Assembly: GCA_023411715.1 (NCBI GenBank)
Contig: JAEYOM010000123.1
Location: 20,225 to 84,224 of the forward strand
Reading direction: 5' to 3'
Source: Bacillota bacterium
GTDB taxonomy: Bacteria > Bacillota > Clostridia > Acetivibrionales > DTU013
Length of the DNA: 64,000 nt
The notes beneath the pieces were generated by a model that was not told the DNA's origin, did no database searches, and saw only the letters and a program-made list of their open reading frames with translations. Positions 1 to 64,000 of the stretch are shown here, piece by piece (position 1 is the first letter of the stretch; each line of letters opens with the position of its first letter). The position numbers and the translations under genes were made by a program.

Positions 1-759
1 GATGACATTGCCCAAAGCCTTTGCCTCCTCTATTATTCCCTTCATGCGGCTTTCAAACTGCCCTCTGAACTGGGTCCCGGCTACGATCCCCGTCATATCG
101 AGCAGGTAGATCTCCGCATTGAACAGCTTTGCAGGTACCTGGCGCTTCGCTATCCTGACTGCGAGCCCTTCGGCAATGGCAGTCTTTCCTACACCCGGTT
201 CACCGATAAGCACCGGATTGTTCTTGGTCCTTCTGTTCAGTATCTGCACGACCCTGTCTATCTCGCGCTGTCTTCCGATGACCCTGTCTATTTTATCCTC
301 TTTGGCCAGATCGGTCAGATTCGTACCGTACATATCGAGATATTTCTTCTTTTTCAGGCTTTTCTTTTCCTGCGTCTTGACGCGGGTGCCGTTTTTATTG
401 TCCTTGTCGTCTGAAAGATCCTTGGGTTCGCCGTTTTCACCCGTTTCTTCGTTTTTAGGGAATACGTGGTTCAGAAAATTGAATATTGGATTGGCCTTAT
501 TCCCGTTTGGGGGTTCGATACCCGCAAGCCCGTTGTTTCCATGATCCATATCGATATTGTCAAACAGGCCGCTCATCTGTTTATTTATATTATCAATATC
601 CTCATCGGACATACCAGTCTGCTCTATCAACTGGTTGACAGGCTGTATACCCTGCTTTTTCGCGCATGACAAGCAAAGACCTTCCTGTATCTGCTTTCCG
701 TCAACGATTTTCGTAACAAATACCACTGCATAATTTTCCTTGCAAACTGAACACATCAT
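1..759 (-). CDS. Clp/Hsp100-family AAA+ chaperone ATPase, N-terminal part (3' end runs off the left window edge)
   Basis: Reverse translation from the ATG at 757-759 gives [37 protein letters not shown] (CxxC...CxxC head). It continues to ...[47 protein letters not shown], the Walker A of the first ClpA/B/C-type AAA+ module. It is absent from the ORF track because it is truncated by the edge. Confidence 0.8.
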
Positions 760-1054
760 CACAGTAATCAACTCCTTTCGCTCCTGCTGCTGTCTGTGCA
801 CGGTCAAACCATAAGAGGCCTGACACCTCATATATCAATCTATTATACGCTACATCCTTATCTTATGACTGCTGCACCCTGCTGATTAGATAAGTATAAC
901 ACAATCCGGCAGCCAAGGTCTACTTGAAAGATGAACCTTTTTGTCTCTATCGCAAAGTAAATTTTGTAACCGATTGAGACGCTGTGGAATATATTTATAC
1001 TAGCGAATAACAAATAACAAACTATTATGTTAATTACATGAGGAGGTGTTTGGA

Positions 1055-1177
1055 ATGGCAGACAGAGGAGGTTTCCTCGGCGGCTTTTGCGGCGATAATT
1101 GCGCCATTTTGTTCTTTATACTCGTATTTCTGATTTTGTTCGTGTGCCCGGTTGGCATATTTGCGGATCCCAAGTAA
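1055..1177 (+). CDS. tiny hydrophobic membrane peptide (40 aa), YjcZ/tiny-TM-like
   Basis: GAGGAGG lies 8 nt upstream of the ATG at 1055. Translation is MADRGGFLGGFCGDNCAILFFILVFLILFVCPVGIFADPK*: a Gly-rich head then one hydrophobic helix. A hairpin plus T-run follows. It is below the 60-aa cutoff of the ORF track. Confidence 0.45.
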   Translation: MADRGGFLGGFCGDNCAILFFILVFLILFVCPVGIFADPK

Positions 1178-1211
1178 ACGGAGGACATACACAGAACAAG
1201 TCAGTGATCCA

Positions 1212-1250
1212 AGTGAGCCAGGGATGCGTCCTTGACTCACTCGATTTTTT
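1212..1250 (+). terminator. rho-independent terminator after the 40-aa ORF
   Basis: AGTGAGCCAGGGA (1212-1224) pairs with TCCTTGACTCACT (1229-1241): 13 bp with one mismatch and one GU. A T6 run follows at 1245-1250. Confidence 0.6.
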
Positions 1251-1359
1251 GGAGATTGAGTTAAGGGACTGCTCTGCAACTCATCTGAAAAAACGAATTG
1301 TGGAACAGTCCCCTTACTTACTGTCTCCTGCTTCCTTTGATTCTTAAAGTTTACATATT

Positions 1360-4281
1360 TCAAGCCTGTTTCCTTTTAAGTTCATGTTCGGATCCGCTAT
1401 CGGGCTCCTGTACGGACTTTTTATTAAGCCGCTGTCCGGACTTTTTTTCAGGTTTGTTTTTCAATATTTTTTTAAGGAACTGCCCCGTATAGGATTCCGG
1501 TACGGTAGCCACCTCTTCCGGCGTACCGCTTGCGACTACCGTCCCTCCCTTGCCTCCGCCTTCCGGGCCCAGGTCGATCACGTAGTCTGCCGTTTTTATC
1601 ACGTCGAGATTGTGCTCGATAACCACAACCGAATTACCGGCGTCAACAAGGCGGTGCAGTATATCTACAAGCCTGTGAACATCCGCTATATGGAGTCCCG
1701 TCGTCGGCTCGTCCAATATATAAAGCGTCCTTCCGGTAGCCCTCTTTGACAGCTCGGTAGCAAGCTTGATACGTTGTGCTTCGCCGCCGGACAGTGTTGT
1801 CGACGGCTGTCCGACCTTGATATATCCCAGGCCTACGTCATATAAGGTTTCAATCTTTCTCTGTATGCGTGGGATGTTCCTGAAAAATTCAAGAGCATCT
1901 TCTACAGTCATGTCGAGCACTTCCGAGATATTCTTCCCCTTGTATTTCACATCGAGCGTTTCGCGGTTATAGCGCTTTCCCTTGCATACTTCGCATGGTA
2001 CGTATACATCAGGCAAAAAATGCATCTCTATTTTTATTATACCATCGCCGCCGCACGCCTCACAGCGCCCGCCCTTGACATTGAAGCTGAACCTTCCGGA
2101 TTTGAAGCCCCTCATTTTTGCTTCCGTCGTTTCGGCAAACACCTCGCGGATCAGGTCGAACACTCCCGTATAGGTTGCAGGGTTGGAGCGCGGTGTCCTG
2201 CCGATCGGTGATTGGTCGATATCGATCACCTTGTCGAGGTGTTCTATCCCCAGGATGGCATCATGTTCCCCTGCTCTTGTCCTGGCACCGTTCAGCTCCG
2301 ATGCCAGCTTCTTGTACAGTATCTCGTTTATGAGCGAGCTCTTGCCTGAACCCGAAACGCCTGTAACAGCTGTAAAAACACCAAGTGGTATGTTAACATT
2401 TATATTTTTAAGATTGTTTTCACGCGCGCCTGCGATCTTTATCCACTTACCGTTCGGCTTGCGCCTTTTTTCAGGTATCTCTATCCGCTTTTTACCGCTC
2501 AGATACAGACCTGTCTGTGAATTCTCATTGTTCTTGATATCGTCTATCGTTCCCTCAGCCACCACATATCCGCCGTGGATGCCCGGACCGGGTCCCATAT
2601 CTATGATATGGTCGGCTGCGTACATGGTATCCTCGTCATGCTCTACAACGATCAGCGTATTTCCCAGATCCCTGAGCCTTGCGAGCGTCTTCAGCAGCCT
2701 GTCGTTATCGCGCTGGTGAAGCCCTATGCTTGGTTCGTCCAGTATATAAAGAACGCCCATGAGCCCCGAACCGATCTGGGTCGCGAGCCTGATACGCTGC
2801 GCTTCTCCTCCCGAAAGCGTACCGGAAGACCTTGACAATGTAAGATAATCCAGACCAACATCTACAAGAAACCCTACCCTTGCATTGATCTCTTTCAATA
2901 TCTGGTGAGATATAATGGTATCTCTTTCGGAAAGTTTGAGGCCTGCAAAGAAATCCTTTATATCATTTATGGGAAGGCAGGTGAGCTCATTTATGTTTTT
3001 CTCTCCCACAGTTACAGCAAGAGTCTCCTTCTTAAGCCTCGCTCCGTGGCAGTCGGGACACGGATTGCTGCTCATGAATTCCTCATAATACTGCTTCATG
3101 CCGTCAGACTGCGTTTCCTTGTAGCGGCGTTCCATACTGTTGATAACGCCTTCAAAAGCTGCTGTGAACGTACCGCTGCCGTATTCCTTTTCATATGCTA
3201 TCTTGATCTTTTCGCCTTTTGTTCCATATAAAATAATATCGATTATATTCTCAGGCAATTTGTTGACAGGAGTCGATATCTTGAAGCCGTAATACTTTGC
3301 AAGCGCATTTAGGTACATCCTGGAGTAGCTGTCGCCATTCTCGAAATTCCAGCCTCCGACCTTGATGGCGCCTTCCTCAAGGGATTTACTACGGTCAGGT
3401 ATGATAAGGTCCGGATCCATTTTCATGAGAGTTCCGAGGCCGCTGCAGGTCGGGCATGCTCCGTAAGGGTTGTTGAAGGAAAACATTCTGGGCGTAAGCT
3501 CTTCTATGCTTATCCCGCAGTCGCTGCATGCAAAATTCTGGCTAAACAGCAATTCCTGTCCGTCTATCACATCAACTATCAGTATCCCGCCGCTCAGATG
3601 CAGCGAGGTTTCTACGGAGTCGGCCAGGCGCTTCATTATCTCAGGTTTCACTACCAGCCTGTCCACGACTATTTCAAGAGTATGCTTCCTGTTTTTATCC
3701 ATATTGATTTCTTCATTGATATCGCGTACTTCGCCGTCGACTCGGATCCTGACATAACCGTTTTTTCTGGCGTCTTCTATCAGCTTGTGATATTCGCCCT
3801 TCCTGCCTCTGACTACCGGAGCAAGCAGCTGAATTTTTGTACCCTCGTCGAGCGCCATTATGGAATCGACCATCTGGTCCACAGTCTGCTGCGATATCTC
3901 CTTGCCGCAGACTGGGCAGTGCGGTATGCCAACGCGGGCGTAAAGCAGCCTCAGGTAATCATAAATTTCAGTTACGGTCCCGACTGTAGATCTGGGATTC
4001 CTGCTGGTAGTTTTCTGATCTATCGATATTGCAGGCGATAACCCGCTTATATAGTCAACTTCGGGCTTTTCCATCTGTCCGAGGAATTGTCTGGCATATG
4101 CGGAAAGCGACTCGACATAACGACGCTGACCTTCCGCGTAGATAGTGTCAAATGCCAGCGAAGATTTGCCCGAGCCGCTCAGCCCTGTGATCACGACAAA
4201 TTTGTCCCTTGGTATCTCAATGTCGATATTTTTGAGATTGTGCTCTCTTGCTCCCTTTATGGAGATACTGTTCCTGTTCAT
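1360..4281 (-). CDS. uvrA: excinuclease ABC subunit A
   Basis: 973-aa ORF. N-terminus is [55 protein letters not shown]. It has two ABC ATPase modules (second P-loop [10 protein letters not shown]), LSGGEAQR signature motifs and Cys-cluster zinc modules. Confidence 0.98.
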
Positions 4282-4487
4282 TTGTTAACACCTGTCCCCT
4301 GTATATACTGCCTGATGCCAAGCACAGCTTTAGCGTCAAAAAAGGTACACCTGGACGCGGACGGGATTGCTTCTGACCGGGTAAGGTGTGTCCCATTTAG
4401 CTTTAGCACCAAAAAGGGACATATCTTGGCACAGACCTTTGCAAGATGTGTCCCTTCACATATTATACACAACGGCATATCAAAATG

Positions 4488-4501
4488 CAAACACTTGTTC
4501 G
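4488..4501 (-). promoter_or_regulatory. putative LexA (SOS) operator overlapping the uvrA promoter
   Basis: The minus strand reads CGAACAAGTGTTTG, a GAAC-N4-GTTT box of the clostridial/Bacillus Cheo type. It overlaps a TTTGCA -35 that sits 18 nt from a minus-strand TATAAT at about 4461-4466, roughly 200 nt upstream of the uvrA start. Confidence 0.6.
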
Positions 4502-4516
4502 ATATTTTTTTCAAAT

Positions 4517-5701
4517 TCAGTGCAGATGCTTCTTTATCAAGCCTGCCAATACTTTGATCCCCTCCGTGATCTTTTCCTCCGGCATATTTGAAAAGTTCAA
4601 TCTCATGGTATTTTTACCCCCGCCGTTCGGGAAGAAAGATTCTCCGGGCACAAAGGCCACATTGCTGTCAAGGCTCTCTGCGAGAAGCTCCCTCGTATTT
4701 ATATCGCCCTTGAGTTCGACCCATGTGAACAGTCCGCCTTCAGGATGAGTAAAACGGGTGCCTTCCGGGAATTCGGAAAGTATCGCCTCATGCATGGCGT
4801 CACGCCTGCCTTTATATACCTGCCTTATCCTGTCGATATCCTCGTCGAGGTCGAACAAATCCATGTATGCGGAAATATTGCGCTGAGTGATATTGGATGA
4901 ATGAAGGTCGGCGCCCTGCTTTACAAGTACATATTTCTCCAGTATTTTTTCGTCGGCGGCCACCCAGCCGATTCTCATACCCGGACAGAAAACCTTTGAA
5001 AAGGTACCCAGATATATGACGAAACCTTCCGTATCGAGAGATTTGAGGGAAGGCATAGTTATTCCGTCAAAGCGGAGCTCACTGTATGGAGCGTCCTCCA
5101 GCACGGGTATATTGCGCCCCTTAAGCAGTTCCATGAACCTTTCTCTGCGTACGGCAGACCATGTCCGTCCGCTTGGGTTCTGGAAATCCGGTATTGTGTA
5201 GATCAGCTTTATGTTTCTTTCCGTGTCAAGGATACGTTCAAGCTGTTCAGGCAGCATACCGTCGTCGTCGGTAGGCACCTCCAGCATTTTTGGGCTGTAT
5301 GCGTTGAAAGCATTTATCGCGCCAAGGTATGTCGGACTTTCACAGAGTATCGTATCACCCTCGTTTATGAATATTTTTCCCGTAAAGTCAAGGCCCTGCT
5401 GGGAGCCGCAGGTCACAAGGATGTTGTTTTCAGAAAGGCCCGTACCGAACCTGCGGTTCATTCTTTCGGCGATCTTGCGGCGCAGCGGCGTATAGCCCTC
5501 CGTAGCCGCATACTGCAGAGCGTCCGCACCGGATGCTTCGAGCACCCTGACCGTTACCTCCTTGAGCCTTTCTACGGGAAAAAGCTCCGGAGCCGGCAGG
5601 CCTCCCGCAAATGAGATCATTCCGGGTCTGTCCGTCAATTTAAGCAATTCTCTAATATCGGAAGCTTTCACGTTGTCCATTCGTCTGGCCAATTCAAACA
5701 T
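4517..5701 (-). CDS. PLP-dependent aminotransferase, class I/II (2-aminoadipate/aromatic aminotransferase-like)
   Basis: Motifs seen include ...LQYAATEGYTPLRRKIAE..., ...IYTIPDFQNPSG..., ...LGTFSKVFCPGMRIGW... (PLP-lysine SK motif) and ...MRLNFS.... The probable start is MFELARRMD at 5701; the ORF is open to 5719. Confidence 0.85.
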   Translation of the reverse strand: MFELARRMDNVKASDIRELLKLTDRPGMISFAGGLPAPELFPVERLKEVTVRVLEASGADALQYAATEGYTPLRRKIAERMNRRFGTGLSENNILVTCGSQQGLDFTGKIFINEGDTILCESPTYLGAINAFNAYSPKMLEVPTDDDGMLPEQLERILDTERNIKLIYTIPDFQNPSGRTWSAVRRERFMELLKGRNIPVLEDAPYSELRFDGITMPSLKSLDTEGFVIYLGTFSKVFCPGMRIGWVAADEKILEKYVLVKQGADLHSSNITQRNISAYMDLFDLDEDIDRIRQVYKGRRDAMHEAILSEFPEGTRFTHPEGGLFTWVELKGDINTRELLAESLDSNVAFVPGESFFPNGGGKNTMRLNFSNMPEEKITEGIKVLAGLIKKHLH

Positions 5702-5773
5702 ATTAACACCTCGCCTCATATTTATCCGGTTTATAGATATATTTATCCTATCCGGTTTATGGATAAGATTTAT

Positions 5774-7306
5774 CTAGATTATAGGCCCGAGCTCATTAAT
5801 GACGCTCCTGCCGTATTTTTTTTGTTCCCCGCTTATATCCCGATATGCCGCGGCAAGCCTTTTTACGCCTTCCCTGATCTGCGCGGGAGCAGGGTATGTA
5901 AAATTGAGTCTTATGTAATTGCCCGAAGGACTGCCGGGAAAAAATACGTTTCCCGGAACGAATGAAACGCCTTTTTCCATTGAATTTGCAAGAAGCCTGG
6001 TCTGCAGCATTCTTTCGGGAAGCCTGCACCACAGGTACAGACCGCCTTCAGGCCTGTTCCACCTCAACCCTTCAAGGTCCGCGCTTACCAGTTCCGAAAT
6101 CATAAGATCCCTGCGGCTTCTGTTTTCACAGTTTGCCTTTTCGATATGCTCCTTCAGCAGCCCCTCTCGCAGGAAGCGATCGATTATTAGCTGCGGAAGG
6201 CTGCTCGTATGCAGATCGGCCACCTGCTTGAGCATGGTAAGGCGGTACAATACCTGCGGCGGCGCCGTTATCCAGCCTACCCTGAATCCGGGAAACAGCA
6301 GCTTCGAAAAAGTGCTGAGATACAGCACATTACCGTAACCGTCCAATGCTTTCAGGGCAGGCAGGGCATTACCTTCATACCGCAGCATGCCGTAGGGGTC
6401 ATCCTCCAGGATTATAAGCTGGTTCCTTAAAGCCGCCGACAGCAGCTGCTTTCGCCTTTCCAGGCTCATTACCGCACCCGATGGATTCTGAAAATCCGGT
6501 ATTGTATATATCAGTTTCGGCTTGAACCTTTTGATGAGCATATCCAGCAGATCGGTGCGCATCCCGTCCTTATCGGTCGGGATTCCGATAACCCGCGCTC
6601 CAGCAGCTTTAAATATATGTACGGCGCTGAAAAAGGTCGGTTCTTCCGCCAGCACAACGTCGCCGGCGTCGATAAATGCTCTTGCCACAAGGTCGAGACC
6701 CTGCTGTGAACCTGTCAGTATCATTGTATCCGCTGCGTTTGCCTGTATCCCGCGGCCCCGCATAAGCTCACAGACACTTTCCCTCAAAGACGGGTATCCT
6801 TCAGTTGGTGTATGCTGGACCGCAACAATGCCATGACTCTTCAGCACCTCCGACTGTATGCGCCCCAGTGCTTCAAGCGAGTCCGGCCCCGGAACGGTCA
6901 CACCGGCCGCGAACAATATCGTATCCCTCCGGGCTGCCCCGAGAAGATCCCGCACCGTAGTATCCTGAATACGCATGGAACTTTCGCTGAAAAGCTGCTC
7001 CCACGGCATCGGCGGCATAGCGGCGCTGCTTCTGTCAGCGCTCTCCAAAACCGAATTTTCCGGGATCCGGCTCTGTGTTACAGTCGTTCCCTGGCCGATA
7101 TGCGAATCGACAAACCCGCCGGCTTTCAGTTCCCTGTACGCGTTAAGCACCGTAGTCCTGTTCACCTGGAGTTCTTCCGCCAGCTTTCTCTCCGGAGGCA
7201 GCCTGCTACCTGCGGGCAGAGAACCCGACAGGATGAGCTCCCTGATACTCAGGCTTATTTGCAGATACATCGGCGTTTTGCTTTCTCTGTCGATACTGAT
7301 TTGCAT
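5774..7306 (-). CDS. MocR/GabR-type transcriptional regulator (GntR wHTH fused to an aminotransferase-like domain)
   Basis: The N-terminal GntR helix-turn-helix is ...LPPERKLAEELQVNRTTVLNAYRELKAGGFV.... A fold-type-I aminotransferase domain follows (...IYTIPDFQNPSG..., ...LSTFSKLLFPGFRVGW...). The probable start is MQISIDRE at 7306; the ORF is open to 7345. Confidence 0.9.
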   Translation of the reverse strand: MQISIDRESKTPMYLQISLSIRELILSGSLPAGSRLPPERKLAEELQVNRTTVLNAYRELKAGGFVDSHIGQGTTVTQSRIPENSVLESADRSSAAMPPMPWEQLFSESSMRIQDTTVRDLLGAARRDTILFAAGVTVPGPDSLEALGRIQSEVLKSHGIVAVQHTPTEGYPSLRESVCELMRGRGIQANAADTMILTGSQQGLDLVARAFIDAGDVVLAEEPTFFSAVHIFKAAGARVIGIPTDKDGMRTDLLDMLIKRFKPKLIYTIPDFQNPSGAVMSLERRKQLLSAALRNQLIILEDDPYGMLRYEGNALPALKALDGYGNVLYLSTFSKLLFPGFRVGWITAPPQVLYRLTMLKQVADLHTSSLPQLIIDRFLREGLLKEHIEKANCENRSRRDLMISELVSADLEGLRWNRPEGGLYLWCRLPERMLQTRLLANSMEKGVSFVPGNVFFPGSPSGNYIRLNFTYPAPAQIREGVKRLAAAYRDISGEQKKYGRSVINELGPII

Positions 7307-7335
7307 AACAATCGGGCCTCTTTTCGATAATATGG

Positions 7336-7410
7336 TACCATCCAATTATAATTATACTGTATGAACAAGAGGAATAAACAACCAATTTGACAATATTGAT
7401 ACCATCCAAT
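7336..7410 (-). promoter_or_regulatory. direct repeat TACCATCCAAT x2, candidate MocR operator
   Basis: Identical 11-mers occur at 7336-7346 and 7400-7410, 64 bp start to start, just upstream of the regulator gene. B. subtilis GabR is known to bind ATACCA direct repeats. Confidence 0.4.
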
Positions 7411-7560
7411 ATGAAACTCCTATTTTTTTTGGCAAAAAAAATGCCACCGTAAAGGCAGTCCGTCGCAAAACAGTATTAAGTTAGATATGGAAGAATGGCA
7501 CAGCGTATAAACTTTGTCATTCTCTCGTCTACATTTTTGATACTTTCGGAAGGGTTATGA

Positions 7561-7589
7561 TTGTCTGGTAAAAAAATATGTTGTATAAT
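7561..7589 (+). promoter_or_regulatory. candidate sigma-A promoter of the Fic gene
   Basis: TTGTCT (7561-7566), then 17 nt, then TATAAT (7584-7589), about 105 nt upstream of the ATG. Confidence 0.35.
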
Positions 7590-7694
7590 ATTACCAATGA
7601 TGATGATTTGCAATATTTCCATCTCAATGTAAGCAGAATAGCAAGGGTAAATCCTGATATCTAAGCTGTAATTCATGAGGATAGGGGTAGAAAA

Positions 7695-9164
7695 ATGCAA
7701 AACAAAAGTATTTGGAGCCCAATGGAGTTTGACCCAAAATGGGACGATGTAAAAACGGATAAATTTGATAATATCTACCCATCCTGGGAAAAAAGACGTA
7801 AAGAACTGGATAAGCATCCAGAGCAATATAAGCGTTTTATTGATCAGTTAAAAAGAAAACAAGCTATTGATACCGGTATTATCGAAAGAATGTACGACCT
7901 GAAAAAAGGTGTAACAGAAACTTTCATAAAAGAAGGGTTTGTAGATTCATACCTCCAGCATGGAGATACGGATATTGCCCCAAGTTTGCTTATGGATTAC
8001 CTTCGGGATAATTTTGATGCTATTGATTTTATATTCGATTTTGTAAAAAATGACCGGCAATTGAGTGTTAGTTACATTAAAGAACTTCATAGTTTGATTA
8101 CTCAGCATCAGGATTCAACAGATGCAATTGACCAGTTTGGCAATCGTATCAAAGTGACTTTGCTTAAAGGACAATTTAAACAGTACCCCAATAATCCCAT
8201 GAGAGATGGCGTAATTTATAACTATTGTCCACCTGAACAGGTTGACGCTGAAATGGATAATTTAGTTGATATATTTAATAAAAAGCTTAAGAATTCGCAT
8301 GTTTTAATTAAAGCAGCTTTCCTTCATCATGCTTTTGTTCAAATACATCCGTTTCAGGACGGGAATGGACGTATTGCTCGCTTATTAGCAAGCTTTGTCC
8401 TTATAAAGGAAGGTCTCTTTCCACTTTCAATTGATCGTGATGATAGAACAAAATATATTGGCGCCTTGGAAAGCGCTGATATTCATGTTTATCAACCCAT
8501 AATCGACGTCTTTGCCAATAATCAAATTGCTTCAATAGAGCGATCGCTCAATTGGAAAACCGTTGAAGACACAACAGGGTATGATAATATGCTGGATATG
8601 CTGAGTAAAAAGCTATCTGATTATCGAGCTGAAGCGGCAGAACAGCAAAATAGGCGTATACTCAGCAATATGCTAAAGATTTTTGAAATAATAAAACTTC
8701 AAATTAGGCATTTCCAGGATAATTTAACTCAAAAACTGAACGCAAAAATTGATATCAATTTTTGTGCTCCAAACGAGCCCCAGTCTTACTACTACGCAAG
8801 ACAAATCATTGATTACGCTAACAAATTTGATTATTATGTGAATTTGTCCTTGAATAAATGTTGGGGACGAATGTTTATTGAAATTGACGATACGAAAAAA
8901 TACCGTCTGATATTATCTCTTCACCATTATGGCTATGACAGCAGCACTTTTGCCATCGGTGCATTTCTCTCTAAAGCAATCTTAGAGGGAGCAGAAAACC
9001 AAGCGGAAGGAGAAGTTCATAGGGAGTATATGGATATCCCGCTAGGCATCCCTCCCCTTACAATGTCTTCCGAAAAGGAAGTTACAGAATTAGCCCCATC
9101 TATTCGTCAGGAGATAGAAGCATCTGTTATGGCCGTCCTTGCTTTTATTGCAAATGAGCTTTAA
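7695..9164 (+). CDS. Fic/DOC family protein (AMPylase-type fold) with a roughly 250-aa uncharacterised C-terminal region
   Basis: HPFQDGNGRIARLL matches the canonical Fic motif HxFx(D/E)GNGRxxR. The 489-aa ORF lies in a visibly AT-rich segment. Confidence 0.9.
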   Translation: MQNKSIWSPMEFDPKWDDVKTDKFDNIYPSWEKRRKELDKHPEQYKRFIDQLKRKQAIDTGIIERMYDLKKGVTETFIKEGFVDSYLQHGDTDIAPSLLMDYLRDNFDAIDFIFDFVKNDRQLSVSYIKELHSLITQHQDSTDAIDQFGNRIKVTLLKGQFKQYPNNPMRDGVIYNYCPPEQVDAEMDNLVDIFNKKLKNSHVLIKAAFLHHAFVQIHPFQDGNGRIARLLASFVLIKEGLFPLSIDRDDRTKYIGALESADIHVYQPIIDVFANNQIASIERSLNWKTVEDTTGYDNMLDMLSKKLSDYRAEAAEQQNRRILSNMLKIFEIIKLQIRHFQDNLTQKLNAKIDINFCAPNEPQSYYYARQIIDYANKFDYYVNLSLNKCWGRMFIEIDDTKKYRLILSLHHYGYDSSTFAIGAFLSKAILEGAENQAEGEVHREYMDIPLGIPPLTMSSEKEVTELAPSIRQEIEASVMAVLAFIANEL

Positions 9165-9216
9165 CAGAAGCAGTACGCTTGCAACGAGGCATCATATACT
9201 TCCATGAAGTATATGG

Positions 9217-9264
9217 CCCACAAAACACTTTCCGCTTCACGGCGAAGTGTCTCGTGGGTTCTTT
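9217..9264. terminator. compound hairpin between the convergent fic and uvrB 3' ends
   Basis: CCCAC..ACACTT..CGC pairs with GCG..AAGTGT..GTGGG and is followed by TTCTTTG on the plus strand. A second perfect 10-bp hairpin lies at 9193-9215 (CATATACTTC/GAAGTATATG). Confidence 0.45.
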
Positions 9265-9272
9265 GAGTGAAC

Positions 9273-11255
<1,983 letters not shown>

Positions 11256-11372
11256 ATTACCTCCACTGCCCCTGTTCCTGCCAGGTCAGACTTACACTGC
11301 AACTGATGTCTGTGGGGAGCTGTTCCCTGACTTTTATTCCGCTTCATATTATAACATACTCCCCCGAAAAAT

Positions 11373-11386
11373 CAAACAGATGTTCG
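11373..11386 (-). promoter_or_regulatory. putative LexA (SOS) operator upstream of uvrB
   Basis: The minus strand reads CGAACATCTGTTTG (GAAC-N4-GTTT). It lies immediately upstream of, and overlaps, a -35-like element that is followed by a minus-strand TATAAT at about 11349-11354. Confidence 0.6.
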
Positions 11387-11438
11387 CACTTTATATCGGG
11401 AATGCAGCAAAACTCATATACACAAAACCAATTTTTCA

Positions 11439-11468
11439 TTGACAGGACCTTTTATATGATGTGATAAT
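11439..11468 (+). promoter_or_regulatory. sigma-A-type promoter of the aspartate kinase gene
   Basis: TTGACA (11439-11444), then 18 nt, then GATAAT (11463-11468). The leader is short, about 30 nt, which leaves no room for a riboswitch. Confidence 0.55.
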
Positions 11469-11501
11469 AATATGATATAAAGAGATCTGGGGGATTGAGG
11501 T

Positions 11502-12869
11502 ATGAAAGTTGCAAAATTTGGCGGAACGTCACTGGCATCCGCCGATCAGATAAAGAAAGTATGCAACATTATCACATCGGACCCGGAGCGCAGGCTGATC
11601 GTAGTATCCGCTCCAGGCAAGCGTTTCAAAGAAGACATAAAAGTTACCGACATGCTCATAGCTTGTGCCAAAGCCGGTTTGGAAAATGGCGATGCGGAAA
11701 AAGAATTGCAAGCCGTAACAGAAAGATTTGCAAATATAGCTTCTGAGCTTGGGGTAAACGGAGGCATCGTTGAAACAATCTCGGCAGACCTCAGAAAGCG
11801 CGCAGAGAGCGATAAAACCGATAAAGGAAGGTATATGGACAGTCTGAAGGCAGCTGGTGAAGACAATTGCGCGAAGCTCGTCGCGGAATACCTCAAAAGC
11901 GCAGGTTTTGATGCGCGTTATGTAAATCCGAAGGATGCCGGACTGCTGCTCAGCGATGAATTCGGAAATGCGCAGGTCCTGCCCCAGTCGTACGAAAATC
12001 TGAGAGCTCTATCCGACTACTCCGGAATAACCATATTCCCCGGATTTTTCGGCTATTCGCTTTCCGGAGAGGTCGTGACGCTTCCCCGCGGCGGTTCAGA
12101 CATAACGGGCTCAATCGTTGCGGCGGCTGTGAATGCCGATCTATATGAAAACTTTACCGATGTCGATTGCGTGTACTCCGTAAATCCGAATCTGATAAAA
12201 TCTCCCGTTCCGATACATGAAGTAACATACAGGGAGATGCGTGAGCTTTCCTATGCCGGCTTCGGAGTATTTCACGAGGAGGCGCTCGTTCCGGTCTTTT
12301 ATAAAGGCGTGCCCGTCTGTATCAAGAATACGAACAATCCTTCCGCTCCCGGGACAACAATAGTAAAAGAGCGCCGCACAAACGGCTTCCCTGTAGTCGG
12401 AATCGCAAGCGACACAGGCTTTTGCTTCATATATATAAGCAAATACCTTATGAACCGGGAGGTCGGCTTCGGTCGAAAGATCCTCCAGATACTCGAGGAA
12501 GAACATATCTCCTTCGAACATATCCCCTCCGGAATAGATAATATGTCGATAATCCTGAAACAGGATATGATGGACGAATATAAGGAAAAGAAGATCACCG
12601 GGCGTATCAGGAGCGAACTGGCAGCCGATGATATCTCTGTCGTCAAGAATATAGCACTGGTCATGATTGTCGGGGAAGGCATGCGAAATACCCTTGGAAT
12701 AACCTCGAGAGCCTCCGCGGCGCTTGCCGGTGCAGGCATCAACCTTGAAATGATCAACCAGGGGCCTTCAGAGGTAAGCATGATGTTCGGAGTAAAGGCG
12801 GATGTTTGCAATAAGGCTGTCTGCGCACTTTATGACGAATTTTTCATAAAGCAGATGAAAGACGCATAA
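11502..12869 (+). CDS. aspartate kinase
   Basis: MKVAKFGGTSLASADQIKKV is the amino-acid kinase N-terminus. Further on are ...LPRGGSDITGS... and C-terminal ACT-like repeats. 455 aa. Confidence 0.9.
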   Translation: MKVAKFGGTSLASADQIKKVCNIITSDPERRLIVVSAPGKRFKEDIKVTDMLIACAKAGLENGDAEKELQAVTERFANIASELGVNGGIVETISADLRKRAESDKTDKGRYMDSLKAAGEDNCAKLVAEYLKSAGFDARYVNPKDAGLLLSDEFGNAQVLPQSYENLRALSDYSGITIFPGFFGYSLSGEVVTLPRGGSDITGSIVAAAVNADLYENFTDVDCVYSVNPNLIKSPVPIHEVTYREMRELSYAGFGVFHEEALVPVFYKGVPVCIKNTNNPSAPGTTIVKERRTNGFPVVGIASDTGFCFIYISKYLMNREVGFGRKILQILEEEHISFEHIPSGIDNMSIILKQDMMDEYKEKKITGRIRSELAADDISVVKNIALVMIVGEGMRNTLGITSRASAALAGAGINLEMINQGPSEVSMMFGVKADVCNKAVCALYDEFFIKQMKDA

Positions 12870-12881
12870 CTGAAACACAGG

Positions 12882-12909
12882 GAAACGCAGCGAACCGTCC
12901 CTGCGTTTC
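12882..12909. terminator. hairpin between convergent genes (putative bidirectional terminator)
   Basis: GAAACGCAG (12882-12890) pairs with CTGCGTTTC (12901-12909). The flanking T-runs are weak. Confidence 0.45.
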
Positions 12910-12919
12910 GTCCCTCTGT

Positions 12920-13666
12920 TTAATCCCTTTTTTTAGGCAACCGCTTTATCTTGTCGATTATCCTGTCCTTGAGAAATAGTCCCGTCAGGAACAATACCAG
13001 CGCGGCTACCGAAAGAATTATCACCGTCACATAGTTGCCTTTTTCAGTGCTGCTGCCTATGACAGAGGATGCAAAAAGCGCAGGCAGCCGGGCTATTGTG
13101 ATGATTATGAAGAAATGCAGCGGTTTTACCGGCGTGATGCCCGCAATGTAGGTAAGCATATCCTTTGGGATGCCAGGTATCAGGAACAGCAGGAACATAG
13201 CCGCTTCCGACTTGTCATCATTTATCATGAAATTGAATTTTTTCAAATGCTCTGGCGATACTAGCATTTTCACCAGAGGATAACCAAGCAGCCTTGCTAT
13301 GAAGAAAACCAGAACGGATCCGATAAGGATGCCCGTTATCGAATATAACGTTCCGAACCAGGTCCCGTAAATATACCCTCCGGCGATCTGGATCACTTCC
13401 CCGGGTATCGCCGCTACCAGGACCTGCAGTATCTGTATGCCTATAAACACCAGGACGCCCTTCCAGCCGTAAGAACCCAGCCTGTCGCTCAGGCTTCCGG
13501 GATCTCTCATCAATTTCGTCAGCTGCGGTCCGAATTTTATTGTGAAGTACGCCATAGCTCCAAGGAACAGAGCTATCAGAACGATGTACAGCGCTATCCT
13601 GCTTTTGCTTTTTCCGTCTTTTACAACAATATTGCTTCCGGTCTCCTTTCCTGCTTCATTACTCAA
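12920..13666 (-). CDS. TVP38/TMEM64 (DedA-related, SNARE-associated) family membrane protein
   Basis: 248 aa and multi-pass hydrophobic. The conserved stretch ...LVAAIPGEVIQIAGGYIYG... is typical of this family. Confidence 0.75.
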   Translation of the reverse strand: MSNEAGKETGSNIVVKDGKSKSRIALYIVLIALFLGAMAYFTIKFGPQLTKLMRDPGSLSDRLGSYGWKGVLVFIGIQILQVLVAAIPGEVIQIAGGYIYGTWFGTLYSITGILIGSVLVFFIARLLGYPLVKMLVSPEHLKKFNFMINDDKSEAAMFLLFLIPGIPKDMLTYIAGITPVKPLHFFIIITIARLPALFASSVIGSSTEKGNYVTVIILSVAALVLFLTGLFLKDRIIDKIKRLPKKRD

Positions 13667-13761
13667 TCCGGTTACCTCGTTTCAAATATATTCGCACGTA
13701 ATGTGTAGACTTGATTTATATTATTATTTACGAAGCAGTTCGGATTTTGTCTAAAAACCGT

Positions 13762-15951
13762 CTATCCCTCGAACTTCATTGTCACCTGCTTGTCCTCGCC
13801 GTCTTCAGCCCTGAAATAGCAGCCTACTGCGGGTATAGACCTCGTACGGTAATAATCGGGATCCTTGATGCCCGATTCCTCAAGAGTTTTAACAGCGCAC
13901 AGCCGGCTCCCCTTTTTCTCCTTCAGCACCTGCACTCCCTGCGAATCGCGCGTGGATTTGGGGTTTATGCAGGAGGTATCGAATATCAGCACCTTGTTTA
14001 TGCTGCTGTAGGCGACAAGTTCCGTATCCGCCGGAAGATAACGCATGTCGACCAGAGGTGAAAGGTTGGAATATGCATTTGCGAGCTTTTTCCTGTTTGT
14101 TTTTGTTGCATAGCTTCCCAGCTCGATTTTGGCGAACTTACCGCTTTCGAATGAAAATAACAGCCAGCCGGTATAATTATCTGTCGCGGCCATATAAATT
14201 ATTCTCTCGCCGTTTTCGAGCTGCAGCAGGTTTGTAAGATATTCTCCGAGCGCGCTTGCCTTGCAGTCCGGGATATCATACATCCTTAACTTGTAGACCG
14301 TCTGGCGGTCCGAGAACAGAAGCAGTTCCGCCTTGTTGTGCGTCTCTATTTCCTGTACTATCCTGTCATCATCCTTGAGCTTGTGCTCAGGGTTCGCGCG
14401 CAGTGAGACGAGGGCGATCTTCTTGAGATAGTTCTGCTCTGTAAGGAACAGCTTCAGGTTATAATCGTCGATAAGATGTTCTTCCGTAATTTCCTCGACA
14501 TGTGTTTCCGGTATGATCTCCGTCTTCCTCGGCTGGCCGTACTTCTTTGATACCTCGCCGAGCTGCCTGGCGATGAGCTTCCTTATTTTCCTTTCATCGC
14601 CGAGCAGTTCCTTCAGGTCGGCTATTTCCTTCTGCAGCGTATCGACTTCCCCGACCTTGTCCAGAATGTACTCGCGGTTGAGGTTGCGCAGCTTGATCTC
14701 TGCAATGAATTCCGCCTGCAGCTGGTCGATCCCGAAACCGTCCATCAGGTTAGGCACTACCTGGGCGTCGTGCTCGGTGTTCCGTATGATCGCAATAGCT
14801 TTATCGATATCGAGCAGTATCTTTCGAAGGCCAAGCAATAGATGGAGCTTATCCTCCTTCTTTCCGATATCGAACGCGGTCTGCCTTTTGATACAATTGA
14901 CCCTGAATATAAGCCATTCGCGCAGGATTTCCCGGATGCCCATGACCCTGGGGCTTCCATTTATCAGTATATTGAAATTACAGTTGAACGTATCCTGCAG
15001 CGCAGTCAGTTTAAACAGCTTGTTCATGATCTCGTCGGGATCCACGTTCTTACGTATGTCAAGCGTGATCTTCAATCCATCGATGTCGGTCTCGTCGCGA
15101 ACATCCGTTATGTCCCTGAGCCTGCCATTCTTCACAAGCTCTATGACTGAGTCGATTATTGCCTCGGAAGCAGTCGTATAGGGTATCTCATATATCTCTA
15201 TGCAGCTGTTCTGCTTGTCATATTTGTATTTTGCCCTGACCTTGAAGCCGCCTCTTCCTGTTTCATAAATGCCCCTTAATTCGCTTTCATTTAAGATCAG
15301 GCAGCCGCCGGTAGAAAAATCGGGCGCCTTTATGTACTGCATAAGGTCGGCATTCTCATCGCCTATATAAGCTATGGCTGCATCGCAGACTTCCTTAAGG
15401 TTGAAGCTGCAAACATTTGAGGCCATGCCTACCGCAATACCCTGGTTCGCATTGACCAGAACACTTGGGAAAGTGGCGGGAAACAGTGTAGGTTCCTTCA
15501 TCGTTCCATCGTAATTGTCGACAAAGTCCACTGTGTTTTTATCAAGATCGCGGAACAGCTCTTCGCATATCTTTTCAAGCTTTACCTCGGTATACCTGGA
15601 GGCTGCGTACTGCATGTCCCTCGAATACTGTCTGCCGAAGTTACCCTTGGAGTCTATCATTGGGTGAAGCAGCGCGCCGTTTCCCCTCGTCAGTCTGACC
15701 AATGTCTCATAGATGGCCTGATCGCCATGCGGATTCAGCTTCATTGTCTGTCCGACCACGTTGGCCGACTTCGTCTTAGGTCCGGTCAGCAGCCCCATTT
15801 TGTACATGGTATAAAGCAGCTTCCTGTGGGACGGCTTGAAACCGTCTATCTCCGGGATGGCCCGTGAAACGATGACGCTCATCGCATAAGGCATGAAATT
15901 TTGTTCAATCGTATCGGGTATTTTTTGCAATACCATATTTTTATCCGACAT
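13762..15951 (-). CDS. type IIA DNA topoisomerase subunit A (ParC/GyrA family; short C-terminal domain suggests ParC-like)
   Basis: ...AMSVIVSRAIPEIDGFKPSHRKLLYTM... and ...YAASRYTE... (catalytic Tyr region). 729 aa, immediately downstream of the B subunit. Confidence 0.9.
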   Translation of the reverse strand: MSDKNMVLQKIPDTIEQNFMPYAMSVIVSRAIPEIDGFKPSHRKLLYTMYKMGLLTGPKTKSANVVGQTMKLNPHGDQAIYETLVRLTRGNGALLHPMIDSKGNFGRQYSRDMQYAASRYTEVKLEKICEELFRDLDKNTVDFVDNYDGTMKEPTLFPATFPSVLVNANQGIAVGMASNVCSFNLKEVCDAAIAYIGDENADLMQYIKAPDFSTGGCLILNESELRGIYETGRGGFKVRAKYKYDKQNSCIEIYEIPYTTASEAIIDSVIELVKNGRLRDITDVRDETDIDGLKITLDIRKNVDPDEIMNKLFKLTALQDTFNCNFNILINGSPRVMGIREILREWLIFRVNCIKRQTAFDIGKKEDKLHLLLGLRKILLDIDKAIAIIRNTEHDAQVVPNLMDGFGIDQLQAEFIAEIKLRNLNREYILDKVGEVDTLQKEIADLKELLGDERKIRKLIARQLGEVSKKYGQPRKTEIIPETHVEEITEEHLIDDYNLKLFLTEQNYLKKIALVSLRANPEHKLKDDDRIVQEIETHNKAELLLFSDRQTVYKLRMYDIPDCKASALGEYLTNLLQLENGERIIYMAATDNYTGWLLFSFESGKFAKIELGSYATKTNRKKLANAYSNLSPLVDMRYLPADTELVAYSSINKVLIFDTSCINPKSTRDSQGVQVLKEKKGSRLCAVKTLEESGIKDPDYYRTRSIPAVGCYFRAEDGEDKQVTMKFEG

Positions 15952-16083
15952 ATCTGCACCTTTCCATCATATGTATCTTGCCGTATTGAAGGCGTCAGAT
16001 GCGAGGAGTTCAAGGAAAGCAAGCAGCGAGCACCGCAGTTTAATATTATAAATGAGGAGCGCAACGGCACAGCTTGACTATAT

Positions 16084-16164
16084 ATTTCGTCTTCGACGAA
16101 ATGTTACATTAATGAAACATTTCTGCGAAGCAGAAATATATTGAAATCCGACGCATAAGGCGTC
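16084..16164 (-). other. nested-palindrome RNA/DNA structure element in the topoisomerase B-A intercistronic gap
   Basis: Hairpins: ATTTCGTC-ttc-GACGAAAT (16084-16102), ATTTCTGC-gaa-GCAGAAAT (16119-16137) and GACGC-ataag-GCGTC (16150-16164). A 26-nt near-palindrome GAAATGTTACATTAATGAAACATTTC (16098-16123) shares arms with the first two. Confidence 0.6.
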
Positions 16165-16165
16165 T

Positions 16166-18148
16166 TCAACTGACGTCTATCATGTCCATATACTTGGTCC
16201 CGTTCTCTTCGATAAAACTCTTTCTGCCCTGAAGGTTTTCTCCGAGCAGTAGGTCGAACATCAGCTCTGTTTTTTGCAAGTCGTCAGGCACGATCTTGAT
16301 GAGCCTTCTTGTTTCAGGGTTCATAGTCGTCTGCCACATCATTTCGGGTTCGTTTTCGCCCAGACCCTTTGACCGCTGTATTGCATATTTGACGCCATCC
16401 AGTTTCGACAATATCTGGACCTTTTCTTTTTCGGTGTAGGCAAACCAGGTCTTCCCCTTGCTGGTGATCTCAAACAGCGGAGATTCCGCTATGAACACCT
16501 TTCCTTCGTCTATAAGGGTCGGGACCAGGCGGTACAGCATCGCAAGGATCAGCGTCCGTATCTGGAAGCCATCCACGTCGGCGTCAGTACATATTATTAT
16601 CTTGTGCCACCTGAGGTTGTCCAATTCAAAGGTATTCAGGTCCTTGTTGTGGCGTGACTTGATTTCTACGCCGCAACCCAGAACCTTCAACAGGTCTACT
16701 ATTATCTCGCTCTTGAATATACTGTCGTATCCCGCCTTCAGACAGTTCAGTATCTTTCCCCTTACAGGCATGATAGCCTGGAATTCCGCATCCCTTCCCA
16801 TTTTACAGGAACCCAGGGCGGAATCGCCTTCCACTATATAAAGCTCTCGCCTGTTTGTATCCTTTGTCCTGCAGTCGACGAACTTTTTGACGCGGTTTGA
16901 CATGTCGATCGTACCGCCAAGCTTCTTCTTTATGTTGATGCGCGTCTTCTCCGCCGTTTCGCGGCTGCGCTTGTTTACCAGTATCTGGTCCACGATACGG
17001 TCGCTTTCGATTTTATTCTCTATGAGATATATCTCAAGCTGCTGGCGGATGAAATCAGTCATCGCCTCCTGGATGAATTTGTTCGTTATGGACTTCTTAG
17101 TCTGGTTTTCATAACTCGTGACCGTTGAAAATGAGTTTGTCACCAGGATAAGGCTGTCCTGTACATCGTTGAAGGTTATCTTTGCTTCATCCTTGTTGTA
17201 TTTGCCCTTGTTCCTGATAAACTTGTCCAGCTCATTGACGAATGCCGCTCTGACTGCGCGGTCAGGCGAGCCGCCGTGTTCGAGGAAGCTGGAATTGTGA
17301 TAGTACTCGAGTAGGTTCACCTCATTGTTGAAGCAGAATGCAACCTGCATCTTGACCTTGTATTCGGGCTTATCCTCGCGGTCCCTGCCCTTTGCAGAGG
17401 ATTCATAGAATTGTATGCCTGTAAAGCTCTTGTCCCCGCCTATTTCGGAGATATAATCGATTATCCCGTGTTCATAGCAGAACTCCTGGACGCTGCCGGA
17501 AGCTTCGTCGGTAAGTATGAATTTCAGGCCCGCGTTGACGACAGCCTGCTTCTTAAGCGTTGTTACGTAATACTCAAGTGGTATGTCGGTATCGGTAAAT
17601 ACTTCAAGATCGGGTTTCCAATGCTGTATCGAACCCGTGCTTTCGTACTTGCACTTTTCCCTGATCAGGCCGCCTGCGTTCTCCCCCTTTTCAAAGCGAA
17701 GATCGTAGCGGAAGCCGTCCCTGAAAACGGTGACATCCATAAATTCGGAGCTGTACTGCGTAGCGCAGCTGCCGAGGCCATTCAGCCCAAGGCTGAATTC
17801 ATAATTTTCCCCGGAATTCGTTTTATATTTGCCCCCTGCATAAAGTTCGCAAAAGACGAGCTCCCAGTTGTACCTGTCTTCCTTCTGGTTGAAGTCGACC
17901 GGTATACCCCTGCCGTAGTCCCTGACAGTGATCGAACGGTCGGAATGGCGGGTGACTTCTATTCTGTCGCCGTAGCCTTCCCTTGCCTCGTCTATGGAAT
18001 TGGAAAGTATTTCGAAAAAGGAATGCTCACAGCCTTCTATGCCGTCCGAGCCAAATATGACGCCGGGCCTCAAGCGGACCCTGTCGGCCCCCTTCAGTGA
18101 AGAAATGCTTTCATTGCCGTATTCCTCAGATTTTTTTCCCTTTGTCAT
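16166..18148 (-). CDS. type IIA DNA topoisomerase subunit B (ParE/GyrB family)
   Basis: ...LKGADRVRLRPGVIFGS..., a GHKL ATPase region, and a TOPRIM region (...ELYIVEGDSALGS...; ...IIICTDADVDGFQI...). 660 aa. Confidence 0.92.
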   Translation of the reverse strand: MTKGKKSEEYGNESISSLKGADRVRLRPGVIFGSDGIEGCEHSFFEILSNSIDEAREGYGDRIEVTRHSDRSITVRDYGRGIPVDFNQKEDRYNWELVFCELYAGGKYKTNSGENYEFSLGLNGLGSCATQYSSEFMDVTVFRDGFRYDLRFEKGENAGGLIREKCKYESTGSIQHWKPDLEVFTDTDIPLEYYVTTLKKQAVVNAGLKFILTDEASGSVQEFCYEHGIIDYISEIGGDKSFTGIQFYESSAKGRDREDKPEYKVKMQVAFCFNNEVNLLEYYHNSSFLEHGGSPDRAVRAAFVNELDKFIRNKGKYNKDEAKITFNDVQDSLILVTNSFSTVTSYENQTKKSITNKFIQEAMTDFIRQQLEIYLIENKIESDRIVDQILVNKRSRETAEKTRINIKKKLGGTIDMSNRVKKFVDCRTKDTNRRELYIVEGDSALGSCKMGRDAEFQAIMPVRGKILNCLKAGYDSIFKSEIIVDLLKVLGCGVEIKSRHNKDLNTFELDNLRWHKIIICTDADVDGFQIRTLILAMLYRLVPTLIDEGKVFIAESPLFEITSKGKTWFAYTEKEKVQILSKLDGVKYAIQRSKGLGENEPEMMWQTTMNPETRRLIKIVPDDLQKTELMFDLLLGENLQGRKSFIEENGTKYMDMIDVS

Positions 18149-18304
18149 TCGTATCCATCCTCCGGAAAATTTCTATCTGTAATTATTATTTATGAAAGAA
18201 TTTTCAAAGTCAAGTAGGTAAAGCAGCGGAAATGAACTAATTTACAGGTGTGATTTATATTGCCAGCATGAATGGATTAGTTTTTTCAAAAGATAATCAG
18301 CGAG

Positions 18305-18928
18305 GTGATAATAATGAAAAAAATGAAAATAAGAGCAATTTTGATCCTGATATTCGTACTGCTTTTTGCAACGACAGCATTGGCGCAATCTACTTATACC
18401 GTTAAATCAGGCGACACCATGTGGAAGATAGCAAGCAGGTATCAGGTCGGGATAAGCGAGATCATTTCCGCAAACCCGCAGATCAAGAACCCTGCTCTGA
18501 TCTACCCCGGCCAGAAAATAACGATACCGACGGTAACTACCACCGCCCAGGAAAACGAAGTGATACGGCTGGTCAACGTGGAAAGGGCAAGGGCCGGGCT
18601 GCAAACGCTTTCGTCCAATTGGCAGCTTTGCAGAGTCGCACGCTATAAATCCGCCGATATGGCTAACAGGGGCTACTTCAGCCATACCTCGCCGACATAT
18701 GGCACGCCGTTCCAGATGATGGAAAACTTCGGTCTGCGATTTACGGCTGCCGGTGAAAACATAGCTTATGGCCAGAGTACTCCGGCTCAGGTCATGAGAG
18801 ACTGGATGAATTCCCCCGGTCACAGGAACAATATACTGAGCGGCTCGTTTTCACAGATAGGTGTCGGACTCGCAAAGAGCAGCTCCGGCGTGTACTATTG
18901 GACACAGCAGTTCATACGTCCGATGTAA
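18305..18928 (+). CDS. secreted LysM domain + CAP/SCP (YkwD-like) domain protein
   Basis: The signal peptide is MKKMKIRAILILIFVLLFATTALA. The LysM domain is YTVKSGDTMWKIASRYQVGISEIISANPQIKNPALIYPGQKITIP. The CAP domain includes ...NVERARAGL...ENIAYG...WMNSPGHRNNIL.... Confidence 0.88.
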   Translation: MIIMKKMKIRAILILIFVLLFATTALAQSTYTVKSGDTMWKIASRYQVGISEIISANPQIKNPALIYPGQKITIPTVTTTAQENEVIRLVNVERARAGLQTLSSNWQLCRVARYKSADMANRGYFSHTSPTYGTPFQMMENFGLRFTAAGENIAYGQSTPAQVMRDWMNSPGHRNNILSGSFSQIGVGLAKSSSGVYYWTQQFIRPM

Positions 18929-18976
18929 GCCTGATCGGCGTACCATAGCCTAAAACAGCCGACAGGTAATTAAACA

Positions 18977-19024
18977 GGGGACAGAGCTTAGTCCGGTCAA
19001 TTAATCTGACTAAGCTCTGTCCCC
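18977..19024. terminator. strong bidirectional terminator hairpin
   Basis: A perfect 17-bp stem: GGGGACAGAGCTTAGTC (18977-18993) pairs with GACTAAGCTCTGTCCCC (19008-19024). T-rich sequence follows, and the hairpin lies between convergent genes. Confidence 0.85.
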
Positions 19025-19048
19025 CTTTCATTTTCTTACTTATATTTC

Positions 19049-19483
19049 CTATGCCTGCTTTGTCTTTTTCTTTTTTGAAATCCGCCGGAAAAAGGCTGTA
19101 ACCAACAGTATGCCGAATGCGATCGCGCCGGCCCCGCCGAGCGTATTTACCATCTTGACCGCCGCACTTGCCATATCGTTCTCAGTAATGGCCTGAATCA
19201 TTTCATATGCGGTTATCCCCGGCACCAGAGGCAGTATGCCCGGTATCGAAAAGACCGTAGAGGGGGACTTCAGGCAGCGCGCCGCAATTTCGCTGTAGAA
19301 GCCTACAGCCATAGCCCCGACAAAGGACGAAAATATGGAACTGCCTGAAATGCTGTATAAAAGGAGATAAACAAGCCAGCCTGCCGCCCCGGACAGTCCC
19401 GCGAAAATCAGTTTCCGTCCTTTTACGTTGAAGGTCAGGCCGGATCCAAGGCTGCCCAGAAATGCCATCAAAACAGTATGCAT
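19049..19483 (-). CDS. threonine/serine exporter family protein, small subunit (DUF3815-type)
   Basis: Hydrophobic 4-5 TM protein starting MHTVLMAFLGSLGSG. GGAGG lies upstream of the ATG at 19483, which abuts the upstream partner's stop. The ORF is open to 19567. Confidence 0.75.
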   Translation of the reverse strand: MHTVLMAFLGSLGSGLTFNVKGRKLIFAGLSGAAGWLVYLLLYSISGSSIFSSFVGAMAVGFYSEIAARCLKSPSTVFSIPGILPLVPGITAYEMIQAITENDMASAAVKMVNTLGGAGAIAFGILLVTAFFRRISKKKKTKQA

Positions 19484-19487
19484 CCGA

Positions 19488-20243
19488 TCACCACCCTCCT
19501 TTACCCACAGACAAAGCAATACCGACCCCCACAGCCAGTACGGTAACGAGAAGCAGCGCTTCGCCAAGCCTGGTAAGGCTGGCTACAAGATCGCCATAAA
19601 GGGCATCCTTGATACCGTTGGTTATGGAAACGCCCGGAAGGTATATCATTATCGAACCGATAATTATCTTGTATATGTTAAGCACCGGGAAAAGCCGGAC
19701 GGCAGCCAGGCTTATGAAGCCCGCCAGCATTCCAGCGATAAAAAGTTCAAGGAACTGATAAAGATTTTTTCTCGCCATCATTTCATTTGCCAGATAGGCA
19801 ACCGCGCCTATCATAGCAGCTGCAGCGCCGTCGAGCCAGGTCCCCTGGAACAGCACCGTGAAAGCAAAAGCGCTGACCGACGCGGCCACAAGCCTTGCCG
19901 GAAATGCATGCTGCCTAACGGTCTCAATATCGTTCAGGCTTCTTAAAACAGATTCATAATCGGGCCGACTGGCCTGCAGGCTTCTTGAAAGATTATTCAC
20001 ACTATCTATCCTGCTCAGGTCGACTTTTCTGTCATGTATCCTTTTAAAGGCAGTGTGCATACCGCCCTCACTGTCCCGGATCGATATAAAGATGCCTGTA
20101 GGCAGGACAAAACTCTCGCAATAAGTGTCATAGCTTTTGCATATCCTTACTATGGTTTCCTCTACCCTGTAGATCTCAGCTCCGCTGGTCAGCATTATTT
20201 CGCCGGCTTTCAGCGCAATACTCATAAGCTCGTTGGATTGCAT
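19488..20243 (-). CDS. threonine/serine exporter family protein, large subunit (ThrE/DUF1212-type)
   Basis: 251 aa. The head ...AGEIMLTSGAEIYRVEETI... is typical of ThrE-family N-domains. It forms a tight two-gene arrangement with the small subunit. Confidence 0.78.
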   Translation of the reverse strand: MQSNELMSIALKAGEIMLTSGAEIYRVEETIVRICKSYDTYCESFVLPTGIFISIRDSEGGMHTAFKRIHDRKVDLSRIDSVNNLSRSLQASRPDYESVLRSLNDIETVRQHAFPARLVAASVSAFAFTVLFQGTWLDGAAAAMIGAVAYLANEMMARKNLYQFLELFIAGMLAGFISLAAVRLFPVLNIYKIIIGSIMIYLPGVSITNGIKDALYGDLVASLTRLGEALLLVTVLAVGVGIALSVGKGGW

Positions 20244-20468
20244 CCGATTTCCCCGTCATGTTTTTCTCTTAGTATTGTATTCCCAGCAATATTATATCAT
20301 GTCTGAGCAGCTTTGACGCCTCCATTATACCTGATCGGCGTTCATATATTTTTGCCAATTATTATAGACATAAATCAGTATCATAAGTTCCGTTTTCATT
20401 ATCATATCTTATTAATAAAAATTATGGTATATTAAGTTTGTCCAGGAGTATAAAACCAGAGGTGAAGT

Positions 20469-21518
20469 ATGTTTAACAGTGAGTTCATTGTCAGCCTTAA
20501 GAAATTCGGTATTTTCTTCGTGATCTATACGGCTTTGTTTGCGCTGCTGTACTTCACCAGTACCTATACCTTCCCCTTTCTAGTAGCATTCGCAATCGCA
20601 TTCCTGATACAGCCGGTAGCCAAGTTCTTCCGTACCAGGCTGAAATTCAGGAGGAACACTCCCGCTCTGCTTGCATCCTTCATCGTATATCTTCTTATAT
20701 TTTTGATCCTTGGGCTCCTCTTTTACTCGATCGTATCCGAAGCGATGATGCTGCTTCGCAATCTGAAAACTGCAAATCTCGAAAGTATAATAAACCCTAT
20801 TAACAGTATAATCGGTGAAATAAGCGCATATTTTCAAAACATAGATCCGACTTTTATAGAGAAAAACAGCAGCCAGCTTACCAACATCCTAAAAAGCGGG
20901 CTTAATATCGCAGGCAGTACCCTTAGCGCTTTCCTGTCGATCGCGCTCTCCATCCCCTTGTGGATCACGATAATCTTTGTCGTCATACTATCAACCTATT
21001 TCTTTACCCGAGATATGTCCAGCATTAAAGCCCGCTTCATATCTGCCTTTTCGGAAAGCGGGAAGGAAAAAGTCACCAAGCTTTGGAGCCAGGGGATCGG
21101 GATGCTGTCGAAATATGTGAAAGCTTATTTCCTGATTTATTCCCTGACCTTTGTCCAGACTCTGATCGGTTTTTCGATACTGGGCGTCAGGTATGCGGTC
21201 ATGCTCAGCATAATCTGCGCGGTCGCCGACATTCTGCCTGTACTGGGCATAGGTCTTATATACCTTCCGCTTGCCATCATATACCTGCTCACGGGCAACT
21301 ACTTTACAGGCATCGGTATTCTTCTGCTCTTCCTGCTTATCAGTGTCGTAAGGCAAATAGTCGAACCCAAAATAGTTTCGACTTCTCTCGGCATCCACCC
21401 TATCGCCACACTTGTGGCCATATTTATAGGATTAAAGGCCGCAGGCCTGATCGGTATGGTATATCTTACATTCCTGATGGTACTTTACAGGGTCATGAAA
21501 AATACAAAAATACTCTGA
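20469..21518 (+). CDS. ytvI: AI-2E/PerM-family integral membrane protein, YtvI-like (sporulation membrane protein)
   Basis: 349 aa, about 8 TM, with length and architecture of AI-2E transporters. N-terminal and ...DILPVLGIGLIYLP... segments resemble YtvI. Confidence 0.7.
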   Translation: MFNSEFIVSLKKFGIFFVIYTALFALLYFTSTYTFPFLVAFAIAFLIQPVAKFFRTRLKFRRNTPALLASFIVYLLIFLILGLLFYSIVSEAMMLLRNLKTANLESIINPINSIIGEISAYFQNIDPTFIEKNSSQLTNILKSGLNIAGSTLSAFLSIALSIPLWITIIFVVILSTYFFTRDMSSIKARFISAFSESGKEKVTKLWSQGIGMLSKYVKAYFLIYSLTFVQTLIGFSILGVRYAVMLSIICAVADILPVLGIGLIYLPLAIIYLLTGNYFTGIGILLLFLLISVVRQIVEPKIVSTSLGIHPIATLVAIFIGLKAAGLIGMVYLTFLMVLYRVMKNTKIL

Positions 21519-21735
21519 GTCATGCCGGCATTTCAATATGGGAGATGCTCTGATAAGCGATTGTTTCAAATCAACAGAACGGGGAAAACAATATATCGGC
21601 AGCGGCACCAGCGCTCAAGACCCCTGCCTAAATATTGCCTGGAATTGATGGGCAAGCTATAGACTGCGATTCACATTATATAAAACGGGGTGATATTTTT
21701 TGGACGATTGCTTTGCCGGCTTTCAGGAAAAAAGG

Positions 21736-23082
21736 ATGAAAATTTTCGGCGAAATAGTAAAGATGTATTGGAACGGCCGCCTCAATACGGCTGGCGATCT
21801 TAACGGGCTTGCCGACGATATCAGGAATAAATATAACTTTAGCGATCGGGATATGCCTTTTATCAAGGACCATATCCGAATTGCACTGGGACAGGATCCG
21901 AAAGGCGGCAGGGAATTCTCCGACGAGCTTGATATCGTAAGAAAATCAGAGGCTGTCGGTGAACCGATCATCGCAAAGATAGACGGAGCCTGCGAATATT
22001 GTGAAAACCCCAGCTGCAGCGACCACTGTAAATATGAGGCCCAGATCTATAGAAGGAACGAAGGACCCGTCATCGAGAACAATAAATGCCTGGATTGCGG
22101 AGAATGCGTTGTCAGCTGCGACTTCGGCGCACTGGCCGACAAGATCGAGTTCGTCCCGCTGATCAACCTGCTGAAGGACAAAAGCAGGAAGGTTTTTGCC
22201 GTTGTTGCGCCGGCTATAGCCGGACAGTTCGGCGAGAACGTAACATTGGGGCAGCTAAGGTCAGCCTTCAGGGTAATGGGCTTCGAAGACATGATCGAGG
22301 TCGCAATGTTTGCCGATATCCTTTCAATACGCGAGGCGTTCGAATTCAGCCATCTCGTCAAAACAAAAAAAGATTTCTTCCTGACCAGCTGCTGCTGCCC
22401 GGTGTGGTTCAATCTGACCAGGAAAGGCTATCCGGAAATGTACAGGCACATGTCCCCCGCAGTCTCCCCCATGATCGCATCCGGCAGATTCCTCAAGGAG
22501 TTGTACAAGGACGCCAGAGTCGTCTTTTTCGCTCCCTGCATAGCGAAAAAGGCAGAGATCAATGAACCTGAACTGCGCGGCGCAATCGATTTCGTCGTTA
22601 ATTTCAGAGAGCTTGCCGAGGTCTTCAACGCTCTCGGAATACATCCGGAAGAACTTCCGGGCGACGAAAAGGATCAGGCGTCACTGGGCGGTCGGCTTTA
22701 TGCAAAAACAGGCGGCGTGAGCTTTTCAGTAAAAACCGTTGTTAACAGGCTTGAACCGAGCAGGGTCATCAAGCTCAAGTCGAAGCGCGTCGACGGTGTT
22801 AAAAACTGCAAGGAGCTTTTGGACAGACTGAATTCGGGAGAAGAAATAGACGCGAATTTCATAGAAGGCATGGGTTGCCCGGGAGGCTGTGTAGGCGGCC
22901 CGAGGACCAACATAGACGCAGACAGGGCAACCAGGATAGTGAATGAAACCGGGGAGGATTCTTTTATCCTGACACCTTTCGACAACCTGAACGTAATGAA
23001 AATCCTCAGACAATCAGGCATCCGTTCTATTGAAGAGATTGCTCAAAACGGGCATGTTTCAGAACTGCTGAAGCGTGAATAA
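21736..23082 (+). CDS. [FeFe]-hydrogenase family protein (ferredoxin-like 2x[4Fe-4S] domain + H-cluster domain)
   Basis: The H-cluster signatures are FLTSCCCPVW (L1, TSCCP), FFAPCIAKKAE (L2, PCxxKxxE) and EGMGCPGGCVGGP (L3). An upstream CxxCxxCxxxC ferredoxin motif is also present (CLDCGECVVSC). The start is taken at MKIFGE; the ORF is open to 21700. Confidence 0.8.
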   Translation: MKIFGEIVKMYWNGRLNTAGDLNGLADDIRNKYNFSDRDMPFIKDHIRIALGQDPKGGREFSDELDIVRKSEAVGEPIIAKIDGACEYCENPSCSDHCKYEAQIYRRNEGPVIENNKCLDCGECVVSCDFGALADKIEFVPLINLLKDKSRKVFAVVAPAIAGQFGENVTLGQLRSAFRVMGFEDMIEVAMFADILSIREAFEFSHLVKTKKDFFLTSCCCPVWFNLTRKGYPEMYRHMSPAVSPMIASGRFLKELYKDARVVFFAPCIAKKAEINEPELRGAIDFVVNFRELAEVFNALGIHPEELPGDEKDQASLGGRLYAKTGGVSFSVKTVVNRLEPSRVIKLKSKRVDGVKNCKELLDRLNSGEEIDANFIEGMGCPGGCVGGPRTNIDADRATRIVNETGEDSFILTPFDNLNVMKILRQSGIRSIEEIAQNGHVSELLKRE

Positions 23083-23206
23083 TGCGGGTTTGCATCCTCA
23101 GGTCACGGCCACTTTTCCCGTAGTTCTGTCAATCCTTCTCAACGCTTCAACCCCAAAACCAGTGTCCGGATGTCACCGAAATATGCATATAATTAAGTGT
23201 TTTCGG

Positions 23207-23235
23207 TTAAAATATTTTGCAGCAAAATATATTAA
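23207..23235. promoter_or_regulatory. 14-bp imperfect inverted repeat (operator-like palindrome) at the left edge of the AT-rich islet
   Basis: TTAAAATATTTTGC-a-GCAAAATATATTAA, 13 of 14 positions complementary, about 100 nt upstream of the next ORF. Confidence 0.3.
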
Positions 23236-23335
23236 TCTTCCATAGGCTACTCCACCTGCCACTGTGGCAAAACTATTGCTGGAACCATGAGTGGATTTGG
23301 CAGGGAGTTAAGAACAAACAGAAAGGATGCCAGTT

Positions 23336-23767
23336 ATGAATGAAGATACCGCTAAACTCTTGAAGGAATGCAATGCAGGGTGTAAATCGGCTACAAATAG
23401 TATGGAGCAGGTACAACCTTATATTACTGATGAAAAGCTTAAGTCTACTATCGATGAATATAATGACAAGCATATTAAAATTGGTGATGAATGTCATCAA
23501 ATGCTAAATGAGGTTAATGAGGAAGAGAAAGACCCCAAAGTTATGGCAAAAGCTTATTCATGGGTTAGTACTGAAGTGAAACTGATGATGAATAACAATT
23601 CCCATGAAATTGCTAATATAATGATTGATGGCTGTAATATGGGGATTAAATCAGTCAGTGAATATATCAATAAATATAAGGCAGCTTCTGAAGAAAGTGT
23701 GAATCTGGCAAAGGATCTCGTTAAGATGGAGCAGGAATTTATGGATGATATGCTTGTTTATATGTAA
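23336..23767 (+). CDS. hypothetical small all-helical protein (4 Cys; no family recognised)
   Basis: The 143-146 aa ORF is MNEDTAKLLKECNAGCKSATNSMEQV.... An AGGA lies 8-9 nt upstream of the second ATG. Codon usage is AT-rich. Confidence 0.5.
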   Translation: MNEDTAKLLKECNAGCKSATNSMEQVQPYITDEKLKSTIDEYNDKHIKIGDECHQMLNEVNEEEKDPKVMAKAYSWVSTEVKLMMNNNSHEIANIMIDGCNMGIKSVSEYINKYKAASEESVNLAKDLVKMEQEFMDDMLVYM

Positions 23768-23953
23768 AAATAAAGTAAGCTTATCTGATTAACACAGCAG
23801 GTCTTTCTATGATTTTGCCGTATGAAGCTGGCCAGATGGGGGGATGCGCTTTTTTCTTTCTTCAAGCACCCCCGACGGGCCAGCCGATAAAACGACGTGA
23901 AGAATACATGAGTGAGAATAATGAACTAAAAGTAAAAAATGTAAACCATTAAT

Positions 23954-24793
23954 CTATTTTATTGGCTTAAGCTTTTGATTTTGAATTAATAATTCTTTTA
24001 AAGCGTAAAAATTCTTATCAGGGTCTAAAAGTAATTCTGCAACCTTTTGAACTAACTTAACATCCTTACTACTCAAATTTCTCACAGCACTTAAAAACTC
24101 AGATTTAAGCTCCCAGTGAAGGGATTCTGTTAACTCTGTTTTTGGATTGTACCAAGGCTCACCATACAATATAGATAACAAGTCAATATTAAGGTATGAA
24201 ATTATGTATGCCATTCCCCAGCTTTCGTCCCAGCCATAGTCAAGTGGATTAATTTTGCCTTCTAATGCATCTAAATACACATTAGCAACATATTTAAATT
24301 CAGTCTTTGGAAAATCTACCTTTAAAAAATCAGCATCTAAAAGCATCCACTGTTCTTTTGTGTTATCCCAATATTCACATATCCAATGGTCAATGTTTAC
24401 ACCGTTATTCAGTATATACGGAGCAAATCCTGCCCTTGCTCTTGCAGGTATCCCTTTATATCGTAATACCGATACTAAAAGTAATGTAAAACCTCGACAT
24501 GTTATTATAACCCTATCTTTATAATCTTTATTGTCAATAATCCCATTTCTACTTTTTTCTGCTAGTTTCTTTAGAATCTCATATACCGTTTTAGGTTCAT
24601 TGTTCCAAATTTCGCTTTCATTAGGAGTTACACCCGGGTATTGATTTAATTTAGCAGGATGTATCAACTGCTGATTTACCAAGTAACAAATTTCAGTTAT
24701 GTTATTTGAAAAAACTCCATACATGTATGAATATTCTAACGGGTCTGTGTAATATGTCTGCTGTAGGTAGTGCTCAATTTGTTTTTTATCCAT
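23954..24793 (-). CDS. transglutaminase-like (papain-fold Cys-His-Asp) domain protein
   Basis: ...VITCRGFTLLLVSVLRYKGIPARARAGF...DHWICEYWD...WMLLDAD... shows the Cys/His/Asp order typical of bacterial transglutaminase-like cores. GGAGGA precedes the ATG at 24793 (MDKKQIEHY); the ORF is open to 24859. Confidence 0.7.
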   Translation of the reverse strand: MDKKQIEHYLQQTYYTDPLEYSYMYGVFSNNITEICYLVNQQLIHPAKLNQYPGVTPNESEIWNNEPKTVYEILKKLAEKSRNGIIDNKDYKDRVIITCRGFTLLLVSVLRYKGIPARARAGFAPYILNNGVNIDHWICEYWDNTKEQWMLLDADFLKVDFPKTEFKYVANVYLDALEGKINPLDYGWDESWGMAYIISYLNIDLLSILYGEPWYNPKTELTESLHWELKSEFLSAVRNLSSKDVKLVQKVAELLLDPDKNFYALKELLIQNQKLKPIK

Positions 24794-25539
24794 TTTGTTC
24801 CTCCAACGTTCAATTTGTGAATCTATAATACTATAAAAAAATGGAAATAAGAAAATCATTAATAACGGAATTTACATTTTGATATACTGTTAATGTGATT
24901 TGATTAACAATACTAAGCTAATGTTTAATGTATTAAGAGAAATCTAGTCACTTCGCGATTTTTATGATAAAGTATAATTACAAATTCGAAAAAATAATAT
25001 TTTTTTCCACGGCATAATAAAATAAGCACATAACAAAAATATCGAAAAGCTCAAGAGAATTACCTCCTGAGCATTATAAAAAGTCAATCTTAATCTCTGC
25101 ATCCTATTTTAGTCGTACATACGAAATCCTATTAATTATCTGCTTTGTCTGAGCTTGTATTAGAGTTCCCCTTTTGCTGGACTCTCCTACTTGCTCCTTA
25201 TATAAGTATGATTTGGATAGAGTTCCATTAAGACCAACCTTACCTTGTTGATCTTAGGCAAACCGATACGCATTACTTCTGCTGGGAGGAGCACATCCGT
25301 CATTCTCCAGCCTGGTTTACAGTTCAGAACTAACTGGGTAGGGTTATCCGTTCTATATAACAGTCGACGTTTTAAGAACAATTTTCCACTATAGTTGTTT
25401 CTTACATTGACCAACTATTTGTTAACAACTATAATTTAAAGTAAAAATTTTGAAGGGAGTTGATAGTTATGGGAATCGATAAAATGGTAGCTTGTAACAA
25501 TAATAAAAGGAGGGTGACCATAATTTAGCCCTCTTAAAA

Positions 25540-26379
25540 ATGGAGGAAGTTATGTTAAATAAATTAAGCGATTACTTAATAAAGCCAAAGCTCTATGCTC
25601 CAAGCACAGGTACGTTCTGGGATGATGAGCATATATCGAAAGGAATGCTTGAAGCACATCTCAATCCTAAATGGGATGCAGCAACCCGGAAACTCGATTT
25701 TGTTGATAAATCAGTAAAGTGGATTGCTTCCATAGCTCAACCTGCACAATTTGAACAATTACTTGATTTAGGTTGCGGACCGGGTATTTATGCAGAACGT
25801 TTTCGTAAGGCAGGTTATACGGTAACAGGTATTGATTTTTCAAAGCGTTCAATCGAGTATGCAAAAGAACAAACGTTACTTAATAAAAGCAATATCGAGT
25901 ATTATTACCAAAACTATTTGACAATTGATTACATAGAAAAGTTTGATGTAATCACATTGATTTATTGTGATTATGCACCTTTATCATTTACGGATAGGCT
26001 TATTCTATTGAGAAAAGTATATCAAGCATTAAAGCCGAACGGGAAGTTCATTTTTGATGTGTTTACACCTCTTATGAGAAAAGCAGAAAGTCGTTCATGG
26101 TATTACAGTGAAGAGAGTGGATTTTGGAACGAAAAGCCCCATATTTGCTTAGATGCCGTTTATCAATATGATGAAGATAATACGGAATTAAGGCAGTCTA
26201 TTGTGATAACCGAAGATACTGTAAATTGTTATAATATATGGGACCACTTTTTTACCAAGGAAGCATTGATATCAGAAATTCAACCCATAGGTTTCAATTC
26301 ATTTGAATTTTATGGTGATATTGCCGGAAAGGAATTTTCAGATACAGGAGAAACTATTTGTGGTGTTTTTACAAAGTAG
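25540..26379 (+). CDS. class I SAM-dependent methyltransferase
   Basis: Motif I is LLDLGCGPGIYAERF, followed by ...VTGIDFSKRSIEYAK... and ...LKPNGKFIFDV.... Confidence 0.85.
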   Translation: MEEVMLNKLSDYLIKPKLYAPSTGTFWDDEHISKGMLEAHLNPKWDAATRKLDFVDKSVKWIASIAQPAQFEQLLDLGCGPGIYAERFRKAGYTVTGIDFSKRSIEYAKEQTLLNKSNIEYYYQNYLTIDYIEKFDVITLIYCDYAPLSFTDRLILLRKVYQALKPNGKFIFDVFTPLMRKAESRSWYYSEESGFWNEKPHICLDAVYQYDEDNTELRQSIVITEDTVNCYNIWDHFFTKEALISEIQPIGFNSFEFYGDIAGKEFSDTGETICGVFTK

Positions 26380-26458
26380 AATCTTCGGATAGTTTAAGCA
26401 TTCGCTCGTGTTATAGGATTTCCAAATACCAGCGAAGAAAATAATAGTACTACACACA

Positions 26459-26497
26459 AAAGCGTACCCTTTGGCTCTGTGCTGAAAGGTACGCTTT
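26459..26497 (+). terminator. hairpin downstream of the methyltransferase gene
   Basis: AAAGCGTACC (26459-26468) pairs with GGTACGCTTT (26488-26497). A second hairpin, TAAAGAGGCAG/CTGCCTCTTTA, lies at 26684-26716. Confidence 0.5.
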
Positions 26498-26773
26498 ATC
26501 TATGTAATGTCATCTTAATAACCTGTTTAGCATCCTGTCCTAACGACCAGAATGTACTGCTTAAATCCATCGTAAAAAAAATATGCTATGATAGACATGG
26601 AGATACCATCACATTTGATATTGAATATTATTAAGAACTTTAAGTCATAATCGAATTTATCCCTGAATAATGGGTATTATATATAAAGAGGCAGAAATAT
26701 ACTAACTGCCTCTTTATACTATCAGAACAATTACACGGTAGTAAATCGTATTACATAAAGGAGGTGATGCCCT

Positions 26774-28843
26774 ATGACAACAAATAACAGAATGCCCAAT
26801 AGACTTCTACAGGAAAAGTCTCCTTATCTGTTACAGCACGCCTACAATCCAGTTGATTGGTATCCGTGGGGTAGCGAAGCATTTGCGAGAGCTGTAGCTG
26901 AAGATAAACCTATCTTTCTATCTATTGGGTATAGCTGAATTTGCTGTTAATTACGCACTTGTCACTGGTGCCATGTAATGGCGCATGAGAGCTTTGAGGA
27001 TACCGAGGTAGCAAACCTGCTGAATAAAGAGTATGTTACTGTCAAGGTGGACCGTGAGGAACGCCCGGATATAGACAGTATTTACATGTCGGTCTGTCAG
27101 GCGCTTACTGGACAGGGCGGCTGGCCGATGACGATCATAATGTCGCCGGATAAAAAGCCGTTCTTCGCCGGTACCTATTTCCCAAAACATAACCGCATGG
27201 GTATGCCGGGGCTTATCACCATTCTGGAGAGAACCTCCGAAGCCTGGAAGGACAGCCGCGAGAGTATCATGGATGTATGCGCCGAAATCACGGATTCCTT
27301 ATCGGAACAGCATGCGGCTTTGGAACAAATCGATTACAACCGTATGATAACAGCTGCATACGAGCAGTATAGGAATTCCTTCGACAGCATGCACGGTGGC
27401 TTCGGGAATGCACCGAAATTCCCTTCGCCGCATATATTGAGCTTTCTGCTGAGATACTGGAAGCTGGCCGGCAACCAGGCTGCGCTGAAAATGGCGGAAA
27501 AGACACTGGATGCCATGAAGCGCGGCGGGATATTCGACCACATCGGCTACGGTTTCTGCAGATATTCGACAAACAGGACCTGGCTCACACCGCATTTCGA
27601 AAAGATGCTTTATGACAATGCACTTTTGGCAATAGCCAATCTTGAAACCTACCAGGCTTCCGGCAACGGCAGTTATGCCAAGACGGCCAGGGAGATCTTC
27701 ACGTACGTGCTCAGGGACATGACCTCCCCGGAAGGCGGATTCTATTCGGCTGAAGATGCGGACTCCATGGATGACGAAGGGCACATGGAAGAAGGACGGT
27801 TCTATACCTGGACTCCCGGAGAAGTGAGGAGCGTACTCGGAGAAGGAAACGATGCCGAAAGGTTCATGGTACTTTTTGACATAACCGGTAGTGGAAACTT
27901 TGAGGGGCGCAGCATACCAAACACCATAAAGGGCAGCGTACCCGGAAGCGACCTGGATTTTGTGGAGCGTTGCCGGGAAAAGCTTTTTGAAAGCCGTGAA
28001 AAAAGAAAACATCCGTTCAAGGACGACAAAATACTGGCTTCCTGGAACGGTCTAATGATAGCCGCCATGGCAATGGGAGGCAGGATCCTCGGCGATCCGT
28101 CCTATACCTCTGCAGCTGAAAAGGCTGCGGAATTCATAATGTCAAAGCTTATCGATGAAAAAGGCCGGCTGCTGGCCGTCTACCGCGACGGAGCATCTCC
28201 TCTGAAGGCCTATGCGGACGACTATACATTTATGGTCTGGGGCATGCTCGAGCTATATGAGACGACTTATAGACCGCAGTACCTTCAGAGCGCCGTAAAG
28301 CTAAACGGTTCACTGCTCGATCTATTCTGGGATGACGACGCCGGCGGCCTTTTTATGTACGGCAGCGACAGCGAACAGCTCATCGCACGTCCCAAGGAAG
28401 GATACGACGGGGCTACGCCCTCGGCAAACTCTGTTGCCGCCAATAATCTGATAAGGCTTGCCAGGCTGACGGGCAAATACGAGTTCGAAGAGAAAGCTCA
28501 TCAGATAATCAAGGCTTTCTCAGGCAGTATAGACGCTTATCCGGCAGGGTTCAGCCATATGCTGAATGCCCTGATAATGCTTGAAGCAGGAGGCCATGAG
28601 GTGATCGTCACAGGGAGGCCCGAGGAAGGGGCGACAGAGCTTATCAATACACTCAGACAAGGTTTCAGGCCGTTTACCGTAACCCTGCATTACGACAAAT
28701 CTGCTGAGGATCTGGCAAAGCTGGTGCCTTACATTATGGATTATTCAACAGTCGGAGGCAAAGCTGCCGCATACGTTTGCAGAAACTTTACCTGCAACAG
28801 GCCCGCGACCGATGCCGCGGACCTGAAAGAATTACTGCAGTGA
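26774..28843 (+). pseudogene. YyaL/DUF255-type thioredoxin-domain protein, interrupted by a 21-nt in-frame insert with two stop codons
   Basis: The N-terminal 54 codons ([54 protein letters not shown]) end at 26935. Positions 26936-26956 (TGAATTTGCTGTTAATTACGC) read *ICC*LR in the same frame. From 26957 that frame continues [15 protein letters not shown]... to 28843. The start coordinate is +/-1 nt. Confidence 0.85.
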
Positions 28844-28845
28844 TA

Positions 28846-28917
28846 CTTTTACCGGGCTTAATGCTTTTGCCGGGCTTAATTCTTTTGCCGGGCTCAATTC
28901 TTTTGCCGATCTTAATT
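28846..28917. repeat. 4 x 18-bp tandem repeat (CTTTTGCCGGGCTTAATT consensus) in the convergent intergenic gap
   Basis: The units lie at 28846-63, 28864-81, 28882-99 and 28900-17, with 1-3 substitutions each. The last unit contains the stop codon of the minus-strand lipoprotein gene. Confidence 0.95.
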
Positions 28918-29919
28918 TTTGTCGACCGTTATATCGCCCGTGCCGGATTTGATCTCTATATCAGCTCCGCCTCCGTTGACGTCCTGCACCAGCGAGTCGC
29001 CTACTAAGCCTTCGCCGTTACTGATGAGATTCCCGTCTATACTGCCGACTCCGGTCGATGCATCGATACTGAATTTCGAATCTCCCGGCAGTCTGAGTAT
29101 CATTTTCCCTACGCCGCTCTTTATCGTAAGGTGTGAAAGCTCTTTTATGTCTCCGTCTATGGATATATCGCCTTTTCCGTTTGTAAAGGTGCATTCATCG
29201 GTCAGCGAAACATTTTTCAGGCTGATATCGCCAACTCCGTCCGCAATCTCGGCTTTACCCTTCAAAGCAGCGATCGTTATATCGCCAACGCCGTCTGCGA
29301 TCTTGAATTCCTTAATATTTTCCGGCACTTTTATATCAAGATCCACCGATACGTTCATAGCCTTGTAATGAGCGGAAAGCCAGTGCCAGAAATCTTCCGT
29401 TTCGTCGTCCCTCACCTTTACGTTGACTGTAAGTTCGTCCCCTTTGGTCTCAGTTTTAACCAGGATCTGATCCATTATCTCATCTATATTTGTGCCGAGT
29501 CCCCTCACTTCTTTGCTGTAATGTATTTCCACCTTGTCTTTCGAAGCCTTCGACAGCTTTATAGCGCCGACCCCATTGGTTACAATGAGTTTACTCAGAT
29601 CTTTACCTTCAACCGTGAGATCATCGGAAGCGTTGCCCGTATCCTGTTTTCCCGAGCTTACTTTGTCTGAAACATTAACAGTGTCCTGATTCACGGAGCC
29701 TTTGTCGGAAGCATTTCCAGTATCCTGATTCCCGGAGCCTTTGTCGGAAGCATTTCCCGTATCCTGATTCACGGAGCCTTTGTCGGAAGCATTTCCCGTA
29801 TCCTGATTCACGGAGCTTGCTCCGTCCGAATGAGCTGTAGGTATATCAAGGTCAATACTGCAGCCTGCGAAAGAGATCATGGAAACAGCCAACAAAACAA
29901 CCAAAATTAACTTTTTCAT
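28912..29919 (-). CDS. lipoprotein with N-terminal Asp/Gly/Asn/Thr-rich 13-aa repeats and a DUF4097-like beta-repeat ('putative adhesin') domain
   Basis: The lipobox is MKKLILVVLLAVSMISFAGCS. Repeats (SVNQDTGNASDKG)n follow. The C-terminal part has recurring ...GVGDI.../...GKGDISI.../...GTGDITV... strands like the DUF4097 protein at 31000. Confidence 0.8.
   Translation of the reverse strand: MKKLILVVLLAVSMISFAGCSIDLDIPTAHSDGASSVNQDTGNASDKGSVNQDTGNASDKGSGNQDTGNASDKGSVNQDTVNVSDKVSSGKQDTGNASDDLTVEGKDLSKLIVTNGVGAIKLSKASKDKVEIHYSKEVRGLGTNIDEIMDQILVKTETKGDELTVNVKVRDDETEDFWHWLSAHYKAMNVSVDLDIKVPENIKEFKIADGVGDITIAALKGKAEIADGVGDISLKNVSLTDECTFTNGKGDISIDGDIKELSHLTIKSGVGKMILRLPGDSKFSIDASTGVGSIDGNLISNGEGLVGDSLVQDVNGGGADIEIKSGTGDITVDKN
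29622..29816 (-). repeat. about 5 x 39-bp tandem coding repeats
   Basis: GTATCCTGATTCACGGAGCCTTTGTCGGAAGCATTTCCC recurs nearly perfectly. It encodes the 13-aa units of the lipoprotein. Confidence 0.9.
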
Positions 29920-30093
29920 ATATTTACCTCTTTTCGATATTCTAGAGAATTGTACGAAATTGGAAAATAATTGTCTGGCATTCTATCAAATAATGTTTAG
30001 TAAATATTTTTATTTGGTATCTTGCAATGCAATATAGCGTGTGATATCATATAGCCAGGGAAAATCAACCACCTTCAGGAAAGGAAGATAATT

Positions 30094-30414
30094 ATGAACA
30101 TTCAGCTGAAGAAAGGCGTTCTTGAATTGTGCGTACTCAGCATGCTAACAAATAAAGATTGTTATGGCTATGAACTTGTCAACGAGATCTCCAAAAACAT
30201 AATGATCGCTGAAGGCACCATATATCCCCTGCTTAAACGCCTTAAAGATGAGGGTTACCTCACCACCTATCTGGAAGAATCCCAGGAGGGACCATCGAGA
30301 AAATACTACAAATTAACGCCGCTTGGTATCAAAACAAAGGCCGAACTCGTCAAGGAATGGGTCTCCCTGGTCGAAGGGGTCAACAATATCATCGGCAAGG
30401 AGATGATAGCATGA
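30094..30414 (+). CDS. PadR family transcriptional regulator
   Basis: 106 aa. [28 protein letters not shown]...[20 protein letters not shown] is the canonical PadR winged helix. Confidence 0.93.
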
Positions 30415-31007
30415 ACAGGAATGAATTTATATCAACACTCAGAAACGGTTTAGGCAATATCTCTTCCACTTCAGTAGAGGAAATAATGTACGATTACCGT
30501 GAACACTTTGATATCGGCCTGGGGCAGGGAAAAACAGAAGATGAGATATCACGGTCGCTTGGCGATCCAAAGCTGATAGCAAGACAATACAGGGCCGAAT
30601 ATATCGTACATCAGGCGGATAAGCACAGTTCGGGCGCAAATGTACTGCGGGCGGTTTTTGCGGGAATAAGTCTGGGATTCTTCAATCTGATTTTTATGAT
30701 ACCGGTTTTGGCAGCCATAGCAGCAATACTGGCATCTTTTTACGCCGTCTCGCTGTCGCTGACAATCGCTGGGCTGCTTAGCTTCCTTGCGGCCACTCTA
30801 TCGTCGGTGATCCCGTGGATATCGATGCCTCCGATAAGTCCGGCTGTTATAGTATTTGCATCCATCAGTGTCGCATCGCTTGGACTGTTGATCGGATTGG
30901 GAACGATACAGCTCACGAAATGGTGTCTCAAACTGACTGCCGGATATATTAAAACAAATATCAATATAGTTTCAAAAAGAGAAGGAGAGAGTGTAAACGA
31001 TGTTTGA
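30411..31007 (+). CDS. DUF1700-type (HAAS) membrane sensor partner of PadR
   Basis: ATGA overlap with the padR stop. [57 protein letters not shown] is followed by 3-4 TM helices. Confidence 0.8.
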
Positions 31008-31992
31008 CAGTATAAACAGAAAAAAAGCTGTGGTTGTGTTATTGGTAGTAATGGCAGCCTCGGCAATACTTGCCGGAATCATATTCGTCGTACAATTCGG
31101 ATCGTCAGGCTTCAATATATTCAGCAGCGACTCTTCATACAAAAACAATATAGACGATGAAAAAACCTATGCCTCTGACGGTATCAGGACACTGACGGTA
31201 AAGAGCACCAGCGAGAATATTAACATCATCGCTGACGACTCTGCTGAAATAAGAGCGCATTTCTACGGCAGCTATTCTTCGAGCGACGAAACGTTCAAGC
31301 CCAAGCTGGTTGTGGAAAAGGACGGAGACAACCTGGTGGTCAGGATAGATAACGAATCAAAAATAAAAATGGTCCTTACCTTCATGAACAATATCAAGCT
31401 TGATGTGTATGTACCGAAAGCATACGATAAAAAACTCGATATAACGAGTACCTCCGGTGAAGTTACTTCTGAAGGTTTGAAGCTGGACAGTTTGCAGATA
31501 AAGACGACTTCCGGCACGATCTCCATAAAATCGATGGATGCCGCAAATACCGTGTTAAGATCCACTTCCGGCGAGATCAATGCGGAAGGCAGCTTCGGCG
31601 AGCTGGATATCGATTCGACTTCGGGAACGATCGTTTCGGAAAATTTAACTGCAACTGCGGCAAAAATCAACAGCACATCCGGAGAGATAAAGCTGAAAGG
31701 CTCCATCGACGGTATAACAGCAGGTGCTTCAAGCGGAACAATAGTTATAGCCACTGACCGGCTGACAAAAGACATGGCTGTCTCGACAACTTCAGGCGAA
31801 ATCGCAATAAAGCTGCCTGCGGACGCAGGGTTCATACTGGGAGCAAAATCCCAGTCAGGCGAGATAAACTGTGCATTCCCTGTCACAGTTACCGGGAATA
31901 AAAATGACAACCATCTTAACGGGACGGTCGGAAACGGCAGCTGCAACGTATCACTTTCTTCGATGTCCGGTAGTATAAATATTGCTAAATAA
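31000..31992 (+). CDS. DUF4097 family beta-strand-repeat protein (putative adhesin), membrane-anchored
   Basis: It overlaps the upstream gene by 8 nt. An N-terminal TM helix is followed by repeated ...TSGEI.../...TSGTI... strands. Confidence 0.8.
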   Translation: MFDSINRKKAVVVLLVVMAASAILAGIIFVVQFGSSGFNIFSSDSSYKNNIDDEKTYASDGIRTLTVKSTSENINIIADDSAEIRAHFYGSYSSSDETFKPKLVVEKDGDNLVVRIDNESKIKMVLTFMNNIKLDVYVPKAYDKKLDITSTSGEVTSEGLKLDSLQIKTTSGTISIKSMDAANTVLRSTSGEINAEGSFGELDIDSTSGTIVSENLTATAAKINSTSGEIKLKGSIDGITAGASSGTIVIATDRLTKDMAVSTTSGEIAIKLPADAGFILGAKSQSGEINCAFPVTVTGNKNDNHLNGTVGNGSCNVSLSSMSGSINIAK

Positions 31993-32053
31993 AGACTATC
32001 GCAGCAACAGAAAGATACCAAGTCAGATTCGAGCTTAGGAACAACAGCTCTGA

Positions 32054-32097
32054 AAAGGGATATTCTCCTCTTTACAATCGAGGATATCCCTTTTTCT
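32054..32097 (+). terminator. rho-independent terminator of the PadR operon
   Basis: A 14-bp stem: AAAGGGATATTCTC (32054-32067) pairs with GAGGATATCCCTTT (32080-32093). TTTTCT follows. Confidence 0.85.
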
Positions 32098-32172
32098 GCA
32101 CTTTCGACCCGCGCACCTTTTTTGCGGCGCCGGAATATAATGGTGTATCTATTTGTGAATAAGGTGAGATTG

Positions 32173-33693
32173 ATGTGGTATACCGTTCAGCCCGGTGATT
32201 CTATATTTTCGATTGCCCAGAAGTTTGGGATCTCTTCAAGGCAGCTCATAACGGCAAATCAGATAGTGGGAAGCACAATAATCCCAGGACAGTTACTATT
32301 TATACCGATACAGGTCTCTAAAGTAATTACTTACACGGTAAAGCCCGGCGACTCGCTGTACAAGATTGCAAGACAATTCGGTACGCTGGTCGAAAGCATC
32401 ATCGTGCTGAACAGGTTAACAAGTACAAACCTCGATATCGGACAGCGGCTGGTGATACCGCAATATACCGAGGCCGTAGTCAATGTAGGCAGGGCAAATG
32501 TGCGAAGCGGCCCAGGCACCAATTACGGAGTAATCACGACACTTTCATCAGGAGCAAAACTGCCGGTTACAGAGACCGCGCGCGACTGGCTCAGAGTTGG
32601 GCTGCATAACGGCATCTCCGGATGGATATCGCGAAGTGTGACCAACTTTCGGACCTATGACGGTTCAAAACCGATACAGAATATAGTCGGGTTCTATACG
32701 CTGTCGGAGGGGCCGGCCCTTCCGGGCTCCTTCCGCTCCTTTGCCGACAATACAACAAGACTGACCGAGGTTCCATTATTTCTGTACAGATTCGATCGGA
32801 ACAATCCGACAGCTATCGTAAAATTCGGCGAGTTCTCAGACAGCGATATTGAAACGCTGGTTTCGATAGCACACAGAAACAACATCATGATTTTGCCGGT
32901 CATACACAATTTGCTTTATGAATCAGGCGGTGCGGACGTAAGCAGGCAGGTCGTCAAAACAATGGTTGCGACGCCTGAGAGCCGCGCGACAGCTATTTCC
33001 AACATCGTCGCCCTTATAGACAGATACGGCTTCGACGGAGTCAATATCGATATAGAAGACGTGTTTTTGGAAGACAGCGGCAGACTTTCCCTGTTTTATG
33101 TGGAACTGGGCCGGGCGTTTAAGAGCCGCGGTTATTTCCTGTCAGCCTCAGTACCGTCGCGTATCAGAGATTATCCGCCGTTCAACCCGTTCTCGGATCC
33201 TTTCGATTACGCAACTATCGGCGCAGTCGTCGATCAGTTCGTCGTAATGCTGTATAACGAGCACGGGTGGCCTGGCAGCGGTCCGGGGCCGGTTGTTTCG
33301 AGCGGCTGGATGACAAAAGTCATATCCTATACGATCACTAAAATGCCCGCAAGCAAGGTTGTCGCAGCAATCTCTGTATTCGGCTTCGACTTTAATCTGA
33401 CGACCGGCAGGAATACCTATGTAAGTTACGCTGCAGCCGTCGACCTTGCAAGACGCTATAACAGAAGCATTATTTTCGATCAGGACACTCTTACGCCAAT
33501 GTTTGCCTATACCGACGAACAGGGAAATCAGCATGAGGTCTGGTTCGAAAATGCAGACAGCATTATTGCAAAAATACGGCTGGCCTGGCAGATGGGTATC
33601 TCGGGAGTTGCGCTCTGGCGGCTCGGCATAGAGGATCCCGCGCTATGGCCGCGTATCTCGTCCGAAATCGTAGTTAGAAGGATAAATTGGTAA
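32173..33693 (+). CDS. 2x LysM + SH3 + glycoside hydrolase family 18 protein (YaaH/YdhD-like spore peptidoglycan hydrolase)
   Basis: The LysM domains are YTVQPGDSIFSIAQKFGIS... and YTVKPGDSLYKIARQFGT.... The SH3b-like segment is NVRSGPGTNYGVITTL. The GH18 catalytic motif is FDGVNIDIEDV (DxxDxDxE). The start is taken at MWYTV; the ORF is open to 32122. Confidence 0.88.
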   Translation: MWYTVQPGDSIFSIAQKFGISSRQLITANQIVGSTIIPGQLLFIPIQVSKVITYTVKPGDSLYKIARQFGTLVESIIVLNRLTSTNLDIGQRLVIPQYTEAVVNVGRANVRSGPGTNYGVITTLSSGAKLPVTETARDWLRVGLHNGISGWISRSVTNFRTYDGSKPIQNIVGFYTLSEGPALPGSFRSFADNTTRLTEVPLFLYRFDRNNPTAIVKFGEFSDSDIETLVSIAHRNNIMILPVIHNLLYESGGADVSRQVVKTMVATPESRATAISNIVALIDRYGFDGVNIDIEDVFLEDSGRLSLFYVELGRAFKSRGYFLSASVPSRIRDYPPFNPFSDPFDYATIGAVVDQFVVMLYNEHGWPGSGPGPVVSSGWMTKVISYTITKMPASKVVAAISVFGFDFNLTTGRNTYVSYAAAVDLARRYNRSIIFDQDTLTPMFAYTDEQGNQHEVWFENADSIIAKIRLAWQMGISGVALWRLGIEDPALWPRISSEIVVRRINW

Positions 33694-33808
33694 ACGGGGA
33701 TTGCCAGTCGTTTGGGAAATACTTACAGATCAAAGACGGCAAAAAAGCCTTATTTGGCTTGTTGCCAGACATATTACCAATATTTTGCTTGTAAAGCTTA
33801 CAGTTCCG

Positions 33809-33842
33809 TGTTATAATAATTTTTGTATCGAAGGCGATACAA
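33809..33842 (+). promoter_or_regulatory. extended -10 promoter plus 5' stem-loop at the start of a roughly 130-nt leader
   Basis: TGtTATAAT lies at 33809-33817. An 8-bp hairpin, TTGTATCG-aagg-CGATACAA, lies at 33823-33842. The ATG is at 33951. Confidence 0.4.
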
Positions 33843-33950
33843 AGCACGATTTAATTTGTTTGTAGACCGAACCCTCCTTTTTCTGATCTGGATTTTTGGA
33901 GAAATAAGTCTAAACCAGTTAAATCCAACTGATCAAGGAGGTTATTTAAT

Positions 33951-34157
33951 ATGCCGGACAAAACATTGACGTGCAAAGACTGCAACAATGAATTCATCTT
34001 TTCGGAAGGCGAACAGGCTTTCTACAAAGAAAAAGGATTCGAAAACGAGCCGCAAAGGTGCCCTGAATGCAGAAAAGCCAAAAAGGCGCAGAGAAGGAAC
34101 AGCGGCGGTTTCAGCAACCAGCCCAGGAACAATTTCAGCGGCGGAAACAGATGGTAG
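33951..34157 (+). CDS. zinc-ribbon domain protein (CxxC...CxxC, basic Gly/Asn-rich tail)
   Basis: MPDKTLTCKDCNNEFIFSEGEQAFYKEKGFENEPQRCPECRKAKK matches the widespread 'probable zinc-ribbon' small-protein family. AAGGAGG precedes the ATG. Confidence 0.8.
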   Translation: MPDKTLTCKDCNNEFIFSEGEQAFYKEKGFENEPQRCPECRKAKKAQRRNSGGFSNQPRNNFSGGNRW

Positions 34158-34190
34158 AAAGAGAGAGTCGAAAGACTCTCTTTTTTATAT
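34158..34190 (+). terminator. rho-independent terminator
   Basis: AAAGAGAGAGTC-gaaa-GACTCTCTTTT followed by TTTAT. Confidence 0.85.
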
Positions 34191-34299
34191 TCCCCTGGAT
34201 TTTTTCAATAAGATCATTTATTTTGCAACTTGTACAATAAATGATATATAATAATATAGTCAGTTTTCAGCGTAATTCAATACCTTCGGGGAGGTTGTC

Positions 34300-36018
34300 A
34301 TGAAAAACATACCATTATACGAAGTACGAAAAGTAAAATCTATCAAAGATGTATTGTGTTCCAGTGCGGAGCTATACAGCGACAGGACCGCGTTCCTTCA
34401 AAAACGTAAGGGAAATGACAAATACGAACCCGTCACATACAGACAATTCAAGACAGAAGTAGACGCGTTAGGCACCGAATTGATCGATATGGGTCTAAAA
34501 GGCAGCAGGATAGCCATTATCAGTGAAAACCGCTACGACTGGGTTTTATCGTACATGGCGGTAGTAAACGGTACAGGTATCGTAGCGCCCCTGGATAAGG
34601 AACTCCCCGAAAACGAGATCGAAAACCTGCTGGTCAGATCGAAAGCAGACGCAATAATTTTCTCCGGAAATTTGCGCGAACACATCGAAAACATCTCCAA
34701 AAGAATCAGCTTCGTCAAATATTACATAGACATGGACGCCGAGTCTGAAGGCGGGAATGGTTTCGTTCCGCTCAAGTCGTTGGTGGACAAGGGTCGGAAA
34801 TTGGTCGATAAAGGCCGTGCCGATTTCATTAAAGCGGAGATCGATCCGGAAGCAATGAGCATTCTGCTTTTTACTTCTGCTACTACCGACAAATCCAAGG
34901 CAGTTATGCTGTGTCACAGAAATATCGCGGAAAACCTGATGGCTATGAGTTCCATGACGTACATAGACCCGTCGGACATATTCCTTTCGGTACTGCCACT
35001 TCACCATACTTACGAAAGTACCTGCGGTTTCCTCTGCCCATTCTACAGAGGCGCGGCAGTTGCGTTTTGCGAGGGTCTGCGGCATATACAGAAAAACCTG
35101 CAGGAAGTAGAAGCAACCGTCATGCTTGCAGTTCCGCTCATTCACGAATCTATCTACAAGCGCATCTGGGATCAGGCCGCAAAGGACCCGAAGCTTTTGA
35201 AAAAGCTGAAATTCGGAATAAAGCTCAGCAATACCATGAAAAAAGTCGGTATCGATATGACAAGAAAACTGTTTGCTCCGATACATAACAATTTTGGAGG
35301 TCACCTGAGACTTCTGATAAGCGGCGCGGCAGGGATCGACCCGGAAGTGTCCAGAGGCTTCAGAAGCCTTGGGATACTGTTCATACAGGGATACGGCCTG
35401 ACGGAATGCAGCCCTATTGTAGCATTGAACCGCAATGTCGATTTGAAGGATGAAGCCGCGGGCCTGCCTCTCCCCAACCTCGAGGTCAGGGTGGATGCTC
35501 CAAGCGCGGACGGCGTCGGCGAAATAATGGTCAAAGGTCCAAGCGTAATGCTTGGTTATTATGAAGACCCTGAAAATACTGCAAAAGTCATTAAGAACGG
35601 CTGGTTCTATACCGGCGATCTCGGATTTATAGACAGCGCCGGGTTTGTGCATATCACAGGCAGAAAAAAGAATGTTATTGTTACAAAAAACGGGAAGAAT
35701 ATTTACCCGGAAGAAATTGAAACCTTGCTTAGCAAGAGCCGGTTCATAAAGGAATGCATCGTCTATGGCAAGGATGATCCTGTTTATGGCGATGTAGTCG
35801 TTTCAGCGACTATCGTGCCGGAAGCGGAAGCCATACAGGCGCAGTTCGAGGGCCGCCAGCCGACTTCCGAGGAAGTGTATGAGCTTATCCGCAAGGAAGT
35901 TAAGGAAGTAAACAAGAGCCTTGTCATTTATAAATATGTCAAAGACTTTACCTTGCGCGAACAGGAATTTGCCAAGACTACCACGAAGAAAATCAAGAGA
36001 TACATGGAAAATAAATAA
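34300..36018 (+). CDS. AMP-dependent synthetase/ligase (long-chain fatty acid-CoA ligase-like)
   Basis: 572 aa. ...LLFTSATTDKSKAVMLCH... is the AMP-binding P-loop-like motif. ...GYGLTECSP..., ...WFYTGDLG... and ...GRKKNVIVTKNGKNIYPEEIE... are also present. Confidence 0.9.
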   Translation: MKNIPLYEVRKVKSIKDVLCSSAELYSDRTAFLQKRKGNDKYEPVTYRQFKTEVDALGTELIDMGLKGSRIAIISENRYDWVLSYMAVVNGTGIVAPLDKELPENEIENLLVRSKADAIIFSGNLREHIENISKRISFVKYYIDMDAESEGGNGFVPLKSLVDKGRKLVDKGRADFIKAEIDPEAMSILLFTSATTDKSKAVMLCHRNIAENLMAMSSMTYIDPSDIFLSVLPLHHTYESTCGFLCPFYRGAAVAFCEGLRHIQKNLQEVEATVMLAVPLIHESIYKRIWDQAAKDPKLLKKLKFGIKLSNTMKKVGIDMTRKLFAPIHNNFGGHLRLLISGAAGIDPEVSRGFRSLGILFIQGYGLTECSPIVALNRNVDLKDEAAGLPLPNLEVRVDAPSADGVGEIMVKGPSVMLGYYEDPENTAKVIKNGWFYTGDLGFIDSAGFVHITGRKKNVIVTKNGKNIYPEEIETLLSKSRFIKECIVYGKDDPVYGDVVVSATIVPEAEAIQAQFEGRQPTSEEVYELIRKEVKEVNKSLVIYKYVKDFTLREQEFAKTTTKKIKRYMENK

Positions 36019-36086
36019 TATCTCCTCGTAATCGACTGAATAAGGCACTGCAATTATCGGTCGGACTGCGAGAGTTATAGGTTAGG

Positions 36087-37025
36087 ATGAAAAGAAATTC
36101 AGAAAAAATGCCGCTTACTGCCCAAGAATTGGCAAAGCGCTATAAAAAGAGATACCATGTCGTACTGGGCATATTTATCGCTTTCTTTGCCCTTACGGCA
36201 TTTTATCTCTATTTGAATTACGACTATCTGGCGTTTAAGCATTTCCTGACGAGCAGCTACATTTACACCGATACTCTTAATGACGTTTACAAAAAGGAAT
36301 TGGGAAAGGATCTGTCGGGTAAATATTTTGCCAACTTCGACGACATGGTGATCGCAGTAGTCACAAACAGGATCCGTGCGGAAAAGGGAGACAGGTATAC
36401 GTACCTGTTCACTCCCGAAGGACTTCAGCATACGTACCAGGTCGAAAGAGAAGAAGCGGCCTATAACGAGATAAAAGTATTGAGCGACAGCACTTTATAC
36501 CTGAGGATAACAAATTTCTCGACCTACTCCCGGAAATTCGTCAGGGACAATATAGACAAACTCAAAAGCAGGCCGAATCTGATCATTGACCTGATGGATG
36601 ACCGCGGCGGCGATATAGATGCAATGGTAGATATCTCCGGATATTTTCTGCCAAGGAATGCCGTTATAGCAACCGATCATTTCCGCTGGCTCGACAGGGT
36701 CTACAAGTCCAACAAGGATCAACCGCTCAGGTATGACAGAATAGTCATCCTGCAGAATAAAAATACGGCCAGCGCTTCCGAAAACATGGTTGCCGCGTTG
36801 AAGGACAACCTCGGCAATGTGGAATTGATAGGCGCTAAAACTTTCGGCAAGGGCATAGGACAATTCACGCTGCCGCTTAAGCGCGGTTACGCGGTAAAAG
36901 CAACCATACTGAAGTGGTTTACCCCGAAAGGTATAAACATCCAGGGTTACGGTATCGATCCCGATATCGAATACACCGGCAGCGACATCGTGCAATTCGC
37001 GCTGGACAGGATAGAACGGAAATGA
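36087..37025 (+). CDS. S41 family (C-terminal processing/Tsp-like) peptidase, membrane-anchored
   Basis: An N-terminal TM helix, then ...LIIDLMDDRGGDIDA..., ...NKNTASASENMVAALK... (Ser nucleophile region) and ...TFGKGIGQ.... Confidence 0.75.
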   Translation: MKRNSEKMPLTAQELAKRYKKRYHVVLGIFIAFFALTAFYLYLNYDYLAFKHFLTSSYIYTDTLNDVYKKELGKDLSGKYFANFDDMVIAVVTNRIRAEKGDRYTYLFTPEGLQHTYQVEREEAAYNEIKVLSDSTLYLRITNFSTYSRKFVRDNIDKLKSRPNLIIDLMDDRGGDIDAMVDISGYFLPRNAVIATDHFRWLDRVYKSNKDQPLRYDRIVILQNKNTASASENMVAALKDNLGNVELIGAKTFGKGIGQFTLPLKRGYAVKATILKWFTPKGINIQGYGIDPDIEYTGSDIVQFALDRIERK

Positions 37026-37138
37026 AACAGGGGGACGGTTCTTTTGTTTCGTTGACTGAGTCAGGAGATGGTCCTTTGACTCATTTTCCATTAGTTACCT
37101 CGGCATAACTCGTATTGACCGGATCATGGTCAACCGTC

Positions 37139-38011
37139 TCAACCCCTGAGCATTTCCACCTCATCCGGCGACAGTTCCCTGCACTCCCCCGGTTTCAGCG
37201 ACTCGTCAAGCCTGAGACCGCCCATCTGGATACGTTTAAGGTATATGACTTTTTTACCCACAGCCTCGAACATTCTTTTGACCTGATGAAATTTGCCCTC
37301 ATGCAGCACGAGTTCTATCTCGGAGCGGATTACGCGGCTGATATCGATGTTTACTCCCTTGTAACTGTCATACATTGGGCTTTTCTCGAGTTCAGTGTAA
37401 TCGCGCTGTTTTGCACCTCTACCCTGCCCCAGTCGGCCATAATCACCAGTATTGCAGTACTGTTTCAGATTTTCATCCATACCTGTTGTACCAATGATTT
37501 CAAGTTCCGCCGGCATTGTTTTGTAACCGTCGTCAAGTACGACGCCTTGCTTGAAGCTTTCGATGTCATCCTGCGTCACAAGGCCGTCTATCAAGGCGTA
37601 ATATCGCTTATCCACATGTTTTACCGGTGAAAGCAGATTGTGCGCGAGCTGCCCGTCATTTGTCAGCAAAAGCATTCCTTCCGTATCTATATCCAGACGC
37701 CCTGCGGGAAACAGGTCAAAGCAGGCCAGTTCCTGCGGCAGAAGCTCTACAGCTGTTTTCAGTTTGGGATCGTATGTTGCGGAAATCACACCAGCAGGCT
37801 TATTCATCATTACATAAACAAACCTCCTGTAGTTGAGTAATTTTCCGTTCACCTCTATCCTGCTGTTTTCCGGATCCACGTGCATTGATGCGTCATTTAC
37901 GATGGTGCCATCCACCTTTACAAGTCCGTCTTTGATCACCTTTCGCAGCTCGCTTCTGGTACCGAAGCCGAAATTGGCCAGAACCTTGTCCAGCCGCTGT
38001 GTATTCCGCAT
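37139..38011 (-). CDS. RsuA/RluB-family rRNA pseudouridine synthase with an internal insertion of about 50 aa
   Basis: The S4 domain is QRLDKVLANFGFGTRSELRKVIKDGLVKVDG. The catalytic motif is AGRLDIDTEGMLLLTNDG. ...HEGKFHQVKRMF... is also present. The start is taken at MRNTQRLDK; the ORF is open to 38044. Confidence 0.88.
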   Translation of the reverse strand: MRNTQRLDKVLANFGFGTRSELRKVIKDGLVKVDGTIVNDASMHVDPENSRIEVNGKLLNYRRFVYVMMNKPAGVISATYDPKLKTAVELLPQELACFDLFPAGRLDIDTEGMLLLTNDGQLAHNLLSPVKHVDKRYYALIDGLVTQDDIESFKQGVVLDDGYKTMPAELEIIGTTGMDENLKQYCNTGDYGRLGQGRGAKQRDYTELEKSPMYDSYKGVNIDISRVIRSEIELVLHEGKFHQVKRMFEAVGKKVIYLKRIQMGGLRLDESLKPGECRELSPDEVEMLRG

Positions 38012-38153
38012 ATAATAAACCTCCAGCGGGGATATATCTGTCAACCTACTAACATTACAACCATAAATGATATATGATCAGCGCAATTTCTATACATCTC
38101 CATATTGTTTTAGATGGGTATATCATTTATTCTGCCCTATGGTCATACCGTTA

Positions 38154-39947
38154 TCAACTAAGCCTCCTCCAGCCTTTCGGGTATTGGTTTTTCAGCATGT
38201 CGCCTGTCTGTTTCGCCCAACCAAGAGTATACCCGTCCACGCAGATTGCCGTAAGACCCTTCTCCCCCTCCAGCATCAAAGTCTCGCCTTTCAGGTAGCT
38301 GCCGACTTCACGCGATCCGGCGCCCAGACTGAGAACCCGCTTGAAAGCGGAAGCGCCAAGAGCCGTCGCCATTGAATGGGAAGGTTCAAACCTGTTATCT
38401 TCAAACGTCCCCAAAAACCATCCGAATTTTGCAACCTTCAAACCGTTTAGAGACGGCGGCTGCTCCGGCAGTTGGTATAAATTACGACCCCTGATCATAT
38501 AGACGCCTTCCGGCATTTCGTTCATGTTCTCTTTTACAAACTCCCTGAAGCTTTCCGGCAGATCATCGTATGAAAGTACCTCTTCCCATTGCATATCTGA
38601 ACCTATTACCTTGCAGAAAGAATCCGGCGGCATGACATTATGGCAACAGATCTGCCCCGGATCTGCCTGATGACCGGCAAAATCCTCATTATTGCACGGA
38701 TCACCCGTGTTTCCCGTGTTGTCTGAATTACCCGTATTGCCCGTGTTGTCCGTGTTGCCCGTGTTGTCCGGATTGTCCGAAGCATCCCCCATTTTGACCA
38801 GCTTTGCAACGAAATGCCCCTCTCCCCTGACTCTATGCGGCCACAGTCTTGCCACCCTGGTAAAGTCATCGGCAACTTCGGATCGAATATTGTTGTAAGT
38901 AAGCCCGATACCGTTGCCGCTATTTTCCCGGCTGTTACCGCTATTCACCCAGCTGTTGCCGCCATTTTCCCGGCTGTTGCTGCTATTTACCTGCCCACTG
39001 CCGTTATTTTCCCGGCTGTTGCCGCTATTTACCTGCCCACAGCCGTTATTTTCCCGGCTGTTGCCGCTGCCTGTTGAACCGCCGCCAGCAGCGCCTACGT
39101 TGACCCATTGAGGCCTTCCGCCTTCAATGCCGGCAATTTTGGGTATCTCTACCAGTCTATAACCGGGATGCTCACGTAAAAAGCCGGCAATCATCCTCTC
39201 ATCTTCTTCTGGTGAAAACGTGCAGGTAGAATAGACCAGTGTGCCGCCCGGCTTCAGCAGCTTGTCGGCGCTGCGCAGGATAGGTTCCTGCAGTTTGGTG
39301 CAGCGCTCGCATTTGAAGCTCTCCCAGCTTCTGGCCGCCGCTTCGTCCTTTCTGAACATGCCCTCTCCGGAACATGGCGCGTCGATCAATATACGGTCAA
39401 AATAACCCTCAAAATTATGCAGCAGTTTCTCTGGCGATTCATTTAGAACTATCGCATTTTTAACGCCGCATAGTTCAATATTTTTCACAAGTGCCTTCAC
39501 ACGTTCGGCGTTGATATCGTTGGAGACCAGCAAACCTTTTCCCTTCATCGCGGCCGCAATCTGTACGGTTTTACCGCCGGGAGCCGCACACAGATCAAGT
39601 ATCCTCTCGCCGGGCTGTGCGCCGAGTATCTGTCCCGGCAGCATCGCGCTTGGTTCCTGTATATAATAGAGCCCCGCATGGTAATACGGATGCCTTCCAG
39701 GGGTATCCTCCCCCGATATGTAGAAGCCGTCCTCTGTCCAAGGCACAGGTTCGAGCTCGAAAGGCGAAAGCTTATTAAATTCCCCAACTCCGATTTTCAG
39801 CCTGTTCACTCGCAGCCCGTACTGCCTATCCCCATTCAAGGCCTCGATAAATTCACTGTATTCTCTTTCTCCGAGCAGGCCAAGCATTTTTTCCTTAAAT
39901 GCCACCGGAAGCTTCACTCTTTTATCCTCCTGTATATGCGGTGTCAA
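38154..39947 (-). CDS. RsmB/RsmF (NOL1/NOP2/Sun) family rRNA m5C methyltransferase with a roughly 130-aa low-complexity repeat insertion
   Basis: ...ILDLCAAPGGKT..., ...FDRILIDAPCSGEGMFRK... and ...LVYSTCTFSPEE... are the catalytic Cys motifs. A PUA-like C-terminal domain is present. The insert carries 7-aa GNSRENN/GxGQVNS units and DNTGNTG units. Confidence 0.9.
   Translation of the reverse strand: MTPHIQEDKRVKLPVAFKEKMLGLLGEREYSEFIEALNGDRQYGLRVNRLKIGVGEFNKLSPFELEPVPWTEDGFYISGEDTPGRHPYYHAGLYYIQEPSAMLPGQILGAQPGERILDLCAAPGGKTVQIAAAMKGKGLLVSNDINAERVKALVKNIELCGVKNAIVLNESPEKLLHNFEGYFDRILIDAPCSGEGMFRKDEAAARSWESFKCERCTKLQEPILRSADKLLKPGGTLVYSTCTFSPEEDERMIAGFLREHPGYRLVEIPKIAGIEGGRPQWVNVGAAGGGSTGSGNSRENNGCGQVNSGNSRENNGSGQVNSSNSRENGGNSWVNSGNSRENSGNGIGLTYNNIRSEVADDFTRVARLWPHRVRGEGHFVAKLVKMGDASDNPDNTGNTDNTGNTGNSDNTGNTGDPCNNEDFAGHQADPGQICCHNVMPPDSFCKVIGSDMQWEEVLSYDDLPESFREFVKENMNEMPEGVYMIRGRNLYQLPEQPPSLNGLKVAKFGWFLGTFEDNRFEPSHSMATALGASAFKRVLSLGAGSREVGSYLKGETLMLEGEKGLTAICVDGYTLGWAKQTGDMLKNQYPKGWRRLS
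38701..38780 (-). repeat. 9/18-nt tandem coding repeats (CCCGTGTTG-type; encode NTGNTDNTG...)
   Basis: Read directly: cccgtgtttcccgtgttgtc...cccgtattgcccgtgttgtccgtgttgcccgtgttgtcc. Confidence 0.85.
38911..39070 (-). repeat. about 7.5 x 21-nt tandem coding repeats alternating two unit types
   Basis: CCGTTATTTTCCCGGCTGTTG alternates with CCGCTATTTACCTGCCCACWG. These encode alternating GNSRENN and GxGQVNS heptads. Confidence 0.9.
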
Positions 39948-40011
39948 TCAATAATTATACCACATAATTTTCACTCTACACCGTACTAAATCTTCAGGGA
40001 ACGATCAAAAG

Positions 40012-40080
40012 CAATTCAAAAAACACAATTCAAAAAGCAATCTATTCAATTCACCAATTCACCAAAGAATCATCAATTGC
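40012..40080. repeat. cluster of CAATTCA heptamers (4 exact, 1-2 degenerate)
   Basis: Exact copies lie at 40012, 40026, 40047 and 40055, and CAATTGC at 40074. The cluster sits 65-130 nt upstream of the rsmF-like start. Confidence 0.7.
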
Positions 40081-40246
40081 AACAGTAAAGTATATTTTGA
40101 CTTTAATATGTACAAATAATGTGACAGGCTCATTTTGGGGGAAAAATAATTTTCCCTATCTTTGTCGCAGTAAAGAGCCATATCCCTGCGAGCCTTTGCA
40201 GGCTATGCCGTATCATAAATGAACAGAAGCGGAATTAATGGCTTAA

Positions 40247-40579
40247 GAAAAATCGATACCGATAAAGAAGAGGCCGGGAAGTTGTTTTGCCGACGAATAC
40301 CACTGGGAGGATGGGATAGGATCGAGGGAAAGCCGTCAAAAGATGATAAATACCCATTGGGACGGTATCGTTGAAGGCAACAGCTTAGGCACACATGAAT
40401 TTATGCGCTTCCGCGAACTGATAGGGGCCGAGCCCTATATCTTCGGAAACGTAGGCAGTGGAACAGTCCGGAAAATGCAGCAGCGGGGCGAATACATAAT
40501 CTTCGACGGAGTATCGCCTATGACGGAACTCAGAAAGCGGAGCGGCCGCAGCGAACCCTGCTACCACCGATGTTGGTAA
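40247..40579 (+). pseudogene. relic of a GH51 alpha-L-arabinofuranosidase gene (internal fragment of about 110 codons only)
   Basis: The frame reads [104 protein letters not shown]. This resembles the conserved ...[20 protein letters not shown]...NHFGTHEF...EPYISGNVGSGT...EYI.FDG.SPM... block of AbfA. It is bounded by stops and has no N- or C-terminal parts. Confidence 0.75.
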
Positions 40580-40623
40580 CAGCTGTTACGCTGAAATAGT
40601 GCATCCAAACCCTATAAAATAGT

Positions 40624-40663
40624 AAATGCTTGCATACGGACAACGTGTGCAAGCATTTGTTTT
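40624..40663. terminator. bidirectional terminator hairpin
   Basis: AAATGCTTGCA (40624-40634) pairs with TGCAAGCATTT (40648-40658), followed by GTTTTA. It lies just downstream of the minus-strand HAD gene. Confidence 0.75.
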
Positions 40664-40675
40664 ATCCAGCTGCTC

Positions 40676-41284
40676 TTACTCCTCAGCTTCCAGCTTTCTG
40701 ACGTACTCACGAATCTCCCCGATACGGTCGTTCGAGAACACTATGCCCTTGATACCGGCCTTTTTTGCTCCTTCGATATTCTGTGGCAAATCGTCGAAGA
40801 ATACCAGATTTTCAGGGCGTTCACCTGTTTTTTGTATGAGCCCCTGATAGATTCCGGCCTCGGGCTTGAAATACCCCATTTCATATGACAAAAAGTTGTA
40901 TTCGCTGTGGTCGAAGAAGCCTGTGATTTTCCGCTCGATCGCTACCTTGTGAAATTCGGCAAGATTGCTCAGGATATATATCTTTCTGCCCTTCTTCTTT
41001 AGATCCAGCATAAGGTCGAAGCCTTCGGGATTTATCCGGAAATAATCGACATGTAACTTGATCCATCCCTCATACGTAAGGTCCGTCATCACTCTTTTTA
41101 TGTGTTTCTCGAAGAAATCAACCGCCGCGATCCTTCCTGTTTGGACCTTATAGCTCAGTTCCTCAGCAAATAGAGCTCTTACCGCCTCTTCATCATATTC
41201 GCCTGAGCCGACCAGAAGCTGCACCAATGACTCATGATCATACTTTACAAGTACTCCGCCGATGTCAAAAATATAGCTGTACAT
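40676..41284 (-). CDS. HAD-superfamily hydrolase (subfamily IA-like)
   Basis: Motif I is IFDIGGVL, motif III ...K(G)RKIYILSN..., and motif IV ...VFFDDLPQNIEGA.... Confidence 0.8.
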   Translation of the reverse strand: MYSYIFDIGGVLVKYDHESLVQLLVGSGEYDEEAVRALFAEELSYKVQTGRIAAVDFFEKHIKRVMTDLTYEGWIKLHVDYFRINPEGFDLMLDLKKKGRKIYILSNLAEFHKVAIERKITGFFDHSEYNFLSYEMGYFKPEAGIYQGLIQKTGERPENLVFFDDLPQNIEGAKKAGIKGIVFSNDRIGEIREYVRKLEAEE

Positions 41285-41293
41285 AACAATCTC

Positions 41294-42682
41294 CTATAAC
41301 GTCGTGGCCTTGCTCCTATGTTTTGTCAAATCTCCATTCAGACTAACATTATTCTGATAGACGGCCTTTTTGCCCATCAATACTTTAAAAGTCTGCAGTA
41401 TTAGTTTAATATCCAGCAGCAGGCTGTAATCTTTTATATACAGAAGATCATACCTGAGCTTGTCCACCGGTGTAGTATCATACTTTCCGTATATCTGTGC
41501 GTATCCCGTGATTCCCGCCTTTACTAGATACCTATTGGCATACTCCGGTATCTCCTTGTTGAACTGTTCAACGAAAAACGGCCTTTCAGGCCTTGGCCCG
41601 ACAAAGCTCATATCGCCTTTAAGAACGTTGAAAAGCTGCGGAAGCTCATCTATTCTTAAGTTACGCAATACCCTGCCCACTCTTGTTATTCTCGGATCAT
41701 CGCCGTTTGAAAGAACCGGGCCGGTTTCTGCTTCAGCTCCGTCATACATTGTCCTGAACTTGATCACACTAAACTGTTTATTTCCTACTGTCAGCCGCGT
41801 TTGCCGATAGAATACGGGACCTTTCGACGTGAGCTTAACCAGACAAGCTGCCAGCAGCATCAAGGGGCTGGTCAAAATAATACCCAAAAATGCTACAACA
41901 ATATCAAACGTCCTTTTAAAGAAGCGCTGTTCCACTGTAAGTCCCAGTCTATCAACCATAAAAGCAGGCATGTCCTCGAACTGCACCATCCTGGCACCTG
42001 ACAAAGAAATTTCAAACAGACGCGGTACAATGTAAACCACTTTTTTTTGTGCCAGGCACTCGGTAATTATTTTCATTTTAACGTCATCGGAAACATTGTC
42101 GCTGATAAAGACCTCATCTACGTCCTTCAACCGTTTGAACGCTTTATTGATTTCATCCGACGGAATTGTACATTTTATGTGAAGTCTCGATTTCTTCAAA
42201 GAATGCTCAACCTTATCCAGAATAGAGCCCAGTTCATTCCTTTCCCCTATGACCATAAGATTTAAGTCGCTTACAACACGTTTCCTCACGTACAAGACAA
42301 AGCCCTTCCATATCAAAAGCAACACAAACTGGATCATAGGTGAAATTACAAGGATCAGCCTCGGAAATGAGAACCCCTGCAGATAATATGTGATCGTAAC
42401 AGCTGTAATAGCAAGTAAAAATATCGATTTCAGCAGAGCGACAGCAATTTCCTGCATAGACTTCCTATGGAACTTCAGAAGCCCAAATATGTCGAAATAA
42501 ATCAACGCCATTATTGTTATAAACGGCGCGGAAGCTATATAGGGGTTAAAATTGAATGCAGGCAATGTCCAATCGTAACGAATCAGGAATGCCAGCACAT
42601 ATGCAACATTTATAAGTGCAAGATCTACAAGTATGATTGCTATCTTATAGAATTTTTCAGTCTTTCGAATAAATGCCAGCAT
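41294..42682 (-). CDS. polyprenyl-phosphate glycosyl-1-phosphate transferase (WbaP/EpsL-type initiating sugar transferase)
   Basis: Four N-terminal TM helices plus a linker. The C-terminal catalytic domain includes ...KRTFDIVVAFLGIIL..., ...KFRTM... and ...DELPQLFNVLKGDMSFVGPRPERP.... Confidence 0.9.
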   Translation of the reverse strand: MLAFIRKTEKFYKIAIILVDLALINVAYVLAFLIRYDWTLPAFNFNPYIASAPFITIMALIYFDIFGLLKFHRKSMQEIAVALLKSIFLLAITAVTITYYLQGFSFPRLILVISPMIQFVLLLIWKGFVLYVRKRVVSDLNLMVIGERNELGSILDKVEHSLKKSRLHIKCTIPSDEINKAFKRLKDVDEVFISDNVSDDVKMKIITECLAQKKVVYIVPRLFEISLSGARMVQFEDMPAFMVDRLGLTVEQRFFKRTFDIVVAFLGIILTSPLMLLAACLVKLTSKGPVFYRQTRLTVGNKQFSVIKFRTMYDGAEAETGPVLSNGDDPRITRVGRVLRNLRIDELPQLFNVLKGDMSFVGPRPERPFFVEQFNKEIPEYANRYLVKAGITGYAQIYGKYDTTPVDKLRYDLLYIKDYSLLLDIKLILQTFKVLMGKKAVYQNNVSLNGDLTKHRSKATTL

Positions 42683-42798
42683 AATTGCCCCTGAAAAAAA
42701 ATATATAAATTACGTTAACATTATACCTTATTTTTTATAGTTTGTGCATCAATTTGAAATATGCTATTATTAGAAAAAATGAATTTTTAAGAGGCTGC

Positions 42799-43566
42799 AT
42801 GCTGGATTTATCTATTGTGATTGTTACTTATAATAATGAAAAGACTTTGAGACAATGTATTGAAAGTCTGCTCATGCATCTTTCTGATAAATTGACCTTT
42901 CAATTGTACGTGATAGATAATTGTTCATCCGATAAAACTATTAGTATCTTAAAAGAGTTTTCAAACAGTATTATCTTGATACAAAATGATAAGAATGTCG
43001 GGTTCGGCACTGCACATAATCAGATTCTTAGTTTAATTAAATCCAGATATCATCTAGTAGTTAACCCAGATATCGTTATTGAGAATAATTGTATTGGCGA
43101 AATGAAAAAATATATGGATCAACATCAGGAAATCGGTTTGCTTTCGCCGACGATAAAGTACCCCGATGGAAGGATACAATACCTGTGCAAAAGGAATCCT
43201 ACTTTTCTGGATTTATTTATTCGGCTGTTTTTCTCTCACTTATTCTCGAAACGGCAAAGCTATTTTGAAATGAGAGAGACCGGTTATAATAAGGAATTTG
43301 AAATCGAGTACGCAACAGGTTGCTTTATGTTCTTTAGGACAGATATATTCTGTAATCTTAATGGATTTGACGAAAAATTTTTTCTATACCTTGAGGACGC
43401 TGATATCACCAGACGCGTAAATGAAATCTCCAAAAGCATATTCTACCCTTATAACCACGTTGTGCATGAGTGGCAACGCGGATCTCACAAAAGCCTTAAG
43501 CTGGCGCTGATAGATATAATGTCGGCCAGGTATTATTTTAATAAATGGGGCTTCAGATTACTTTAA
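42799..43566 (+). CDS. glycosyltransferase family 2
   Basis: LSIVIVTYNNEKTLRQCIESL..., ...VIDNCSSDKT..., ...NVGFG... and ...YLEDADI... (DxD). The start is taken at MLDLSIV; the ORF is open to 42742. Confidence 0.88.
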   Translation: MLDLSIVIVTYNNEKTLRQCIESLLMHLSDKLTFQLYVIDNCSSDKTISILKEFSNSIILIQNDKNVGFGTAHNQILSLIKSRYHLVVNPDIVIENNCIGEMKKYMDQHQEIGLLSPTIKYPDGRIQYLCKRNPTFLDLFIRLFFSHLFSKRQSYFEMRETGYNKEFEIEYATGCFMFFRTDIFCNLNGFDEKFFLYLEDADITRRVNEISKSIFYPYNHVVHEWQRGSHKSLKLALIDIMSARYYFNKWGFRLL

Positions 43567-43646
43567 CATAAATCGTCTAACTGGATATCTATGATAAACG
43601 AAAACGATTCAAACCTATAATGATATGAACTGTTATTATTCATACA

Positions 43647-43907
43647 TTAATTTTTTGTTTCAGGTTCGAACTCGATAATTTCGTCTTCAACTTCTTTTTT
43701 TGCATTATCGTCGATATTAAGTACTTGCTTGGCCTTTTTCTTAGCTCTGCGCCAAACAATGCCTGCTGCTGCACCAACTGCAATCACAATGCCGGCAACA
43801 GCCTGTATTGTGTACGTCATAATTGATGGATCGATATACGCCAAAGCATTGCTCTCAAACAGAAACAGTAAACAAACGGCATAAAATAATACACGAAGTT
43901 TTTTCAT
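43647..43907 (-). CDS. small secreted/membrane protein of unknown function (86 aa)
   Basis: AGGAG precedes the ATG at 43907. The signal peptide is MKKLRVLFYAVCLLFLFESNALA. It is followed by YIDPS, a TM helix, the basic cluster WRRAKKKAK and an acidic tail. This is the last gene of the phosphonate operon. Confidence 0.55.
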   Translation of the reverse strand: MKKLRVLFYAVCLLFLFESNALAYIDPSIMTYTIQAVAGIVIAVGAAAGIVWRRAKKKAKQVLNIDDNAKKEVEDEIIEFEPETKN

Positions 43908-44017
43908 GGACCTTGCTCCTAACCTTATAGCTATATTTATCACAGATATTTTGTCGAAAGTATTTGCTCGTATAATATTACTCCAATTCAAATAGCTTTG
44001 CAACTATATACTTCCAA

Positions 44018-45157
44018 TTATAAAGCCTGCCGCAAAATATCAATTACGTCCGCTTTTGTAAATATTATTGGGTTATTGTCCATCCTTCCCTGAGTAAAAG
44101 TTTTCTCTGCTATAAAATCCAGATCTCTTTCAGTAATTCCAAAAGTTGATAACTTAAGGTCCATAACAGGTACCGATACATCTTTCAGCCATTTATTAAA
44201 TTCGTCTTTATTACCAAATATAGAATATATCCGACTAATTTCCGGTACTGCTGATTCGTTATGCTCTGCAACCTGCGCAATCGTAAGTGCGACTGCCAGG
44301 CCATGCTCTACTCCAAAGCACAGCGTTAGCGGATAAGATATGGAATGGCTTGCTGTAGTTCTGGTAATTGAAAAAGCCAGACCAGCAAGCAGCGAAGCCA
44401 GGCACATTCCCTGTCTCAGCTTTAAGTTACTACTATCTTTCAATACCTCAGGCAGGTATTCCTTAACGTAATCGATTGCTGATATTGCAATTGCCTGTGA
44501 TAACGGAGTTTTGCTCCTGGACCAAAAAGACTCCATTGCATGTGAAAGTGCATCCAATCCCGTAGAAAGTGTCAATCTGCCCGTCATCGTCGCAGTAAAT
44601 TCAGGAACCAGTAACGCCGCCTTCGGAAATATCTGAACACAATCCACTGATAGCTTTTCCTTATTTTCAAAATCCCAGACAGTTGCCCATTTTGTAACTT
44701 CTGAACCCGTTCCGGATGTGGTCGGCAAGGCAATAATATCGATAAAATAGTGTCCTAAAAGGTATTCCTTATTTTTTATGGCGTTGTATACTGATTGCTT
44801 CGACAGCATATCTGGCGGTATCAAAGAATACAAGGCACTAATGGCTTTTGCCAGATCAATACAGCTTCCGCCTCCTATTGCAATGATCTGATCAATTTGT
44901 ACTCCCTGCAGGTATTTCAAGCTTTCAAAGACGTCCGAAACCGAAGGGTTGGCCGGAATGCTATTTAAGTGGATAAGCTTACCGGACTTTTTCGTCTCTG
45001 ACAACCATTTATCCATTCCAGTTCTGTTCAGCATACCTTCACTAGCCAGTAGAAGGGTTTTATCCGTTCCTGATACCGCCTCATTTATATACTCTACAGC
45101 TTCTCCCCGAGTCAATATAGAGATTTCGACCGGTGAAAACGGCATATATTGTTTCAT
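44018..45157 (-). CDS. iron-containing (group III) alcohol dehydrogenase; by context a phosphonoacetaldehyde reductase
   Basis: ...IIAIGGGSCIDLAKA... is the Fe-ADH GGGS motif. Conserved His residues appear in ...LSHAMESFWS... and ...ASHSISYPLT.... It lies immediately downstream of pepM/ppd. Confidence 0.75.
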   Translation of the reverse strand: MKQYMPFSPVEISILTRGEAVEYINEAVSGTDKTLLLASEGMLNRTGMDKWLSETKKSGKLIHLNSIPANPSVSDVFESLKYLQGVQIDQIIAIGGGSCIDLAKAISALYSLIPPDMLSKQSVYNAIKNKEYLLGHYFIDIIALPTTSGTGSEVTKWATVWDFENKEKLSVDCVQIFPKAALLVPEFTATMTGRLTLSTGLDALSHAMESFWSRSKTPLSQAIAISAIDYVKEYLPEVLKDSSNLKLRQGMCLASLLAGLAFSITRTTASHSISYPLTLCFGVEHGLAVALTIAQVAEHNESAVPEISRIYSIFGNKDEFNKWLKDVSVPVMDLKLSTFGITERDLDFIAEKTFTQGRMDNNPIIFTKADVIDILRQAL

Positions 45158-45172
45158 TTCCTTCCTCCGCTA

Positions 45173-46465
45173 TTACTCGTTAGGAATCAATGTTAGTATT
45201 TTTTTGATTGGCATGCAGTATTCATCTGCTTCCAAAGATCTCGAGTTCGCAAGGATGGTTTCTGCAACCTTCTGCATCGCAGGGAACGCGCTTCTTAAAA
45301 GATGATTGGCATGTATAACAATATTTGCACCAGCTGCTGCCAGCTCTTCTTCAGTAATGCTGTTATACATTGTCGGAACTACGACTATCGGGATCAATTG
45401 ATTTGTCTTGCGAAATCTCCTGCAAAACTCCAAGATTTCGTCAGACTCTTTCCTGCATGAATGGATCATGATGCCGTCTACCCCGGCATCTACATAAGCG
45501 AGACATCTCTTAAGCGCATCTTCTATTCCCTTATCCAATATAAGGCTTTCACATCTGGCGATGATCATGAAATCCTTTGTTTTCAAAGCATTTTTACCAG
45601 CCCTGATCTTTTCACAAAAGTTTTCAATAGTTTCCTGTACTTGCTGAGCCTCGGTACCGAATAGAGAATTCTTTTTCAAACCTGTTTTGTCTTCGATTAT
45701 TACTGCCGAAACACCTATTCTTTCAAGTGTTCTTATATTGAAAATAAAATGCTCGGTAAGCCCACCTGTATCCCCGTCAAGTATAATGGGCTTTGTTGTT
45801 ACCTCCATGATTTCTTCCAGAGTATTGATCCTTGATGTCATGTCGACCAATTCTATATCAGGTTTACCTTTCGCCGTCGAATCGCAAAGGCTGGAGACCC
45901 AAATGGCGTCGAATTGCTTTATACCTTTTGGAGTCTCAACCTTGGTTTGTTCCACTATCAAACCTGTTAATCCATTGTGCGCTTCAAGCACGGAAAGACA
46001 TGGCTTATATTGCAGCAGCTTTTTTAACCTTGAACGACGGTTTTCAGGCATGTAAAGTTTCTGATCCAGGCTGCTCAGGGTTTCCTCCGTAGGGGTATGG
46101 GTATAAGGAAATTCAACCAGTTTACCCCCCCAGCCTCTTAAAACTTCAATTACTCTTTCTCGTATTCCGGCCTGATAACCCGTTATCCAATCATCCCCAT
46201 GTACAACAATATCCGGTTTTAACTGGTTCAGAACATCATCATACTCCAATTTGTCCTGAATCACCACATTTGACACACCTTTTATGTTTTGATACATTTG
46301 TATACGCTCATCCAACGGAATCAGGGGGTAGCGTTTGAATGTGGCAATCACTTCATCTGTCAGCACCCCGACAGTGAGTTCGCCCAGTTTTGAAGCGGCT
46401 TGTATGATATTCATATGGCCGTTATGGATGATATCCGTGCTGAAACACATATATACTTTTCCCAT
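45173..46465 (-). CDS. pepM: bifunctional cytidylyltransferase-like domain + phosphoenolpyruvate phosphomutase
   Basis: The N-terminus is MGKVYMCFSTDIIHNGHMNII (HxGH nucleotidyltransferase motif, TagD/ECT-like). The C-terminal domain has ...VLEAHNGLTGLIVEQ... and ...IWVSSLCDSTAKGKPDIE..., an ICL/PEP-mutase fold with the PepM-type EAHNGL motif. Confidence 0.85.
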   Translation of the reverse strand: MGKVYMCFSTDIIHNGHMNIIQAASKLGELTVGVLTDEVIATFKRYPLIPLDERIQMYQNIKGVSNVVIQDKLEYDDVLNQLKPDIVVHGDDWITGYQAGIRERVIEVLRGWGGKLVEFPYTHTPTEETLSSLDQKLYMPENRRSRLKKLLQYKPCLSVLEAHNGLTGLIVEQTKVETPKGIKQFDAIWVSSLCDSTAKGKPDIELVDMTSRINTLEEIMEVTTKPIILDGDTGGLTEHFIFNIRTLERIGVSAVIIEDKTGLKKNSLFGTEAQQVQETIENFCEKIRAGKNALKTKDFMIIARCESLILDKGIEDALKRCLAYVDAGVDGIMIHSCRKESDEILEFCRRFRKTNQLIPIVVVPTMYNSITEEELAAAGANIVIHANHLLRSAFPAMQKVAETILANSRSLEADEYCMPIKKILTLIPNE

Positions 46466-47196
46466 TACTCGTCCCCCATATCAAAAAGTTTTTGGAATCT
46501 TTCTGAAATAACCTTCAGGTCTTGCAAATTATCTATTTCATTACATAGCCTTCGGTTCAACTCCATCGGGTATAACCCTATTTGGTCACTGATCCCGTTA
46601 AGGGCATTTTCAGCATAAACTTTTGTAATACCAGCTTTGCAAAAAGCCTCAATCTCATTCATCCATAAAGCGAAATCTGTTTTGTTCAACTTATATGCCG
46701 GCTGGCAAGCTTCGCAGTCATCTCCGAAAAACTCTATTCCTACCGCTTTGATCTTATTGTTATTTATTTTTGCTTTAAAATCCTTTTCCGGCAGAAGAAG
46801 CAATCTATCGACCGCCACCACACTGCTTTTTGAATATAACAGGTCCGTAATAACAGATGGTTCCAATACAAGATCACCATGCAAAAGTAAAATATCATCA
46901 TTTAAAAACTCCTTTGCAAGGTACATTGAATAAATATAATTGGTATCTTTATAAACAGGGTTATTTATGAATGTAATATCTAAACCGTAGGAACCAGTCA
47001 GTGCATGTCCCTTTAGCAATTCCTCAAATGGGCCTGTTGTGATTACGACTTTTTTGATCCCGTTTCTTCGAATCAGTTCCAACTGCCAGCTGATAATGCT
47101 GTAACCATTTCCGATCGGACACATACACTTGGTTTTATCTTCAGTCAGCTTACCCATCCTGCTTCCTAGCCCGGAGTTTAAAAGCAATGCTTTCAC
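46465..47196 (-). CDS. LicC/MobA-like nucleotidyltransferase (probable phospho(no)-alcohol cytidylyltransferase)
   Basis: MKALLLNSGLGSRMGKLTEDKTKCM matches the G-x-G-(T/S)-R nucleotide-binding signature. 243 aa. Confidence 0.75.
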   Translation of the reverse strand: MKALLLNSGLGSRMGKLTEDKTKCMCPIGNGYSIISWQLELIRRNGIKKVVITTGPFEELLKGHALTGSYGLDITFINNPVYKDTNYIYSMYLAKEFLNDDILLLHGDLVLEPSVITDLLYSKSSVVAVDRLLLLPEKDFKAKINNNKIKAVGIEFFGDDCEACQPAYKLNKTDFALWMNEIEAFCKAGITKVYAENALNGISDQIGLYPMELNRRLCNEIDNLQDLKVISERFQKLFDMGDE

Positions 47197-47200
47197 GAGG

Positions 47201-48337
47201 TTATTTCCCCTCTCTGATAAATCTCATAAGTGCATCTTTATTTTCCTTAGGCGTTGTAGTCGGCCTGCCTAAATCATCCCTTGAGCCGAGAGCCACCAGT
47301 ATTTCTATAAAGCATATCCCCTGAACTTCCATGGCAGATCTGAGCACTTTCCGGAGTTCTGTCTGATCCGAAGCCCTGAAGCAGTTATTATATCCTGCTG
47401 CTTTGGCAAGTTCACAAAAATTGGTATTACCATATGCAACCGGCATACCGCCGACACTTTCATGTGCGCCATTATTGAAAACTATATGAACAAGGTTTTT
47501 GCATCCCGTTTTTGCCAAAATAACCGTACTACCCAAATGCATTATTGCGGCGCCATCGCCTTCTATACACCACACGCGCCTGTCCGGTGCTTCCATCGCT
47601 ATCCCCATGGCAATCATGGATGCATGTCCCATGGACCCTACAGTAAGAAAATCTTTTTCATGCCCCAGTTTCAAAGCCTCTCGGAGCTCAAACAATTCAC
47701 GCGAGGTCTTACCTGTAGTGGATACGAAAATATCCGTATCATCTGCAATTGTTATAATTGTCCTAAGTGCATCTTCCCGCTTCATCAAGTAATTATTTCC
47801 ATAATGAGGCGCGGCATCTGTCTCCAATGCACCCTTTCGAACGATGAAAGCTATACTCTTCCCCTCGGAAATAGTCGTCCTGCTCTCTTGGACAAATTTT
47901 AAAAATTCTTCCTGTTCCGTTTCCTTCGAAAGAATAAGGTATTTGATTTTCATTAATTCAAGAAGTTCTATCGTGACTTCGCCTTGAAAAGCATGCTGAG
48001 GCTCATCCTTGATTCCGGGTTCACCGCGCCAGCCTACTACGAAAACACAGGGAATTCCATATACCTTCTCATCCAATAAAGATGCCACAGGATTGATGAT
48101 ATTACCGATCCCGCTATTCTGAAGATATACCAAAGCAGGTCTTCCGGTGGCTATATAATGTCCGGAAGCCAGTCCGACTGCAGCACCTTCGTTAGCCGTA
48201 ACGACATGCCTATCACCCAGTTTATATTTCTCAAATAGAGTATTGCATAAAGCCTTAAGCTGGGAGTCCGGAACACCTGCATAATAATCTACTCCCAAGT
48301 ATTTTTGTAGAGTCTCCAAAAGCCAATCAATTTTCAT
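47201..48337 (-). CDS. ppd: phosphonopyruvate decarboxylase (ThDP-dependent)
   Basis: 378 aa. The ThDP motif is ...IEGDGAAIMHLGSTVILAKTGCKNLVHIVFNNGAHES.... Its size and its position beside pepM are characteristic. Confidence 0.85.
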   Translation of the reverse strand: MKIDWLLETLQKYLGVDYYAGVPDSQLKALCNTLFEKYKLGDRHVVTANEGAAVGLASGHYIATGRPALVYLQNSGIGNIINPVASLLDEKVYGIPCVFVVGWRGEPGIKDEPQHAFQGEVTIELLELMKIKYLILSKETEQEEFLKFVQESRTTISEGKSIAFIVRKGALETDAAPHYGNNYLMKREDALRTIITIADDTDIFVSTTGKTSRELFELREALKLGHEKDFLTVGSMGHASMIAMGIAMEAPDRRVWCIEGDGAAIMHLGSTVILAKTGCKNLVHIVFNNGAHESVGGMPVAYGNTNFCELAKAAGYNNCFRASDQTELRKVLRSAMEVQGICFIEILVALGSRDDLGRPTTTPKENKDALMRFIREGK

Positions 48338-50225
48338 TCCTATGCTCCCCTATTTCCTTTAATCTTCCAATAAGATATTTCCCGCCAACTTCTCCGCTGC
48401 TGCCAAAATTCGCAATATATTTTTCTACTATTGCAGTTATCTCTTCTCTATATTTTTCTGAAGAACTAAGCAGCCTTCTAATTTTATCCGGCAAATTTTC
48501 TAGATTGTCAGGTTCCATTTGAATACCGATCTTATCTCGGAGCAGAATTTCCAGCGGCTTTACAGAAAGTCTGTCGTACTCCGGATTGTTTATTTTGGGC
48601 GGTGTATTGATAAACACCGACGGTTTTTTTGTCACAAATGAAAACTCATATGCTGTACCTGACCAGTCAGTTATTACAACATCGGAATCAAATATGGAAT
48701 TATTGCTCGTAAAATCAAGTTCAAAACTCAGGTCTCCTCCGCCATATTCCCTATATCTGTCTACAATGGCATCCATCCGGTTGCCATATCGTTTTACATA
48801 CTCGGGATGCGGACGTACAACAACCTCAAAGCCTTGTCCCAAAAGAGCCTTAAGCAACTCATCAATGCAGCTGTCCAAAATATTATCCTGCTGCCATGAA
48901 GGCGCAACCAATATTTTTTTATGTAACCGGATCGACTCTCTCATCCTGCTATAACTCTCATATAGTTTCTCCAATTGTCCGTATCCTACGGCAATAAGCT
49001 TTTTCTCACGCAAATCATAGAGCTTTTCAGTCTCACGGATTTCGTCGAATTGGAATTCACCGACACAAAAGATGGTATCATAGTAGTTCAATGCTCCTTT
49101 ACGCAGCACCATATGAGTACTTAAGGGGTAATGGAACATATAAACGTATTCGATATCCTTTTTGACGTATGAACGCTTAATGTGAAAATTATTTAAGTCC
49201 GGCATGGTCATGACAACCATGTCAGCATCCATCTTCATCATCAAGGTGATAAAGCGCTTTTCACCAATGTAGTAGGGCTTGATACGGGGTTGGATCTTGG
49301 ATAGCTCAAATATTTGGTCGCCTGGATCGCTGGTAATGTAGTGTATCGTAACATTCGACCTTCGCAATATATCATTTATAACATTTTCGAAATATTTATA
49401 AAATCCGCTCTTTTCCGAATAGAATACCAAATGCTTGTTGACGATTGAAAAGAAACGTTTATAATCCGCTTTTTCGCGCTTCCTGTTGGGATCTTTCTCG
49501 TGCCAATTTTTCTTGCCAGCACTGCCTATACTGTTCAATTCCTTTAAAGTATACTTGCTCTTTTCCAGATCGTCATAGTCGACATACTTCCGAGGCGGTA
49601 TTATCGCATTTAAAAAAAGTTGCTGTAAAATGGTGAAAAGATTACTGCATATCCAATACAGGCCAACGCCGACTGAAACGAACATTCCAAGTAACAGAGA
49701 AATACCGACTGAAACCGCCATCGTGGAGATCTGGCTGATTCTATTTTGTTCTCTCTGCAATGGATTGATCCTGTCCTGGATGGTAGAAAGTATAAACGCT
49801 GATATACCGGCTGTCAGGGGCATAAGTAACGAAATTCCCTTCTCCTCGATAGGAATCAGTGCAAGGCTTGTACCCCCAAGGCTTTCATTGACAATACGAA
49901 TTAGTGCAATCAATAGAATGATTTGAATAAACATAGGTATAACACTGGCAAAAGCGTGATACTTTTCTCGTTTGTATAAACCATGCTGTTCCTCTGCTAT
50001 ACTGTCCCCGTCACCAAAGTATTTTACCATTATTCGATTCAACTCAGGCATCAGGTGAACCATTTTAATACTGTTTCTATGAACCCAGATAGATAGCGGA
50101 AGTAAAATTATTTTGGTTAACAGGGTGAACAGGATTATTGTTAAAGAATAATCATGTAGCATATCATAGCATACTTGCATTATATAACCAAGTATTTTGG
50201 TCAGTATTGATATTAGTGAATTCAT
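48327..50225 (-). CDS. fusion protein: YidC/Oxa1-type membrane insertase domain + TagB/TagF-type (CDP-alcohol) phosphotransferase domain
   Basis: Residues 1 to about 215 carry ...SLTIILFTLLTKIILLPLSIWVHRNSIKM...IPMFIQIILLIAL...VGVGLYWICSNLFTILQQLFLN..., which are YidC hallmarks. Residues from about 270 to 632 carry ...KILVAPSWQQ..., ...VVVRPHPEY... and ...DVVITDWSGTAYEFSFVTKKPSVFINTP..., a TagF-like Glyphos_transf pattern. It is one uninterrupted 632-aa ORF. Confidence 0.8.
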   Translation of the reverse strand: MNSLISILTKILGYIMQVCYDMLHDYSLTIILFTLLTKIILLPLSIWVHRNSIKMVHLMPELNRIMVKYFGDGDSIAEEQHGLYKREKYHAFASVIPMFIQIILLIALIRIVNESLGGTSLALIPIEEKGISLLMPLTAGISAFILSTIQDRINPLQREQNRISQISTMAVSVGISLLLGMFVSVGVGLYWICSNLFTILQQLFLNAIIPPRKYVDYDDLEKSKYTLKELNSIGSAGKKNWHEKDPNRKREKADYKRFFSIVNKHLVFYSEKSGFYKYFENVINDILRRSNVTIHYITSDPGDQIFELSKIQPRIKPYYIGEKRFITLMMKMDADMVVMTMPDLNNFHIKRSYVKKDIEYVYMFHYPLSTHMVLRKGALNYYDTIFCVGEFQFDEIRETEKLYDLREKKLIAVGYGQLEKLYESYSRMRESIRLHKKILVAPSWQQDNILDSCIDELLKALLGQGFEVVVRPHPEYVKRYGNRMDAIVDRYREYGGGDLSFELDFTSNNSIFDSDVVITDWSGTAYEFSFVTKKPSVFINTPPKINNPEYDRLSVKPLEILLRDKIGIQMEPDNLENLPDKIRRLLSSSEKYREEITAIVEKYIANFGSSGEVGGKYLIGRLKEIGEHRNEN

Positions 50226-50337
50226 TGTTGGTATTACACACCTTTTATATTATTCGAATAATGTATTATTCAGAAAGCATCCCCGTCGATCCCACCTTAT
50301 CGAGGATAAACGTAATTATCTTAATTAATATTATATT

Positions 50338-51240
50338 TTAGCTTATTTTATTAGTTGCCGGATCATAGTGTACGGAATATGTCGCTTTTTGAAATGTGCC
50401 CGCATCTTCAATAATGACCGTGCATGTTGAATTTTTTAACTTTTCTTGGGGAATAGTCACTTTGAAGCCACTGCTAAAATACTTTTGATTTTTAAAATTT
50501 TGTGATACATCAGGTCTTTCATAGCTTATTGTATCATATGTTTGAATTTCGCCATCGTTATTCTTGAATTCCAAATAAACATTTTGGAACAGTGTCGAGT
50601 GATTATTCACATAGGCCCATCCGTCCAAAATAACATTTCCATCAGCTTGAGTCGGGGCTATAGCAAACCAGACATTATCAGATTTATTTGTATCATCAAT
50701 ATTTTTAACCTGACCTGGAGTATATTCTCTTAAGCCTTTATTGTCCTTTATATATTTCCTTCCGGTTCTTGCCAAACCACTGCTGTAATCATTTTCCCAA
50801 TCATAAATAAGTAATTCATAAATACCATTTTTCATATTCAATGTTGAGAATTGTGTGCCGAACCCGTTATTATCGCCTTTGACCGTTAGCTCTGGGAAAA
50901 CTGATTTCAATTGGAATGAGGTCAGTTTGGCCGGGGCTATATAAGAATCATTTGAGCCTCTGAAAATAATACTTATTTTTTTATCAGAATTCAGATCTGC
51001 TGTTTCACAAAATGCCCAACCATTACAAGCAAAATCTTCTGCCATGTTTTCATATGCTTTTGAAAATCCTATGGCTTGATAAGCATCTGTATTTATAATC
51101 AAAGAACTTATCTCAGTTTTTTCCAGTTTTGCACTGCCTGATAATAGTATGATTACGTCGTTTGCATAAATTAAATAAATTATAAATAAAATCAGAGAAG
51201 CTATATAAATTATACTCCTCTTTTTAGATTTAATATTCAT
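50338..51240 (-). CDS. membrane-anchored protein of unknown function with two related beta-rich modules
   Basis: An N-terminal TM helix (IIYIASLILFIIYLIY). Two modules start ...CNGWAFCE... and ...LDGWAYVN.... ATGA overlap with the upstream gene. Confidence 0.5.
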   Translation of the reverse strand: MNIKSKKRSIIYIASLILFIIYLIYANDVIILLSGSAKLEKTEISSLIINTDAYQAIGFSKAYENMAEDFACNGWAFCETADLNSDKKISIIFRGSNDSYIAPAKLTSFQLKSVFPELTVKGDNNGFGTQFSTLNMKNGIYELLIYDWENDYSSGLARTGRKYIKDNKGLREYTPGQVKNIDDTNKSDNVWFAIAPTQADGNVILDGWAYVNNHSTLFQNVYLEFKNNDGEIQTYDTISYERPDVSQNFKNQKYFSSGFKVTIPQEKLKNSTCTVIIEDAGTFQKATYSVHYDPATNKIS

Positions 51241-52652
51241 TGGTTCGGTACCTCCACAGTTGGGAGATTAATGTTGAATAGCTTGCCAATCACTAACCTT
51301 GCCGTATTAACACCCGATTGATCTTTTATCTCATCGAACCTTTCATCCATATAATAAACTGCATTAAGAATATTACGCGCGTCAATATTTTCTACAATTG
51401 AATTACTGTTATTATCTTGAGTCCATCTTGCACTATGATCAGATTGTAAAATTATAATTGATTTAGGATCGTTTTTTATAACGTGCTTGATTGTTTCATC
51501 AGCGAGCTTCGTAATATACTTGTATTGATTCAAGTAATAATTATGATCTTTCCAGTCGCTGAGGCCAGCGAAATCAGGCATTTTACCATTTTCATCGAAT
51601 ACAAATGGTGCATGCGGGCTTTCGATGTGAGCGTATGTTAAAACTGGAACATCGCTATTTTCATTTGTTTCCTGAAGTTGATTGAAAGCATTTATTACAT
51701 TCTGACGATTTGCTAATTCATCACTTACACCCAGGAAGGGATAAAACATAGTATTTTCAAGCAATATTTTTGTAAAATCACCATAGCGGGCATTTACTTT
51801 ATTTTTTGCCCCTCCCACCACTCCATTCCATGTTATAAGGGATGACATATTGACAATTTCGTAGCCGTGATTGCTGAATAAACGGAACATCTCTGGATTT
51901 TGTCCGTAAGATAACCGTTTAGCTTGAATCATATTGTCTGTGACGACATAATTCAAATTGACAATATTCGTTGTAATTGTTATAGTATCGATACTTTCAT
52001 TATGACTTCCTAATGAAACGTTGAATCCCTCATTTTCCAGTGTCTGAGCAAAACCCGAATTATCATACACATAATATTTTTTAATGGAGTTAAAACTTGA
52101 ATATTCATCGAGTATTATATAATATACATTTGGATATAGTTTTTTTTCTGCAAACTTGGTATCGATTTTTGTTTTGTTATCAACCAATTTTGTTTTTTCT
52201 ATAATCGTTGGCATAGCAATAAGAAAATTAAGCAGAATAAGTGCACAAAATGCAATAGTAGTTACCATGTTAAATATTTTAGCTATTTCTACATTCATTT
52301 TTTTGTAAATCAGATAAGCAAAATGCAAAAATACAACGATCAATATCGGAGCTATATGCCAATATTTTAAAGGCATAAATAACTTAACGACTTTTTCGAT
52401 CAATACATAATTCAGAAACAATAACATAAATATGTTAACGATTAAGGCTGTTTTATTTGTATCTCTTACAAATAAGTAAAATATAAAACTTAGGATAATA
52501 GCTATACCAATAAAAATTATAAGAGGGTAAAGCATTTCATTTGCTGAAGTTTCGCCCACATTTTGGGTGTATAGAAAGATAATTGGGAAAACGGATAAAG
52601 CAAAAACAGAAAAGGTAGGGATAAGAATATCTTTTTTCTTATTGGTATACAA
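51237..52652 (-). CDS. LtaS/sulfatase-like (alkaline-phosphatase superfamily) polytopic membrane protein
   Basis: About 5 N-terminal TM helices, then an extracytoplasmic domain with ...YYIILDEYSS..., ...HIESPHAPF... and ...ILQSDHSAR... (metal/nucleophile-type motifs). The family assignment rests on pattern only. Confidence 0.55.
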   Translation of the reverse strand: MYTNKKKDILIPTFSVFALSVFPIIFLYTQNVGETSANEMLYPLIIFIGIAIILSFIFYLFVRDTNKTALIVNIFMLLFLNYVLIEKVVKLFMPLKYWHIAPILIVVFLHFAYLIYKKMNVEIAKIFNMVTTIAFCALILLNFLIAMPTIIEKTKLVDNKTKIDTKFAEKKLYPNVYYIILDEYSSFNSIKKYYVYDNSGFAQTLENEGFNVSLGSHNESIDTITITTNIVNLNYVVTDNMIQAKRLSYGQNPEMFRLFSNHGYEIVNMSSLITWNGVVGGAKNKVNARYGDFTKILLENTMFYPFLGVSDELANRQNVINAFNQLQETNENSDVPVLTYAHIESPHAPFVFDENGKMPDFAGLSDWKDHNYYLNQYKYITKLADETIKHVIKNDPKSIIILQSDHSARWTQDNNSNSIVENIDARNILNAVYYMDERFDEIKDQSGVNTARLVIGKLFNINLPTVEVPNQ

Positions 52653-52841
52653 TTATATTACTCCTTTGCTTCTAATCTAAAATTATTCGAACTCAGCACC
52701 ATGAGTAAATCATTTTATTAGTATAGTATCTTTTCATACCCCCTTAGTCAACCTATTATGTATTATTTTATTTCTACTATTATATGCACTTATATTATGC
52801 TAGAATATAAAATAGTCTTGATTTAAGGGAGGTAATATGAA

Positions 52842-53837
52842 TTGGAGCACAATAATAATTTCAATTTAATGAGATTGATTTTCAGTATTATGGTAGTTTT
52901 TTCCCATTCATACGGCTTACTTGCTCTTAGTGAACCAATCATTTTAAACCGTACATTCGGTAACTTTGCTGTTCATTGCTTTTTTGTATTGAGCGGATAT
53001 TTGATAACAAATAGTTTTCTAAAGTCAAAAGGAATTATTGAATTTACATACAGAAGAGTACTAAGGATATTACCAGCTTTTCTAGTTGCTTATATACTAT
53101 CTAAAATATTAGTAAAAATATTTAATGGTTTTTCAAATAATCCGGTACCTTATATAGTTAACGGTAATGTATGGACCTTATCATGGGAAATCCTTGCTTA
53201 TATAATTTGCGCTTTCGTAGGATTTTTAGGTTTACTTAAAGCTGAATCATTAGGTACAATTTGGTTAGCAGCTTGGGTCGGTATTATAATTTTTATCGAT
53301 AGCCAATTACCAATGTATCAAATAGTGGTTCCCATGCTTTTCCTGTTCCTTGCGGGGAGCTTTCTGGCTGTAAACGGAGAAAAACTAAAAATACCTTATA
53401 CAGGTTTATTAAGTGTTTTGCTATTAATTTTAATGGAAATCAAGCCACAGGCCATATCAAAAATAATCGGTTTTTTCCCATGGCTATATTCTCCCAGCCT
53501 GCCTTACAATGTAATTAACTACTTTTTATATTTACTTATACTGCCATTTGCCTTGATTTATATCGGTAAATATTTACCCTTCAAGCTAAATCTGAAGAAT
53601 GATATATCTTATGGAGTCTATATTTATACTTGGCCGATACAACAGGTCATTGTGTTCATTTTTCTAAAACAGGCTATACCCTTATCGCCCTTACTCTTAT
53701 TTGTACTTTCCATTTTAACGTCATCAATTATTTCAGGCATTTCGTGGAAGTTTATAGAAAAACCTGCACTATCGTTAAAGCGCATAGATTTATACAGTCT
53801 ATTTACAAGCCAGAAAGATAAATTACTGAAGGGATAA
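52842..53837 (+). CDS. acyltransferase family 3 (membrane O-acyltransferase)
   Basis: NLMRLIFSIMVVFSHSY... is the AT3 conserved His. About 10 TM helices. The start is TTG at 52842 or ATG at 52869. Confidence 0.85.
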   Translation: MEHNNNFNLMRLIFSIMVVFSHSYGLLALSEPIILNRTFGNFAVHCFFVLSGYLITNSFLKSKGIIEFTYRRVLRILPAFLVAYILSKILVKIFNGFSNNPVPYIVNGNVWTLSWEILAYIICAFVGFLGLLKAESLGTIWLAAWVGIIIFIDSQLPMYQIVVPMLFLFLAGSFLAVNGEKLKIPYTGLLSVLLLILMEIKPQAISKIIGFFPWLYSPSLPYNVINYFLYLLILPFALIYIGKYLPFKLNLKNDISYGVYIYTWPIQQVIVFIFLKQAIPLSPLLLFVLSILTSSIISGISWKFIEKPALSLKRIDLYSLFTSQKDKLLKG

Positions 53838-53842
53838 TGACG

Positions 53843-53886
53843 AAGAAGCTGATATAAGCAAACCGCTTATATCAGCTTCTTTTTTT
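53843..53886. terminator. strong terminator hairpin
   Basis: A perfect 16-bp stem: AGAAGCTGATATAAGC (53844-53859) pairs with GCTTATATCAGCTTCT (53865-53880). T6 follows. Confidence 0.9.
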
Positions 53887-55033
53887 AACCTCTTTTAATT
53901 TTAAAATAAATTTTCTTAAGTGTTTTATATAATGATGAATTCTTATCAAATAATATAGTAGATATGATTTTGGCTTTATTGGCTTTTATATATTTTTCAA
54001 CGTCAAAGTCATTCTTACTGCCTACTACCATATCTTTAGGCAATAATCCCAATAAATCAACCTTGCATGAGATATCATGGAAGTCTTTTAATGAAAAATT
54101 ATATGACTTTTTGAATGTTTCATATATACCTGGCTCATCATAAACCCTCATGAAATAATTTATGGCTGCTAATAAAGGGATTTGAGGCATATAGTATTTT
54201 CCATCGAGCAGCAGGAAGAACTTTTCACAACATAGTTCCGTATAGGAGCTGGCGTTTTTATTCCTGAACATCTCGTGAAAAGCTTCCTTGAATAGTGGAT
54301 CCGGCATTCCTTCAAAAAAATTTGATAAAATGAAATAGGATTCCATTACATCCCGTATGGAATTGGTGATCTTCGGAGAACTCGTGTTTTCACCCGCGTG
54401 TATAAAGCGTCTGTGCTTAACCAGATATTCCTGGAATATATAAATCGGGTATTTCTTCACGATACGTGTCCACATGTCAAAATCCGGGAGCTGGCGCAAA
54501 GCTAAATTGTAGACACCTAATTCCTCATATATCTTTTTTCGTATAAGAATACTAGGGTGGCAAATACAATTGCCCTTAGTGAAAAAATACTGTACCCATT
54601 GGGCCTGAGTCCGGTTTGGCTGTTTGAAAACATTTATCCCAATATCCAGCATATTATCGTTTTCATCAATAAATTCAGCCCAGGCAAAGCAAGCGCCGCA
54701 TTCCTCATGTGATTCCAAATAGGCAACTTGTTTTTCCAGTCTTGTCGGTGCCCATACATCATCAGAATTGATGAGCGCTACATATTTTCCGGTTGTTTTT
54801 TCGATTACAAATTTATGGTTTATTGTAGCACCTTGGTTTTCATCGAATCTATAAAGTTGTATCCGCGGATCCTTATATTTTTTAATTACATTGATCGTAT
54901 CGTCAGTTGAGCAATCATCTGAAATCAAGAACTCAAAGTCTTGAAAAGTCTGCTGTAAAACACTGTCAATTGCTATAGACACATAATTTTGATGATTGTA
55001 CGACGGTAAAATAACACTCACCAGATGCGACAC
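53885..55033 (-). CDS. glycosyltransferase family 2
   Basis: VSVILPSYNHQNYVSIAIDSVLQQTF...ISDDCSTDDT...NSDDVW... Confidence 0.88.
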   Translation of the reverse strand: MSHLVSVILPSYNHQNYVSIAIDSVLQQTFQDFEFLISDDCSTDDTINVIKKYKDPRIQLYRFDENQGATINHKFVIEKTTGKYVALINSDDVWAPTRLEKQVAYLESHEECGACFAWAEFIDENDNMLDIGINVFKQPNRTQAQWVQYFFTKGNCICHPSILIRKKIYEELGVYNLALRQLPDFDMWTRIVKKYPIYIFQEYLVKHRRFIHAGENTSSPKITNSIRDVMESYFILSNFFEGMPDPLFKEAFHEMFRNKNASSYTELCCEKFFLLLDGKYYMPQIPLLAAINYFMRVYDEPGIYETFKKSYNFSLKDFHDISCKVDLLGLLPKDMVVGSKNDFDVEKYIKANKAKIISTILFDKNSSLYKTLKKIYFKIKRG

Positions 55034-55048
55034 TGGCCTGACCTCCTT

Positions 55049-55708
55049 TTACTTGAAAACTATCCTATCATTATTTTCCCTTTTTAGTCTAGCTGGGTTT
55101 CCCGTATAAATTCCATTTTTCTCGACGGAGCGATACACAACTGAACCCATCGATACGATAGACCATTCGCCGACCTCAACTTTTTCCCTTATTACCGATC
55201 CGGCCCCGATAAAACAATTTTCATGAATTCTGCATCTTCCTGCAACAGTCACACCTATTGATAAAACAGAGTTCTTGCCTATCATGCTATCATGCGCGAC
55301 AGTAGATTGATTATAAATTAGTACATTATTTTTTATATCCGCGTTAGATGATACACATACGAATGGATATAGTATAATGCCTCTTCCGATCCGAACAGCT
55401 GGAGAAATCACAGCTGTAATGTCTATCACGTTTGCAAGCTCGTAACCATCAGATAGGATCTTGTGTGAAATATTCTCACGGGCAGAAGGCTCACCATTAG
55501 CAATTACAATTTCAGCATCACTCGAAGAAAAAAGCTTGACAAAACTTTTATACGGGTAAACCCTTCTATCATAAAACCAGCCTTGCTCTTTTGTATCATC
55601 AATGAAACAAATTTCGTCCCATTGCGATTTCTTATCATTTGCTCTGACTGCGATATCACAGACCTCTCTGCCAACTCCCCCGGCACAGTAAATAAAAAGT
55701 TTCCTCAT
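55049..55708 (-). CDS. NeuD/PglD/VioB-family sugar N-acetyltransferase (left-handed beta-helix)
   Basis: MRKLFIYCAGGVGREVCDI is a Rossmann-like N-domain. Hexapeptide repeats follow (...IGKNSVLSIGVTVAGRCRIHENCFIGAGSVI...). Confidence 0.85.
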   Translation of the reverse strand: MRKLFIYCAGGVGREVCDIAVRANDKKSQWDEICFIDDTKEQGWFYDRRVYPYKSFVKLFSSSDAEIVIANGEPSARENISHKILSDGYELANVIDITAVISPAVRIGRGIILYPFVCVSSNADIKNNVLIYNQSTVAHDSMIGKNSVLSIGVTVAGRCRIHENCFIGAGSVIREKVEVGEWSIVSMGSVVYRSVEKNGIYTGNPARLKRENNDRIVFK

Positions 55709-55717
55709 GCCTTTTAC

Positions 55718-56644
55718 CTAACCTTTCAGCTTGTCCCATATCTTCGGCGGAGTAAGGATCTTGAAAATATATATTATAATTGGAGGAGTAAAATCTTTAA
55801 TGCTTTTAAAAGCCATACGGATTTTTGTAAATTTAGAGCTTTTTAATATCTGCACTGGAATAGCAACACTTTGCCTTATTTCCAACCTTCTTTTATGTTC
55901 TAAAAATTCTGCCTCAAAAATATGGTTGGTAAACTCGTTATATGTATCAATAAGAGCAATCAGCTTTTCGTTTTTCTCCGCTTCCTTGCTACCACTCCAA
56001 ACTCCATTGGAGTGAATCCTGTATATGCTCATCACATCAGAAAGATAGCCGATCATTCCATTCTTCCCTACAACTATATTGGTGATCCAGTCATAGGATG
56101 TCATTTCAAACAGGCCATCCGGTAAAGCATCTATTGCAGTTTTTCTATATACGCATGTCGAAAAGTTCCCGATCAGATTATCTCTGACAATATCTCGTGA
56201 AGTGATGAGCTGATACCTGTTTGACGGTTCCCAGCAAGGCTGCACGTTATATTTTGCATCTTCAAAATCAGCTACCAGATACCTGTTGAATGTCATCGGA
56301 CATTCATAATGATGGTCGAGAAAATTGACATGCTTTTGTAGCCTGTACGGGTCAGTCCATATATCGTCACCCTCCATAACGGCAACGTACTGAGCATCAC
56401 ATGCGCAGAAAGCCCGCTCATAATTCTTTGTGATGCCCAGATTCTTTTCCGATTCCAGATAAATGAACGGAATGCTTGAACTTTTCTCGTAAGATCTGAT
56501 TTTTTCGATTGTACCATCTGTTGACATGTCATCTGCCACGATGATATTAAAATCAAAATTTGTCTGCTGCGCTAATATACTTTCGAGGGATTCTCCAATA
56601 TAATTCGAGTGATTGTATGTAACCAGGATTACGTTCAGTTTCAT
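55718..56644 (-). CDS. glycosyltransferase family 2
   Basis: MKLNVILVTYNHSNYIGESLESILAQ...VADDMSTDGT...EGDDIW... Confidence 0.88.
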   Translation of the reverse strand: MKLNVILVTYNHSNYIGESLESILAQQTNFDFNIIVADDMSTDGTIEKIRSYEKSSSIPFIYLESEKNLGITKNYERAFCACDAQYVAVMEGDDIWTDPYRLQKHVNFLDHHYECPMTFNRYLVADFEDAKYNVQPCWEPSNRYQLITSRDIVRDNLIGNFSTCVYRKTAIDALPDGLFEMTSYDWITNIVVGKNGMIGYLSDVMSIYRIHSNGVWSGSKEAEKNEKLIALIDTYNEFTNHIFEAEFLEHKRRLEIRQSVAIPVQILKSSKFTKIRMAFKSIKDFTPPIIIYIFKILTPPKIWDKLKG

Positions 56645-56697
56645 GTTTGCCGACCTCCCATTAGCCTAAAATTTGAAATAATATGCCTGTTTGGGCA

Positions 56698-58530
56698 CTA
56701 TATTTTAAACTTAATGTTTCGACCGAATATTTTCCACCATACGGTGTTTTCTATTAGCTTTCTTTGAAGTTGATAATCCAGGATCTTTTCTTCCATATCG
56801 TCGATCACTTTATCTTTCCTATCATTCTCTTCCTTCAACTTTGTATATTCAGCACTTAATCTGTCAGCATCCGCCATGATCATAGAATAATGGTTTTTCA
56901 GTTCTTTATAACTATTCTCCATCTCACCATATGTTATTTCTTTCCTTTCGTTATTCTCTTTCAGTTCCAGGTACTCTTTTCGGATATTCTTAGCATCTGT
57001 CTCGACCAGAGAATAACGTTCCTGTAACTCCTTATAACCATTCTCCAGTTCGCCATATGTTATCTCTTTACTGTCGTTATACTCTTTCAGTTCCAGGTAT
57101 TCTTTTCGGATATTTTTAGCATCTGTCTCGACTAAAGCATATTTCTTTTGTAATTCCTTGTAGTCGGATTCCAAGTTGGAATAACTTTTTTGGATGTGCT
57201 TGGTATAGTATTCAAGCGAAACGTACTGTTCCTTTAACTTAGAATAAGCTTCCTTCGATTCGTTATTTATATCAGAACAGACAAACCACATATTTTTTTC
57301 GTAATCTAAGATTTCCTGTTCTATCAATTGCATCAGCAACTGTTTTGATTTATCGTCCAGCAATGTGGCCTTTTCCGATAAGAAAACGCCTCTGGAAACC
57401 ATTTGAATCTGTTCATTACTGCAGATTCTTTTTTCTATCAAGTAGTCGTAAGCCGCTTCTTGCGTTACTATTATTTTTCTAAAAAAATTCGATTTAGTAA
57501 CCCTGCGCAATAGCTTGTCTGAATCAGGGTTGTTTAGCTTGAAGGTTCCTTCAGTACATAATTCGAAAATGAAAGGTATTTGATTCTGTTCGATCGATTC
57601 TATCAGGAGATTATTATCGAATGAGCAAAAATAGGCAAGTTTAGCCTGTATTGTTTCAGGAAGTCTGTATCCGTTCCAATTGGTTTTTTCATGTCCTATG
57701 CCCGGATTATATTCAAGATATTCAGTAAATCCGCTATTGTTAAAAGTACATATCTGGTAAGGAAAAGTATCATCAACAATTACAAGATCAACTGGATCCC
57801 ACGAATTTTTTAAACTAGAGTAGATCTGCACACCGGACCTAATTATTTTATCTTTATTTGACACATTTTCAGTATTATCTTTTGTTTTGTCAGCTATTAA
57901 TATAATTCCGTAATTATCTGTTTCAAAAACAGGTATATATTTTTCCTTAGCCTTTTTATAAACAATACTCACACTAGGCCAATCAATGTCATCGAAAATT
58001 ATAATACCACCATTTCGAACCAACGGAATGTAATTTATGGCATCCGACTCTACAAACGATGTATCATGATTTCCATCAATATGGAGCATGTCGATTTCAA
58101 TACCGTTTTTAATAAAAAAATCCACCGATCCCTCAGATGTATCTCTGATAAGATCAACTATATTATCAAACCCAAAACGGCCCTTCAAATAAGCAACTTC
58201 CTGATAAAGCCTTTCAAAATTCAGAGTAGATGTAGCTTCTTCAACATATTTTTTAACTGTATCAACCGCGTTTTTCTCATCAAGGCAGCTTGCTAGGTAT
58301 GGATCAATACCATATGCCTTTCCGCCGTTTTCCTTTATAGCAACTGAGACAGAATATAGACTCTTTCCCCTGTATACTCCGATTTCAACATAATTTTTAA
58401 ACTTGCATTCCTTAAAAATATATGCCATCAGAAAGCATTTATCGAGACTGCCTCCGCCTAATATATCAGCATATATGCTGTCATAAATACTTTTTACTTT
58501 ATTATAAAACTCCTGCATGGGTAGGCTCAA
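56698..58530 (-). CDS. class I SAM-dependent methyltransferase (Methyltransf_24-like) + uncharacterised middle domain + C-terminal coiled coil built from 42-aa repeats
   Basis: The N-terminus has ...YVEIGVYRGKSLYS..., ...LHIDGNHD... and ...GGIIIFDDIDW.... The C-terminus has KNIRKEYLELKE(Y/N)N(D/E)(S/R)KEITYGE(L/M)EN(G/S)YKEL... twice plus degenerate copies, with heptad-like spacing. Confidence 0.8.
   Translation of the reverse strand: MSLPMQEFYNKVKSIYDSIYADILGGGSLDKCFLMAYIFKECKFKNYVEIGVYRGKSLYSVSVAIKENGGKAYGIDPYLASCLDEKNAVDTVKKYVEEATSTLNFERLYQEVAYLKGRFGFDNIVDLIRDTSEGSVDFFIKNGIEIDMLHIDGNHDTSFVESDAINYIPLVRNGGIIIFDDIDWPSVSIVYKKAKEKYIPVFETDNYGIILIADKTKDNTENVSNKDKIIRSGVQIYSSLKNSWDPVDLVIVDDTFPYQICTFNNSGFTEYLEYNPGIGHEKTNWNGYRLPETIQAKLAYFCSFDNNLLIESIEQNQIPFIFELCTEGTFKLNNPDSDKLLRRVTKSNFFRKIIVTQEAAYDYLIEKRICSNEQIQMVSRGVFLSEKATLLDDKSKQLLMQLIEQEILDYEKNMWFVCSDINNESKEAYSKLKEQYVSLEYYTKHIQKSYSNLESDYKELQKKYALVETDAKNIRKEYLELKEYNDSKEITYGELENGYKELQERYSLVETDAKNIRKEYLELKENNERKEITYGEMENSYKELKNHYSMIMADADRLSAEYTKLKEENDRKDKVIDDMEEKILDYQLQRKLIENTVWWKIFGRNIKFKI
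56914..57165 (-). repeat. 2 x 126-bp tandem coding repeat (plus degenerate flanking copies)
   Basis: 56914-57039 and 57040-57165 align by eye with few substitutions. 126 nt corresponds to 42 aa. Confidence 0.85.
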
Positions 58531-58541
58531 AGTATTCCTCC

Positions 58542-59666
58542 TTAAATTAACTTACTTTTCAGATTGCGGATTATATCACAGATCACACTAATATTTTCAT
58601 CTTCAAGTCCGGCATACATCGGGAGTGCAAGCACCCTGCCCGCAACATAACGAGATATCGGAAGCTCATATTGCTTGAACCTGTCTCGATAGCATTCCAA
58701 GTCTGATGTTAATGGGTAAAAATATTTTCGTGTAAAGATATTATGCTTTTTTAGCGCATCGAAAAGATCATCTCTAGTGTAACCAGTAATTTTTTCATTT
58801 ATAACGACGGGAAAGTAGGAATAGTTATGTAAAACATTTGCGTCGCTGTTTATATTCAGTGTTTTTACTCCATTACAATCGGCTAAATAACTTTCATACA
58901 TTTCTGCAACATGTTTTCTGATCTGAACATTTTCATCGATATGGTGAAGATTGCAAATCCCCATGGCTGCCTGAAATTCATTCATTTTCGCATTCAAACC
59001 GACACTTACTACACTTTCTGGTCCTTCAATACCGAAATTCCGTAAATTTTTTAAATTCCTTTCGAGGCCTTTATCCGCGAATACCAGGGCACCGCCTTCT
59101 ATCGTGTTGAATACTTTAGTTGCGTGGAATGAGAACATTGAAATGTCTCCATAGTTTGCTATTGATTTCCCATTCACCTTAACTCCAAACGCATGCGCTG
59201 CATCATATATTAATTTCAAATTGTACTTCTTGGCAATTTTATCCAGCGTTTCCAAATTGCATGGCTGTCCATAAACGTGCACTGGTAGGATTGCGCAAGT
59301 CTTTTCGGTTATTAGCGCTTCCAACTTACTTTCATCTATAGTATAGTCACTATATTTAATATCACAGAAAACAGGCGTCAAACCATTCATAACTATAGAA
59401 TGAGTCGTTGAAACAAACGTGAAAGGTGTTGTTATAACCTCGCCTTTCAACTCAAGTGCTTTCAATGCTATATCCAGAGCCATGTGCCCATTAACGTAAA
59501 GCTGCAGGTTCTCACAATCAAAATAATTTTTTAGAGCTTCCTCCAGTTCGATATAGAGCGGGCCGTTATTAGTCATCCATCCGCTTTCCCATATTGTTTT
59601 TATTTTTTCAATATACTCTTCAAAGGGCGGAACTGATGAACGAGTCACCAATATATTTTTATTCAT
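58542..59666 (-). CDS. DegT/DnrJ/EryC1/StrS-family sugar aminotransferase
   Basis: ...LYVNGHMALDIALKAL..., ...DAAHAFG... and ...SFHATKVFNTIEGG... (PLP-Lys). 374 aa. Confidence 0.9.
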   Translation of the reverse strand: MNKNILVTRSSVPPFEEYIEKIKTIWESGWMTNNGPLYIELEEALKNYFDCENLQLYVNGHMALDIALKALELKGEVITTPFTFVSTTHSIVMNGLTPVFCDIKYSDYTIDESKLEALITEKTCAILPVHVYGQPCNLETLDKIAKKYNLKLIYDAAHAFGVKVNGKSIANYGDISMFSFHATKVFNTIEGGALVFADKGLERNLKNLRNFGIEGPESVVSVGLNAKMNEFQAAMGICNLHHIDENVQIRKHVAEMYESYLADCNGVKTLNINSDANVLHNYSYFPVVINEKITGYTRDDLFDALKKHNIFTRKYFYPLTSDLECYRDRFKQYELPISRYVAGRVLALPMYAGLEDENISVICDIIRNLKSKLI

Positions 59667-59693
59667 AGCTTACTCTCCCAATTAAATTTTTGA

Positions 59694-60416
59694 TCAGTAG
59701 AATGACTGGTACTGTTCACATACCTCATCTGCATCCCCAATCATCTTAAGCCTGCCATTTTCAAGCCATATAACACGATCACACAACTCCCTTATCTGTT
59801 CCAGGCTATGAGAAACAAATAAAACTGTGGTTCCGCCACTCATAAGCTCAACCATTCTTTCCTTGCTCTTTTTTTGGAATGCTTCATCTCCTATGGACAG
59901 GATCTCATCTACGATAAGTATTTCCGGTTCCACCACGGTCGCAATAGAAAATGCAAGGCGCATCATCATTCCAGAAGAATAGTTGCGAATGGGCACGTCA
60001 ATGAACTTTTCCAGTTCTGAAAACTCAACTATCTCGTCATATTTATCACGTAAAAACTTTTCCGAAAAACCTAAAATGGCTCCATTAAGAAAAATATTTT
60101 CTCTGCCGGACAAATCGGAATCAAACCCGGAACCCAACTCTAACATTGGCACAATATTACCTTCTACCCTGACTTGTCCTATTGTAGGTTTCAAAATTCC
60201 GGATATCACTTTCAAAAGGGTGCTTTTTCCTGCACCGTTACGTCCGATTATACCCATTACTTCACCTTTTCGCACTTCGAAACTGATGCCTTTTAAAGCC
60301 CAGAATTCTTCATAGGCCAATTTACTTTTAAGTAAGGCAACAGTATATTCTTTAAGGCTTTGTATGCGGTCATGAGATATCATATATCTAACGGAAACAT
60401 CTTCAACTACTATCAT
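59694..60416 (-). CDS. polysaccharide/teichoic-acid export ABC transporter ATP-binding protein (Wzt/TagH-like, no C-terminal carbohydrate-binding domain)
   Basis: Walker A is GRNGAGKST, the signature is YSSGMMMRLAF, and Walker B is ILIVDE. Only 240 aa. Confidence 0.9.
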   Translation of the reverse strand: MIVVEDVSVRYMISHDRIQSLKEYTVALLKSKLAYEEFWALKGISFEVRKGEVMGIIGRNGAGKSTLLKVISGILKPTIGQVRVEGNIVPMLELGSGFDSDLSGRENIFLNGAILGFSEKFLRDKYDEIVEFSELEKFIDVPIRNYSSGMMMRLAFSIATVVEPEILIVDEILSIGDEAFQKKSKERMVELMSGGTTVLFVSHSLEQIRELCDRVIWLENGRLKMIGDADEVCEQYQSFY

Positions 60417-60429
60417 AAATGCTCCTGTC

Positions 60430-61875
60430 CTATATTTTTAATATAAACTTATCCTGCGATTTTTTAAAAATCAATATCCCAGCTATCAGCGGTATAAACG
60501 CAGCTATTATGCAAAACAGATAAGCTTGGGGTTCGGGTGAAACTCCATCAAGCATAATAGTCCTGGTAAACCTGATAAAATGATAAAGCGGGTTCATTTT
60601 AAACAATGGTAACAGTTGCTGTGGCAGAATACTCTCAGGGTAAAAAATCGGTGTCGCATACATCCATAATACACTAATCACATTCCAAAGGAATTGTGTA
60701 TCCCTAAAATATACCATCGCCGCCGATAAAATGAAACTCAGTCCTATGCATAACACAACAGTACAAATAATGCTGAATGGTAAAAGCAAAAGTGCCGGTC
60801 TTATAGGTGCATGCGTTACTAATGCTGCAATAAATAACGGAATCATCGATATTAGGAAATTAATTACAGATGATAAAACTCTTGAAACAGGGAAAATATA
60901 TTTTGGAATATATACTTTCGTGATCAACGATGTATTGCCGATAATCGACATTAATCCCATACTTGTCGCCTCAGAGAAAAAGCTGAAAAACACTATTCCA
61001 ATTAACAAGTAAACCACGAAATTAGGTATATGGTTATTGAACAGTGTAGAAAAAATAATATATTGGACTAACATTGTCAGAAGGGGATTGAGAAAACTCC
61101 ACAGCACTCCCAGTACGGAACGTTTATACTTAGTTTTAAAATCTCTGGCGACCAGTTGCTTTAATAAGAAGCTGTAACGGGTAAAGTTCATTATTACTGT
61201 CAGGGTCAAGCTCCTTCTATTTTTTTTCTGTTTATTGATAAGTACCATGGAGTAAATGGCAAACAGTATTCCTAAGATACTCATTATTACCCAGTAATAA
61301 CGTCCAAAACCGATATTATTGCGCCCATAATAACTTACGCATAAAGTACCTTTCTGCTTTTGACCGTTTATATTTAATACTCCACCGCCCGAAAAAACAC
61401 TTTTCTGATCATACCATACAGAAATTGTATTGCCTGGCGTACCGGCAGGGACATTCAGAACCAACCCTATTTCTTTTCCTTTTACCGATTTGATCGGGGA
61501 GTTAAGTGCAATGCTGCTGTATGCATTGTCCGAAAGCTCGGAAAATGATACATTTTTCTGTCCCAGGAGTTTTCCGCTCAATATATCTACCAGCTTTAGT
61601 TCCAGTGTACCTTGCTCATGTATCCCGCCAGTCGAAGATAAAATAGATATGGCTTCTATTTCATCCGTCGCCGGAATAAATGTCTGCGTAACTACGATAT
61701 CCTTCGTCATTTCTCCGATAGGAATGGTCGACGAATCAGTCCCCTTATATTCGATCAAGGCTGAATGTTTTAGCGCTTCTCCGCCTATAAAATAAAAACA
61801 GACTACGACAATTATATAAATGAATAAAGAAACAATACATCCCTGTTTTAAAGTCAGTCGCTTATTAATCTTCAT
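60430..61875 (-). CDS. ABC-2 type polysaccharide export permease (Wzm/TagG-like) with an N-terminal TM-domain-TM extension of about 215 aa
   Basis: The C-terminal half has ...LLKQLVARDFKTKYKRSVLGVLWSFLNPLL... (ABC-2 entry motif) plus 6 TM helices. The N-terminal half has one TM helix, about 170 aa of beta-rich sequence, then a second TM helix. Confidence 0.85.
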   Translation of the reverse strand: MKINKRLTLKQGCIVSLFIYIIVVVCFYFIGGEALKHSALIEYKGTDSSTIPIGEMTKDIVVTQTFIPATDEIEAISILSSTGGIHEQGTLELKLVDILSGKLLGQKNVSFSELSDNAYSSIALNSPIKSVKGKEIGLVLNVPAGTPGNTISVWYDQKSVFSGGGVLNINGQKQKGTLCVSYYGRNNIGFGRYYWVIMSILGILFAIYSMVLINKQKKNRRSLTLTVIMNFTRYSFLLKQLVARDFKTKYKRSVLGVLWSFLNPLLTMLVQYIIFSTLFNNHIPNFVVYLLIGIVFFSFFSEATSMGLMSIIGNTSLITKVYIPKYIFPVSRVLSSVINFLISMIPLFIAALVTHAPIRPALLLLPFSIICTVVLCIGLSFILSAAMVYFRDTQFLWNVISVLWMYATPIFYPESILPQQLLPLFKMNPLYHFIRFTRTIMLDGVSPEPQAYLFCIIAAFIPLIAGILIFKKSQDKFILKI

Positions 61876-61890
61876 CTATTTTATTAACCC

Positions 61891-62736
61891 TCATATTTCA
61901 ATCTCTTTCAAATACCTTTTCACTGCATCCTGCCAATCTGGCAAACGCTTGAATCCCGCTTCATCCAAGCTTGCTTTGCTCATTCTTGAATTCATGGGGC
62001 GTATAGCTCTGGCTGGATATTCAGCAGTCAGTATGGAATTTACCCTTGTCTCGTACCCAGCTACCTTGAATATTTCCGTTGCCAATTCGGTCCAGGAACA
62101 AAAGCCCTCATTTGTGGCATGGTATGTTCCATATTTTTCTGTAATAACCATGTCGCAAAGCAGTGGAGCAAGATCCGCAGTATACGTCGGTGAGCCGATC
62201 TGGTCGCATACTACACTGACTTCCTTTCTCTCTTTACCCAACCGTAACATAGTTTTAATGAAATTATTTCCGTTCTTACCGAATACCCACGAAATCCGAA
62301 CAATAAAATATCTGGTCAAAAGCTCCCGGACAGCAAGCTCTCCTTTAAGCTTCGTCTGGCCGTATACACTTATCGGCCCTGTTGAGTCGTTCACCTCATA
62401 TTCTCGGTTGCCTAAACCTGGGAACACGTAATCTGTACTTATGTAGACCATTTTGGCATTTATTTCATTGCAGACAGCAGCTATATTTCTTGGTCCCTGA
62501 GCATTAACAGCCTCACATAATTCAACATTATCTTCAGCTTTATCCACTGCCGTATAGGCCGAGCAATGGATCACCACATCCGGGTAATAATTCTTTATAA
62601 ATATAGATGTTGCTACCAAATCCGTTATATCAAAATCTTCTATATCGGAACCACGGCATTCTATGCCGCGTGACTGCAACGATTTTAACACATCATAACC
62701 TAGCTGACCCTTAACACCGGTAACCAATACTTTCAT
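61891..62736 (-). CDS. rfbD: dTDP-4-dehydrorhamnose reductase
   Basis: MKVLVTGVKGQLG..., ...STDYVF... and ...YGQTKLKGE.... 281 aa, adjacent to rfbB and rfbC. Confidence 0.93.
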   Translation of the reverse strand: MKVLVTGVKGQLGYDVLKSLQSRGIECRGSDIEDFDITDLVATSIFIKNYYPDVVIHCSAYTAVDKAEDNVELCEAVNAQGPRNIAAVCNEINAKMVYISTDYVFPGLGNREYEVNDSTGPISVYGQTKLKGELAVRELLTRYFIVRISWVFGKNGNNFIKTMLRLGKERKEVSVVCDQIGSPTYTADLAPLLCDMVITEKYGTYHATNEGFCSWTELATEIFKVAGYETRVNSILTAEYPARAIRPMNSRMSKASLDEAGFKRLPDWQDAVKRYLKEIEI

Positions 62737-62780
62737 TTATAATAAACCCCTTTATTCCTGCCTTGATAAAAAGCCTTCGA

Positions 62781-63815
62781 TCATGCAATATACGCCGAAC
62801 GGTTCCCATAAATTCTGTCATAATATTGCTGATACTCGCCGTTAATAATGTGTTCCCACCATGTTTTGTTTTCAAGATACCATTTTATCGTCTTTCTGAT
62901 ACCCTCGTCAAATTTAGTTTGTGGTAACCAGCCGAGCTCTCTGTGTATTTTAGACGGATCAATCGCATAACGCATATCATGCCCAGGTCGGTCGGAAACG
63001 AAATTGATCAGGCTCTCCGGCTTACCGAGCTCACGAAGGATGGTCCTAACCACCTCAAGGTTCGTACGTTCATTATGTCCTCCGATATTGTATACCTCAC
63101 CCTCGCAACCCTTATGTATTATCAGGTCAATTGCGGAACAATGGTCTTCTACATAAAGCCAATCCCGGACATTTTCGCCTTTTCCGTAAACAGGCAGAGG
63201 CTTATCATTTAAGGCATTTGCAATCATAAGCGGTATTAATTTCTCAGGAAAATGATACGGCCCATAATTATTGGAGCAGCGTGAAATAGTAATTGGCAGT
63301 TTAAATGTCCGATAATATGCCAGAGCAAGCAAATCTGCAGAAGCTTTTGAAGAAGAATATGGACTTGAAGTATGAAGCGGCGTTTCCTCCGTAAAAAACA
63401 GATCAGGTCTGTCAAGCGGGAGATCACCGTATACCTCGTCGGTAGATACCTGATGAAATCGCTGTATTCCGTATTTTCTGCAAGCATCAAGCAAGACACC
63501 GGTACCAACTATATTAGTCTGCAGGAAAAGTCCCGGATTTTCTATAGATCGGTCCACATGTGATTCGGCGGCAAAGTTTACAATGATATCAGGTCGCTCA
63601 TTTTCAATCAGATCGTAAACTGTATCTCTAACCGAAATATCCCCTTTCACGAATAAGAAATCAGGGTTATCCATAATGTCTTCCAGGGTTTCCATATTGC
63701 CTGCGTAGGTTAACGCATCCAAGCAAATAATTTTATATCCATCATGTTTTTTTAGCATATAATGTACGAAGTTGCCACCGATAAAACCAGCGCCGCCTGT
63801 CACCAATATCTTCAT
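62781..63815 (-). CDS. rfbB: dTDP-glucose 4,6-dehydratase
   Basis: MKILVTGGAGFIGGNF..., ...QVSTDEVYG... and ...SPYSSSKASADLL.... 344 aa. Confidence 0.95.
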   Translation of the reverse strand: MKILVTGGAGFIGGNFVHYMLKKHDGYKIICLDALTYAGNMETLEDIMDNPDFLFVKGDISVRDTVYDLIENERPDIIVNFAAESHVDRSIENPGLFLQTNIVGTGVLLDACRKYGIQRFHQVSTDEVYGDLPLDRPDLFFTEETPLHTSSPYSSSKASADLLALAYYRTFKLPITISRCSNNYGPYHFPEKLIPLMIANALNDKPLPVYGKGENVRDWLYVEDHCSAIDLIIHKGCEGEVYNIGGHNERTNLEVVRTILRELGKPESLINFVSDRPGHDMRYAIDPSKIHRELGWLPQTKFDEGIRKTIKWYLENKTWWEHIINGEYQQYYDRIYGNRSAYIA

Positions 63816-64000
63816 TTCGATCCTCCATAAATAAAATCGACATCACTTTCGCCTAATTTCGGCGCCTTCTGGTCCTTAACAGAAAGTATTGGGTTATCTA
63901 TACCCCAGCTTATGCCTATCTCAGGATCGTTCCAGATTATGCTTCTCTCCGCCTCGGGTATATACGGATTATCTGTCTTATATAAAAATTCCACATTGTC
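63812..64000 (-). CDS. rfbC: dTDP-4-dehydrorhamnose 3,5-epimerase, C-terminal part (5' end beyond the window)
   Basis: ...FLYKTDNPYIPEAERSIIWNDPEIGISW...LSVKDQKAPKL... matches the RmlC C-terminus. 4-nt overlap with rfbB. Confidence 0.85.
   Translation of the reverse strand, partial: DNVEFLYKTDNPYIPEAERSIIWNDPEIGISWGIDNPILSVKDQKAPKLGESDVDFIYGGSK

What the first reader, a model, noticed from the sequence alone, without database searches (positions are those of the whole stretch)
56698..58530. Methyltransferase with a repeat-built coiled-coil tail: candidate WbdD-like chain terminator and molecular ruler in a Gram-positive ABC-transporter-dependent pathway
The locus uses a Wzm/Wzt-type exporter (59694-61875) and has no Wzx/Wzy. 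In the E. coli O9a paradigm, chain length in such pathways is set by WbdD. WbdD is a methyltransferase(-kinase) that caps the non-reducing end, and its C-terminal coiled coil acts as a physical ruler.

The 610-aa protein here has an N-terminal SAM methyltransferase, an unassigned middle domain of about 170 aa, and a C-terminal coiled coil of about 200 aa. The coil includes two near-identical 42-aa units encoded by a 126-bp tandem DNA repeat (56914-57165), plus degenerate copies.

Recombination or slippage between the 126-bp units would change the coil length in 6-heptad steps. That would be a simple way to vary glycan length between strains.
Basis: partly seen in the sequence, partly recalled or inferred. 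Interest (0 to 1): 0.6.

Follow-up and report, generated by a model that had tools for sequence, protein, structure and literature searches.

The report
Coiled-coil sugar methyltransferase with dead glycosyltransferase
A gut-type Clostridia bacterium carries, inside an ABC-transporter cell-surface sugar-polymer locus, a sugar O-methyltransferase mounted on a roughly 25-nm coiled-coil stalk. It probably caps and sizes the polymer as E. coli WbdD does, but it is not a WbdD relative, it carries the stump of a lost glycosyltransferase, and its internal repeat is ancient rather than a strain-to-strain length switch.

Summary
The ORF, the methyltransferase, the coiled coil and the 126-bp repeat are all real.

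- **Coil:** 24 unbroken heptads (168 aa, about 25 nm), with Tyr at position a and Leu/Ile/Val at d. 40 of 48 core positions are filled, against 21±1.6 in shuffles.
- **Middle domain:** it is not a kinase. It is the N-terminal half of a GT-B glycosyltransferase.
- **Orthologues:** positional orthologues in two syntenic loci (Desulfosporosinus acididurans M1 and a Clostridia MAG) are full MT–GT–coil proteins with the same T-x-W-W tail. Here the donor-binding half is deleted and GT motifs are mutated. The MT keeps 31 of 34 invariant residues.
- **Repeat:** the units are only about 80% identical, with a longest exact run of 18 nt. pS is 0.56 and dN/dS about 0.12. This is an old triplication kept by selection, not a slippery repeat.
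- **For a capping role:**
  - The nearest folds are sugar O-methyltransferases.
  - Clade members have MT–coil and MT–coil–GT2 layouts.
  - One clade member lies next to a CBM-bearing Wzt.
- **Against the full O9a model:** Wzt lacks a CBM in all three loci, and there is no sequence-level WbdD homology.

Verdict: a plausible capping/ruler protein (about 0.5) and a new variant of a known kind.

The parts
56698..58530 (-). CDS of the MT / GT-remnant / coiled-coil protein. 610 aa from the TTG start; 606 aa from the ATG at 58518. The stop codon is at 56698-56700.
   Evidence: An identical sequence occurs in an independent Logan assembly of SRR13358445.
58537..58543 (-). Shine-Dalgarno AAGGAGG, overlapping the stop codon of the upstream aminotransferase gene and 6 nt before the TTG start.
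57889..58518 (-). Class I SAM-dependent, cation-dependent-type sugar O-methyltransferase domain (aa 1-210 in 606-aa numbering).
   Evidence: - Pfam PF13578, 70 bits.
- AF2 pLDDT is mostly above 90.
- Foldseek top hits are M. hassiacum MeT1, CCoAOMT/norbelladine OMTs and the SpnH rhamnosyl 4'-O-MT.
- 31 of 34 family-invariant positions are kept.
57805..57873 (-). Linker helix between the MT and the GT remnant (aa 216-238).
   Evidence: AF2 secondary structure. This segment is poorly conserved among orthologues.
57379..57798 (-). Vestigial N-terminal Rossmann-like half of a GT-B glycosyltransferase (aa 241-380). It has a deletion of about 30 aa, and 12 of the 41 family-invariant positions counted over aa 241-420 are changed; eight of the twelve lie in this segment, including R260N, E263G, G323E and G325T.
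   Evidence: Alignment to the full MT-GT-coil orthologues and to a stand-alone 378-aa GT of the same family. AF2 shows a beta/alpha pattern at pLDDT 65-91. hhalign anchors the end of the N domain to a canonical GT4 (weak).
57250..57378 (-). Junction (aa 381-423): the interdomain linker helix and what remains of the first strand of the lost C-terminal GT domain ('MWFVCS' against the family's 'LDICF').
   Evidence: alignment
56746..57249 (-). Coiled coil of 24 heptads in one unbroken register (aa 424-591). Position a is mostly Tyr and position d is Leu/Ile/Val. About 249 Å long if fully extended.
   Evidence: Weak SMC/helix-rich NCBIfam hits. The same Y-x-x-L heptads occur in the orthologues.
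57043..57168 (-). Repeat unit U1 (42 aa = 6 heptads).
56917..57042 (-). Repeat unit U2 (79% aa / 80% nt identical to U1).
56791..56916 (-). Repeat unit U3, degenerate (38-45% aa identity to U1 and U2).
56701..56745 (-). Post-coil C-terminal motif T-V-W-W-K-I-F-G plus a basic tail. It is conserved as T-x-W-W-(K/R/N)-x-(F/L/I)-G in all coil-bearing orthologues. It is a candidate membrane-docking or partner-docking element.
   Evidence: Related S-W-K-(I/V)-T-x-P-L-R motifs follow the coils of P0114 and P0118.
59694..60416 (-). Wzt-type ABC ATPase, 240 aa, with no carbohydrate-binding module.
60430..61875 (-). Wzm-type permease, 481 aa, with an N-terminal extension of TM helix, beta-rich domain and TM helix.
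   Evidence: The length is conserved in the syntenic loci.
58542..59666 (-). DegT/DesI-type dTDP-4-keto-6-deoxyhexose aminotransferase, immediately upstream of the target gene.
53885..56644 (-). Downstream block of GT2 (55718-56644), NeuD/PglD/VioB-type N-acetyltransferase (55049-55708) and GT2 (53885-55033). The GT2s are candidate polymerising enzymes.
   Evidence: The block is syntenic and 64-67% identical in D. acididurans.
61891..63815 (-). rmlD (61891-62736) and rmlB (62781-63815). rmlC, rmlA, a GT2 and a Wzy_C protein follow beyond the window.

Best explanation
**What the protein is.** It is a cytoplasmic, probably membrane-tethered or complex-tethered capping enzyme for a rhamnose / 4-acetamido-4,6-dideoxyhexose glycan. 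The glycan is built on a lipid carrier and exported by Wzm/Wzt.

**Proposed mechanism.**
- A parallel coiled coil of 24 heptads (about 25 nm) oligomerises the protein.
- The conserved C-terminal W-W-basic motif docks the stalk at the membrane or on the polymerising GT2s or the transporter.
- The N-terminal metal-dependent sugar O-methyltransferase is thereby held at a fixed distance. Only chains that have grown long enough reach it.
- O-methylation of the non-reducing terminal sugar then stops extension.

**How it evolved.** The protein descends from an MT-GT4-coil ancestor, a form still present in D. acididurans and a Clostridia MAG. In that ancestor the distal GT probably adds a terminal sugar that the MT then methylates. 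In this lineage:
- The donor-binding half of the GT was deleted.
- The acceptor-side half was kept, possibly as a glycan-binding or structural module.
- A 6-heptad coil module was triplicated.

**Shown versus inferred.** Shown here: the domain anatomy, the homology, the synteny, the heptad register, the age of the repeat and the intact MT residues. Inferred: the capping activity, the ruler function, the docking role of the tail and the oligomeric state.
For: - **Locus context and synteny.**
  - The gene order is rmlB-rmlD-Wzm-Wzt-DegT-[this gene]-GT2-AcT-GT2.
  - The neighbours are 62-80% identical to those of D. acididurans.
- **MT fold.** The nearest structures are sugar/phenol O-methyltransferases that act on glycosides, namely MeT1 of the mycobacterial methylmannose polysaccharide pathway and SpnH rhamnosyl 4'-O-MT.
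- **MT integrity.** 31 of 34 invariant residues are kept, including the E-I-G-x-x-x-G, I-D-P, D-G-N-H and D-D-x-D motifs.
- **Clade architectures.** The same MT clade occurs as MT-coil (P0114, a coil of about 15 copies of a 14-aa repeat) and as MT-coil-GT2 (P0118). It also occurs directly after a Wzt with the Wzt_C CBM in L106.
- **Coil quality.**
  - 40 of 48 core positions are filled, with 0 of 20,000 shuffles reaching that value.
  - The register is unbroken across the repeat units.
  - Both units are under purifying selection, with dN/dS about 0.12.
- **Variable coil length.** It ranges from 13 to about 26 heptads among orthologues, while the terminal W-W motif is conserved.
- **Derived state.** The tree nests this protein inside the full-length clade (98/95 support), so the GT loss is derived.
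- **Literature.**
  - The WbdD coil is a roughly 200 Å ruler, and insertions or truncations shift the modal chain length (PMC5082667).
  - Coiled coils are described as the characteristic marker of terminators in ABC-dependent assembly (PMC11231755).
  - The WsaE N-terminal MT caps a Gram-positive S-layer rhamnan (PMC2943079).
Against: - **No CBM.** Wzt has no carbohydrate-binding module here or in the two syntenic loci, and no Wzt_C domain was found in the genome (91% complete). In every terminated prototype the CBM is present (PMC11231755).
- **No WbdD homology.** There is none at sequence level.
- **Geometry in the orthologues.** The GT sits on the same, distal side of the coil as the MT. 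A ruler therefore needs the polymerase to be recruited at the C-terminal end, which is untested.
- **Weak amphipathicity.** The hydrophobic moment of the tail is modest (0.24).
- **Polar heptads.**
  - The AF2 monomer breaks the helix at the one polar (Asn-a / Lys-d) heptad in each unit.
  - A segmented or folded-back helical arrangement is therefore not excluded.
- **No chemistry.** There are no glycan structure data of any kind.
Confidence: 0.5

Rival explanations
1. The protein is a decorating methyltransferase on a scaffold. The MT methylates internal residues, or all repeat units, of the glycan. The coil only oligomerises the protein and tethers it to the membrane-bound assembly complex. 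Chain length is set by export coupling, as in the CBM-less K. pneumoniae O2a system.
For: - Wzt lacks a CBM in all three syntenic loci and none is found in the genome.
- CBM-less transporters define the export-coupled mode (PMC11231755, PMC3560663).
- In the orthologues the GT and the MT are both at the same end of the coil.
Against: - A conserved, selected 25-nm stalk whose length varies among orthologues is costly for a mere tether.
- The MT clade is associated with a CBM-bearing Wzt and with canonical terminator-coil-polymerase layouts elsewhere.
Confidence: 0.27
2. The gene is a decaying relic. After an in-frame deletion removed the GT donor domain, the gene no longer has a role and is drifting.
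For: - The GT C-terminal half is lost, about 30 aa more are deleted, and 12 of 41 GT-invariant positions are changed.
- It is the least conserved gene of the block, at 48% identity against 62-80% for its neighbours.
- Its tree branch is longer than those of its sisters.
Against: - The 610-codon frame is intact and has a good RBS.
- The MT keeps 31 of 34 invariant residues.
- The heptad register is perfect over 24 heptads, and dN/dS between the units is about 0.12.
- The C-terminal motif is conserved.
- The GT remnant is still 50% identical to its orthologue, close to the MT's 56%.
Confidence: 0.08
3. One reading: the 126-bp repeat is a currently active length switch. Slippage or unequal recombination between the units changes coil length, and hence glycan length, between strains.
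For: - The units are in frame and equal 6 heptads.
- The coil did historically expand by duplication of this module.
- Heptad-number variation acting as a ruler between isolates is documented for H. pylori FutA/FutB (PMC2583950).
- A related MT-coil protein (L104/P0114) carries a 42-bp tandem array.
Against: - The units are only 80% identical, with a longest exact match of 18 nt.
- pS = 0.56 indicates an old duplication with no homogenisation.
- The only other assembly carrying the gene is identical over 7,833 nt.
- No variants exist in a database of 5.8 billion proteins.
Confidence: 0.07

Closest known systems
WbdD of E. coli O8/O9a and K. pneumoniae O3/O5 (chain-terminating methyltransferase or kinase-methyltransferase with a coiled-coil ruler)
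   Same: An N-terminal capping-type methyltransferase, then a long coiled coil of comparable length (about 25 nm here against about 20 nm in WbdD), then a short C-terminal element. It is encoded in a Wzm/Wzt locus and is a cytoplasmic protein.
   Different: - There is no detectable sequence relationship, and the MT subfamily differs (Methyltransf_24 / CCoAOMT-like).
- There is no kinase.
- A dead half-glycosyltransferase lies between the MT and the coil.
- The coil core is Tyr-rich.
- The partner Wzt has no CBM.
WbbB (K. pneumoniae O12), ORF6 (O7) and ORF7 (O4): multi-module coiled-coil terminator proteins (PMC11231755)
   Same: A terminating module at one end of a coil, with variable distribution of GT modules on the same polypeptide. 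ORF6(O7) also has an 'unannotated' domain between the MT and the coil. The full-length orthologues of this protein (MT-GT4-coil) fit this modular logic.
   Different: - In ORF6(O7) the middle domain is a kinase. Here it is a truncated GT-B N domain.
- In those proteins the polymerising GTs follow the coil. Here nothing follows it except a 15-aa motif.
- All of those systems have a CBM on Wzt.
WsaE of Geobacillus stearothermophilus NRS 2004/3a (S-layer glycan methyl-rhamnosyltransferase; PMC2943079)
   Same: It is the Gram-positive precedent. An N-terminal O-methyltransferase is fused to glycan GTs in an rml/wzm/wzt locus that also carries a Wzy_C-type transferase. The methyl cap is proposed to terminate the rhamnan.
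   Different: - No coiled coil is reported for WsaE, and its in vitro methylation was independent of chain length.
- Its GT domains are active.
H. pylori FutA/FutB heptad-repeat ruler (PMC2583950)
   Same: Tandem heptad repeats encoded by DNA repeats determine the size of the glycan that gets modified. It is the known precedent for repeat number acting as a glycan ruler between isolates.
   Different: There the repeats are short (21 bp), near-identical and demonstrably variable between isolates. Here the 126-bp units are old and diverged, and no variation is known.
P. aeruginosa CPA rhamnan locus, PA5455-PA5459 (PMC3560663)
   Same: An ABC-transporter-dependent rhamnan in which a glycosyltransferase together with methyltransferases, rather than export, is proposed to control chain length. 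This parallels the GT+MT pairing in the full-length orthologues.
   Different: The CPA proteins are separate polypeptides with no coil fusion described, and the organism is Gram-negative.

Membership tests
WbdD family (E. coli O9a/O8) | Catalytic domain homologous to the WbdD methyltransferase | tested here: not met
   phmmer against all PDB chains at E<=1 returns CCoAOMT/norbelladine OMTs and no WbdD entry. WbdD is also absent from the Foldseek top 50.
WbdD family (E. coli O9a/O8) | Kinase domain next to the methyltransferase (O9a type) | tested here: not met
   The middle domain aligns to the N-terminal half of a GT-B glycosyltransferase family. There are no kinase hits in Pfam or NCBIfam.
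WbdD family (E. coli O9a/O8) | Extended C-terminal coiled coil | tested here: met
   24 heptads in one register; 40 of 48 core positions filled against 21±1.6 in shuffles.
WbdD family (E. coli O9a/O8) | C-terminal membrane-binding / polymerase-recruiting region | tested here: inconclusive
   A 15-aa T-x-W-W-basic motif is conserved in all coil-bearing orthologues, but its hydrophobic moment is only 0.24. No binding test was possible.
Capped-glycan ABC-transporter systems (coiled-coil terminator plus CBM-bearing Wzt) | Encoded in a Wzm/Wzt locus without a Wzx flippase | tested here: met
Capped-glycan ABC-transporter systems (coiled-coil terminator plus CBM-bearing Wzt) | Carbohydrate-binding module (Wzt_C) on the transporter ATPase | tested here: not met
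   Wzt is 240 aa with the ABC_tran domain only and 241 aa in both syntenic loci. PF14524 was not found in the genome, which is 91% complete.
Capped-glycan ABC-transporter systems (coiled-coil terminator plus CBM-bearing Wzt) | Non-reducing terminal cap on the glycan that blocks extension | not testable with these tools
   This needs glycan chemistry (NMR or MS).
Methyltransf_24 (PF13578) glycan O-methyltransferase clade fused to glycan GTs (WsaE-like layout) | PF13578 above the curated cut-off with SAM-binding and metal-binding motifs intact | tested here: met
   70 bits against a cut-off of 26.3. 31 of 34 clade-invariant positions are kept.
Methyltransf_24 (PF13578) glycan O-methyltransferase clade fused to glycan GTs (WsaE-like layout) | Direct homology to the characterised WsaE | not tested
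The resemblance rests on the literature description (PMC2943079).
GT-B glycosyltransferase, Glycos_transf_1 (PF00534) type | C-terminal nucleotide-sugar-binding Rossmann domain | tested here: not met
   PF00534 is present in the orthologues (38.7 bits in P0003) and absent here. The alignment shows the coil starting right after the first strand of that domain. No copy exists elsewhere in the genome.
GT-B glycosyltransferase, Glycos_transf_1 (PF00534) type | N-terminal (acceptor-side) Rossmann domain | tested here: met
   This segment is 50% identical to the corresponding segment of P0003, and 29 of 41 invariant positions are kept. The same segment forms the N-terminal half of a stand-alone 378-aa GT. 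AF2 shows a beta/alpha pattern.

The most novel reading that the evidence does not exclude
This may be a natural 'GT-dead' terminator working with a CBM-less exporter. In this small Clostridia family, chain length would be set by a Tyr-core coiled-coil ruler that carries a capping module, with no cap-gated export. That would be a third mode alongside the O9a mode (ruler plus CBM gate) and the O2a mode (export-coupled, no ruler). In this lineage the retained acceptor-side half of the lost glycosyltransferase would have been repurposed as a glycan-end-binding module that presents the chain terminus to the methyltransferase. The coil would have been lengthened by three 6-heptad modules to retune the length.
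Probability: 0.2. Interest if true: 0.6.

Novelty: new variant of a known kind. Interest (0 to 1): 0.42.

Why it matters
Chain-length control of ABC-transporter-dependent glycans has been worked out almost entirely in Enterobacteria. In Gram-positive bacteria (S-layer glycans, rhamnose-rich wall polysaccharides) the length-setting factor is largely unknown. For WsaE, an 'additional factor' was explicitly postulated (PMC2943079).

This small family offers a testable candidate for that factor, made up of:
- an MT (± GT);
- a Tyr-core coiled coil;
- a W-W tail.

One member is in a culturable organism, D. acididurans M1.

The present protein is a natural deletion variant that separates the methyltransferase/coil function from the glycosyltransferase. 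If the ruler works without a CBM on Wzt, it would also loosen the assumed obligatory link between capping and gated export.

The practical stakes are modest. The organism is an uncultured gut-type Clostridia bacterium, and the concept itself is already established.

Tried and rejected
**Ideas rejected**
- *Kinase fold for the middle domain.* Rejected because the domain aligns to the N-terminal half of a GT-B family.
- *Domain fission, with the GT C-terminal half encoded elsewhere.* Rejected because the genome holds no other match to the family's GT region.
- *Cytoplasmic CBM hidden in the Wzm N-terminal extension.* Rejected on topology. Both flanks of the two extra TM helices are strongly basic, so the beta-rich domain should face outward.
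- *Assembly artefact.*
  - Judged unlikely, because an independent Logan assembly gives the identical 7,833 nt.
  - The units are also too diverged to collapse in a short-read assembly.

**Searches and models that led nowhere**
- The AF2 model of the middle domain alone, run without an alignment, was useless (pLDDT 34). No fold search of that domain could therefore be made, and the Foldseek hits for the full model are dominated by the MT.
- Pfam on the isolated N-half segments gave nothing relevant: no hit for the query or the P0003 segment, and one sub-threshold chance hit (DUF5498, E = 0.044) for the P0007 segment.
- phmmer of the orthologue's GT region against the PDB gave no hits.
- hhalign of the N-half alone against a canonical GT4 was not significant (E = 0.82). 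The whole GT region aligned only weakly (E = 7.6e-4, probability 25%).
- Tail-only homology searches found only the query itself.
- The look-up of encoding contigs on the 606-aa form found nothing.

**Tools or sources unavailable**
- Mann, Kimber & Whitfield 2019 (Glycobiology 29:822), the census of terminators, is not held. What is said about it here comes from its citation in PMC11231755 and from memory.
Full report
**1. Observation**

The minus-strand ORF 56698..58530 exists and encodes 610 aa from a TTG start. An AAGGAGG box lies 6 nt upstream of that TTG. Residue numbers below use the 606-aa form that starts at the ATG at 58518; add 4 for the 610-aa form.

Pfam detects only Methyltransf_24 (aa 48-182, 70 bits against a cut-off of 26.3).

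Tandem Repeats Finder reports a 126-bp period at 56906-57132. In frame this gives three units:
- U1: aa 451-492, window 57043-57168.
- U2: aa 493-534, window 56917-57042.
- U3: aa 535-576, window 56791-56916, degenerate.

U1 and U2 are 79% (protein) and 80% (DNA) identical. Their longest exact DNA match is 18 nt. 'Near-identical' is therefore too strong.

**2. The coiled coil**

Written in sevens, aa 424-591 keep one register for 24 heptads.
- Position a reads YYTYYYAYNYYYAYNYYYAYNIIR.
- Position d reads LLILLVILKLLVILKMLILLKMYI.

Forty of 48 a/d positions are hydrophobic or Tyr. In 20,000 shuffles of the same residues the mean was 21.0±1.6, the maximum was 29, and none reached 40. There is no proline.

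Each 42-aa unit is exactly six heptads: five canonical and one polar (Asn at a, Lys at d). AF2 run as a monomer predicts helices over aa 389-601, with breaks at the polar heptads and low confidence. This is expected for a coil modelled without its partners. If fully extended, the coil is about 249 Å long, or 62 Å per unit.

**3. What the 'unassigned middle domain' is**

The closest homologues are:
- P0003, from Desulfosporosinus acididurans (754 aa).
- P0004 (747 aa).
- P0005 (785 aa).
- P0024 (736 aa).

All four share the same layout: an MT, then a complete GT-B glycosyltransferase with a Pfam Glycos_transf_1 C-terminal half, then a Tyr/Leu-heptad coil, then a terminal T-x-W-W-(K/R/N)-x-(F/L/I)-G motif. 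The query ends ...NTVWWKIFGRNIKFKI.

Its middle domain aligns with the N-terminal half of that GT. The same segment forms residues about 17-170 of a stand-alone 378-aa GT in another Clostridia genome. AF2 gives it a Rossmann-like beta/alpha pattern at pLDDT 65-91.

The remnant is degraded in three ways:
- The donor-binding C-terminal half is missing. The coil starts right after the vestige of its first strand.
- About 30 further residues are deleted within the N-terminal half.
- 12 of 41 family-invariant positions are changed, including R260N and E263G in the F-R-x-x-E-F motif and G323E and G325T in the P-G-G-G-F loop.

By contrast, the MT has lost only 3 of 34 invariant positions. No other copy of this GT family, nor of its C-terminal half, is found in the genome, which is 91% complete. 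The domain is therefore a catalytically dead remnant. It is not a kinase and not an active GT.

**4. Orthology and direction of change**

Two genomes carry the same gene block: D. acididurans M1 (L012/L101) and an uncultured Clostridia MAG (L013/L100). The order is rmlB-rmlD-Wzm(479-481 aa)-Wzt(241 aa)-DegT-[MT-GT-coil]-GT2-acetyltransferase-GT2. The second genome also has the LtaS-like, 300-aa and YidC-TagF genes seen in the window.

The neighbours are 62-80% identical to those of D. acididurans. The target gene is only 48% identical, the lowest in the block.

A maximum-likelihood tree of the MT plus GT-N region gives two results:
- The five coil-bearing proteins group together (99/98 support).
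- The query is sister to P0003+P0004 (98/95), inside a clade whose other members all have the full GT.

The loss is therefore derived, and the query branch is the longest of the three.

All three query units best match a single segment of P0003's coil (aa 676-714). Orthologue coils have 13-18 heptads, against 24-26 here. The coil was thus lengthened in this lineage by triplication of a 6-heptad module.

**5. Age of the repeat**

Nei-Gojobori counts for U1 against U2 give pS = 0.56 (dS about 1.0), pN = 0.11 and dN/dS about 0.12. Only 24 synonymous sites are available, so these values are rough.

The duplication is old, and both copies have been kept by purifying selection. With exact matches no longer than 18 nt, there is no sign of ongoing slippage, unequal recombination or homogenisation.

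An independent Logan assembly of run SRR13358445 is identical over 7,833 nt, including the repeat and the deletion junction. No other allele exists in the protein collections.

**6. What the methyltransferase looks like**

By sequence and fold it is a cation-dependent class I O-methyltransferase. PDB sequence hits are CCoAOMT and norbelladine OMTs. The Foldseek top hits are:
- Mycobacterium hassiacum MeT1, a methylmannose-polysaccharide O-methyltransferase.
- The plant OMTs.
- SpnH, the spinosyn rhamnosyl 4'-O-methyltransferase.

No WbdD structure appears. The similarity to WbdD is therefore one of architecture, not of family.

**7. Evidence that this MT clade caps glycans**

- In the 1.8-billion-protein library the clade includes two telling members.
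  - P0114 (also L104, a Defluviitaleaceae MAG) is an MT followed directly by a coil. The coil has about 15 tandem 14-residue repeats encoded by a 42-bp DNA array, and then an S-W-K-I-T-x-P-L-R tail.
  - P0118 is MT-coil-(S-W-K-V-T-x-P-L-R)-GT2, the classic terminator-ruler-polymerase order.
- In a Victivallaceae MAG (L106) an MT of this clade (44% identical) lies immediately after a 444-aa Wzt that carries the Wzt_C carbohydrate-binding module. The locus also shares DegT, GT2 and rmlB homologues. That ORF is interrupted by an N-run in the record.
- The literature supplies the framework.
  - WbdD's coil holds the capping domains about 200 Å from the polymerase, and its length sets the modal chain length (PMC5082667).
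  - Coiled coils are described as the characteristic marker of terminators, with variable module distribution (PMC11231755).
  - In the Gram-positive G. stearothermophilus the N-terminal MT of WsaE makes the 2-O-methyl cap, but an extra length-determining factor was postulated (PMC2943079).

**8. What does not fit**

- In all terminated prototypes the transporter ATPase carries a CBM that recognises the cap (PMC11231755). Here Wzt is 240 aa with the ABC domain only, as in both syntenic loci, and no Wzt_C domain is found in the genome.
- The 230-aa N-terminal extension of Wzm has basic residues on the cytoplasmic flanks of both extra TM helices. Its beta-rich domain should therefore be extracytoplasmic and cannot read a cytoplasmic cap.
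- In the orthologues the GT lies on the same side of the coil as the MT. The ruler model therefore requires that the GT2 polymerases dock at the C-terminal W-W motif, which is untested.

**9. Conclusion**

The most likely reading (about 0.5) is a WbdD-like capping O-methyltransferase on a coiled-coil stalk. It would derive from an MT-GT-coil ancestor by loss of the GT donor domain and triplication of a 6-heptad module, and it works with a CBM-less exporter.

The rivals are:
- a decorating MT on a scaffold, with export-coupled length control (about 0.27);
- a decaying relic (about 0.08);
- an active repeat-number switch (about 0.07).

**10. Organism**

It is an uncultured Clostridia (Bacillota) bacterium. 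Its aconitase is 87% identical to that of uncultured Oscillospiraceae MAGs. None of three same-genus genomes carries the gene. 'Gram-positive' is therefore reasonable by phylogeny.

Noticed in passing
window 60430-61875 (-): The Wzm permease has a roughly 230-aa N-terminal extension: a TM helix (aa 12-31), a beta-rich domain of about 160 aa, then a second TM helix (aa 193-213). The flanks are basic, so the domain should face outward. The extension is conserved in length in the two syntenic loci (481 and 479 aa), while Wzt lacks a CBM in all three.
   Followed up: partly
L104 5117-6532 (Defluviitaleaceae MAG WQVC01000106.1) = P0114: An MT of the same clade is fused directly to a coil made of about 15 tandem 14-residue (2-heptad) repeats, 'LLAELEASRSHADV'. 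The coil is encoded by a 42-bp DNA array (77-82% matches) and ends in SASWKITNPLRALKRVF. This is a cleaner WbdD(O8)-like candidate, and a better place than the present gene to look for repeat-number variation.
   Followed up: partly
window 56701-56745 (-); P0003, P0004, P0005, P0024 C-termini; P0114 aa ~448-460; P0118 aa ~369-382: A short motif recurs immediately after the coil. It reads T-x-W-W-(K/R/N)-x-(F/L/I)-G in the Tyr-coil family and S-x-S-W-K-(I/V)-T-x-P-L-R in other MT-coil proteins. It may be a common docking element of coiled-coil glycan terminators.
   Followed up: no
L106 999-3187 (Victivallaceae MAG CAYMSF010000089.1): A Wzt with a Wzt_C CBM (444 aa) is followed directly by an MT 44% identical to the query MT, in a locus that shares DegT, GT2 and rmlB homologues. 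The MT ORF is broken by an N-run in the record, so its full architecture is unknown.
   Followed up: partly
L015 2598-4493 (-), i.e. contig C22 about 2.4-4.3 kb beyond the window end: The head of the locus, outside the window, encodes a 631-aa Wzy_C-family membrane protein (O-antigen-ligase or WsaB-like oligosaccharyltransferase type), a further GT2 (315 aa), rmlA and rmlC. A Wzy_C protein (616 aa) also closes the D. acididurans locus. This hints at protein (S-layer?) or wall glycosylation.
   Followed up: partly
window 44018-52652 (-): The same operon direction carries a phosphonate module (a PEP mutase fused to a cytidylyltransferase, a phosphonopyruvate decarboxylase-like TPP enzyme, an Fe-ADH and an NTP transferase). 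It also carries a YidC-like::TagF-like fusion, an LtaS-like protein and a 300-aa protein. The last three are also present in the L013 locus, so the glycan is probably phosphonate-decorated. Earlier notes of the scan cover this module.
   Followed up: partly
window 56746-57249 (-): The coil core is unusually Tyr-rich, with 14 of 24 a positions being Tyr, and the same holds in all orthologues. What this implies for oligomeric state or partner specificity is unknown.
   Followed up: no
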